Source of the DNA: Balanoglossus misakiensis
Lineage: Eukaryota > Animalia > Hemichordata
Reading direction: 5' to 3'
NCBI GenBank assembly: GCA_040954595.2
Contig: CM082577.2
Span: 15,507,903-15,571,902, forward strand
Length of the DNA stretch: 64,000 nucleotides
The notes below the pieces were generated by a model. The model saw nothing but the letters and a program-made list of their open reading frames with translations. It was not told the origin of the DNA and ran no database searches. Positions 1 to 64,000 of the stretch are shown piece after piece (within the stretch, counting starts at the first letter, position 1; each line of letters begins with the position of its first letter). A program made the position numbers and the translations under genes.

Positions 1-3000
1 TTCCACGCCGCCCACCACAGATGCCAGCATTCATTCATGCGAGTGAGTGTAATTGCAAATTTGCCTATTCTAGAATCTTACGTGCCATTGGAGAGCTCCA
101 TTGACTGGTCATTCATACTGTTTTCATTCATTCATTGCGGCATCAATATATTTTATCTATTCTAGCCAAAGAGCTTGGCACCTGTTGAAATGAACTCATC
201 TGCTGTGGGCCAGTTTATTGGTGGCAGTTGAGCTGAGGAGAGCACCTTCCTTCCCGGCACGCCACCAAGTAAAGTTCCACGCCGCCCACCACAGATGCCA
301 GCATTCATTCATGCGAGTGAGTGTAATTGCAAATTTGCCTATTCTAGAATCTTACGTGCCATTGGAGAGCTCCATTGACTGGTCATTCATACTGTTTTCA
401 TTCATTCATTGCGGCATCAATATATTTTATCTATTCTAGCCAAAGAGCTTGGCACCTGTTGAAATGAACTCATCTGCTGTGGGCCAGTTTATTGGTGGCA
501 GTTGAGCTGAGGAGAGCACCTTCCTTCCCGGCACGCCACCAAGTAAAGTTCCACGCCGCCCACCACAGATGCCAGCATTCATTCATGCGAGTGAGTGTAA
601 TTGCAAATTTGCCTATTCTAGAATCTTACGTGCCATTGGAGAGCTCCATTGACTGGTCATTCATACTGTTTTCATTCATTCATTGCGGCATCAATATATT
701 TTATCTATTCTAGCCGAAGAGCTTGGCACCTGTTGAAATGAACTCATCTGCTGTGGGCCAGTTTATTGGTGGCAGTTGAGCTGAGGAGAGCACCTTCCTT
801 CCCGGCACGCCACCAAGTAAAGTTCCACGCCGCCCACCACAGATGCCAGCATTCATTCATGCGAGTGAGTGTAATTGCAAATTTGCCTATTCTAGATCTG
901 TAATGGAAATGGAGAAAGTACCTTATATTTTCTGTAAAATAGACATTTAATTGGCAAGCCGTCCTGCATCAATTATTAATTGTGTACATGCACTAAAGCG
1001 CCCTCACTGCTGGGTGTGTTGTATGGTCTTTAACCCTGTTTCAAATTAGAGTACTTTCTGCAATTTCAAGACAGATCTTACGTGCCATTGGAGAGCTCCA
1101 TTGACTGGTCATTCATACTGTTTTCATTCATTCATTGCGGCATCAATATATTTTATCTATTCTAGCCAAAGAGCTTGGCACCTGTTGAAATGAACTCATC
1201 TGCTGTGGGCCAGTTTATTGGTGGCAGTTGAGCTGAGGAGAGCACCTTCCTTCCCGGCACGCCACCAAGTAAAGTTCCACGCCGCCCACCACAGATGCCA
1301 GCATTCATTCATGCGAGTGAGTGTAATTGCAAATTTGCCTATTCTAGATTCTTACGTGCCATTGGAGAGCTCCATTGACTGGTCATTCATACTGTTTTCA
1401 TTCATTCATTGCGGCATCAATATATTTTATCTATTCTAGCCAAAGAGCTTGGCACCTGTTGAAATGAACTCATCTGCTGTGGGCCAGTTTATTGGTGGCA
1501 GTTGAGCTGAGGAGAGCACCTTCCTTCCCGGCACGCCACCAAGTAAAGTTCCACGCCGCCCACCACAGATGCCAGCATTCATTCATGCGAGTGAGTGTAA
1601 TTGCAAATTTGCCTATTCTAGAATCTTACGTGCCATTGGAGAGCTCCATTGACTGGTCATTCATACTGTTTTCATTCATTCATTGCGGCATCAATATATT
1701 TTATCTATTCTAGCCAAAGAGCTTGGCACCTGTTGAAATGAACTCATCTGCTGTGGGCCAGTTTATTGGTGGCAGTTGAGCTGAGGAGAGCACCTTCCTT
1801 CCCGGCACGCCACCAAGTAAAGTTCCACGCCGCCCACCACAGATGCCAGCATTCATTCATGCGAGTGAGTGTAATTGCAAATTTGCCTATTCTAGATCTG
1901 TAATGGAAATGGAGAAAGTACCTTATATTTTCTGTAAAATAGACATTTAATTGGCAAGCCGTCCTGCATCAATTATTAATTGTGTACATGCACTAAAGCG
2001 CCCTCACTGCTGGGTGTGTTGTATGGTCTTTAACCCTGTTTCAAATTAGAGTACTTTCTGCAATTTCAAGACAGATCTTACGTGCCATTGGAGAGCTCCA
2101 TTGACTGGTCATTCATACTGTTTTCATTCATTCATTGCGGCATCAATATATTTTATCTATTCTAGCCAAAGAGCTTGGCACCTGTTGAAATGAACTCATC
2201 TGCTGTGGGCCAGTTTATTGGTGGCAGTTGAGCTGAGGAGAGCACCTTCCTTCCCGGCACGCCACCAAGTAAAGTTCCACGCCGCCCACCACAGATGCCA
2301 GCATTCATTCATGCGAGTGAGTGTAATTGCAAATTTGCCTATTCTAGATCTGTAATGGAAATGGAGAAAGTACCTTATATTTTCTGTAAAATAGACATTT
2401 AATTGGCAAGCCGTCCTGCATCAATTATTAATTGTGTACATGCACTAAAGCGCCCTCACTGCTGGGTGTGTTGTATGGTCTTTAACCCTGTTTCAAATTA
2501 GAGTACTTTCTGCAATTTCAAGACAGATCTTACGTGCCATTGGAGAGCTCCATTGACTGGTCATTCATACTGTTTTCATTCATTCATTGCGGCATCAATA
2601 TATTTTATCTATTCTAGCCAAAGAGCTTGGCACCTGTTGAAATGAACTCATCTGCTGTGGGCCAGTTTATTGGTGGCAGTTGAGCTGAGGAGAGCACCTT
2701 CCTTCCCGGCACGCCACCAAGTAAAGTTCCACGCCGCCCACCACAGATGCCAGCATTCATTCATGCGAGTGAGTGTAATTGCAGATTTGCCTATTCTAGA
2801 TCTGTAATGGAAATGGAGAAAGTACCTTATATTTTCTGTAAAATAGACATTTAATTGGCAAGCCGTCCTGCATCAATTATTAATTGTGTACATGCACTAA
2901 AGCGCCCTCACTGCTGGGTGTGTTGTATGGTCTTTAACCCTGTTTCAAATTAGAGTACTTTCTGCAATTTCAAGACAGATCTTACGTGCCATTGGAGAGC

Positions 3001-6000
3001 TCCATTGACTGGTCATTCATACTGTTTTCATTCATTCATTGCGGCATCAATATATTTTATCTATTCTAGCCAAAGAGCTTGGCACCTGTTGAAATGAACT
3101 CATCTGCTGTGGGCCAGTTTATTGGTGGCAGTTGAGCTGAGGAGAGCACCTTCCTTCCCGGCACGCCACCAAGTAAAGTTCCACGCCGCCCACCACAGAT
3201 GCCAGCATTCATTCATGCGAGTGAGTGTAATTGCAAATTTGCCTATTCTAGAATTCTTACGTGCCATTGGAGAGCTCCATTGACTGGTCATTCATACTGT
3301 TTTCATTCATTCATTGCGGCATCAATATATTTTATCTATTCTAGCCAAAGAGCTTGGCACCTGTTGAAATGAACTCATCTGCTGTGGGCCAGTTTATTGG
3401 TGGCAGTTGAGCTGAGGAGAGCACCTTCCTTCCCGGCACGCCACCAAGTAAAGTTCCACGCCGCCCACCACAGATGCCAGCATTCATTCATGCGAGTGAG
3501 TGTAATTGCAAATTTGCCTATTCTAGATCTGTAATGGAAATGGAGAAAGTACCTTATATTTTCTGTAAAATAGACATTTAATTGGCAAGCCGTCCTGCAT
3601 CAATTATTAATTGTGTACATGCACTAAAGCGCCCTCACTGCTGGGTGTGTTGTATGGTCTTTAACCCTGTTTCAAATTAGAGTACTTTCTGCAATTTCAA
3701 GACAGATCTTACGTGCCATTGGAGAGCTCCATTGACTGGTCATTCATACTGTTTTCATTCATTCATTGCGGCATCAATATATTTTATCTATTCTAGCCAA
3801 AGAGCTTGGCACCTGTTGAAATGAACTCATCTGCTGTGGGCCAGTTTATTGGTGGCAGTTGAGCTGAGGAGAGCACCTTCTTTCCCGGCACGCCACCAAG
3901 TAAAGTTCCACGCCGCCCACCACAGATGCCAGCATTCATTCATGCGAGTGAGTGTAATTGCAAATTTGCCTATTCTAGAATCTTACGTGCCATTGGAGAG
4001 CTCCATTGACTGGTCATTCATACTGTTTTCATTCATTCATTGCGGCATCAATATATTTTATCTATTCTAGCCAAAGAGCTTGGCACCTGTTGAAATGAAC
4101 TCATCTGCTGTGGGCCAGTTTATTGGTGGCAGTTGAGCTGAGGAGAGCACCTTCTTTCCCGGCACGCCACCAAGTAAAGTTCCACGCCGCCCACCACAGA
4201 TGCCAGCATTCATTCATGCGAGTGAGTGTAATTGCAAATTTGCCTATTTACGTGCCATTGGAGAGCTCCATTGACTGGTCATTCATACTGTTTTCATTCA
4301 TTCATTGCGGCATCAATATATTTTATCTATTCTAGCCAAAGAGCTTGGCACCTGTTGAAATGAACTCATCTGCTGTGGGCCAGTTTATTGGTGGCAGTTG
4401 AGCTGAGGAGAGCACCTTCCTTCCCGGCACGCCACCAAGTAAAGTTCCACGCCGCCCACCACAGATGCCAGCATTCATTCATGCGAGTGAGTGTAATTGC
4501 AAATTTGCCTATTCTAGATCTGTAATGGAAATGGAGAAAGTACCTTATATTTTCTGTAAAATAGACATTTAATTGGCAAGCCGTCCTGCATCAATTATTA
4601 ATTGTGTACATGCACTAAAGCGCCCTCACTGCTGGGTGTGTTGTATGGTCTTTAACCCTGTTTCAAATTAGAGTACTTTCTGCAATTTCAAGACAGATCT
4701 TACGTGCCATTGGAGAGCTCCATTGACTGGTCATTCATACTGTTTTCATTCATTCATTGCGGCATCAATATATTTTATCTATTCTAGCCAAAGAGCTTGG
4801 CACCTGTTGAAATGAACTCATCTGCTGTGGGCCAGTTTATTGGTGGCAGTTGAGCTGAGGAGAGCACCTTCTTTCCCGGCACGCCACCAAGTAAAGTTCC
4901 ACGCCGCCCACCACAGATGCCAGCATTCATTCATGCGAGTGAGTGTAATTGCAAATTTGCCTATTCTAGAATCTTACGTGCCATTGGAGAGCTCCATTGA
5001 CTGGTCATTCATACTGTTTTCATTTATTCATTGCGGCATCAATATATTTTATCTATTCTAGCCAAAGAGCTTGGCACCTGTTGAAATGAACTCATCTGCT
5101 GTGGGCCAGTTTATTGGTGGCAGTTGAGCTGAGGAGAGCACCTTCTTTCCCGGCACGCCACCAAGTAAAGTTCCACGCCGCCCACCACAGATGCCAGCAT
5201 TCATTCATGCGAGTGAGTGTAATTGCAAATTTGCCTATTCTAGAATCTTACGTGCCATTGGAGAGCTCCATTGACTGGTCATTCATACTGTTTTCATTCA
5301 TTCATTGCAGCATCAATATATTTTATCTATTCTAGCCAAAGAGCTTGGCACCTGTTGAAATGAACTCATCTGCTGTGGGCCAGTTTATTGGTGGCAGTTG
5401 AGCTGAGGAGAGCACCTTCCTTCCCGGCACGCCACCAAGTAAAGTTCCACGCCGCCCACCACAGATGCCAGCATTCATTCATGCGAGTGAGTGTAATTGC
5501 AAATTTGCCTATTCTAGAATCTTACGTGCCATTGGAGAGCTCCATTGACTGGTCATTCATACTGTTTTCATTCATTCATTGCGGCATCAATATATTTTAT
5601 CTATTCTAGCCAAAGAGCTTGGCACCTGTTGAAATGAACTCATCTGCTGTGGGCCAGTTTATTGGTGGCAGTTGAGCTGAGGAGAGCACCTTCCTTCCCG
5701 GCACGCCACCAAGTAAAGTTCCACGCCGCCCACCACAGATGCCAGCATTCATTCATGCGAGTGAGTGTAATTGCAAATTTGCCTATTCTAGAATCTTACG
5801 TGCCATTGGAGAGCTCCATTGACTGGTCATTCATACTGTTTTCATTCATTCATTGCGGCATCAATATATTTTATCTATTCTAGCCGAAGAGCTTGGCACC
5901 TGTTGAAATGAACTCATCTGCTGTGGGCCAGTTTATTGGTGGCAGTTGAGCTGAGGAGAGCACCTTCCTTCCCGGCACGCCACCAAGTAAAGTTCCACGC

Positions 6001-9000
6001 CGCCCACCACAGATGCCAGCATTCATTCATGCGAGTGAGTGTAATTGCAAATTTGCCTATTCTAGATCTGTAATGGAAATGGAGAAAGTACCTTATATTT
6101 TCTGTAAAATAGACATTTAATTGGCAAGCCGTCCTGCATCAATTATTAATTGTGTACATGCACTAAAGCGCCCTCACTGCTGGGTGTGTTGTATGGTCTT
6201 TAACCCTGTTTCAAATTAGAGTACTTTCTGCAATTTCAAGACAGATCTTACGTGCCATTGGAGAGCTCCATTGACTGGTCATTCATACTGTTTTCATTCA
6301 TTCATTGCGGCATCAATATATTTTATCTATTCTAGCCAAAGAGCTTGGCACCTGTTGAAATGAACTCATCTGCTGTGGGCCAGTTTATTGGTGGCAGTTG
6401 AGCTGAGGAGAGCACCTTCCTTCCCGGCACGCCACCAAGTAAAGTTCCACGCCGCCCACCACAGATGCCAGCATTCATTCATGCGAGTGAGTGTAATTGC
6501 AAATTTGCCTATTCTAGATTCTTACGTGCCATTGGAGAGCTCCATTGACTGGTCATTCATACTGTTTTCATTCATTCATTGCGGCATCAATATATTTTAT
6601 CTATTCTAGCCAAAGAGCTTGGCACCTGTTGAAATGAACTCATCTGCTGTGGGCCAGTTTATTGGTGGCAGTTGAGCTGAGGAGAGCACCTTCCTTCCCG
6701 GCACGCCACCAAGTAAAGTTCCACGCCGCCCACCACAGATGCCAGCATTCATTCATGCGAGTGAGTGTAATTGCAAATTTGCCTATTCTAGAATCTTACG
6801 TGCCATTGGAGAGCTCCATTGACTGGTCATTCATACTGTTTTCATTCATTCATTGCGGCATCAATATATTTTATCTATTCTAGCCAAAGAGCTTGGCACC
6901 TGTTGAAATGAACTCATCTGCTGTGGGCCAGTTTATTGGTGGCAGTTGAGCTGAGGAGAGCACCTTCCTTCCCGGCACGCCACCAAGTAAAGTTCCACGC
7001 CGCCCACCACAGATGCCAGCATTCATTCATGCGAGTGAGTGTAATTGCAAATTTGCCTATTCTAGATCTGTAATGGAAATGGAGAAAGTACCTTATATTT
7101 TCTGTAAAATAGACATTTAATTGGCAAGCCGTCCTGCATCAATTATTAATTGTGTACATGCACTAAAGCGCCCTCACTGCTGGGTGTGTTGTATGGTCTT
7201 TAACCCTGTTTCAAATTAGAGTACTTTCTGCAATTTCAAGACAGATCTTACGTGCCATTGGAGAGCTCCATTGACTGGTCATTCATACTGTTTTCATTCA
7301 TTCATTGCGGCATCAATATATTTTATCTATTCTAGCCAAAGAGCTTGGCACCTGTTGAAATGAACTCATCTGCTGTGGGCCAGTTTATTGGTGGCAGTTG
7401 AGCTGAGGAGAGCACCTTCCTTCCCGGCACGCCACCAAGTAAAGTTCCACGCCGCCCACCACAGATGCCAGCATTCATTCATGCGAGTGAGTGTAATTGC
7501 AAATTTGCCTATTCTAGATCTGTAATGGAAATGGAGAAAGTACCTTATATTTTCTGTAAAATAGACATTTAATTGGCAAGCCGTCCTGCATCAATTATTA
7601 ATTGTGTACATGCACTAAAGCGCCCTCACTGCTGGGTGTGTTGTATGGTCTTTAACCCTGTTTCAAATTAGAGTACTTTCTGCAATTTCAAGACAGATCT
7701 TACGTGCCATTGGAGAGCTCCATTGACTGGTCATTCATACTGTTTTCATTCATTCATTGCGGCATCAATATATTTTATCTATTCTAGCCAAAGAGCTTGG
7801 CACCTGTTGAAATGAACTCATCTGCTGTGGGCCAGTTTATTGGTGGCAGTTGAGCTGAGGAGAGCACCTTCCTTCCCGGCACGCCACCAAGTAAAGTTCC
7901 ACGCCGCCCACCACAGATGCCAGCATTCATTCATGCGAGTGAGTGTAATTGCAAATTTGCCTATTCTAGATCTGTAATGGAAATGGAGAAAGTACCTTAT
8001 ATTTTCTGTAAAATAGACATTTAATTGGCAAGCCGTCCTGCATCAATTATTAATTGTGTACATGCACTAAAGCGCCCTCACTGCTGGGTGTGTTGTATGG
8101 TCTTTAACCCTGTTTCAAATTAGAGTACTTTCTGCAATTTCAAGACAGATCTTACGTGCCATTGGAGAGCTCCATTGACTGGTCATTCATACTGTTTTCA
8201 TTCATTCATTGCGGCATCAATATATTTTATCTATTCTAGCCAAAGAGCTTGGCACCTGTTGAAATGAACTCATCTGCTGTGGGCCAGTTTATTGGTGGCA
8301 GTTGAGCTGAGGAGAGCACCTTCCTTCCCGGCACGCCACCAAGTAAAGTTCCACGCCGCCCACCACAGATGCCAGCATTCATTCATGCGAGTGAGTGTAA
8401 TTGCAAATTTGCCTATTCTAGATCTGTAATGGAAATGGAGAAAGTACCTTATATTTTCTGTAAAATAGACATTTAATTGGCAAGCCGTCCTGCATCAATT
8501 ATTAATTGTGTACATGCACTAAAGCGCCCTCACTGCTGGGTGTGTTGTATGGTCTTTAACCCTGTTTCAAATTAGAGTACTTTCTGCAATTTCAAGACAG
8601 ATCTTACGTGCCATTGGAGAGCTCCATTGACTGGTCATTCATACTGTTTTCATTCATTCATTGCGGCATCAATATATTTTATCTATTCTAGCCAAAGAGC
8701 TTGGCACCTGTTGAAATGAACTCATCTGCTGTGGGCCAGTTTATTGGTGGCAGTTGAGCTGAGGAGAGCACCTTCCTTCCCGGCACGCCACCAAGTAAAG
8801 TTCCACGCCGCCCACCACAGATGCCAGCATTCATTCATGCGAGTGAGTGTAATTGCAAATTTGCCTATTCTAGATTCTTACGTGCCATTGGAGAGCTCCA
8901 TTGACTGGTCATTCATACTGTTTTCATTCATTCATTGCGGCATCAATATATTTTATCTATTCTAGCCAAAGAGCTTGGCACCTGTTGAAATGAACTCATC

Positions 9001-12000
9001 TGCTGTGGGCCAGTTTATTGGTGGCAGTTGAGCTGAGCAGAGCACCTTCCTTCCCGGCACGCCACCAAGTAAAGTTCCACGCCGCCCACCACAGATGCCA
9101 GCATTCATTCATGCGAGTGAGTGTAATTGCAAATTTGCCTATTCTAGAATCTTACGTGCCATTGGAGAGCTCCATTGACTGGTCATTCATACTGTTTTCA
9201 TTCATTCATTGCGGCATCAATATATTTTATCTATTCTAGCCAAAGAGCTTGGCACCTGTTGAAATGAACTCATCTGCTGTGGGCCAGTTTATTGGTGGCA
9301 GTTGAGCTGAGGAGAGCACCTTCCTTCCCGGCACGCCACCAAGTAAAGTTCCACGCCGCCCACCACAGATGCCAGCATTCATTCATGCGAGTGAGTGTAA
9401 TTGCAAATTTGCCTATTCTAGATCTGTAATGGAAATGGAGAAAGTACCTTATATTTTCTGTAAAATAGACATTTAATTGGCAAGCCGTCCTGCATCAATT
9501 ATTAATTGTGTACATGCACTAAAGCGCCCTCACTGCTGGGTGTGTTGTATGGTCTTTAACCCTGTTTCAAATTAGAGTACTTTCTGCAATTTCAAGACAG
9601 ATCTTACGTGCCATTGGAGAGCTCCATTGACTGGTCATTCATACTGTTTTCATTCATTCATTGCGGCATCAATATATTTTATCTATTCTAGCCAAAGAGC
9701 TTGGCACCTGTTGAAATGAACTCATCTGCTGTGGGCCAGTTTATTGGTGGCAGTTGAGCTGAGGAGAGCACCTTCCTTCCCGGCACGCCACCAAGTAAAG
9801 TTCCACGCCGCCCACCACAGATGCCAGCATTCATTCATGCGAGTGAGTGTAATTGCAAATTTGCCTATTCTAGATCTGTAATGGAAATGGAGAAAGTACC
9901 TTATATTTTCTGTAAAATAGACATTTAATTGGCAAGCCGTCCTGCATCAATTATTAATTGTGTACATGCACTAAAGCGCCCTCACTGCTGGGTGTGTTGT
10001 ATGGTCTTTAACCCTGTTTCAAATTAGAGTACTTTCTGCAATTTCAAGACAGATCTTACGTGCCATTGGAGAGCTCCATTGACTGGTCATTCATACTGTT
10101 TTCATTCATTCATTGCGGCATCAATATATTTTATCTATTCTAGCCAAAGAGCTTGGCACCTGTTGAAATGAACTCATCTGCTGTGGGCCAGTTTATTGGT
10201 GGCAGTTGAGCTGAGGAGAGCACCTTCCTTCCCGGCACGCCACCAAGTAAAGTTCCACGCCGCCCACCACAGATGCCAGCATTCATTCATGCGAGTGAGT
10301 GTAATTGCAAATTTGCCTATTCTAGATCTGTAATGGAAATGGAGAAAGTACCTTATATTTTCTGTAAAATAGACATTTAATTGGCAAGCCGTCCTGCATC
10401 AATTATTAATTGTGTACATGCACTAAAGCGCCCTCACTGCTGGGTGTGTTGTATGGTCTTTAACCCTGTTTCAAATTAGAGTACTTTCTGCAATTTCAAG
10501 ACAGATCTTACGTGCCATTGGAGAGCTCCATTGACTGGTCATTCATACTGTTTTCATTCATTCATTGCGGCATCAATATATTTTATCTATTCTAGCCAAA
10601 GAGCTTGGCACCTGTTGAAATGAACTCATCTGCTGTGGGCCAGTTTATTGGTGGCAGTTGAGCTGAGGAGAGCACCTTCCTTCCCGGCACGCCACCAAGT
10701 AAAGTTCCACGCCGCCCACCACAGATGCCAGCATTCATTCATGCGAGTGAGTGTAATTGCAAATTTGCCTATTCTAGATCTGTAATGGAAATGGAGAAAG
10801 TACCTTATATTTTCTGTAAAATAGACATTTAATTGGCAAGCCGTCCTGCATCAATTATTAATTGTGTACATGCACTAAAGCGCCCTCACTGCTGGGTGTG
10901 TTGTATGGTCTTTAACCCTGTTTCAAATTAGAGTACTTTCTGCAATTTCAAGACAGATCTTACGTGCCATTGGAGAGCTCCATTGACTGGTCATTCATAC
11001 TGTTTTCATTCATTCATTGCGGCATCAATATATTTTATCTATTCTAGCCAAAGAGCTTGGCACCTGTTGAAATGAACTCATCTGCTGTGGGCCAGTTTAT
11101 TGGTGGCAGTTGAGCTGAGGAGAGCACCTTCCTTCCCGGCACGCCACCAAGTAAAGTTCCACGCCGCCCACCACAGATGCCAGCATTCATTCATGCGAGT
11201 GAGTGTAATTGCAAATTTGCCTATTCTAGATCTGTAATGGAAATGGAGAAAGTACCTTATATTTTCTGTAAAATAGACATTTAATTGGCAAGCCGTCCTG
11301 CATCAATTATTAATTGTGTACATGCACTAAAGCGCCCTCACTGCTGGGTGTGTTGTATGGTCTTTAACCCTGTTTCAAATTAGAGTACTTTCTGCAATTT
11401 CAAGACAGATCTTACGTGCCATTGGAGAGCTCCATTGACTGGTCATTCATACTGTTTTCATTCATTCATTGCGGCATCAATATATTTTATCTATTCTAGC
11501 CAAAGAGCTTGGCACCTGTTGAAATGAACTCATCTGCTGTGGGCCAGTTTATTGGTGGCAGTTGAGCTGAGGAGAGCACCTTCCTTCCCGGCACGCCACC
11601 AAGTAAAGTTCCACGCCGCCCACCACAGATGCCAGCATTCATTCATGCGAGTGAGTGTAATTGCAAATTTGCCTATTCTAGATCTGTAATGGAAATGGAG
11701 AAAGTACCTTATATTTTCTGTAAAATAGACATTTAATTGGCAAGCCGTCCTGCATCAATTATTAATTGTGTACATGCACTAAAGCGCCCTCACTGCTGGG
11801 TGTGTTGTATGGTCTTTAACCCTGTTTCAAATTAGAGTACTTTCTGCAATTTCAAGACAGATCTTACGTGCCATTGGAGAGCTCCATTGACTGGTCATTC
11901 ATACTGTTTTCATTCATTCATTGCGGCATCAATATATTTTATCTATTCTAGCCAAAGAGCTTGGCACCTGTTGAAATGAACTCATCTGCTGTGGGCCAGT

Positions 12001-15000
12001 TTATTGGTGGCAGTTGAGCTGAGGAGAGCACCTTCTTTCCCGGCACGCCACCAAGTAAAGTTCCACGCCGCCCACCACAGATGCCAGCATTCATTCATGC
12101 GAGTGAGTGTAATTGCAAATTTGCCTATTTACGTGCCATTGGAGAGCTCCATTGACTGGTCATTCATACTGTTTTCATTCATTCATTGCGGCATCAATAT
12201 ATTTTATCTATTCTAGCCAAAGAGCTTGGCACCTGTTGAAATGAACTCATCTGCTGTGGGCCAGTTTATTGGTGGCAGTTGAGCTGAGGAGAGCACCTTC
12301 CTTCCCGGCACGCCACCAAGTAAAGTTCCACGCCGCCCACCACAGATGCCAGCATTCATTCATGCGAGTGAGTGTAATTGCAAATTTGCCTATTCTAGAT
12401 CTGTAATGGAAATGGAGAAAGTACCTTATATTTTCTGTAAAATAGACATTTAATTGGCAAGCCGTCCTGCATCAATTATTAATTGTGTACATGCACTAAA
12501 GCGCCCTCACTGCTGGGTGTGTTGTATGGTCTTTAACCCTGTTTCAAATTAGAGTACTTTCTGCAATTTCAAGACAGATCTTACGTGCCATTGGAGAGCT
12601 CCATTGACTGGTCATTCATACTGTTTTCATTCATTCATTGCGGCATCAATATATTTTATCTATTCTAGCCAAAGAGCTTGGCACCTGTTGAAATGAACTC
12701 ATCTGCTGTGGGCCAGTTTATTGGTGGCAGTTGAGCTGAGGAGAGCACCTTCCTTCCCGGCACGCCACCAAGTAAAGTTCCACGCCGCCCACCACAGATG
12801 CCAGCATTCATTCATGCGAGTGAGTGTAATTGCAAATTTGCCTATTCTAGAATTCTTACGTGCCATTGGAGAGCTCCATTGACTGGTCATTCATACTGTT
12901 TTCATTCATTCATTGCGGCATCAATATATTTTATCTATTCTAGCCAAAGAGCTTGGCACCTGTTGAAATGAACTCATCTGCTGTGGGCCAGTTTATTGGT
13001 GGCAGTTGAGCTGAGGAGAGCACCTTCCTTCCCGGCACGCCACCAAGTAAAGTTCCACGCCGCCCACCACAGATGCCAGCATTCATTCATGCGAGTGAGT
13101 GTAATTGCAAATTTGCCTATTCTAGATCTGTAATGGAAATGGAGAAAGTACCTTATATTTTCTGTAAAATAGACATTTAATTGGCAAGCCGTCCTGCATC
13201 AATTATTAATTGTGTACATGCACTAAAGCGCCCTCACTGCTGGGTGTGTTGTATGGTCTTTAACCCTGTTTCAAATTAGAGTACTTTCTGCAATTTCAAG
13301 ACAGATCTTACGTGCCATTGGAGAGCTCCATTGACTGGTCATTCATACTGTTTTCATTCATTCATTGCGGCATCAATATATTTTATCTATTCTAGCCAAA
13401 GAGCTTGGCACCTGTTGAAATGAACTCATCTGCTGTGGGCCAGTTTATTGGTGGCAGTTGAGCTGAGGAGAGCACCTTCTTTCCCGGCACGCCACCAAGT
13501 AAAGTTCCACGCCGCCCACCACAGATGCCAGCATTCATTCATGCGAGTGAGTGTAATTGCAAATTTGCCTATTCTAGAATCTTACGTGCCATTGGAGAGC
13601 TCCATTGACTGGTCATTCATACTGTTTTCATTCATTCATTGCGGCATCAATATATTTTATCTATTCTAGCCAAAGAGCTTGGCACCTGTTGAAATGAACT
13701 CATCTGCTGTGGGCCAGTTTATTGGTGGCAGTTGAGCTGAGGAGAGCACCTTCTTTCCCGGCACGCCACCAAGTAAAGTTCCACGCCGCCCACCACAGAT
13801 GCCAGCATTCATTCATGCGAGTGAGTGTAATTGCAAATTTGCCTATTTACGTGCCATTGGAGAGCTCCATTGACTGGTCATTCATACTGTTTTCATTCAT
13901 TCATTGCGGCATCAATATATTTTATCTATTCTAGCCAAAGAGCTTGGCACCTGTTGAAATGAACTCATCTGCTGTGGGCCAGTTTATTGGTGGCAGTTGA
14001 GCTGAGGAGAGCACCTTCCTTCCCGGCACGCCACCAAGTAAAGTTCCACGCCGCCCACCACAGATGCCAGCATTCATTCATGCGAGTGAGTGTAATTGCA
14101 AATTTGCCTATTCTAGATCTGTAATGGAAATGGAGAAAGTACCTTATATTTTCTGTAAAATAGACATTTAATTGGCAAGCCGTCCTGCATCAATTATTAA
14201 TTGTGTACATGCACTAAAGCGCCCTCACTGCTGGGTGTGTTGTATGGTCTTTAACCCTGTTTCAAATTAGAGTACTTTCTGCAATTTCAAGACAGATCTT
14301 ACGTGCCATTGGAGAGCTCCATTGACTGGTCATTCATACTGTTTTCATTCATTCATTGCGGCATCAATATATTTTATCTATTCTAGCCAAAGAGCTTGGC
14401 ACCTGTTGAAATGAACTCATCTGCTGTGGGCCAGTTTATTGGTGGCAGTTGAGCTGAGGAGAGCACCTTCTTTCCCGGCACGCCACCAAGTAAAGTTCCA
14501 CGCCGCCCACCACAGATGCCAGCATTCATTCATGCGAGTGAGTGTAATTGCAAATTTGCCTATTCTAGAATCTTACGTGCCATTGGAGAGCTCCATTGAC
14601 TGGTCATTCATACTGTTTTCATTCATTCATTGCGGCATCAATATATTTTATCTATTCTAGCCAAAGAGCTTGGCACCTGTTGAAATGAACTCATCTGCTG
14701 TGGGCCAGTTTATTGGTGGCAGTTGAGCTGAGGAGAGCACCTTCTTTCCCGGCACGCCACCAAGTAAAGTTCCACGCCGCCCACCACAGATGCCAGCATT
14801 CATTCATGCGAGTGAGTGTAATTGCAAATTTGCCTATTCTAGAATCTTACGTGCCATTGGAGAGCTCCATTGACTGGTCATTCATACTGTTTTCATTCAT
14901 TCATTGCGGCATCAATATATTTTATCTATTCTAGCCAAAGAGCTTGGCACCTGTTGAAATGAACTCATCTGCTGTGGGCCAGTTTATTGGTGGCAGTTGA

Positions 15001-18000
15001 GCTGAGGAGAGCACCTTCCTTCCCGGCACGCCACCAAGTAAAGTTCCACGCCGCCCACCACAGATGCCAGCATTCATTCATGCGAGTGAGTGTAATTGCA
15101 AATTTGCCTATTCTAGAATCTTACGTGCCATTGGAGAGCTCCATTGACTGGTCATTCATACTGTTTTCATTCATTCATTGCGGCATCAATATATTTTATC
15201 TATTCTAGCCAAAGAGCTTGGCACCTGTTGAAATGAACTCATCTGCTGTGGGCCAGTTTATTGGTGGCAGTTGAGCTGAGGAGAGCACCTTCCTTCCCGG
15301 CACGCCACCAAGTAAAGTTCCACGCCGCCCACCACAGATGCCAGCATTCATTCATGCGAGTGAGTGTAATTGCAAATTTGCCTATTCTAGAATCTTACGT
15401 GCCATTGGAGAGCTCCATTGACTGGTCATTCATACTGTTTTCATTCATTCATTGCGGCATCAATATATTTTATCTATTCTAGCCGAAGAGCTTGGCACCT
15501 GTTGAAATGAACTCATCTGCTGTGGGCCAGTTTATTGGTGGCAGTTGAGCTGAGGAGAGCACCTTCCTTCCCGGCACGCCACCAAGTAAAGTTCCACGCC
15601 GCCCACCACAGATGCCAGCATTCATTCATGCGAGTGAGTGTAATTGCAAATTTGCCTATTCTAGATCTGTAATGGAAATGGAGAAAGTACCTTATATTTT
15701 CTGTAAAATAGACATTTAATTGGCAAGCCGTCCTGCATCAATTATTAATTGTGTACATGCACTAAAGCGCCCTCACTGCTGGGTGTGTTGTATGGTCTTT
15801 AACCCTGTTTCAAATTAGAGTACTTTCTGCAATTTCAAGACAGATCTTACGTGCCATTGGAGAGCTCCATTGACTGGTCATTCATACTGTTTTCATTCAT
15901 TCATTGCGGCATCAATATATTTTATCTATTCTAGCCAAAGAGCTTGGCACCTGTTGAAATGAACTCATCTGCTGTGGGCCAGTTTATTGGTGGCAGTTGA
16001 GCTGAGGAGAGCACCTTCTTTCCCGGCACGCCACCAAGTAAAGTTCCACGCCGCCCACCACAGATGCCAGCATTCATTCATGCGAGTGAGTGTAATTGCA
16101 AATTTGCCTATTCTAGAATCTTACGTGCCATTGGAGAGCTCCATTGACTGGTCATTCATACTGTTTTCATTCATTCATTGCGGCATCAATATATTTTATC
16201 TATTCTAGCCAAAGAGCTTGGCACCTGTTGAAATGAACTCATCTGCTGTGGGCCAGTTTATTGGTGGCAGTTGAGCTGAGGAGAGCACCTTCTTTCCCGG
16301 CACGCCACCAAGTAAAGTTCCACGCCGCCCACCACAGATGCCAGCATTCATTCATGCGAGTGAGTGTAATTGCAAATTTGCCTATTTACGTGCCATTGGA
16401 GAGCTCCATTGACTGGTCATTCATACTGTTTTCATTCATTCATTGCGGCATCAATATATTTTATCTATTCTAGCCAAAGAGCTTGGCACCTGTTGAAATG
16501 AACTCATCTGCTGTGGGCCAGTTTATTGGTGGCAGTTGAGCTGAGGAGAGCACCTTCCTTCCCGGCACGCCACCAAGTAAAGTTCCACGCCGCCCACCAC
16601 AGATGCCAGCATTCATTCATGCGAGTGAGTGTAATTGCAAATTTGCCTATTCTAGAATCTTACGTGCCATTGGAGAGCTCCATTGACTGGTCATTCATAC
16701 TGTTTTCATTCATTCATTGCGGCATCAATATATTTTATCTATTCTAGCCGAAGAGCTTGGCACCTGTTGAAATGAACTCATCTGCTGTGGGCCAGTTTAT
16801 TGGTGGCAGTTGAGCTGAGGAGAGCACCTTCCTTCCCGGCACGCCACCAAGTAAAGTTCCACGCCGCCCACCACAGATGCCAGCATTCATTCATGCGAGT
16901 GAGTGTAATTGCAAATTTGCCTATTCTAGATCTGTAATGGAAATGGAGAAAGTACCTTATATTTTCTGTAAAATAGACATTTAATTGGCAAGCCGTCCTG
17001 CATCAATTATTAATTGTGTACATGCACTAAAGCGCCCTCACTGCTGGGTGTGTTGTATGGTCTTTAACCCTGTTTCAAATTAGAGTACTTTCTGCAATTT
17101 CAAGACAGATCTTACGTGCCATTGGAGAGCTCCATTGACTGGTCATTCATACTGTTTTCATTCATTCATTGCGGCATCAATATATTTTATCTATTCTAGC
17201 CAAAGAGCTTGGCACCTGTTGAAATGAACTCATCTGCTGTGGGCCAGTTTATTGGTGGCAGTTGAGCTGAGGAGAGCACCTTCCTTCCCGGCACGCCACC
17301 AAGTAAAGTTCCACGCCGCCCACCACAGATGCCAGCATTCATTCATGCGAGTGAGTGTAATTGCAAATTTGCCTATTCTAGATCTGTAATGGAAATGGAG
17401 AAAGTACCTTATATTTTCTGTAAAATAGACATTTAATTGGCAAGCCGTCCTGCATCAATTATTAATTGTGTACATGCACTAAAGCGCCCTCACTGCTGGG
17501 TGTGTTGTATGGTCTTTAACCCTGTTTCAAATTAGAGTACTTTCTGCAATTTCAAGACAGATCTTACGTGCCATTGGAGAGCTCCATTGACTGGTCATTC
17601 ATACTGTTTTCATTCATTCATTGCGGCATCAATATATTTTATCTATTCTAGCCAAAGAGCTTGGCACCTGTTGAAATGAACTCATCTGCTGTGGGCCAGT
17701 TTATTGGTGGCAGTTGAGCTGAGGAGAGCACCTTCTTTCCCGGCACGCCACCAAGTAAAGTTCCACGCCGCCCACCACAGATGCCAGCATTCATTCATGC
17801 GAGTGAGTGTAATTGCAAATTTGCCTATTCTAGATCTGTAATGGAAATGGAGAAAGTACCTTATATTTTCTGTAAAATAGACATTTAATTGGCAAGCCGT
17901 CCTGCATCAATTATTAATTGTGTACATGCACTAAAGCGCCCTCACTGCTGGGTGTGTTGTATGGTCTTTAACCCTGTTTCAAATTAGAGTACTTTCTGCA

Positions 18001-21000
18001 ATTTCAAGACAGATCTTACGTGCCATTGGAGAGCTCCATTGACTGGTCATTCATACTGTTTTCATTCATTCATTGCGGCATCAATATATTTTATCTATTC
18101 TAGCCAAAGAGCTTGGCACCTGTTGAAATGAACTCATCTGCTGTGGGCCAGTTTATTGGTGGCAGTTGAGCTGAGGAGAGCACCTTCCTTCCCGGCACGC
18201 CACCAAGTAAAGTTCCACGCCGCCCACCACAGATGCCAGCATTCATTCATGCGAGTGAGTGTAATTGCAAATTTGCCTATTCTAGATCTGTAATGGAAAT
18301 GGAGAAAGTACCTTATATTTTCTGTAAAATAGACATTTAATTGGCAAGCCGTCCTGCATCAATTATTAATTGTGTACATGCACTAAAGCGCCCTCACTGC
18401 TGGGTGTGTTGTATGGTCTTTAACCCTGTTTCAAATTAGAGTACTTTCTGCAATTTCAAGACAGATCTTACGTGCCATTGGAGAGCTCCATTGACTGGTC
18501 ATTCATACTGTTTTCATTCATTCATTGCGGCATCAATATATTTTATCTATTCTAGCCAAAGAGCTTGGCACCTGTTGAAATGAACTCATCTGCTGTGGGC
18601 CAGTTTATTGGTGGCAGTTGAGCTGAGGAGAGCACCTTCCTTCCCGGCACGCCACCAAGTAAAGTTCCACGCCGCCCACCACAGATGCCAGCATTCATTC
18701 ATGCGAGTGAGTGTAATTGCAAATTTGCCTATTCTAGAATTCTTACGTGCCATTGGAGAGCTCCATTGACTGGTCATTCATACTGTTTTCATTCATTCAT
18801 TGCGGCATCAATATATTTTATCTATTCTAGCCAAAGAGCTTGGCACCTGTTGAAATGAACTCATCTGCTGTGGGCCAGTTTATTGGTGGCAGTTGAGCTG
18901 AGGAGAGCACCTTCCTTCCCGGCACGCCACCAAGTAAAGTTCCACGCCGCCCACCACAGATGCCAGCATTCATTCATGCGAGTGAGTGTAATTGCAAATT
19001 TGCCTATTCTAGATCTGTAATGGAAATGGAGAAAGTACCTTATATTTTCTGTAAAATAGACATTTAATTGGCAAGCCGTCCTGCATCAATTATTAATTGT
19101 GTACATGCACTAAAGCGCCCTCACTGCTGGGTGTGTTGTATGGTCTTTAACCCTGTTTCAAATTAGAGTACTTTCTGCAATTTCAAGACAGATCTTACGT
19201 GCCATTGGAGAGCTCCATTGACTGGTCATTCATACTGTTTTCATTCATTCATTGCGGCATCAATATATTTTATCTATTCTAGCCAAAGAGCTTGGCACCT
19301 GTTGAAATGAACTCATCTGCTGTGGGCCAGTTTATTGGTGGCAGTTGAGCTGAGGAGAGCACCTTCTTTCCCGGCACGCCACCAAGTAAAGTTCCACGCC
19401 GCCCACCACAGATGCCAGCATTCATTCATGCGAGTGAGTGTAATTGCAAATTTGCCTATTCTAGAATCTTACGTGCCATTGGAGAGCTCCATTGACTGGT
19501 CATTCATACTGTTTTCATTCATTCATTGCGGCATCAATATATTTTATCTATTCTAGCCAAAGAGCTTGGCACCTGTTGAAATGAACTCATCTGCTGTGGG
19601 CCAGTTTATTGGTGGCAGTTGAGCTGAGGAGAGCACCTTCTTTCCCGGCACGCCACCAAGTAAAGTTCCACGCCGCCCACCACAGATGCCAGCATTCATT
19701 CATGCGAGTGAGTGTAATTGCAAATTTGCCTATTTACGTGCCATTGGAGAGCTCCATTGACTGGTCATTCATACTGTTTTCATTCATTCATTGCGGCATC
19801 AATATATTTTATCTATTCTAGCCAAAGAGCTTGGCACCTGTTGAAATGAACTCATCTGCTGTGGGCCAGTTTATTGGTGGCAGTTGAGCTGAGGAGAGCA
19901 CCTTCCTTCCCGGCACGCCACCAAGTAAAGTTCCACGCCGCCCACCACAGATGCCAGCATTCATTCATGCGAGTGAGTGTAATTGCAAATTTGCCTATTC
20001 TAGATCTGTAATGGAAATGGAGAAAGTACCTTATATTTTCTGTAAAATAGACATTTAATTGGCAAGCCGTCCTGCATCAATTATTAATTGTGTACATGCA
20101 CTAAAGCGCCCTCACTGCTGGGTGTGTTGTATGGTCTTTAACCCTGTTTCAAATTAGAGTACTTTCTGCAATTTCAAGACAGATCTTACGTGCCATTGGA
20201 GAGCTCCATTGACTGGTCATTCATACTGTTTTCATTCATTCATTGCGGCATCAATATATTTTATCTATTCTAGCCAAAGAGCTTGGCACCTGTTGAAATG
20301 AACTCATCTGCTGTGGGCCAGTTTATTGGTGGCAGTTGAGCTGAGGAGAGCACCTTCTTTCCCGGCACGCCACCAAGTAAAGTTCCACGCCGCCCACCAC
20401 AGATGCCAGCATTCATTCATGCGAGTGAGTGTAATTGCAAATTTGCCTATTCTAGAATCTTACGTGCCATTGGAGAGCTCCATTGACTGGTCATTCATAC
20501 TGTTTTCATTTATTCATTGCGGCATCAATATATTTTATCTATTCTAGCCAAAGAGCTTGGCACCTGTTGAAATGAACTCATCTGCTGTGGGCCAGTTTAT
20601 TGGTGGCAGTTGAGCTGAGGAGAGCACCTTCTTTCCCGGCACGCCACCAAGTAAAGTTCCACGCCGCCCACCACAGATGCCAGCATTCATTCATGCGAGT
20701 GAGTGTAATTGCAAATTTGCCTATTCTAGAATCTTACGTGCCATTGGAGAGCTCCATTGACTGGTCATTCATACTGTTTTCATTCATTCATTGCAGCATC
20801 AATATATTTTATCTATTCTAGCCAAAGAGCTTGGCACCTGTTGAAATGAACTCATCTGCTGTGGGCCAGTTTATTGGTGGCAGTTGAGCTGAGGAGAGCA
20901 CCTTCCTTCCCGGCACGCCACCAAGTAAAGTTCCACGCCGCCCACCACAGATGCCAGCATTCATTCATGCGAGTGAGTGTAATTGCAAATTTGCCTATTC

Positions 21001-24000
21001 TAGAATCTTACGTGCCATTGGAGAGCTCCATTGACTGGTCATTCATACTGTTTTCATTCATTCATTGCGGCATCAATATATTTTATCTATTCTAGCCAAA
21101 GAGCTTGGCACCTGTTGAAATGAACTCATCTGCTGTGGGCCAGTTTATTGGTGGCAGTTGAGCTGAGGAGAGCACCTTCCTTCCCGGCACGCCACCAAGT
21201 AAAGTTCCACGCCGCCCACCACAGATGCCAGCATTCATTCATGCGAGTGAGTGTAATTGCAAATTTGCCTATTCTAGAATCTTACGTGCCATTGGAGAGC
21301 TCCATTGACTGGTCATTCATACTGTTTTCATTCATTCATTGCGGCATCAATATATTTTATCTATTCTAGCCGAAGAGCTTGGCACCTGTTGAAATGAACT
21401 CATCTGCTGTGGGCCAGTTTATTGGTGGCAGTTGAGCTGAGGAGAGCACCTTCCTTCCCGGCACGCCACCAAGTAAAGTTCCACGCCGCCCACCACAGAT
21501 GCCAGCATTCATTCATGCGAGTGAGTGTAATTGCAAATTTGCCTATTCTAGATCTGTAATGGAAATGGAGAAAGTACCTTATATTTTCTGTAAAATAGAC
21601 ATTTAATTGGCAAGCCGTCCTGCATCAATTATTAATTGTGTACATGCACTAAAGCGCCCTCACTGCTGGGTGTGTTGTATGGTCTTTAACCCTGTTTCAA
21701 ATTAGAGTACTTTCTGCAATTTCAAGACAGATCTTACGTGCCATTGGAGAGCTCCATTGACTGGTCATTCATACTGTTTTCATTCATTCATTGCGGCATC
21801 AATATATTTTATCTATTCTAGCCAAAGAGCTTGGCACCTGTTGAAATGAACTCATCTGCTGTGGGCCAGTTTATTGGTGGCAGTTGAGCTGAGGAGAGCA
21901 CCTTCCTTCCCGGCACGCCACCAAGTAAAGTTCCACGCCGCCCACCACAGATGCCAGCATTCATTCATGCGAGTGAGTGTAATTGCAAATTTGCCTATTC
22001 TAGATTCTTACGTGCCATTGGAGAGCTCCATTGACTGGTCATTCATACTGTTTTCATTCATTCATTGCGGCATCAATATATTTTATCTATTCTAGCCAAA
22101 GAGCTTGGCACCTGTTGAAATGAACTCATCTGCTGTGGGCCAGTTTATTGGTGGCAGTTGAGCTGAGGAGAGCACCTTCCTTCCCGGCACGCCACCAAGT
22201 AAAGTTCCACGCCGCCCACCACAGATGCCAGCATTCATTCATGCGAGTGAGTGTAATTGCAAATTTGCCTATTCTAGAATCTTACGTGCCATTGGAGAGC
22301 TCCATTGACTGGTCATTCATACTGTTTTCATTCATTCATTGCGGCATCAATATATTTTATCTATTCTAGCCAAAGAGCTTGGCACCTGTTGAAATGAACT
22401 CATCTGCTGTGGGCCAGTTTATTGGTGGCAGTTGAGCTGAGGAGAGCACCTTCCTTCCCGGCACGCCACCAAGTAAAGTTCCACGCCGCCCACCACAGAT
22501 GCCAGCATTCATTCATGCGAGTGAGTGTAATTGCAAATTTGCCTATTCTAGATCTGTAATGGAAATGGAGAAAGTACCTTATATTTTCTGTAAAATAGAC
22601 ATTTAATTGGCAAGCCGTCCTGCATCAATTATTAATTGTGTACATGCACTAAAGCGCCCTCACTGCTGGGTGTGTTGTATGGTCTTTAACCCTGTTTCAA
22701 ATTAGAGTACTTTCTGCAATTTCAAGACAGATCTTACGTGCCATTGGAGAGCTCCATTGACTGGTCATTCATACTGTTTTCATTCATTCATTGCGGCATC
22801 AATATATTTTATCTATTCTAGCCAAAGAGCTTGGCACCTGTTGAAATGAACTCATCTGCTGTGGGCCAGTTTATTGGTGGCAGTTGAGCTGAGGAGAGCA
22901 CCTTCCTTCCCGGCACGCCACCAAGTAAAGTTCCACGCCGCCCACCACAGATGCCAGCATTCATTCATGCGAGTGAGTGTAATTGCAAATTTGCCTATTC
23001 TAGATCTGTAATGGAAATGGAGAAAGTACCTTATATTTTCTGTAAAATAGACATTTAATTGGCAAGCCGTCCTGCATCAATTATTAATTGTGTACATGCA
23101 CTAAAGCGCCCTCACTGCTGGGTGTGTTGTATGGTCTTTAACCCTGTTTCAAATTAGAGTACTTTCTGCAATTTCAAGACAGATCTTACGTGCCATTGGA
23201 GAGCTCCATTGACTGGTCATTCATACTGTTTTCATTCATTCATTGCGGCATCAATATATTTTATCTATTCTAGCCAAAGAGCTTGGCACCTGTTGAAATG
23301 AACTCATCTGCTGTGGGCCAGTTTATTGGTGGCAGTTGAGCTGAGGAGAGCACCTTCCTTCCCGGCACGCCACCAAGTAAAGTTCCACGCCGCCCACCAC
23401 AGATGCCAGCATTCATTCATGCGAGTGAGTGTAATTGCAAATTTGCCTATTCTAGATCTGTAATGGAAATGGAGAAAGTACCTTATATTTTCTGTAAAAT
23501 AGACATTTAATTGGCAAGCCGTCCTGCATCAATTATTAATTGTGTACATGCACTAAAGCGCCCTCACTGCTGGGTGTGTTGTATGGTCTTTAACCCTGTT
23601 TCAAATTAGAGTACTTTCTGCAATTTCAAGACAGATCTTACGTGCCATTGGAGAGCTCCATTGACTGGTCATTCATACTGTTTTCATTCATTCATTGCGG
23701 CATCAATATATTTTATCTATTCTAGCCAAAGAGCTTGGCACCTGTTGAAATGAACTCATCTGCTGTGGGCCAGTTTATTGGTGGCAGTTGAGCTGAGGAG
23801 AGCACCTTCCTTCCCGGCACGCCACCAAGTAAAGTTCCACGCCGCCCACCACAGATGCCAGCATTCATTCATGCGAGTGAGTGTAATTGCAAATTTGCCT
23901 ATTCTAGATCTGTAATGGAAATGGAGAAAGTACCTTATATTTTCTGTAAAATAGACATTTAATTGGCAAGCCGTCCTGCATCAATTATTAATTGTGTACA

Positions 24001-27000
24001 TGCACTAAAGCGCCCTCACTGCTGGGTGTGTTGTATGGTCTTTAACCCTGTTTCAAATTAGAGTACTTTCTGCAATTTCAAGACAGATCTTACGTGCCAT
24101 TGGAGAGCTCCATTGACTGGTCATTCATACTGTTTTCATTCATTCATTGCGGCATCAATATATTTTATCTATTCTAGCCAAAGAGCTTGGCACCTGTTGA
24201 AATGAACTCATCTGCTGTGGGCCAGTTTATTGGTGGCAGTTGAGCTGAGGAGAGCACCTTCCTTCCCGGCACGCCACCAAGTAAAGTTCCACGCCGCCCA
24301 CCACAGATGCCAGCATTCATTCATGCGAGTGAGTGTAATTGCAAATTTGCCTATTCTAGATCTGTAATGGAAATGGAGAAAGTACCTTATATTTTCTGTA
24401 AAATAGACATTTAATTGGCAAGCCGTCCTGCATCAATTATTAATTGTGTACATGCACTAAAGCGCCCTCACTGCTGGGTGTGTTGTATGGTCTTTAACCC
24501 TGTTTCAAATTAGAGTACTTTCTGCAATTTCAAGACAGATCTTACGTGCCATTGGAGAGCTCCATTGACTGGTCATTCATACTGTTTTCATTCATTCATT
24601 GCGGCATCAATATATTTTATCTATTCTAGCCAAAGAGCTTGGCACCTGTTGAAATGAACTCATCTGCTGTGGGCCAGTTTATTGGTGGCAGTTGAGCTGA
24701 GGAGAGCACCTTCCTTCCCGGCACGCCACCAAGTAAAGTTCCACGCCGCCCACCACAGATGCCAGCATTCATTCATGCGAGTGAGTGTAATTGCAAATTT
24801 GCCTATTCTAGATCTGTAATGGAAATGGAGAAAGTACCTTATATTTTCTGTAAAATAGACATTTAATTGGCAAGCCGTCCTGCATCAATTATTAATTGTG
24901 TACATGCACTAAAGCGCCCTCACTGCTGGGTGTGTTGTATGGTCTTTAACCCTGTTTCAAATTAGAGTACTTTCTGCAATTTCAAGACAGATCTTACGTG
25001 CCATTGGAGAGCTCCATTGACTGGTCATTCATACTGTTTTCATTCATTCATTGCGGCATCAATATATTTTATCTATTCTAGCCAAAGAGCTTGGCACCTG
25101 TTGAAATGAACTCATCTGCTGTGGGCCAGTTTATTGGTGGCAGTTGAGCTGAGGAGAGCACCTTCTTTCCCGGCACGCCACCAAGTAAAGTTCCACGCCG
25201 CCCACCACAGATGCCAGCATTCATTCATGCGAGTGAGTGTAATTGCAAATTTGCCTATTTACGTGCCATTGGAGAGCTCCATTGACTGGTCATTCATACT
25301 GTTTTCATTCATTCATTGCGGCATCAATATATTTTATCTATTCTAGCCAAAGAGCTTGGCACCTGTTGAAATGAACTCATCTGCTGTGGGCCAGTTTATT
25401 GGTGGCAGTTGAGCTGAGGAGAGCACCTTCCTTCCCGGCACGCCACCAAGTAAAGTTCCACGCCGCCCACCACAGATGCCAGCATTCATTCATGCGAGTG
25501 AGTGTAATTGCAAATTTGCCTATTCTAGATCTGTAATGGAAATGGAGAAAGTACCTTATATTTTCTGTAAAATAGACATTTAATTGGCAAGCCGTCCTGC
25601 ATCAATTATTAATTGTGTACATGCACTAAAGCGCCCTCACTGCTGGGTGTGTTGTATGGTCTTTAACCCTGTTTCAAATTAGAGTACTTTCTGCAATTTC
25701 AAGACAGATCTTACGTGCCATTGGAGAGCTCCATTGACTGGTCATTCATACTGTTTTCATTCATTCATTGCGGCATCAATATATTTTATCTATTCTAGCC
25801 AAAGAGCTTGGCACCTGTTGAAATGAACTCATCTGCTGTGGGCCAGTTTATTGGTGGCAGTTGAGCTGAGGAGAGCACCTTCCTTCCCGGCACGCCACCA
25901 AGTAAAGTTCCACGCCGCCCACCACAGATGCCAGCATTCATTCATGCGAGTGAGTGTAATTGCAAATTTGCCTATTCTAGAATTCTTACGTGCCATTGGA
26001 GAGCTCCATTGACTGGTCATTCATACTGTTTTCATTCATTCATTGCGGCATCAATATATTTTATCTATTCTAGCCAAAGAGCTTGGCACCTGTTGAAATG
26101 AACTCATCTGCTGTGGGCCAGTTTATTGGTGGCAGTTGAGCTGAGGAGAGCACCTTCCTTCCCGGCACGCCACCAAGTAAAGTTCCACGCCGCCCACCAC
26201 AGATGCCAGCATTCATTCATGCGAGTGAGTGTAATTGCAAATTTGCCTATTCTAGATCTGTAATGGAAATGGAGAAAGTACCTTATATTTTCTGTAAAAT
26301 AGACATTTAATTGGCAAGCCGTCCTGCATCAATTATTAATTGTGTACATGCACTAAAGCGCCCTCACTGCTGGGTGTGTTGTATGGTCTTTAACCCTGTT
26401 TCAAATTAGAGTACTTTCTGCAATTTCAAGACAGATCTTACGTGCCATTGGAGAGCTCCATTGACTGGTCATTCATACTGTTTTCATTCATTCATTGCGG
26501 CATCAATATATTTTATCTATTCTAGCCAAAGAGCTTGGCACCTGTTGAAATGAACTCATCTGCTGTGGGCCAGTTTATTGGTGGCAGTTGAGCTGAGGAG
26601 AGCACCTTCTTTCCCGGCACGCCACCAAGTAAAGTTCCACGCCGCCCACCACAGATGCCAGCATTCATTCATGCGAGTGAGTGTAATTGCAAATTTGCCT
26701 ATTCTAGAATCTTACGTGCCATTGGAGAGCTCCATTGACTGGTCATTCATACTGTTTTCATTCATTCATTGCGGCATCAATATATTTTATCTATTCTAGC
26801 CAAAGAGCTTGGCACCTGTTGAAATGAACTCATCTGCTGTGGGCCAGTTTATTGGTGGCAGTTGAGCTGAGGAGAGCACCTTCTTTCCCGGCACGCCACC
26901 AAGTAAAGTTCCACGCCGCCCACCACAGATGCCAGCATTCATTCATGCGAGTGAGTGTAATTGCAAATTTGCCTATTTACGTGCCATTGGAGAGCTCCAT

Positions 27001-30000
27001 TGACTGGTCATTCATACTGTTTTCATTCATTCATTGCGGCATCAATATATTTTATCTATTCTAGCCAAAGAGCTTGGCACCTGTTGAAATGAACTCATCT
27101 GCTGTGGGCCAGTTTATTGGTGGCAGTTGAGCTGAGGAGAGCACCTTCCTTCCCGGCACGCCACCAAGTAAAGTTCCACGCCGCCCACCACAGATGCCAG
27201 CATTCATTCATGCGAGTGAGTGTAATTGCAAATTTGCCTATTCTAGATCTGTAATGGAAATGGAGAAAGTACCTTATATTTTCTGTAAAATAGACATTTA
27301 ATTGGCAAGCCGTCCTGCATCAATTATTAATTGTGTACATGCACTAAAGCGCCCTCACTGCTGGGTGTGTTGTATGGTCTTTAACCCTGTTTCAAATTAG
27401 AGTACTTTCTGCAATTTCAAGACAGATCTTACGTGCCATTGGAGAGCTCCATTGACTGGTCATTCATACTGTTTTCATTCATTCATTGCGGCATCAATAT
27501 ATTTTATCTATTCTAGCCAAAGAGCTTGGCACCTGTTGAAATGAACTCATCTGCTGTGGGCCAGTTTATTGGTGGCAGTTGAGCTGAGGAGAGCACCTTC
27601 TTTCCCGGCACGCCACCAAGTAAAGTTCCACGCCGCCCACCACAGATGCCAGCATTCATTCATGCGAGTGAGTGTAATTGCAAATTTGCCTATTCTAGAA
27701 TCTTACGTGCCATTGGAGAGCTCCATTGACTGGTCATTCATACTGTTTTCATTCATTCATTGCGGCATCAATATATTTTATCTATTCTAGCCAAAGAGCT
27801 TGGCACCTGTTGAAATGAACTCATCTGCTGTGGGCCAGTTTATTGGTGGCAGTTGAGCTGAGGAGAGCACCTTCTTTCCCGGCACGCCACCAAGTAAAGT
27901 TCCACGCCGCCCACCACAGATGCCAGCATTCATTCATGCGAGTGAGTGTAATTGCAAATTTGCCTATTCTAGAATCTTACGTGCCATTGGAGAGCTCCAT
28001 TGACTGGTCATTCATACTGTTTTCATTCATTCATTGCGGCATCAATATATTTTATCTATTCTAGCCAAAGAGCTTGGCACCTGTTGAAATGAACTCATCT
28101 GCTGTGGGCCAGTTTATTGGTGGCAGTTGAGCTGAGGAGAGCACCTTCCTTCCCGGCACGCCACCAAGTAAAGTTCCACGCCGCCCACCACAGATGCCAG
28201 CATTCATTCATGCGAGTGAGTGTAATTGCAAATTTGCCTATTCTAGAATCTTACGTGCCATTGGAGAGCTCCATTGACTGGTCATTCATACTGTTTTCAT
28301 TCATTCATTGCGGCATCAATATATTTTATCTATTCTAGCCAAAGAGCTTGGCACCTGTTGAAATGAACTCATCTGCTGTGGGCCAGTTTATTGGTGGCAG
28401 TTGAGCTGAGGAGAGCACCTTCCTTCCCGGCACGCCACCAAGTAAAGTTCCACGCCGCCCACCACAGATGCCAGCATTCATTCATGCGAGTGAGTGTAAT
28501 TGCAAATTTGCCTATTCTAGAATCTTACGTGCCATTGGAGAGCTCCATTGACTGGTCATTCATACTGTTTTCATTCATTCATTGCGGCATCAATATATTT
28601 TATCTATTCTAGCCGAAGAGCTTGGCACCTGTTGAAATGAACTCATCTGCTGTGGGCCAGTTTATTGGTGGCAGTTGAGCTGAGGAGAGCACCTTCCTTC
28701 CCGGCACGCCACCAAGTAAAGTTCCACGCCGCCCACCACAGATGCCAGCATTCATTCATGCGAGTGAGTGTAATTGCAAATTTGCCTATTCTAGATCTGT
28801 AATGGAAATGGAGAAAGTACCTTATATTTTCTGTAAAATAGACATTTAATTGGCAAGCCGTCCTGCATCAATTATTAATTGTGTACATGCACTAAAGCGC
28901 CCTCACTGCTGGGTGTGTTGTATGGTCTTTAACCCTGTTTCAAATTAGAGTACTTTCTGCAATTTCAAGACAGATCTTACGTGCCATTGGAGAGCTCCAT
29001 TGACTGGTCATTCATACTGTTTTCATTCATTCATTGCGGCATCAATATATTTTATCTATTCTAGCCAAAGAGCTTGGCACCTGTTGAAATGAACTCATCT
29101 GCTGTGGGCCAGTTTATTGGTGGCAGTAGAGCTGAGGAGAGCACCTTCCTTCCCGGCACGCCACCAAGTAAAGTTCCACGCCGCCCACCACAGATGCCAG
29201 CATTCATTCATGCGAGTGAGTGTAATTGCAAATTTGCCTATTCTAGATTCTTACGTGCCATTGGAGAGCTCCATTGACTGGTCATTCATACTGTTTTCAT
29301 TCATTCATTGCGGCATCAATATATTTTATCTATTCTAGCCAAAGAGCTTGGCACCTGTTGAAATGAACTCATCTGCTGTGGGCCAGTTTATTGGTGGCAG
29401 TTGAGCTGAGGAGAGCACCTTCCTTCCCGGCACGCCACCAAGTAAAGTTCCACGCCGCCCACCACAGATGCCAGCATTCATTCATGCGAGTGAGTGTAAT
29501 TGCAAATTTGCCTATTCTAGAATCTTACGTGCCATTGGAGAGCTCCATTGACTGGTCATTCATACTGTTTTCATTCATTCATTGCGGCATCAATATATTT
29601 TATCTATTCTAGCCAAAGAGCTTGGCACCTGTTGAAATGAACTCATCTGCTGTGGGCCAGTTTATTGGTGGCAGTTGAGCTGAGGAGAGCACCTTCCTTC
29701 CCGGCACGCCACCAAGTAAAGTTCCACGCCGCCCACCACAGATGCCAGCATTCATTCATGCGAGTGAGTGTAATTGCAAATTTGCCTATTCTAGATCTGT
29801 AATGGAAATGGAGAAAGTACCTTATATTTTCTGTAAAATAGACATTTAATTGGCAAGCCGTCCTGCATCAATTATTAATTGTGTACATGCACTAAAGCGC
29901 CCTCACTGCTGGGTGTGTTGTATGGTCTTTAACCCTGTTTCAAATTAGAGTACTTTCTGCAATTTCAAGACAGATCTTACGTGCCATTGGAGAGCTCCAT

Positions 30001-33000
30001 TGACTGGTCATTCATACTGTTTTCATTCATTCATTGCGGCATCAATATATTTTATCTATTCTAGCCAAAGAGCTTGGCACCTGTTGAAATGAACTCATCT
30101 GCTGTGGGCCAGTTTATTGGTGGCAGTTGAGCTGAGGAGAGCACCTTCCTTCCCGGCACGCCACCAAGTAAAGTTCCACGCCGCCCACCACAGATGCCAG
30201 CATTCATTCATGCGAGTGAGTGTAATTGCAAATTTGCCTATTCTAGATCTGTAATGGAAATGGAGAAAGTACCTTATATTTTCTGTAAAATAGACATTTA
30301 ATTGGCAAGCCGTCCTGCATCAATTATTAATTGTGTACATGCACTAAAGCGCCCTCACTGCTGGGTGTGTTGTATGGTCTTTAACCCTGTTTCAAATTAG
30401 AGTACTTTCTGCAATTTCAAGACAGATCTTACGTGCCATTGGAGAGCTCCATTGACTGGTCATTCATACTGTTTTCATTCATTCATTGCGGCATCAATAT
30501 ATTTTATCTATTCTAGCCAAAGAGCTTGGCACCTGTTGAAATGAACTCATCTGCTGTGGGCCAGTTTATTGGTGGCAGTTGAGCTGAGGAGAGCACCTTC
30601 CTTCCCGGCACGCCACCAAGTAAAGTTCCACGCCGCCCACCACAGATGCCAGCATTCATTCATGCGAGTGAGTGTAATTGCAAATTTGCCTATTCTAGAT
30701 CTGTAATGGAAATGGAGAAAGTACCTTATATTTTCTGTAAAATAGACATTTAATTGGCAAGCCGTCCTGCATCAATTATTAATTGTGTACATGCACTAAA
30801 GCGCCCTCACTGCTGGGTGTGTTGTATGGTCTTTAACCCTGTTTCAAATTAGAGTACTTTCTGCAATTTCAAGACAGATCTTACGTGCCATTGGAGAGCT
30901 CCATTGACTGGTCATTCATACTGTTTTCATTCATTCATTGCGGCATCAATATATTTTATCTATTCTAGCCAAAGAGCTTGGCACCTGTTGAAATGAACTC
31001 ATCTGCTGTGGGCCAGTTTATTGGTGGCAGTTGAGCTGAGGAGAGCACCTTCCTTCCCGGCACGCCACCAAGTAAAGTTCCACGCCGCCCACCACAGATG
31101 CCAGCATTCATTCATGCGAGTGAGTGTAATTGCAAATTTGCCTATTCTAGAATTCTTACGTGCCATTGGAGAGCTCCATTGACTGGTCATTCATACTGTT
31201 TTCATTCATTCATTGCGGCATCAATATATTTTATCTATTCTAGCCAAAGAGCTTGGCACCTGTTGAAATGAACTCATCTGCTGTGGGCCAGTTTATTGGT
31301 GGCAGTTGAGCTGAGGAGAGCACCTTCCTTCCCGGCACGCCACCAAGTAAAGTTCCACGCCGCCCACCACAGATGCCAGCATTCATTCATGCGAGTGAGT
31401 GTAATTGCAAATTTGCCTATTCTAGATCTGTAATGGAAATGGAGAAAGTACCTTATATTTTCTGTAAAATAGACATTTAATTGGCAAGCCGTCCTGCATC
31501 AATTATTAATTGTGTACATGCACTAAAGCGCCCTCACTGCTGGGTGTGTTGTATGGTCTTTAACCCTGTTTCAAATTAGAGTACTTTCTGCAATTTCAAG
31601 ACAGATCTTACGTGCCATTGGAGAGCTCCATTGACTGGTCATTCATACTGTTTTCATTCATTCATTGCGGCATCAATATATTTTATCTATTCTAGCCAAA
31701 GAGCTTGGCACCTGTTGAAATGAACTCATCTGCTGTGGGCCAGTTTATTGGTGGCAGTTGAGCTGAGGAGAGCACCTTCTTTCCCGGCACGCCACCAAGT
31801 AAAGTTCCACGCCGCCCACCACAGATGCCAGCATTCATTCATGCGAGTGAGTGTAATTGCAAATTTGCCTATTCTAGAATCTTACGTGCCATTGGAGAGC
31901 TCCATTGACTGGTCATTCATACTGTTTTCATTCATTCATTGCGGCATCAATATATTTTATCTATTCTAGCCAAAGAGCTTGGCACCTGTTGAAATGAACT
32001 CATCTGCTGTGGGCCAGTTTATTGGTGGCAGTTGAGCTGAGGAGAGCACCTTCTTTCCCGGCACGCCACCAAGTAAAGTTCCACGCCGCCCACCACAGAT
32101 GCCAGCATTCATTCATGCGAGTGAGTGTAATTGCAAATTTGCCTATTTACGTGCCATTGGAGAGCTCCATTGACTGGTCATTCATACTGTTTTCATTCAT
32201 TCATTGCGGCATCAATATATTTTATCTATTCTAGCCAAAGAGCTTGGCACCTGTTGAAATGAACTCATCTGCTGTGGGCCAGTTTATTGGTGGCAGTTGA
32301 GCTGAGGAGAGCACCTTCCTTCCCGGCACGCCACCAAGTAAAGTTCCACGCCGCCCACCACAGATGCCAGCATTCATTCATGCGAGTGAGTGTAATTGCA
32401 AATTTGCCTATTCTAGATCTGTAATGGAAATGGAGAAAGTACCTTATATTTTCTGTAAAATAGACATTTAATTGGCAAGCCGTCCTGCATCAATTATTAA
32501 TTGTGTACATGCACTAAAGCGCCCTCACTGCTGGGTGTGTTGTATGGTCTTTAACCCTGTTTCAAATTAGAGTACTTTCTGCAATTTCAAGACAGATCTT
32601 ACGTGCCATTGGAGAGCTCCATTGACTGGTCATTCATACTGTTTTCATTCATTCATTGCGGCATCAATATATTTTATCTATTCTAGCCAAAGAGCTTGGC
32701 ACCTGTTGAAATGAACTCATCTGCTGTGGGCCAGTTTATTGGTGGCAGTTGAGCTGAGGAGAGCACCTTCTTTCCCGGCACGCCACCAAGTAAAGTTCCA
32801 CGCCGCCCACCACAGATGCCAGCATTCATTCATGCGAGTGAGTGTAATTGCAAATTTGCCTATTCTAGAATCTTACGTGCCATTGGAGAGCTCCATTGAC
32901 TGGTCATTCATACTGTTTTCATTTATTCATTGCGGCATCAATATATTTTATCTATTCTAGCCAAAGAGCTTGGCACCTGTTGAAATGAACTCATCTGCTG

Positions 33001-36000
33001 TGGGCCAGTTTATTGGTGGCAGTTGAGCTGAGGAGAGCACCTTCTTTCCCGGCACGCCACCAAGTAAAGTTCCACGCCGCCCACCACAGATGCCAGCATT
33101 CATTCATGCGAGTGAGTGTAATTGCAAATTTGCCTATTCTAGAATCTTACGTGCCATTGGAGAGCTCCATTGACTGGTCATTCATACTGTTTTCATTCAT
33201 TCATTGCAGCATCAATATATTTTATCTATTCTAGCCAAAGAGCTTGGCACCTGTTGAAATGAACTCATCTGCTGTGGGCCAGTTTATTGGTGGCAGTTGA
33301 GCTGAGGAGAGCACCTTCCTTCCCGGCACGCCACCAAGTAAAGTTCCACGCCGCCCACCACAGATGCCAGCATTCATTCATGCGAGTGAGTGTAATTGCA
33401 AATTTGCCTATTCTAGAATCTTACGTGCCATTGGAGAGCTCCATTGACTGGTCATTCATACTGTTTTCATTCATTCATTGCGGCATCAATATATTTTATC
33501 TATTCTAGCCAAAGAGCTTGGCACCTGTTGAAATGAACTCATCTGCTGTGGGCCAGTTTATTGGTGGCAGTTGAGCTGAGGAGAGCACCTTCCTTCCCGG
33601 CACGCCACCAAGTAAAGTTCCACGCCGCCCACCACAGATGCCAGCATTCATTCATGCGAGTGAGTGTAATTGCAAATTTGCCTATTCTAGAATCTTACGT
33701 GCCATTGGAGAGCTCCATTGACTGGTCATTCATACTGTTTTCATTCATTCATTGCGGCATCAATATATTTTATCTATTCTAGCCGAAGAGCTTGGCACCT
33801 GTTGAAATGAACTCATCTGCTGTGGGCCAGTTTATTGGTGGCAGTTGAGCTGAGGAGAGCACCTTCCTTCCCGGCACGCCACCAAGTAAAGTTCCACGCC
33901 GCCCACCACAGATGCCAGCATTCATTCATGCGAGTGAGTGTAATTGCAAATTTGCCTATTCTAGATCTGTAATGGAAATGGAGAAAGTACCTTATATTTT
34001 CTGTAAAATAGACATTTAATTGGCAAGCCGTCCTGCATCAATTATTAATTGTGTACATGCACTAAAGCGCCCTCACTGCTGGGTGTGTTGTATGGTCTTT
34101 AACCCTGTTTCAAATTAGAGTACTTTCTGCAATTTCAAGACAGATCTTACGTGCCATTGGAGAGCTCCATTGACTGGTCATTCATACTGTTTTCATTCAT
34201 TCATTGCGGCATCAATATATTTTATCTATTCTAGCCAAAGAGCTTGGCACCTGTTGAAATGAACTCATCTGCTGTGGGCCAGTTTATTGGTGGCAGTTGA
34301 GCTGAGGAGAGCACCTTCCTTCCCGGCACGCCACCAAGTAAAGTTCCACGCCGCCCACCACAGATGCCAGCATTCATTCATGCGAGTGAGTGTAATTGCA
34401 AATTTGCCTATTCTAGATTCTTACGTGCCATTGGAGAGCTCCATTGACTGGTCATTCATACTGTTTTCATTCATTCATTGCGGCATCAATATATTTTATC
34501 TATTCTAGCCAAAGAGCTTGGCACCTGTTGAAATGAACTCATCTGCTGTGGGCCAGTTTATTGGTGGCAGTTGAGCTGAGGAGAGCACCTTCCTTCCCGG
34601 CACGCCACCAAGTAAAGTTCCACGCCGCCCACCACAGATGCCAGCATTCATTCATGCGAGTGAGTGTAATTGCAAATTTGCCTATTCTAGAATCTTACGT
34701 GCCATTGGAGAGCTCCATTGACTGGTCATTCATACTGTTTTCATTCATTCATTGCGGCATCAATATATTTTATCTATTCTAGCCAAAGAGCTTGGCACCT
34801 GTTGAAATGAACTCATCTGCTGTGGGCCAGTTTATTGGTGGCAGTTGAGCTGAGGAGAGCACCTTCCTTCCCGGCACGCCACCAAGTAAAGTTCCACGCC
34901 GCCCACCACAGATGCCAGCATTCATTCATGCGAGTGAGTGTAATTGCAAATTTGCCTATTCTAGATCTGTAATGGAAATGGAGAAAGTACCTTATATTTT
35001 CTGTAAAATAGACATTTAATTGGCAAGCCGTCCTGCATCAATTATTAATTGTGTACATGCACTAAAGCGCCCTCACTGCTGGGTGTGTTGTATGGTCTTT
35101 AACCCTGTTTCAAATTAGAGTACTTTCTGCAATTTCAAGACAGATCTTACGTGCCATTGGAGAGCTCCATTGACTGGTCATTCATACTGTTTTCATTCAT
35201 TCATTGCGGCATCAATATATTTTATCTATTCTAGCCAAAGAGCTTGGCACCTGTTGAAATGAACTCATCTGCTGTGGGCCAGTTTATTGGTGGCAGTTGA
35301 GCTGAGGAGAGCACCTTCCTTCCCGGCACGCCACCAAGTAAAGTTCCACGCCGCCCACCACAGATGCCAGCATTCATTCATGCGAGTGAGTGTAATTGCA
35401 AATTTGCCTATTCTAGATCTGTAATGGAAATGGAGAAAGTACCTTATATTTTCTGTAAAATAGACATTTAATTGGCAAGCCGTCCTGCATCAATTATTAA
35501 TTGTGTACATGCACTAAAGCGCCCTCACTGCTGGGTGTGTTGTATGGTCTTTAACCCTGTTTCAAATTAGAGTACTTTCTGCAATTTCAAGACAGATCTT
35601 ACGTGCCATTGGAGAGCTCCATTGACTGGTCATTCATACTGTTTTCATTCATTCATTGCGGCATCAATATATTTTATCTATTCTAGCCAAAGAGCTTGGC
35701 ACCTGTTGAAATGAACTCATCTGCTGTGGGCCAGTTTATTGGTGGCAGTTGAGCTGAGGAGAGCACCTTCCTTCCCGGCACGCCACCAAGTAAAGTTCCA
35801 CGCCGCCCACCACAGATGCCAGCATTCATTCATGCGAGTGAGTGTAATTGCAAATTTGCCTATTCTAGATCTGTAATGGAAATGGAGAAAGTACCTTATA
35901 TTTTCTGTAAAATAGACATTTAATTGGCAAGCCGTCCTGCATCAATTATTAATTGTGTACATGCACTAAAGCGCCCTCACTGCTGGGTGTGTTGTATGGT

Positions 36001-39000
36001 CTTTAACCCTGTTTCAAATTAGAGTACTTTCTGCAATTTCAAGACAGATCTTACGTGCCATTGGAGAGCTCCATTGACTGGTCATTCATACTGTTTTCAT
36101 TCATTCATTGCGGCATCAATATATTTTATCTATTCTAGCCAAAGAGCTTGGCACCTGTTGAAATGAACTCATCTGCTGTGGGCCAGTTTATTGGTGGCAG
36201 TTGAGCTGAGGAGAGCACCTTCCTTCCCGGCACGCCACCAAGTAAAGTTCCACGCCGCCCACCACAGATGCCAGCATTCATTCATGCGAGTGAGTGTAAT
36301 TGCAAATTTGCCTATTCTAGATCTGTAATGGAAATGGAGAAAGTACCTTATATTTTCTGTAAAATAGACATTTAATTGGCAAGCCGTCCTGCATCAATTA
36401 TTAATTGTGTACATGCACTAAAGCGCCCTCACTGCTGGGTGTGTTGTATGGTCTTTAACCCTGTTTCAAATTAGAGTACTTTCTGCAATTTCAAGACAGA
36501 TCTTACGTGCCATTGGAGAGCTCCATTGACTGGTCATTCATACTGTTTTCATTCATTCATTGCGGCATCAATATATTTTATCTATTCTAGCCAAAGAGCT
36601 TGGCACCTGTTGAAATGAACTCATCTGCTGTGGGCCAGTTTATTGGTGGCAGTTGAGCTGAGGAGAGCACCTTCCTTCCCGGCACGCCACCAAGTAAAGT
36701 TCCACGCCGCCCACCACAGATGCCAGCATTCATTCATGCGAGTGAGTGTAATTGCAAATTTGCCTATTCTAGATCTGTAATGGAAATGGAGAAAGTACCT
36801 TATATTTTCTGTAAAATAGACATTTAATTGGCAAGCCGTCCTGCATCAATTATTAATTGTGTACATGCACTAAAGCGCCCTCACTGCTGGGTGTGTTGTA
36901 TGGTCTTTAACCCTGTTTCAAATTAGAGTACTTTCTGCAATTTCAAGACAGATCTTACGTGCCATTGGAGAGCTCCATTGACTGGTCATTCATACTGTTT
37001 TCATTCATTCATTGCGGCATCAATATATTTTATCTATTCTAGCCAAAGAGCTTGGCACCTGTTGAAATGAACTCATCTGCTGTGGGCCAGTTTATTGGTG
37101 GCAGTTGAGCTGAGGAGAGCACCTTCCTTCCCGGCACGCCACCAAGTAAAGTTCCACGCCGCCCACCACAGATGCCAGCATTCATTCATGCGAGTGAGTG
37201 TAATTGCAAATTTGCCTATTCTAGATCTGTAATGGAAATGGAGAAAGTACCTTATATTTTCTGTAAAATAGACATTTAATTGGCAAGCCGTCCTGCATCA
37301 ATTATTAATTGTGTACATGCACTAAAGCGCCCTCACTGCTGGGTGTGTTGTATGGTCTTTAACCCTGTTTCAAATTAGAGTACTTTCTGCAATTTCAAGA
37401 CAGATCTTACGTGCCATTGGAGAGCTCCATTGACTGGTCATTCATACTGTTTTCATTCATTCATTGCGGCATCAATATATTTTATCTATTCTAGCCAAAG
37501 AGCTTGGCACCTGTTGAAATGAACTCATCTGCTGTGGGCCAGTTTATTGGTGGCAGTTGAGCTGAGGAGAGCACCTTCTTTCCCGGCACGCCACCAAGTA
37601 AAGTTCCACGCCGCCCACCACAGATGCCAGCATTCATTCATGCGAGTGAGTGTAATTGCAAATTTGCCTATTTACGTGCCATTGGAGAGCTCCATTGACT
37701 GGTCATTCATACTGTTTTCATTCATTCATTGCGGCATCAATATATTTTATCTATTCTAGCCAAAGAGCTTGGCACCTGTTGAAATGAACTCATCTGCTGT
37801 GGGCCAGTTTATTGGTGGCAGTTGAGCTGAGGAGAGCACCTTCCTTCCCGGCACGCCACCAAGTAAAGTTCCACGCCGCCCACCACAGATGCCAGCATTC
37901 ATTCATGCGAGTGAGTGTAATTGCAAATTTGCCTATTCTAGATCTGTAATGGAAATGGAGAAAGTACCTTATATTTTCTGTAAAATAGACATTTAATTGG
38001 CAAGCCGTCCTGCATCAATTATTAATTGTGTACATGCACTAAAGCGCCCTCACTGCTGGGTGTGTTGTATGGTCTTTAACCCTGTTTCAAATTAGAGTAC
38101 TTTCTGCAATTTCAAGACAGATCTTACGTGCCATTGGAGAGCTCCATTGACTGGTCATTCATACTGTTTTCATTCATTCATTGCGGCATCAATATATTTT
38201 ATCTATTCTAGCCAAAGAGCTTGGCACCTGTTGAAATGAACTCATCTGCTGTGGGCCAGTTTATTGGTGGCAGTTGAGCTGAGGAGAGCACCTTCCTTCC
38301 CGGCACGCCACCAAGTAAAGTTCCACGCCGCCCACCACAGATGCCAGCATTCATTCATGCGAGTGAGTGTAATTGCAAATTTGCCTATTCTAGAATTCTT
38401 ACGTGCCATTGGAGAGCTCCATTGACTGGTCATTCATACTGTTTTCATTCATTCATTGCGGCATCAATATATTTTATCTATTCTAGCCAAAGAGCTTGGC
38501 ACCTGTTGAAATGAACTCATCTGCTGTGGGCCAGTTTATTGGTGGCAGTTGAGCTGAGGAGAGCACCTTCCTTCCCGGCACGCCACCAAGTAAAGTTCCA
38601 CGCCGCCCACCACAGATGCCAGCATTCATTCATGCGAGTGAGTGTAATTGCAAATTTGCCTATTCTAGATCTGTAATGGAAATGGAGAAAGTACCTTATA
38701 TTTTCTGTAAAATAGACATTTAATTGGCAAGCCGTCCTGCATCAATTATTAATTGTGTACATGCACTAAAGCGCCCTCACTGCTGGGTGTGTTGTATGGT
38801 CTTTAACCCTGTTTCAAATTAGAGTACTTTCTGCAATTTCAAGACAGATCTTACGTGCCATTGGAGAGCTCCATTGACTGGTCATTCATACTGTTTTCAT
38901 TCATTCATTGCGGCATCAATATATTTTATCTATTCTAGCCAAAGAGCTTGGCACCTGTTGAAATGAACTCATCTGCTGTGGGCCAGTTTATTGGTGGCAG

Positions 39001-42000
39001 TTGAGCTGAGGAGAGCACCTTCTTTCCCGGCACGCCACCAAGTAAAGTTCCACGCCGCCCACCACAGATGCCAGCATTCATTCATGCGAGTGAGTGTAAT
39101 TGCAAATTTGCCTATTCTAGAATCTTACGTGCCATTGGAGAGCTCCATTGACTGGTCATTCATACTGTTTTCATTCATTCATTGCGGCATCAATATATTT
39201 TATCTATTCTAGCCAAAGAGCTTGGCACCTGTTGAAATGAACTCATCTGCTGTGGGCCAGTTTATTGGTGGCAGTTGAGCTGAGGAGAGCACCTTCTTTC
39301 CCGGCACGCCACCAAGTAAAGTTCCACGCCGCCCACCACAGATGCCAGCATTCATTCATGCGAGTGAGTGTAATTGCAAATTTGCCTATTTACGTGCCAT
39401 TGGAGAGCTCCATTGACTGGTCATTCATACTGTTTTCATTCATTCATTGCGGCATCAATATATTTTATCTATTCTAGCCAAAGAGCTTGGCACCTGTTGA
39501 AATGAACTCATCTGCTGTGGGCCAGTTTATTGGTGGCAGTTGAGCTGAGGAGAGCACCTTCCTTCCCGGCACGCCACCAAGTAAAGTTCCACGCCGCCCA
39601 CCACAGATGCCAGCATTCATTCATGCGAGTGAGTGTAATTGCAAATTTGCCTATTCTAGATCTGTAATGGAAATGGAGAAAGTACCTTATATTTTCTGTA
39701 AAATAGACATTTAATTGGCAAGCCGTCCTGCATCAATTATTAATTGTGTACATGCACTAAAGCGCCCTCACTGCTGGGTGTGTTGTATGGTCTTTAACCC
39801 TGTTTCAAATTAGAGTACTTTCTGCAATTTCAAGACAGATCTTACGTGCCATTGGAGAGCTCCATTGACTGGTCATTCATACTGTTTTCATTCATTCATT
39901 GCGGCATCAATATATTTTATCTATTCTAGCCAAAGAGCTTGGCACCTGTTGAAATGAACTCATCTGCTGTGGGCCAGTTTATTGGTGGCAGTTGAGCTGA
40001 GGAGAGCACCTTCTTTCCCGGCACGCCACCAAGTAAAGTTCCACGCCGCCCACCACAGATGCCAGCATTCATTCATGCGAGTGAGTGTAATTGCAAATTT
40101 GCCTATTCTAGAATCTTACGTGCCATTGGAGAGCTCCATTGACTGGTCATTCATACTGTTTTCATTCATTCATTGCGGCATCAATATATTTTATCTATTC
40201 TAGCCAAAGAGCTTGGCACCTGTTGAAATGAACTCATCTGCTGTGGGCCAGTTTATTGGTGGCAGTTGAGCTGAGGAGAGCACCTTCTTTCCCGGCACGC
40301 CACCAAGTAAAGTTCCACGCCGCCCACCACAGATGCCAGCATTCATTCATGCGAGTGAGTGTAATTGCAAATTTGCCTATTCTAGAATCTTACGTGCCAT
40401 TGGAGAGCTCCATTGACTGGTCATTCATACTGTTTTCATTCATTCATTGCGGCATCAATATATTTTATCTATTCTAGCCAAAGAGCTTGGCACCTGTTGA
40501 AATGAACTCATCTGCTGTGGGCCAGTTTATTGGTGGCAGTTGAGCTGAGGAGAGCACCTTCCTTCCCGGCACGCCACCAAGTAAAGTTCCACGCCGCCCA
40601 CCACAGATGCCAGCATTCATTCATGCGAGTGAGTGTAATTGCAAATTTGCCTATTCTAGAATCTTACGTGCCATTGGAGAGCTCCATTGACTGGTCATTC
40701 ATACTGTTTTCATTCATTCATTGCGGCATCAATATATTTTATCTATTCTAGCCAAAGAGCTTGGCACCTGTTGAAATGAACTCATCTGCTGTGGGCCAGT
40801 TTATTGGTGGCAGTTGAGCTGAGGAGAGCACCTTCCTTCCCGGCACGCCACCAAGTAAAGTTCCACGCCGCCCACCACAGATGCCAGCATTCATTCATGC
40901 GAGTGAGTGTAATTGCAAATTTGCCTATTCTAGAATCTTACGTGCCATTGGAGAGCTCCATTGACTGGTCATTCATACTGTTTTCATTCATTCATTGCGG
41001 CATCAATATATTTTATCTATTCTAGCCGAAGAGCTTGGCACCTGTTGAAATGAACTCATCTGCTGTGGGCCAGTTTATTGGTGGCAGTTGAGCTGAGGAG
41101 AGCACCTTCCTTCCCGGCACGCCACCAAGTAAAGTTCCACGCCGCCCACCACAGATGCCAGCATTCATTCATGCGAGTGAGTGTAATTGCAAATTTGCCT
41201 ATTCTAGATCTGTAATGGAAATGGAGAAAGTACCTTATATTTTCTGTAAAATAGACATTTAATTGGCAAGCCGTCCTGCATCAATTATTAATTGTGTACA
41301 TGCACTAAAGCGCCCTCACTGCTGGGTGTGTTGTATGGTCTTTAACCCTGTTTCAAATTAGAGTACTTTCTGCAATTTCAAGACAGATCTTACGTGCCAT
41401 TGGAGAGCTCCATTGACTGGTCATTCATACTGTTTTCATTCATTCATTGCGGCATCAATATATTTTATCTATTCTAGCCAAAGAGCTTGGCACCTGTTGA
41501 AATGAACTCATCTGCTGTGGGCCAGTTTATTGGTGGCAGTTGAGCTGAGGAGAGCACCTTCCTTCCCGGCACGCCACCAAGTAAAGTTCCACGCCGCCCA
41601 CCACAGATGCCAGCATTCATTCATGCGAGTGAGTGTAATTGCAAATTTGCCTATTCTAGATTCTTACGTGCCATTGGAGAGCTCCATTGACTGGTCATTC
41701 ATACTGTTTTCATTCATTCATTGCGGCATCAATATATTTTATCTATTCTAGCCAAAGAGCTTGGCACCTGTTGAAATGAACTCATCTGCTGTGGGCCAGT
41801 TTATTGGTGGCAGTTGAGCTGAGGAGAGCACCTTCCTTCCCGGCACGCCACCAAGTAAAGTTCCACGCCGCCCACCACAGATGCCAGCATTCATTCATGC
41901 GAGTGAGTGTAATTGCAAATTTGCCTATTCTAGAATCTTACGTGCCATTGGAGAGCTCCATTGACTGGTCATTCATACTGTTTTCATTCATTCATTGCGG

Positions 42001-45000
42001 CATCAATATATTTTATCTATTCTAGCCAAAGAGCTTGGCACCTGTTGAAATGAACTCATCTGCTGTGGGCCAGTTTATTGGTGGCAGTTGAGCTGAGGAG
42101 AGCACCTTCCTTCCCGGCACGCCACCAAGTAAAGTTCCACGCCGCCCACCACAGATGCCAGCATTCATTCATGCGAGTGAGTGTAATTGCAAATTTGCCT
42201 ATTCTAGATCTGTAATGGAAATGGAGAAAGTACCTTATATTTTCTGTAAAATAGACATTTAATTGGCAAGCCGTCCTGCATCAATTATTAATTGTGTACA
42301 TGCACTAAAGCGCCCTCACTGCTGGGTGTGTTGTATGGTCTTTAACCCTGTTTCAAATTAGAGTACTTTCTGCAATTTCAAGACAGATCTTACGTGCCAT
42401 TGGAGAGCTCCATTGACTGGTCATTCATACTGTTTTCATTCATTCATTGCGGCATCAATATATTTTATCTATTCTAGCCAAAGAGCTTGGCACCTGTTGA
42501 AATGAACTCATCTGCTGTGGGCCAGTTTATTGGTGGCAGTTGAGCTGAGGAGAGCACCTTCCTTCCCGGCACGCCACCAAGTAAAGTTCCACGCCGCCCA
42601 CCACAGATGCCAGCATTCATTCATGCGAGTGAGTGTAATTGCAAATTTGCCTATTCTAGATCTGTAATGGAAATGGAGAAAGTACCTTATATTTTCTGTA
42701 AAATAGACATTTAATTGGCAAGCCGTCCTGCATCAATTATTAATTGTGTACATGCACTAAAGCGCCCTCACTGCTGGGTGTGTTGTATGGTCTTTAACCC
42801 TGTTTCAAATTAGAGTACTTTCTGCAATTTCAAGACAGATCTTACGTGCCATTGGAGAGCTCCATTGACTGGTCATTCATACTGTTTTCATTCATTCATT
42901 GCGGCATCAATATATTTTATCTATTCTAGCCAAAGAGCTTGGCACCTGTTGAAATGAACTCATCTGCTGTGGGCCAGTTTATTGGTGGCAGTTGAGCTGA
43001 GGAGAGCACCTTCCTTCCCGGCACGCCACCAAGTAAAGTTCCACGCCGCCCACCACAGATGCCAGCATTCATTCATGCGAGTGAGTGTAATTGCAAATTT
43101 GCCTATTCTAGATCTGTAATGGAAATGGAGAAAGTACCTTATATTTTCTGTAAAATAGACATTTAATTGGCAAGCCGTCCTGCATCAATTATTAATTGTG
43201 TACATGCACTAAAGCGCCCTCACTGCTGGGTGTGTTGTATGGTCTTTAACCCTGTTTCAAATTAGAGTACTTTCTGCAATTTCAAGACAGATCTTACGTG
43301 CCATTGGAGAGCTCCATTGACTGGTCATTCATACTGTTTTCATTCATTCATTGCGGCATCAATATATTTTATCTATTCTAGCCAAAGAGCTTGGCACCTG
43401 TTGAAATGAACTCATCTGCTGTGGGCCAGTTTATTGGTGGCAGTTGAGCTGAGGAGAGCACCTTCCTTCCCGGCACGCCACCAAGTAAAGTTCCACGCCG
43501 CCCACCACAGATGCCAGCATTCATTCATGCGAGTGAGTGTAATTGCAAATTTGCCTATTCTAGATCTGTAATGGAAATGGAGAAAGTACCTTATATTTTC
43601 TGTAAAATAGACATTTAATTGGCAAGCCGTCCTGCATCAATTATTAATTGTGTACATGCACTAAAGCGCCCTCACTGCTGGGTGTGTTGTATGGTCTTTA
43701 ACCCTGTTTCAAATTAGAGTACTTTCTGCAATTTCAAGACAGATCTTACGTGCCATTGGAGAGCTCCATTGACTGGTCATTCATACTGTTTTCATTCATT
43801 CATTGCGGCATCAATATATTTTATCTATTCTAGCCAAAGAGCTTGGCACCTGTTGAAATGAACTCATCTGCTGTGGGCCAGTTTATTGGTGGCAGTTGAG
43901 CTGAGGAGAGCACCTTCCTTCCCGGCACGCCACCAAGTAAAGTTCCACGCCGCCCACCACAGATGCCAGCATTCATTCATGCGAGTGAGTGTAATTGCAA
44001 ATTTGCCTATTCTAGATCTGTAATGGAAATGGAGAAAGTACCTTATATTTTCTGTAAAATAGACATTTAATTGGCAAGCCGTCCTGCATCAATTATTAAT
44101 TGTGTACATGCACTAAAGCGCCCTCACTGCTGGGTGTGTTGTATGGTCTTTAACCCTGTTTCAAATTAGAGTACTTTCTGCAATTTCAAGACAGATCTTA
44201 CGTGCCATTGGAGAGCTCCATTGACTGGTCATTCATACTGTTTTCATTCATTCATTGCGGCATCAATATATTTTATCTATTCTAGCCAAAGAGCTTGGCA
44301 CCTGTTGAAATGAACTCATCTGCTGTGGGCCAGTTTATTGGTGGCAGTTGAGCTGAGGAGAGCACCTTCCTTCCCGGCACGCCACCAAGTAAAGTTCCAC
44401 GCCGCCCACCACAGATGCCAGCATTCATTCATGCGAGTGAGTGTAATTGCAAATTTGCCTATTCTAGATCTGTAATGGAAATGGAGAAAGTACCTTATAT
44501 TTTCTGTAAAATAGACATTTAATTGGCAAGCCGTCCTGCATCAATTATTAATTGTGTACATGCACTAAAGCGCCCTCACTGCTGGGTGTGTTGTATGGTC
44601 TTTAACCCTGTTTCAAATTAGAGTACTTTCTGCAATTTCAAGACAGATCTTACGTGCCATTGGAGAGCTCCATTGACTGGTCATTCATACTGTTTTCATT
44701 CATTCATTGCGGCATCAATATATTTTATCTATTCTAGCCAAAGAGCTTGGCACCTGTTGAAATGAACTCATCTGCTGTGGGCCAGTTTATTGGTGGCAGT
44801 TGAGCTGAGGAGAGCACCTTCTTTCCCGGCACGCCACCAAGTAAAGTTCCACGCCGCCCACCACAGATGCCAGCATTCATTCATGCGAGTGAGTGTAATT
44901 GCAAATTTGCCTATTTACGTGCCATTGGAGAGCTCCATTGACTGGTCATTCATACTGTTTTCATTCATTCATTGCGGCATCAATATATTTTATCTATTCT

Positions 45001-45570
45001 AGCCAAAGAGCTTGGCACCTGTTGAAATGAACTCATCTGCTGTGGGCCAGTTTATTGGTGGCAGTTGAGCTGAGGAGAGCACCTTCCTTCCCGGCACGCC
45101 ACCAAGTAAAGTTCCACGCCGCCCACCACAGATGCCAGCATTCATTCATGCGAGTGAGTGTAATTGCAAATTTGCCTATTCTAGATCTGTAATGGAAATG
45201 GAGAAAGTACCTTATATTTTCTGTAAAATAGACATTTAATTGGCAAGCCGTCCTGCATCAATTATTAATTGTGTACATGCACTAAAGCGCCCTCACTGCT
45301 GGGTGTGTTGTATGGTCTTTAACCCTGTTTCAAATTAGAGTACTTTCTGCAATTTCAAGACAGATCTTACGTGCCATTGGAGAGCTCCATTGACTGGTCA
45401 TTCATACTGTTTTCATTCATTCATTGCGGCATCAATATATTTTATCTATTCTAGCCAAAGAGCTTGGCACCTGTTGAAATGAACTCATCTGCTGTGGGCC
45501 AGTTTATTGGTGGCAGTTGAGCTGAGGAGAGCACCTTCCTTCCCGGCACGCCACCAAGTAAAGTTCCACG
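1..45570. repeat. Tandem satellite array, left arm: about 128 units of 265/274/275/452 bp arranged in higher-order repeats
   Basis: Near-identical monomers recur at spacings of 274 (218, 492), 452 (1766, 2218), 265 (4123 to 4388) and 275 (3122 to 3397). The array stops mid-unit at ...aagtaaagttccacg (45570). Confidence 0.99.
894..1078. mobile_element. MITE-like insertion (first of about 75 full copies), always at the same site of the monomer
   Basis: Left end agatctgtaatggaaatggagaaagtac (894-921) matches the reverse complement of the right end (1051-1078; agatctgtcttgaaattgcagaaagtac) at 23/28 positions. AGATCT lies at both ends, so the TSD could be AT, GATC or AGATCT. No ORF. Confidence 0.85.
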
Positions 45571-47363
45571 TGCATTCCTGGCCCTGGTTTTATTTATGTT
45601 TACAGACAATATTGCATTTTTGTACAAGTATTTTAATCAACTATAAATTTTGAATGTGTCATTTACCTGAACCGGTCATGTTGACCAGAATGATACATTT
45701 CTGCCTTCACTCACCCTATAAATATGTGATTGAGACATAGGTCATTTGCATAAGCTAACATACCAGAAAGTAAGCATATCTGTTGTTTTCCCTGTGTCAC
45801 TGCCATCAAAGTAAAAATTAGACGTTGTGTAGAGCAAACTCCAATTTTTTGTTCTCAATAAACATGGATGAATTACATAGAATGTGTTTGTTGTTTACAG
45901 TCTTTAAATGACACATTAGATTATGCACTTTACAAAACGTTTCTGAGAAACAAGTGACTAACTAGTTTCTTTCCACTGTGGCCAACGTGGTTCACTGTTT
46001 GTGTCAGAATCTCTCTGTTTTGCAAGGATTTTGAAATCATAGTGGTGACATGCATAGTGAAAATCAGCTACTTTCAAATGTCCGTCATGTTCATGCTGTA
46101 ATTGAATTTTCAAAGCTGGGCTGGCGTGTTTTTTCTTATTTACATAAGTATCACACTTTATACATGTATCTTCATGGGGTTTTTTGAGTCCCGTATTTAG
46201 GTCCTCTCTCACAATTTTACGAAATATCGTATAACTGACAGTTGTTCTTCCCAGAAGAGATTGGTTGGTTATGAACTCTCGGTGTAACTGCGATATACTG
46301 TGGGCCGGCGCCAGGTACGGTTTAAATCGAGGATTCCTGCAGTAGTGAGATTCTACAATTCTGTGCCTGCGTACGTGTTCAGTGATATCAGTCAGCAAAT
46401 TTGGATTGAGTTTCCGACGATGCCCTTTGTGTCGGCCCCTTGCATCTGGCATCAGACCAGTAAAGTTCCATGTGCATTCCTGGCCCTGGTTTTATTTATG
46501 TTTACAGACAATATTGCATTTTTGTACAAGTATTTTAATCAACTATAAATTTTGAATGTGTCATTTACCTGAACCGGTCATGTTGACCAGAATGATACAT
46601 TTCTGCCTTCACTCACCCTATAAATATGTGATTGAGACATAGGTCATTTGCATAAGCTAACATACCAGAAAGTAAGCATATCTGATGTTTTCCCTGTGTC
46701 ACTGCCATCAAAGTAAAAATTAGACGTTGTGTAGAGCAAACTCCAATTTTTTGTTCTCAATAAACATGGATGAATTACATAGAATGTGTTTGTTGTTTAC
46801 AGTCTTTAAATGACACATTAGATTATGCACTTTACAAAACGTTTCTGAGAAACAAGTGACTAACTAGTTTCTTTCCACTGTGGCCAACGTGGTTCACTGT
46901 TTGTGTCAGAATCTCTCTGTTTTGCAAGGATTTTGAAATCATAGTGGTGACATGCATAGTGAAAATCAGCTACTTTCAAATGTCCGTCATGTTCATGCTG
47001 TAATTGAATTTTCAAAGCTGGGCTGGCGTGTTTTTTCTTATTTACATAAGTATCACACTTTATACATGTATCTTCATGGGGTTTTCTGAGTCCCGTATTT
47101 AGGTCCTCTCTCACAATTTTACGAAATATCGTATAACTGACAGTTGTTCTTCCCAGAAGAGATTGGTTGGTTATGAACTCTCGGTGTAACTGCGATATAC
47201 TGTGGTCCGGTGCCAGGTACGGTTTAAATCGAGGATTCCTGCAGTAGTGAGATTCTACAATTCTGTGCCTGCGTACGTGTTCAGTGATATCAGTCAGCAA
47301 ATTTGGATTGAGTTTCCGACGATGCCCTTTGTGTCGGCCCCTTGCATCTGGCATCAGACCAGT
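45558..47363. repeat. 902-bp direct tandem duplication of the 3' half and downstream region of the minus-strand transposase gene
   Basis: Stop codons at 45958 and 46860 are 902 bp apart. Both copies start agtaaagttcca(c/t)gtgcattcc. About 5 substitutions are visible between copies. Confidence 0.95.
45958..46460 (-). pseudogene. 5'-truncated duplicate of the transposase N-terminal-half gene
   Basis: 164 aa nearly identical to the C-terminal part of ORF 46860..47822 (D>A and R>K changes). It lacks the upstream part and the promoter. Confidence 0.8.
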
Positions 47364-47816
47364 TGAACAGTGCATCATTTTGCTTAGAACGGTTCTAGTC
47401 CGCCTCTCACTAATGCCAAATAATTTCAGGAATGCATTTTTGCAGACAGTAACCGTTTCACCGCCTTCATTCACCAGGTGATAACGAACCGATTTCTTGT
47501 GTGACTTCATCTGCATATCCATCAGTTTGTAGAGCATCAAGTTCTGTTCATTATACACGCGACCATCAAAATATTTTCTCGTGGTGCCTAAAACATGCGT
47601 ACTCCCAAGCTTCCGCATACAATTCCCTTGAACGCAGGCGCATTCCAAGGAAAGACTGTCAATATCTGGAAAAGGGCGATTTTTCCTTGGTTTTTGTCTC
47701 GGACACGTCTTTTTAGAATTCCTACGTGGCTTGTTGGCTCGAGCTGACAGTTCGGTTCTGCGTTGCTGCCACACAGGAATGGGTTCCCACGCATAAGCAA
47801 CTCCCCGGCAGGCCAT
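46860..47816 (-). CDS. Transposase N-terminal half (DNA-binding / Cys-His region), Sola-like
   Basis: Motifs CxC..C, VCKNAFLKLFGISERR, DARGRH, ESHYCR..YL, VSY..FRKI, KPHEDTCIKCD and H..A..HY occur in the order seen in the N-terminal half of Sola-type transposases. ATG at 47816 has Kozak context gaccATGG (the ORF track starts at a GTG, 47822). Confidence 0.8.
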   Translation of the reverse strand: MACRGVAYAWEPIPVWQQRRTELSARANKPRRNSKKTCPRQKPRKNRPFPDIDSLSLECACVQGNCMRKLGSTHVLGTTRKYFDGRVYNEQNLMLYKLMDMQMKSHKKSVRYHLVNEGGETVTVCKNAFLKLFGISERRTRTVLSKMMHCSTGLMPDARGRHKGHRRKLNPNLLTDITEHVRRHRIVESHYCRNPRFKPYLAPDHSISQLHREFITNQSLLGRTTVSYTIFRKIVREDLNTGLRKPHEDTCIKCDTYVNKKKHASPALKIQLQHEHDGHLKVADFHYACHHYDFKILAKQRDSDTNSEPRWPQWKETS

Positions 47817-47983
47817 GGTCACAGCTGAAGTATTTGTTCAAGTACTGACTGACTAAACGCGGCATGGAACAAACGAACGAACGACTTCACGTTCGGAAAA
47901 AAAATCGTTGCGAGCTGTTGGGTGCATGCCTCTATAGTTGTCGGCAACCGTTCTTTTTTATTGCTAAACAATGCTGTCAGAGC
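47817..47983. promoter_or_regulatory. Probable bidirectional promoter between the two transposase halves
   Basis: 167 bp between two divergent Kozak-context ATGs. Inferred from position only. Confidence 0.45.
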
Positions 47984-48997
47984 ATGGAAGGTGTGGTGGA
48001 AAACGAACAGAGGTTTTGTACGACCAACGATTGGATGGTGCTACATATGGACTTCCACAAGTCATTGCCGGTTCCTAAACTCAGCTCTGAAGACTTTTAC
48101 TTTAAATCGAAATTGCAAATGAAGCTCCTTGGAATTTACAACGGGACAACGGAAAAGATGCATTGTTATGTATGGACAGAGCTCGATAGCAGAAAGTCTC
48201 CCGATGAAGTTATTACCTGTCTAAATCACTTTTTTTATAACTCGGGTGTGACCAGCAGACATGCAGTTATTTACAGCGACAACTGCCGTGCCGAATTCAA
48301 GTGTGGGAAGTTAATGTTTTACTATGACTATCTGTTACGAAAGGGCGTGTTTCGACGAATTGACTATAAAACTCTTGTGGCTGGACACACGTACTCCACC
48401 TGTGACCGAGTTTTTGCGTCCATTGAAAGGCATGCAAGTCGTTTCCAGAGTATAGAGACACCTCACGATTGGACATCTGTGATTCGAGGATCTTCTCTGA
48501 ATGGGAACATTGGAGTTACGGAGATGACTCACAGAGACTTTTTCAATTATTCTGATTTCCTGAAAAATGAGTACGTTGTGCGTTATGCAGATACAAACAA
48601 TGTAACTTTTTACTACCAAGCCATGCACTATTTTAATTTTGGAGAAGGAGAAAGGCTTGATACCGACGGCAACCTCAGAACATTTAGTCATGCAGATAAA
48701 GTTTGGGTGAGAACATCTCTAGATCCAAGCGAGACCCCGATTGTAGTCGACTTTAGAAAGAAGAAGCAGAACCGGCGTTTACAAGATTGTACGCTGAACA
48801 AACTTTATCAGGAACGTCGACCACTGGCGAGCAAAGTTTGGCGGGATCTTCAGAGTTTAGCCAAAAATTACCTGTCTCCGGAGGCAATAGAATTTTATAG
48901 GAATCTACCGCTTCAGGAGAGTAGTGGCACCTCTGCAGACCCGTACGCCTTTCATGATGATGACGACGACGATGATGATGATATGGGCGGTGGTTGA
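47984..48997 (+). CDS. Transposase catalytic half (RNase H-fold DDD), Sola-like, with acidic tail
   Basis: Motifs MDFHKSLPVP, FYFKSKL, CYVWTE..RKSPDEVITCL, SDNC, GHTYSTCDRVFASIE, IETPHDW and MTHRDF; three candidate catalytic Asp are intact. Likely start agcATGG at 47984 (alternative 47864). AATAAA overlaps the stop (48997-49002). Confidence 0.85.
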   Translation: MEGVVENEQRFCTTNDWMVLHMDFHKSLPVPKLSSEDFYFKSKLQMKLLGIYNGTTEKMHCYVWTELDSRKSPDEVITCLNHFFYNSGVTSRHAVIYSDNCRAEFKCGKLMFYYDYLLRKGVFRRIDYKTLVAGHTYSTCDRVFASIERHASRFQSIETPHDWTSVIRGSSLNGNIGVTEMTHRDFFNYSDFLKNEYVVRYADTNNVTFYYQAMHYFNFGEGERLDTDGNLRTFSHADKVWVRTSLDPSETPIVVDFRKKKQNRRLQDCTLNKLYQERRPLASKVWRDLQSLAKNYLSPEAIEFYRNLPLQESSGTSADPYAFHDDDDDDDDDMGGG

Positions 48998-49157
48998 ATA
49001 AACTGTCCTTTTCATGACGACAGTGATTTTGGATATTTGATGTGCGTGCACAGTTTATATGTAATATTTTCACACGAACGAGTTTTGACTGAATTTGATT
49101 AAAGAATGTACTCGATAATTAACAAATGTGCTGAATCGTGGTTATTATGTTGTTAAT

Positions 49158-49199
49158 TTTTGTTTGTTTGTTTGTTTGTTTGTTTGTTTGTTTGTTTGT
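49158..49199. repeat. (TTTG)n microsatellite, about 10 units
   Basis: Read directly from the sequence. Confidence 0.95.
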
Positions 49200-49329
49200 A
49201 AACAATTTCCGTTCATTCAACTGGCTACAAAGTTGGATTTTTGTACTGGGAAGCGATAAACTCGCACATCAAAACCGGGGAGACTCGATCATTTTTCCCT
49301 GCAGGTAGCCTGAAAAGCACCCGGGCAGA

Positions 49330-49405
49330 GATTACGTCATATATGGTCCACTTTAATACGAAATTATGCAAATGTGACATTTCACGGAAACGGCGTATAT
49401 AAAAG
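49330..49405 (+). promoter_or_regulatory. Putative Pol II promoter of the SET gene
   Basis: CRE-like TTACGTCA (49332), octamer ATGCAAAT (49366-49373) and TATAAAAG (49398-49405), about 95 bp upstream of the ATG at 49497. Confidence 0.55.
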
Positions 49406-49496
49406 CGACCCTGGGCTATTGTTCGGAATGCGTCATCGACGAGAGAGTGACTGATAATTCTTCTACCTCGAGTCAACCATTCTGTATATACTGAAC

Positions 49497-50834
49497 ATGG
49501 CTAGCTGGCGCAGGAAGAGACAAGGCAATGTGCGGTCTGTAATCAACGAACGGCACCGCTCAGTTCAGTGTCCCTTTCTTCAAAAGTGGATCGGTGAGCA
49601 ATTGGTATTTTCAGGTCGTTCAGAGGATGAAGTCCAGTCCAGTACTGTATTTGAGAGCTACAAATGTTGGGTTGAAAACTATTCGTCGGCGGACAATCAA
49701 GTAATGATTATGGTTACTAAAGCTCGATTTTTCAAGGTGAGAATGATCGCATTTTTCTTTCCCCCCCCCCCCCTCCCTCCCTCCCTCCCCCAAGGGACTC
49801 GTTTTCTGTCTCTTTTAAACCTGTAACTTAACGAAAAGGAAGTTTTTCACATATCTCTTCGTTGACACTATAGCAATTTGGAGCGCGGATGCTTCAAGAG
49901 AAGAGCGTTACCAAATCAAAGTCGGCCGGGGTTAATATTTATAGAGGTGTTCGTCTGAAAGCTGGTTCGCGAAGAATCTCAACGGGGAAACCTGAGCACA
50001 GTGTACTTCAGACCAGGGCAAGGGCATTTCTTGATGACGCCAGCGTGACCGTTCCGATCGAGGTAAGAATGGTGTTTTGTTTGGACTAGGACAATAGAAC
50101 GTTGCAATGAGTGTGTCAATGGGTGTCCAAGTGCAAACGTGGTCTGCTTCTGTCCACAAATGCCATTAATTTTTGGCAGGATTTATAAAATTGTCAATGA
50201 AGAATACAAAAATGAAAAACAACAGTTAATAGCAAACTGGTAGGATTGCAAGGGCTTGTAAAACGGTACACACTGTACCAGGAAGTTTGCAACACTAATG
50301 AAGAATGTATATGATATATTTAGGTGAGAACTGTTCGCGATCGCCGGGACGCAGGACGGTGCGCGTTTTCGACGAGGGATATTCAAGCCTGGGACGTCGT
50401 CTGCGAATACCGGGGCACGGTTATTAGCGTTGAAGAAGCTAGTCGGCGTGATGAGCTTTACAGGGCAGAGGGGAAACGACCACGCATGTTCCATCTCTAC
50501 ATTGGAAAGAGACACGTTGTGTGAGTGTATCACTTAGTCGAATATATGGTCATATATTGCAAAGCATCTGTCGAAATAGAAAACGTAATATTGTCTATAT
50601 TTTCCTCATTAACGCAGCATTGACGGATACGATGTCCCAGCCGGTGAAGAAAATTTAGCAGGCCTAATAAATCACAGTCAGCAGAACGCCAACTTGGTAC
50701 CGGTTCGGATCGGAGAGCGCCTGGTTTTCTTTGCAACCAGGAATCTTTGTCAGGGAGTAGAGCTTTTGTATGATTACGGTGACGGGGGTGAAGAGGATTT
50801 CTTCAGTGGTTCTCAAACTTTTCCTGAAAATTAA
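49497..50834 (+). CDS. Spliced ~280-aa protein: winged-helix-like N-terminus plus SETD8/PR-Set7-like SET domain. Exons 49497-49736, 49874-50062, 50324-50520, 50618-50834
   Basis: All introns are GT-AG and the phases (0, 0, 2) join in frame. SET motifs: GRCAFSTRDI..WDVVCEYRG, EA.RR..LY, IDG, LAGLINHS, LVFFATRNL..G.ELLYDYGD. The N-terminal pattern FLQKWI..V....VFESYKCW..FFKQF..G..IYRGVRLK resembles RFX or D5-helicase C-terminal winged helices. Confidence 0.88.
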
Positions 50835-51737
50835 GGCATTAACACATCAACGCTTCGGGGTGTCGTAACGGCGGCGCGGCGGGGGGGGGGGGGACGTGAA
50901 AATGTTTGTATCAGGAACAAAATTCCCGTGCAAATCACCTTGATCCGGGTGGGTGGACTATTCGCGACAAATGTTGAAATCATACAAAGCATTTTACTTA
51001 ATTAACCCATTTTTTTCATTTATTTGTTTACAGTTTACAACGTCATAGAGAAGTTGAACTAGAGACTGGATCAGCGTGGGTGACACCATAGTACACCAAT
51101 GTTTTCTTCAGTTTGATTCAATTGTAATTTAAAACTGAGATTGCCTAACGCTTTCCCAGATTTTTTTAACCACTGAGAAACTGTGGGTTTTTTTCTGGGT
51201 TTTGGTGCGAGGTGATCTCAGTCAGTGGTGTTAATTTAATTAATCATTTTCTTTTCCTATTTACGTCGACTGAAATGTATTTTGATAGGTGATAGTCATA
51301 CCATAAAAAAAATCTTACGGCGCGACTGCCAAAATGTACATTTATTTGTCCGTTCCAAGTTATTTTGTGTATGTGTGATGGGTGCCGGTGACTGTGCAGG
51401 GTTGATTTCCCTAGAGCGACTGTTATATTCGTTTTCCAACGATGATGAATTTACATGTTATTTGCTTGGCATTTTGACGCAGAGACACTTCTGAAAACAC
51501 AAACCTATTAATTATGCCACGGGTGTAAATTGATCACATTAAAAGAGGCTTTAGACGTTTGCCGCGAGCTCCTGGTGGGCAGAATCTTGTCAGCCCAAAT
51601 TTGACTATAAGTACATAGCCAATGATGTGACGCTCTCCCACATCCTTCGCCGCGCCTTTTCGCTGATTTACAGCATCTTGCGTAAACACTGTCATTTGAT
51701 CTTGCTTGGCAGAAGTCAACTTGCTCTATACTACATT

Positions 51738-52103
51738 ATGGCGGCCAAGCTCAACTGCATATCAGATAATGCCAAGGAGCGTTTGAGAGGCATCCTCGCC
51801 AGAAGGAGTCGCGTTTCCGGTGACTGTGTGCTCTGGACGGGTGCAGCTTGTCGAAACGGCTATGGCTCTATTACGTTCAGAGATGAGAACACTCTAACCG
51901 CCTATGTCCATCACATTGCACTCCTAATTAACGGAGTGCAATTGGTGGGCAGGCGGTTAGAGTGTTCTCATCTTTGCAACGAAAAGCTATGCATCCGCCC
52001 AGAGCACATTGTCCAGGAAACGCGACTCCTAAACATTTCACGAAAGACGTGCTTTAAATCCCCAAAAGGGGAGTGTCACCACGATCCCAGGTGCCTAAGG
52101 TGA
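51738..52103 (+). CDS. His-Me finger (His-Cys box, I-PpoI-like zinc-binding loop) endonuclease, about 121 aa
   Basis: CVLWTG...NGYG, YVHH, SHLCNEKLCIRPEHIVQE...NISRKTC...C.H.PRC is the His-Cys box pattern. First ATG is at 51738 (attATGG). Confidence 0.88.
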   Translation: MAAKLNCISDNAKERLRGILARRSRVSGDCVLWTGAACRNGYGSITFRDENTLTAYVHHIALLINGVQLVGRRLECSHLCNEKLCIRPEHIVQETRLLNISRKTCFKSPKGECHHDPRCLR

Positions 52104-53080
52104 GTAATCCTCTTCTCATTTGATATGTATTGTGTGACCCTGCAGTTGAAACGCTTTCATCAATAATTTGCGGCGCGTGGGTAATCTCGGTGTTATTGAC
52201 AATGCAGCCGGCCCAAACATTTTTAAATTAACACTGTTTCTGACTGTATTAACGAAATGTCCAATTTGCAAGTAGCCTATAGACAACCCTTTTGAATGAG
52301 TTTTGTCTCGTTGAGATTTTATACATAAGGAACAATCTAGATTTATTTTAGAAGACACTGTTCTTTTAAAACAGCTAGCATAATACAGCTAAATTTCGGA
52401 ATTTCCGGACAATTTTCGGAATTCCTTTTAAATTTGAGAAATTTTTCATCAGATATAAGTGTTACTATTTATTGGACATGTTTTTATCATTGTTTACTTT
52501 TTAAGGTCATTCTCACCCCCCCCCCCCCCAAAAAAAGCCGCTTTAGGCTTCATGTTCAGTAAAAAATCTGGAAAGTTCAGCTGAATTTTACACTGATCAC
52601 ACATTTTTGGGAAGGTCTGGCGCAAAATAAAGGATGACAAATGTAAATCTAATGTCACATTTGTAAACCTCTAAGTATTGTACACTCATTCTATTAAGTA
52701 TATGCAAATAGTACGGATAATTTTTTCGGAATGTGGAATTCCGAAATTAGTTCGGAACGTGTTAGCAGTGAAGAGATCACCACTGAGGGTTGGAAGGCCT
52801 TGCCAGAAATTAACGCGTAAAGTACGCCCTCACAGGCCATGTAAACAAGGTCAAATAAGGCCGTCTGGCAAACGAATGATTAATTCAACGCGCCATTTGA
52901 GCCGAGCTGAGTTGGTCTGAGTTGCGTATCACACAGACTTAGGCTGAATGTCAGTGGAGTAACCAGTCCGTTTTAGATTTACCAATGATGTGAATTTAAT
53001 TTCTTCACCCAGAAAAACAGAACACAACTTGTCTGCAACATGATGCTGGAGGTGACACATGACAGAGAAGTGGATCCGCG

Positions 53081-53420
53081 TTGTCAACACAGATGCCAGC
53101 ATTCAAAAGGGGAGTGCCACCTGCTAAAATCAACTCATCTGCTGTTGGCCCATTTTACCTGTGGCAACTGTTCAGAGGAGACAACGTTTATTCCGTGCAA
53201 GCCAACACGCAATGTTGGGGTCTACCTGTCAACACAGATGCAAGCATTCATGTGAGTGAGTATCAGGACTGACCTTGTATTTGCTGAATAATTCATAATG
53301 CCTATTTTAGAATTCTTAGAGGCATTTGGAGTTCATTGCCTGGTCAACCAAACTACACCCCTTAACAGCTGAAACAAAATGCGTATTGTGTTCATTCATT
53401 CATTGCATCAATATATATAG
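53081..53420 (+). repeat. Diverged copy (about 1.3 units) of the satellite monomer inside the cassette
   Basis: Colinear matches: cacagatgccagcattca, cacctgctaaaatcaactcatctgctgttggcc, gaggag, cacagatgcaagcattcatgtgagtgag, gcctattttagaattctta, ttcattcattcattgcatcaatata. Confidence 0.9.
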
Positions 53421-53723
53421 GCAACATGAGTATCAAGTAGCACTATTTGTTTACGATTGTATTCATGAAAACTTCCCACTAACAATTCCACAGTTAATAT
53501 TGAACACATTTATCCAACAAGGTCAAAAGAAAAAGGGAATCTTCTGGTTCCAAAATACGCCACAAATGTGGGTCAACATACAGTGAAATATTATGGTGCT
53601 CAAATATGCAACATATCAAATCTGTCTCATCAAAGTCATGCTTTAAAAAAGAATTGAAAAGGTATTATTTATCCATTTGACTGCTGTATTTTCAGAAGGA
53701 AAACAAACTGAATTTGGTTTTTC

Positions 53724-56700
53724 AAGTACCTTATATTTTCTGTAAAATAGACATTTAATTGGCAAGCCGTCCTGCATCAATTATTAATTGTGTACATGCA
53801 CTAAAGCGCCCTCACTGCTGGGTGTGTTGTATGGTCTTTAACCCTGTTTCAAATTAGAGTACTTTCTGCAATTTCAAGACAGATCTTACGTGCCATTGGA
53901 GAGCTCCATTGACTGGTCATTCATACTGTTTTCATTCATTCATTGCGGCATCAATATATTTTATCTATTCTAGCCAAAGAGCTTGGCACCTGTTGAAATG
54001 AACTCATCTGCTGTGGGCCAGTTTATTGGTGGCAGTTGAGCTGAGGAGAGCACCTTCCTTCCCGGCACGCCACCAAGTAAAGTTCCACGCCGCCCACCAC
54101 AGATGCCAGCATTCATTCATGCGAGTGAGTGTAATTGCAAATTTGCCTATTCTAGATCTGTAATGGAAATGGAGAAAGTACCTTATATTTTCTGTAAAAT
54201 AGACATTTAATTGGCAAGCCGTCCTGCATCAATTATTAATTGTGTACATGCACTAAAGCGCCCTCACTGCTGGGTGTGTTGTATGGTCTTTAACCCTGTT
54301 TCAAATTAGAGTACTTTCTGCAATTTCAAGACAGATCTTACGTGCCATTGGAGAGCTCCATTGACTGGTCATTCATACTGTTTTCATTCATTCATTGCGG
54401 CATCAATATATTTTATCTATTCTAGCCAAAGAGCTTGGCACCTGTTGAAATGAACTCATCTGCTGTGGGCCAGTTTATTGGTGGCAGTTGAGCTGAGGAG
54501 AGCACCTTCCTTCCCGGCACGCCACCAAGTAAAGTTCCACGCCGCCCACCACAGATGCCAGCATTCATTCATGCGAGTGAGTGTAATTGCAAATTTGCCT
54601 ATTCTAGATCTGTAATGGAAATGGAGAAAGTACCTTATATTTTCTGTAAAATAGACATTTAATTGGCAAGCCGTCCTGCATCAATTATTAATTGTGTACA
54701 TGCACTAAAGCGCCCTCACTGCTGGGTGTGTTGTATGGTCTTTAACCCTGTTTCAAATTAGAGTACTTTCTGCAATTTCAAGACAGATCTTACGTGCCAT
54801 TGGAGAGCTCCATTGACTGGTCATTCATACTGTTTTCATTCATTCATTGCGGCATCAATATATTTTATCTATTCTAGCCAAAGAGCTTGGCACCTGTTGA
54901 AATGAACTCATCTGCTGTGGGCCAGTTTATTGGTGGCAGTTGAGCTGAGGAGAGCACCTTCCTTCCCGGCACGCCACCAAGTAAAGTTCCACGCCGCCCA
55001 CCACAGATGCCAGCATTCATTCATGCGAGTGAGTGTAATTGCAAATTTGCCTATTCTAGATCTGTAATGGAAATGGAGAAAGTACCTTATATTTTCTGTA
55101 AAATAGACATTTAATTGGCAAGCCGTCCTGCATCAATTATTAATTGTGTACATGCACTAAAGCGCCCTCACTGCTGGGTGTGTTGTATGGTCTTTAACCC
55201 TGTTTCAAATTAGAGTACTTTCTGCAATTTCAAGACAGATCTTACGTGCCATTGGAGAGCTCCATTGACTGGTCATTCATACTGTTTTCATTCATTCATT
55301 GCGGCATCAATATATTTTATCTATTCTAGCCAAAGAGCTTGGCACCTGTTGAAATGAACTCATCTGCTGTGGGCCAGTTTATTGGTGGCAGTTGAGCTGA
55401 GGAGAGCACCTTCCTTCCCGGCACGCCACCAAGTAAAGTTCCACGCCGCCCACCACAGATGCCAGCATTCATTCATGCGAGTGAGTGTAATTGCAAATTT
55501 GCCTATTCTAGATTCTTACGTGCCATTGGAGAGCTCCATTGACTGGTCATTCATACTGTTTTCATTCATTCATTGCGGCATCAATATATTTTATCTATTC
55601 TAGCCAAAGAGCTTGGCACCTGTTGAAATGAACTCATCTGCTGTGGGCCAGTTTATTGGTGGCAGTTGAGCTGAGCAGAGCACCTTCCTTCCCGGCACGC
55701 CACCAAGTAAAGTTCCACGCCGCCCACCACAGATGCCAGCATTCATTCATGCGAGTGAGTGTAATTGCAAATTTGCCTATTCTAGAATCTTACGTGCCAT
55801 TGGAGAGCTCCATTGACTGGTCATTCATACTGTTTTCATTCATTCATTGCGGCATCAATATATTTTATCTATTCTAGCCAAAGAGCTTGGCACCTGTTGA
55901 AATGAACTCATCTGCTGTGGGCCAGTTTATTGGTGGCAGTTGAGCTGAGGAGAGCACCTTCCTTCCCGGCACGCCACCAAGTAAAGTTCCACGCCGCCCA
56001 CCACAGATGCCAGCATTCATTCATGCGAGTGAGTGTAATTGCAAATTTGCCTATTCTAGATCTGTAATGGAAATGGAGAAAGTACCTTATATTTTCTGTA
56101 AAATAGACATTTAATTGGCAAGCCGTCCTGCATCAATTATTAATTGTGTACATGCACTAAAGCGCCCTCACTGCTGGGTGTGTTGTATGGTCTTTAACCC
56201 TGTTTCAAATTAGAGTACTTTCTGCAATTTCAAGACAGATCTTACGTGCCATTGGAGAGCTCCATTGACTGGTCATTCATACTGTTTTCATTCATTCATT
56301 GCGGCATCAATATATTTTATCTATTCTAGCCAAAGAGCTTGGCACCTGTTGAAATGAACTCATCTGCTGTGGGCCAGTTTATTGGTGGCAGTTGAGCTGA
56401 GGAGAGCACCTTCCTTCCCGGCACGCCACCAAGTAAAGTTCCACGCCGCCCACCACAGATGCCAGCATTCATTCATGCGAGTGAGTGTAATTGCAAATTT
56501 GCCTATTCTAGATCTGTAATGGAAATGGAGAAAGTACCTTATATTTTCTGTAAAATAGACATTTAATTGGCAAGCCGTCCTGCATCAATTATTAATTGTG
56601 TACATGCACTAAAGCGCCCTCACTGCTGGGTGTGTTGTATGGTCTTTAACCCTGTTTCAAATTAGAGTACTTTCTGCAATTTCAAGACAGATCTTACGTG

Positions 56701-59700
56701 CCATTGGAGAGCTCCATTGACTGGTCATTCATACTGTTTTCATTCATTCATTGCGGCATCAATATATTTTATCTATTCTAGCCAAAGAGCTTGGCACCTG
56801 TTGAAATGAACTCATCTGCTGTGGGCCAGTTTATTGGTGGCAGTTGAGCTGAGGAGAGCACCTTCCTTCCCGGCACGCCACCAAGTAAAGTTCCACGCCG
56901 CCCACCACAGATGCCAGCATTCATTCATGCGAGTGAGTGTAATTGCAAATTTGCCTATTCTAGATCTGTAATGGAAATGGAGAAAGTACCTTATATTTTC
57001 TGTAAAATAGACATTTAATTGGCAAGCCGTCCTGCATCAATTATTAATTGTGTACATGCACTAAAGCGCCCTCACTGCTGGGTGTGTTGTATGGTCTTTA
57101 ACCCTGTTTCAAATTAGAGTACTTTCTGCAATTTCAAGACAGATCTTACGTGCCATTGGAGAGCTCCATTGACTGGTCATTCATACTGTTTTCATTCATT
57201 CATTGCGGCATCAATATATTTTATCTATTCTAGCCAAAGAGCTTGGCACCTGTTGAAATGAACTCATCTGCTGTGGGCCAGTTTATTGGTGGCAGTTGAG
57301 CTGAGGAGAGCACCTTCCTTCCCGGCACGCCACCAAGTAAAGTTCCACGCCGCCCACCACAGATGCCAGCATTCATTCATGCGAGTGAGTGTAATTGCAA
57401 ATTTGCCTATTCTAGATCTGTAATGGAAATGGAGAAAGTACCTTATATTTTCTGTAAAATAGACATTTAATTGGCAAGCCGTCCTGCATCAATTATTAAT
57501 TGTGTACATGCACTAAAGCGCCCTCACTGCTGGGTGTGTTGTATGGTCTTTAACCCTGTTTCAAATTAGAGTACTTTCTGCAATTTCAAGACAGATCTTA
57601 CGTGCCATTGGAGAGCTCCATTGACTGGTCATTCATACTGTTTTCATTCATTCATTGCGGCATCAATATATTTTATCTATTCTAGCCAAAGAGCTTGGCA
57701 CCTGTTGAAATGAACTCATCTGCTGTGGGCCAGTTTATTGGTGGCAGTTGAGCTGAGGAGAGCACCTTCCTTCCCGGCACGCCACCAAGTAAAGTTCCAC
57801 GCCGCCCACCACAGATGCCAGCATTCATTCATGCGAGTGAGTGTAATTGCAAATTTGCCTATTCTAGATCTGTAATGGAAATGGAGAAAGTACCTTATAT
57901 TTTCTGTAAAATAGACATTTAATTGGCAAGCCGTCCTGCATCAATTATTAATTGTGTACATGCACTAAAGCGCCCTCACTGCTGGGTGTGTTGTATGGTC
58001 TTTAACCCTGTTTCAAATTAGAGTACTTTCTGCAATTTCAAGACAGATCTTACGTGCCATTGGAGAGCTCCATTGACTGGTCATTCATACTGTTTTCATT
58101 CATTCATTGCGGCATCAATATATTTTATCTATTCTAGCCAAAGAGCTTGGCACCTGTTGAAATGAACTCATCTGCTGTGGGCCAGTTTATTGGTGGCAGT
58201 TGAGCTGAGGAGAGCACCTTCCTTCCCGGCACGCCACCAAGTAAAGTTCCACGCCGCCCACCACAGATGCCAGCATTCATTCATGCGAGTGAGTGTAATT
58301 GCAAATTTGCCTATTCTAGATCTGTAATGGAAATGGAGAAAGTACCTTATATTTTCTGTAAAATAGACATTTAATTGGCAAGCCGTCCTGCATCAATTAT
58401 TAATTGTGTACATGCACTAAAGCGCCCTCACTGCTGGGTGTGTTGTATGGTCTTTAACCCTGTTTCAAATTAGAGTACTTTCTGCAATTTCAAGACAGAT
58501 CTTACGTGCCATTGGAGAGCTCCATTGACTGGTCATTCATACTGTTTTCATTCATTCATTGCGGCATCAATATATTTTATCTATTCTAGCCAAAGAGCTT
58601 GGCACCTGTTGAAATGAACTCATCTGCTGTGGGCCAGTTTATTGGTGGCAGTTGAGCTGAGGAGAGCACCTTCTTTCCCGGCACGCCACCAAGTAAAGTT
58701 CCACGCCGCCCACCACAGATGCCAGCATTCATTCATGCGAGTGAGTGTAATTGCAAATTTGCCTATTTACGTGCCATTGGAGAGCTCCATTGACTGGTCA
58801 TTCATACTGTTTTCATTCATTCATTGCGGCATCAATATATTTTATCTATTCTAGCCAAAGAGCTTGGCACCTGTTGAAATGAACTCATCTGCTGTGGGCC
58901 AGTTTATTGGTGGCAGTTGAGCTGAGGAGAGCACCTTCCTTCCCGGCACGCCACCAAGTAAAGTTCCACGCCGCCCACCACAGATGCCAGCATTCATTCA
59001 TGCGAGTGAGTGTAATTGCAAATTTGCCTATTCTAGATCTGTAATGGAAATGGAGAAAGTACCTTATATTTTCTGTAAAATAGACATTTAATTGGCAAGC
59101 CGTCCTGCATCAATTATTAATTGTGTACATGCACTAAAGCGCCCTCACTGCTGGGTGTGTTGTATGGTCTTTAACCCTGTTTCAAATTAGAGTACTTTCT
59201 GCAATTTCAAGACAGATCTTACGTGCCATTGGAGAGCTCCATTGACTGGTCATTCATACTGTTTTCATTCATTCATTGCGGCATCAATATATTTTATCTA
59301 TTCTAGCCAAAGAGCTTGGCACCTGTTGAAATGAACTCATCTGCTGTGGGCCAGTTTATTGGTGGCAGTTGAGCTGAGGAGAGCACCTTCCTTCCCGGCA
59401 CGCCACCAAGTAAAGTTCCACGCCGCCCACCACAGATGCCAGCATTCATTCATGCGAGTGAGTGTAATTGCAAATTTGCCTATTCTAGAATTCTTACGTG
59501 CCATTGGAGAGCTCCATTGACTGGTCATTCATACTGTTTTCATTCATTCATTGCGGCATCAATATATTTTATCTATTCTAGCCAAAGAGCTTGGCACCTG
59601 TTGAAATGAACTCATCTGCTGTGGGCCAGTTTATTGGTGGCAGTTGAGCTGAGGAGAGCACCTTCCTTCCCGGCACGCCACCAAGTAAAGTTCCACGCCG

Positions 59701-62700
59701 CCCACCACAGATGCCAGCATTCATTCATGCGAGTGAGTGTAATTGCAAATTTGCCTATTCTAGATCTGTAATGGAAATGGAGAAAGTACCTTATATTTTC
59801 TGTAAAATAGACATTTAATTGGCAAGCCGTCCTGCATCAATTATTAATTGTGTACATGCACTAAAGCGCCCTCACTGCTGGGTGTGTTGTATGGTCTTTA
59901 ACCCTGTTTCAAATTAGAGTACTTTCTGCAATTTCAAGACAGATCTTACGTGCCATTGGAGAGCTCCATTGACTGGTCATTCATACTGTTTTCATTCATT
60001 CATTGCGGCATCAATATATTTTATCTATTCTAGCCAAAGAGCTTGGCACCTGTTGAAATGAACTCATCTGCTGTGGGCCAGTTTATTGGTGGCAGTTGAG
60101 CTGAGGAGAGCACCTTCTTTCCCGGCACGCCACCAAGTAAAGTTCCACGCCGCCCACCACAGATGCCAGCATTCATTCATGCGAGTGAGTGTAATTGCAA
60201 ATTTGCCTATTCTAGAATCTTACGTGCCATTGGAGAGCTCCATTGACTGGTCATTCATACTGTTTTCATTCATTCATTGCGGCATCAATATATTTTATCT
60301 ATTCTAGCCAAAGAGCTTGGCACCTGTTGAAATGAACTCATCTGCTGTGGGCCAGTTTATTGGTGGCAGTTGAGCTGAGGAGAGCACCTTCTTTCCCGGC
60401 ACGCCACCAAGTAAAGTTCCACGCCGCCCACCACAGATGCCAGCATTCATTCATGCGAGTGAGTGTAATTGCAAATTTGCCTATTTACGTGCCATTGGAG
60501 AGCTCCATTGACTGGTCATTCATACTGTTTTCATTCATTCATTGCGGCATCAATATATTTTATCTATTCTAGCCAAAGAGCTTGGCACCTGTTGAAATGA
60601 ACTCATCTGCTGTGGGCCAGTTTATTGGTGGCAGTTGAGCTGAGGAGAGCACCTTCCTTCCCGGCACGCCACCAAGTAAAGTTCCACGCCGCCCACCACA
60701 GATGCCAGCATTCATTCATGCGAGTGAGTGTAATTGCAAATTTGCCTATTCTAGATCTGTAATGGAAATGGAGAAAGTACCTTATATTTTCTGTAAAATA
60801 GACATTTAATTGGCAAGCCGTCCTGCATCAATTATTAATTGTGTACATGCACTAAAGCGCCCTCACTGCTGGGTGTGTTGTATGGTCTTTAACCCTGTTT
60901 CAAATTAGAGTACTTTCTGCAATTTCAAGACAGATCTTACGTGCCATTGGAGAGCTCCATTGACTGGTCATTCATACTGTTTTCATTCATTCATTGCGGC
61001 ATCAATATATTTTATCTATTCTAGCCAAAGAGCTTGGCACCTGTTGAAATGAACTCATCTGCTGTGGGCCAGTTTATTGGTGGCAGTTGAGCTGAGGAGA
61101 GCACCTTCTTTCCCGGCACGCCACCAAGTAAAGTTCCACGCCGCCCACCACAGATGCCAGCATTCATTCATGCGAGTGAGTGTAATTGCAAATTTGCCTA
61201 TTCTAGAATCTTACGTGCCATTGGAGAGCTCCATTGACTGGTCATTCATACTGTTTTCATTCATTCATTGCGGCATCAATATATTTTATCTATTCTAGCC
61301 AAAGAGCTTGGCACCTGTTGAAATGAACTCATCTGCTGTGGGCCAGTTTATTGGTGGCAGTTGAGCTGAGGAGAGCACCTTCTTTCCCGGCACGCCACCA
61401 AGTAAAGTTCCACGCCGCCCACCACAGATGCCAGCATTCATTCATGCGAGTGAGTGTAATTGCAAATTTGCCTATTCTAGAATCTTACGTGCCATTGGAG
61501 AGCTCCATTGACTGGTCATTCATACTGTTTTCATTCATTCATTGCGGCATCAATATATTTTATCTATTCTAGCCAAAGAGCTTGGCACCTGTTGAAATGA
61601 ACTCATCTGCTGTGGGCCAGTTTATTGGTGGCAGTTGAGCTGAGGAGAGCACCTTCCTTCCCGGCACGCCACCAAGTAAAGTTCCACGCCGCCCACCACA
61701 GATGCCAGCATTCATTCATGCGAGTGAGTGTAATTGCAAATTTGCCTATTCTAGAATCTTACGTGCCATTGGAGAGCTCCATTGACTGGTCATTCATACT
61801 GTTTTCATTCATTCATTGCGGCATCAATATATTTTATCTATTCTAGCCAAAGAGCTTGGCACCTGTTGAAATGAACTCATCTGCTGTGGGCCAGTTTATT
61901 GGTGGCAGTTGAGCTGAGGAGAGCACCTTCCTTCCCGGCACGCCACCAAGTAAAGTTCCACGCCGCCCACCACAGATGCCAGCATTCATTCATGCGAGTG
62001 AGTGTAATTGCAAATTTGCCTATTCTAGAATCTTACGTGCCATTGGAGAGCTCCATTGACTGGTCATTCATACTGTTTTCATTCATTCATTGCGGCATCA
62101 ATATATTTTATCTATTCTAGCCGAAGAGCTTGGCACCTGTTGAAATGAACTCATCTGCTGTGGGCCAGTTTATTGGTGGCAGTTGAGCTGAGGAGAGCAC
62201 CTTCCTTCCCGGCACGCCACCAAGTAAAGTTCCACGCCGCCCACCACAGATGCCAGCATTCATTCATGCGAGTGAGTGTAATTGCAAATTTGCCTATTCT
62301 AGATCTGTAATGGAAATGGAGAAAGTACCTTATATTTTCTGTAAAATAGACATTTAATTGGCAAGCCGTCCTGCATCAATTATTAATTGTGTACATGCAC
62401 TAAAGCGCCCTCACTGCTGGGTGTGTTGTATGGTCTTTAACCCTGTTTCAAATTAGAGTACTTTCTGCAATTTCAAGACAGATCTTACGTGCCATTGGAG
62501 AGCTCCATTGACTGGTCATTCATACTGTTTTCATTCATTCATTGCGGCATCAATATATTTTATCTATTCTAGCCAAAGAGCTTGGCACCTGTTGAAATGA
62601 ACTCATCTGCTGTGGGCCAGTTTATTGGTGGCAGTTGAGCTGAGGAGAGCACCTTCTTTCCCGGCACGCCACCAAGTAAAGTTCCACGCCGCCCACCACA

Positions 62701-64000
62701 GATGCCAGCATTCATTCATGCGAGTGAGTGTAATTGCAAATTTGCCTATTCTAGAATCTTACGTGCCATTGGAGAGCTCCATTGACTGGTCATTCATACT
62801 GTTTTCATTCATTCATTGCGGCATCAATATATTTTATCTATTCTAGCCAAAGAGCTTGGCACCTGTTGAAATGAACTCATCTGCTGTGGGCCAGTTTATT
62901 GGTGGCAGTTGAGCTGAGGAGAGCACCTTCTTTCCCGGCACGCCACCAAGTAAAGTTCCACGCCGCCCACCACAGATGCCAGCATTCATTCATGCGAGTG
63001 AGTGTAATTGCAAATTTGCCTATTTACGTGCCATTGGAGAGCTCCATTGACTGGTCATTCATACTGTTTTCATTCATTCATTGCGGCATCAATATATTTT
63101 ATCTATTCTAGCCAAAGAGCTTGGCACCTGTTGAAATGAACTCATCTGCTGTGGGCCAGTTTATTGGTGGCAGTTGAGCTGAGGAGAGCACCTTCCTTCC
63201 CGGCACGCCACCAAGTAAAGTTCCACGCCGCCCACCACAGATGCCAGCATTCATTCATGCGAGTGAGTGTAATTGCAAATTTGCCTATTCTAGAATCTTA
63301 CGTGCCATTGGAGAGCTCCATTGACTGGTCATTCATACTGTTTTCATTCATTCATTGCGGCATCAATATATTTTATCTATTCTAGCCGAAGAGCTTGGCA
63401 CCTGTTGAAATGAACTCATCTGCTGTGGGCCAGTTTATTGGTGGCAGTTGAGCTGAGGAGAGCACCTTCCTTCCCGGCACGCCACCAAGTAAAGTTCCAC
63501 GCCGCCCACCACAGATGCCAGCATTCATTCATGCGAGTGAGTGTAATTGCAAATTTGCCTATTCTAGATCTGTAATGGAAATGGAGAAAGTACCTTATAT
63601 TTTCTGTAAAATAGACATTTAATTGGCAAGCCGTCCTGCATCAATTATTAATTGTGTACATGCACTAAAGCGCCCTCACTGCTGGGTGTGTTGTATGGTC
63701 TTTAACCCTGTTTCAAATTAGAGTACTTTCTGCAATTTCAAGACAGATCTTACGTGCCATTGGAGAGCTCCATTGACTGGTCATTCATACTGTTTTCATT
63801 CATTCATTGCGGCATCAATATATTTTATCTATTCTAGCCAAAGAGCTTGGCACCTGTTGAAATGAACTCATCTGCTGTGGGCCAGTTTATTGGTGGCAGT
63901 TGAGCTGAGGAGAGCACCTTCCTTCCCGGCACGCCACCAAGTAAAGTTCCACGCCGCCCACCACAGATGCCAGCATTCATTCATGCGAGTGAGTGTAATT
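53724..64000. repeat. Tandem satellite array, right arm (about 29 units), starting inside a MITE that lacks its left TIR
   Basis: Same monomer types and orientation as the left arm. Unit order matches the region from ~7086 at an offset of 46638. Confidence 0.99.

Follow-up and report, generated by a model that had tools for sequence, protein, structure and literature searches.

The window analysed here, a 64-kb stretch of the Balanoglossus misakiensis genome, contains a cassette inside an animal satellite array, and the cassette carries four genes (A, B, SET, and His-Me), all with intact open reading frames, as an earlier note on this DNA had claimed. Gene A (46860..47816, minus strand) encodes 318 aa and gene B (47984..48997, plus strand; alternative ATG at 47864) 337 aa. 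They are followed on the plus strand by a winged-helix and SET gene (49497..50834) encoding 280 aa in four GT-AG exons (49497-49736, 49874-50062, 50324-50520, and 50618-50834), with an octamer at 49366 and a TATA at 49396 upstream, and by a gene for a His-Me finger endonuclease (His-Cys box, I-PpoI-like; 51738..52103, plus strand; 121 aa), whose coding sequence includes a predicted 227-nt hairpin (51804..52030, plus strand). Two weaker intergenic hairpins (51046..51222, plus strand; z −3.9) have no Rfam match.

The left satellite array (1..45570, plus strand) meets the cassette at 45570..45571. The left 1.8 kb of the cassette is a 902-bp tandem duplication with 5 differences between copies. 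Its first copy (45557..46458, plus strand) starts with 14 bp of satellite and holds a truncated 3' part of gene A, so that the second copy of this gene is incomplete, and it has approximately 2 times the cassette depth in read runs X1 and X2. The right 1.3 kb is composed of a nested non-autonomous element (MITE) with inverted ends (inverted repeat I7, 52392..52764, no strand assigned), an old, diverged relative of the satellite monomer (53082..53416, plus strand; GAATTC intact at 53310), and a probable remnant of a LINE ORF2 C-terminus (53475..53654, plus strand). Contigs have loose ends at 52392 and 52764, and the nested element also occurs elsewhere in the genome. The LINE remnant was called from its translation by a motif of the ORF2 type, and NCBIfam and PHROG searches gave no match. 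The extent proposed earlier (45571..53886) holds up to 53723, where cassette-specific DNA stops; the remaining part (53724..53886, plus strand), however, is the remainder of the satellite MITE at the right junction. The hairpin, the nested MITE, the 46.6-kb period described below, and the single variable GAATTC were absent from the earlier note.

Candidate split transposase and the linked SET gene

According to Pfam, gene B matches DUF7869 (E = 1.4e-14), a family of which no mention was found in the literature searched. Its catalytic triad D23, D99, and D141 is invariant in 10 of 10 aligned sequences, with 42 residues between D99 and D141, and structural comparison reports an integrase/transposase (DDE) fold (best Z 9.6, rmsd 2.8, 132 aligned). 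Its motifs resemble those of Sola, and the triad, the fold, and these motifs make gene B likely Sola-like. Sola transposons (Sola1-3) have the DDD triad and RNase H fold in common with gene B, and their size range of 2-9 kb, as given in PMC10741241, is compatible with the cassette. They differ in that the cassette's transposase is likely split head-to-head and accompanied by accessory SET and nuclease genes, and that the TIR and 4-bp TSD are missing in this copy.

Gene A has no Pfam match and no match in a word-indexed search, while NCBIfam, PHROG, and PDB sequence searches returned nothing useful; modelled alone, it yields an unusable model (pLDDT 33). Its motifs ESHY and DTCxxCD are those of long DUF7869 proteins, and its nearest Pfam-bearing atlas cluster is also DUF7869 (score 0.85, 11% of members), which is a lead only. 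These motifs and the weak atlas lead suggest that gene A is likely the N-terminal (DNA-binding) half of the transposase, with gene B as the DDD catalytic half.

The head-to-head genes A and B likely each encode one protein of the transposase, and the two would assemble into a single enzyme. B-only proteins of 304-344 aa make up all 3 clusters found (7 proteins, including Saccoglossus XP_002739486), in a homologue search limited to proteins of 207-660 aa, outside of which fused forms could fall. Outside the window, relatives are represented by decayed copies on 4 contigs (L001-L004, 1.3-5.2 kb each). In all of these a start codon lies shortly 5' of the first catalytic strand of B, and the same B start is seen in all homologues found. 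A LYDYGD stretch downstream of B in L002 (E = 0.62) was too weak to be included as a match. In the metagenome contig L004, a gene A homologue on the minus strand (E = 6e-8) again stands head-to-head with B on the plus strand; the best E values among 200 shuffled controls were 1e-3 for A and 3e-3 for SET, and one reversed-sequence control gave 0.002 for gene A. The split transposase of the earlier note is supported by both the B-only homologues and the repeated layout.

The identical layout in L004 and the B-only homologues in all clusters also speak against an assembly artefact or dead inversion, in which the divergent A/B pair would stem from a transposase in one piece that was rearranged locally. 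The window does sit in a highly repetitive array and no single X1 or X2 contig spans the whole cassette; contigs of these runs, however, tile it with 0-2 differences each, and near-identical pieces are present in X3, a run from a second study. This explanation is largely refuted and extremely improbable.

Regarding the SET gene, exon 1 lies near Pox_D5 clusters (score 0.97), which points to a D5-like winged helix. KMT5A is closest to exon 4 among histone enzymes, and KMT2C/D, followed by KMT5A, to exon 3. The product is predicted to be a winged-helix histone methyltransferase with H4K20 or H3K4 as candidate residues; the winged helix would bring the SET domain to DNA for histone methylation, probably on the element itself. 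A diverged SET copy has 13 of its 18 listed changes at third codon positions, and just 7 of 14 changed codons are synonymous. In the metagenome contig L001, the minus strand carries SET exons 1, 3, and 4 in collinear order (E = 1e-3, 1e-5, and 5e-5, respectively) and head-to-head with B, and exon 3 is followed by the same GTGAGT donor as in the window. The exon-1 match alone is weak, because the reversed control for A reached a comparable E value. L001 has a gene order unlike that of the window, and gene A was not seen there.

Since linkage of A with B and of B with SET recurs in divergent copies outside the window (L004 and L001, respectively), these genes do not represent a chance pile of nested elements, the outcome that the earlier note had named as fatal to its reading. 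Both the A/B split and the link to SET are thus characters of the family and not the result of local damage. Known DNA transposons with a SET methyltransferase gene are HarbingerS and the SET-bearing MuDR of Phytophthora (cited in PMC12730594). They share this gene with the cassette but belong to different transposase superfamilies (gene B has no DDE_Tnp_4 or Plant_tran match, as would suit HarbingerS, and matches DUF7869 only), and SET is here fused to the D5-like winged helix. If true, the combination of a DDE transposase encoded by two head-to-head genes with a linked winged-helix SET gene would represent an architecture new to cut-and-paste elements of eukaryotes. No relatives of the cassette proteins were found in the viral contigs or prokaryote genomes searched. 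Among the papers listed in the literature searches, none deals with a split Sola-like transposase, with Sola and SET together, or with a hairpin-forming His-Me gene; as far as these papers go, the lineage is likely uncatalogued.

The His-Me nuclease gene and its predicted hairpin

The nuclease matches the PF05551 profile (E = 6.7e-13), though a word-indexed search gave no match. Residues S77, H78, H90, E94, and N99 and eight His/Cys ligands align with I-PpoI. The catalytic His and Asn (H78 and N99) together with two zinc sites (C30, C80, C85, and H90; C105, C113, H115, and C119, with C30 from family alignment only) place it among His-Cys box enzymes. While the catalytic residues and ligands are common to both, the cassette nuclease differs from I-PpoI-type homing endonucleases in lying outside a group I intron (Rfam reports none around the gene) and in having a coding sequence that forms a long hairpin.

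Linkage of this gene to A, B, and SET is seen in this genome only: it is absent from 4 of 4 outside contigs (1.3-5.2 kb), and in L001 the 1.5 kb that follow SET also lack it. It is nevertheless probably part of the element, being intact, on the SET strand, and 0.9 kb downstream of SET. These features do not favour a composite formed by nesting, in which A, B, and SET would be the element and the nuclease gene a separate insertion or KolobokP-like remnant, swept into the array with its junk flank. The lack of the gene in L001-L004, the mosaic nature of the right 1.3 kb, and diverged His-Me copies with other sequence upstream of 51666 would all agree with nesting. However, no Kolobok transposase, LTDR, or TTAA is present, a diverged contig connects SET exon 4 with 51271, and the summed depths of diverged copies are alike at SET exon 4, 51305, and 52030 (265, 268, and 293, respectively), so nesting is considered unlikely.

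In KolobokP (Kojima and Bao 2022, PMC9587614), an I-PpoI-like His-Me nuclease accompanies a DDD/E transposase, and direct repeats flank the units of tandem multimers; induced unequal crossover is proposed, but not shown, as the source of these multimers. The cassette is similar in having an I-PpoI-like His-Me nuclease gene beside a DDD transposase gene. The Kolobok transposase, however, has an insertion and C/DxxH between the second and third acidic residues, whereas gene B is DUF7869, and the LTDRs of KolobokP (450 or 660 bp) bear TIRs of their own and TTAA, whereas the "direct repeat" here consists of 38 kb of satellite. A 452-bp satellite monomer was considered as a KolobokP LTDR and rejected, as it equals 274 bp plus an internal MITE and its ends have no TTAA. 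The words "hairpin", "satellite", and "SET" are absent from the KolobokP main text (PMC9587614).

The predicted hairpin (227 nt) has 99 pairs (92 Watson-Crick and 7 G-U) in several registers and therefore does not come from one inverted duplication. Its folding energy is −154.5 kcal/mol (z −17.3, reached by 0 of 200 shuffles), with z −12.9 in comparison with 300 synonymous recodings, and the sequence retains every catalytic and zinc residue. No comparable signal was present in 20 homologous proteins tested. The bias of G-U versus A-C (7 vs 1) is suggestive only. A central stem originating from an inserted foldback MITE was rejected, since the right arm encodes the catalytic SHLC.

Selection to keep the DNA-cutting protein low, via small-RNA processing or blocked translation, is slightly favoured as the reason why the hairpin would have arisen. 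A by-product at the DNA level appears less probable, although it is a possible source: template switching at a chance quasi-palindrome would have perfected the arms, with selection only keeping the protein intact. The mostly Watson-Crick pairs (92 of 99), the similar DNA folding of both strands (−89 and −83), and the 20 homologues without signal are in line with such an origin, for which the conserved LWxGA and CxxPxH motifs offer a natural seed. Several registers, however, imply repeated amino-acid-changing events (protein-level z 8.9), the fold of the sense RNA is 14 kcal/mol more stable than that of the antisense RNA, and a paralogue change at 51880 turns G-U into A-U. A conserved enzyme whose coding sequence doubles as a 99-pair hairpin would be a clear case of dual coding.

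Cassette ends, likely amplification with the array, and the GAATTC site

Array monomers are 274, 275, 265, and 452 bp long (the last being 274 bp plus a 178-bp MITE) and form a higher-order repeat of ~7.2 kb. The homogeneity noted earlier is borne out by 155 monomer anchors and a mean divergence of 0.15% (260-bp core, 153 monomers), as is the diverged monomer in the cassette (107 of 151 identical, E = 5e-20), which has tandem variants in X1 and X2 (joint 53416 to 53118). The array has a 46,638-bp period (7086..53723, plus strand) that comprises 38.5 kb of satellite (106 monomers and 54 MITEs) and the cassette. Positions 53724-64000 are identical to 7086-17362, 46,638 bp upstream; the copy at 7086 has satellite on its left in place of the cassette. 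In X1, depth is 690-815 over most long cassette contigs, 1564 on the duplicated part, and 20-35 for lone diverged contigs, and the MITE-to-cassette depth ratio is 33 versus 54 MITEs in the 46,638-bp unit. Contig depth, which is not equal to copy number, suggests roughly 20-40 cassette copies. Given the repeated right flank and these depths, the cassette was likely amplified with the array, in which it is multicopy, in agreement with the association claimed before. Homologous cassettes outside were not found in arrays: self-comparison of all 4 short contigs revealed only microsatellites and inverted repeats.

No terminal inverted repeats (no inverted pair) exist at the cassette ends and no 4-bp target site duplication, the flanks being in different array phases. 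Identity with the satellite's 178-bp MITE is 100% from 53724 onward, which supports the continuity reported earlier; the joint, however, is not the element's own terminus, because it falls ~24 bp into the MITE and mosaic flank with the probable LINE remnant comes before it. The MITE was therefore rejected as element terminus. As both ends are recombination joints, intact relatives may still have TIRs. A copy without ends is likely unable to mobilise itself, contrary to the mobilising unit proposed earlier. The locus probably represents a copy, without ends, of a Sola-like DDD transposon with several genes, from a lineage in which two head-to-head genes likely encode the transposase as separate chains. 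This copy was likely multiplied within the ~46.6-kb satellite repeat unit and not through transposition of its own. The copy would have entered the array by break repair, bringing 1.3 kb of old flank, and unequal exchange between the satellite blocks on either side would then have spread it.

All five monomer classes (length variants) differ at one palindromic GAATTC, which is kept in just 7 of 155 monomers and is ancestral according to the diverged monomer. The cassette entry point lies 65 bp ahead of an intact GAATTC predicted from the array phase. Of the in-phase matches to the left flank, the longest three (7.9, 7.9, and 4.6 kb) all run on into a GAATTC monomer, a pattern noticed post hoc and expected by chance in ~5%. 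The GAATTC pattern and the entry site are a circumstantial hint of cutting, and it is doubtful that the nuclease would have cut the monomer GAATTC. The array provides a named substrate for a transposon-borne His-Me nuclease (the 275-bp monomer vs four variants), and the question bears on the induced unequal crossover model of KolobokP and on satellite growth.

An active selfish unit, in which the nuclease cuts satellite GAATTC, inter-block repair multiplies satellite and cassette, most monomers are cut-resistant scars, and SET marks the array, is quite unlikely. It would account for five classes varying at a single palindrome with few intact sites and for the left-flank matches, and the 46.6-kb unit resembles the (LTDR-INT)n multimers described in PMC9587614. 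However, slippage or footprints of MITE excision could also explain the variants, little nuclease is expected from a gene with such a hairpin, no link between the SET protein and the satellite is apparent, and outside relatives show no arrays. The fuller version, in which a two-chain-transposase lineage would use the satellite as a replication vehicle, with GAATTC cutting, repair between 38-kb blocks that multiplies the cassette, mostly cut-resistant monomers, and a nuclease gene braked by its own hairpin-RNA coding sequence, is distinctly improbable. The cassette itself, which also weighs against the selfish unit, has five GAATTC, one of them in monomer context.

The cassette genes and their relatives

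The cassette that interrupts the satellite array is likely a multi-gene DNA transposon of a new variant, with a hairpin-coded nuclease and a probable two-chain transposase, and is likely amplified inside the satellite; the observation is real and exceeds chance. The anatomy claimed in an earlier note, four genes within a satellite array, holds: cassette-specific DNA spans 45571-53723 and carries genes A and B, a four-exon gene and a 121-aa gene. Genes A (minus strand, 318 aa) and B (plus strand, 337 aa) are head-to-head, with start codons 167 bp apart. Gene B matches DUF7869 (E 1.4e-14), its model (pLDDT 71) resembles integrase/transposase cores (best Z 9.6, rmsd 2.8, 132 aligned), and D23, D99 and D141 are invariant in all 10 aligned sequences. 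As for gene A, no match is found in Pfam, NCBIfam, PHROG or PDB, and the only lead from the searches is its nearest Pfam-bearing atlas cluster, which is DUF7869 (573 aa; 11% of members; score 0.85). We take A to be the N-terminal half, by motifs of long DUF7869 proteins, and the transposase is probably made of two chains; its type is labelled Sola-like, likewise by resemblance of motifs. Gene B terminates in an acidic Asp run (48955-48990) that is missing from its homologues. Position 47618 is G in contigs of both sequencing runs X1 and X2, so either gene A of the window carries a Leu-to-Met change of its own or the assembly is wrong at this base.

The SET gene (280 aa, four exons, GT-AG introns) matches SET in exons 3 and 4. 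Among histone enzymes, the nearest to exon 4 is KMT5A, whereas exon 3 is nearest to KMT2C/D, followed by KMT5A. Exon 1 reaches a score of 0.97 to Pox_D5 winged-helix clusters and is missed by Pfam itself. CRE-like, octamer and TATA motifs lie upstream of the gene (49334-49405). Two intergenic hairpins at 51046-51222, one of which has a U-rich internal loop at its centre, have no Rfam match, and a possible splice acceptor is located near 51033.

Judged by sequence, both the A/B split and the SET link recur in other copies. Within a search range of 207-660 aa, gene B homologues form 3 clusters with 7 proteins of 304-344 aa, all 7 beginning just ahead of the first catalytic strand; the protein from Saccoglossus kowalevskii has 46% identity. 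A metagenome scan adds four short contigs (L001-L004) with B at 34-36% identity. L004 has a gene A homologue upstream of B on the opposite strand (E 6e-8), and L001 has SET exons 1, 3 and 4 collinear in the same position and orientation (E 1e-3, 1e-5 and 5e-5, respectively), and its splice donor following exon 3 is that of the cassette; among 200 shuffles the lowest E is 1e-3 (A) and 3e-3 (SET), and one reversed-sequence control gives 0.002 for A. The short contigs L002 and L003 are uninformative here. A His-Me gene is absent from all four contigs, as is a tandem array. These copies are decayed, except for the B frame of L002. Short foldback elements are inserted upstream of B in L003 (74-174), where L001 has none, and on the downstream side of B in L002 (1233-1390). 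L002 also has, 320 bp past the end of B, an LYDYGD stretch (~1420-1460; E 0.62, not significant) that is possibly a SET remnant.

KolobokP combines an I-PpoI-type nuclease with its own transposase and forms multimers (PMC9587614), SET is carried by HarbingerS and some MuDR (PMC12730594), and the defining traits of Sola are DDD, TIRs and 4-bp TSDs (PMC10741241). KolobokP shares the nuclease type with the cassette but differs in transposase. The cassette element is likened to a transposon of Sola type whose cargo resembles that of KolobokP and HarbingerS, and is filed under none of these. The literature, with Repbase and Dfam outside the search, yielded no published description of it, and the available parts of PMC4455052, PMC5751038, PMC12859917, PMC12477816, PMC3845634 and bioRxiv 10.1101/2021.09.26.461848 contain nothing on this architecture.

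A hairpin within the nuclease coding sequence

The 121-aa protein is an I-PpoI-like His-Me nuclease, sharing 13 invariant columns with 17 single-domain homologues hand-picked from 150 hits. Part of its coding sequence (51804-52030) is predicted to form a hairpin with a single stem, in which 92 Watson-Crick and 7 G-U pairs add up to 99. The energy equals -154.5 kcal/mol (z -17.3, 0 of 200 shuffles as stable; antisense strand -140.6), with z -12.9 against 300 synonymous recodings. The stem runs through several codon registers, and in it the conserved motifs are paired either with variable segments or among themselves (CVLWTGA/CIRPEH, RDENTLTA/RRLECSHL). Its symmetry already shows in the protein sequence (z 8.9, 12 shuffles). 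In a sample of 20 homologues from the 150, z is 2.9 at most, which indicates that the hairpin is specific to this lineage and has influenced the amino acids. A single A-C mismatch versus seven G-U pairs is a weak sign of RNA-level selection on the stem. Among diverged paralogues in the same genome, one converts the G-U pair at 51880 to A-U and has five right-arm changes. We infer that the hairpin is a brake on a DNA-cutting protein; the rival account is that it arose by template switching. A TATA-like motif lies at 51606, 130 bp upstream of the nuclease ATG, and at 52101-52106 a consensus splice donor, AG|GTGAGT, shares bases with the stop codon.

The satellite array and its variable site

An animal-type satellite array fills the window with a single interruption. 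It has 155 monomer anchors, and the monomers are 274, 275, 265 or 452 bp long; the longest class is a 274 that contains a 178-bp element whose inverted ends are imperfect (MITE). Mean divergence over the shared 260-bp core is 0.15%. The 275 monomer contains GAATTC, as does the old monomer inside the cassette. At this site classes 274a and 274b lack one central base, the 265 class lacks ten bases and the 452 class holds the MITE, so that only 7 of 155 monomers keep GAATTC. Array phase predicts that the monomer broken by the cassette was originally a 275, with the joint 65 bp before its GAATTC. The MITE (45186-45367 and all 452-bp monomers) is readable as TG...CA ends with a GATC duplication; its simple empty site is absent from every monomer in the window. 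By its family traits the MITE may be non-autonomous and Ginger-like or Sola-like.

The pattern at GAATTC, spotted post hoc, fits repair scars of an I-PpoI-like enzyme, a palindrome cutter leaving 4-nt overhangs (PMC9587614), and fits MITE excision footprints or slippage as well. That the nuclease cuts the satellite and the SET protein marks its chromatin, both put forward in the earlier note, are hypotheses.

Junctions and probable amplification with the array

Neither an inverted pair nor a target duplication was found at the cassette junctions. The MITE had been proposed as the cassette end, which does not hold; the right joint lies within a satellite MITE. At the left, 1.8 kb consist of a tandem duplication of 902 bp (5 differences between copies) that opens with 14 bp of satellite and therefore postdates entry of the cassette into the array. 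The right 1.3 kb includes a nested element with copies elsewhere (52392-52764, loose contig ends at both positions), the old monomer (71% identity over 151 bp), tandem variants of which occur elsewhere in run contigs, and, judging by a motif, a probable LINE remnant.

Over its full 10,277 bp the right flank matches 7086-17362 without a difference, giving a period of 46,638 bp, and the copy at 7086 has no cassette on its left side. Depth in X1 is 690-815 for most of the long cassette contigs and 1564 for the duplicated part, and in X2 it doubles likewise (2482 vs 1255). Most cassette copies therefore likely have both the 902-bp duplication and the satellite junction in common. For lone diverged contigs the depth is 20-35. 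Contig depth, which is no copy number, suggests roughly 20-40 cassette copies, and the MITE-to-cassette depth ratio is 33 versus 54 MITEs in the 46,638-bp unit. X1, X2 and X4 come from one sample, from which the window may derive; X3 belongs to another study and has near-identical cassette pieces at depth 2. This cassette copy is without ends and likely travels with the satellite array. One X1 contig (depth 382) fuses the left part of the MITE (45222) to the cassette at 52817, which hints at another related repeat family.
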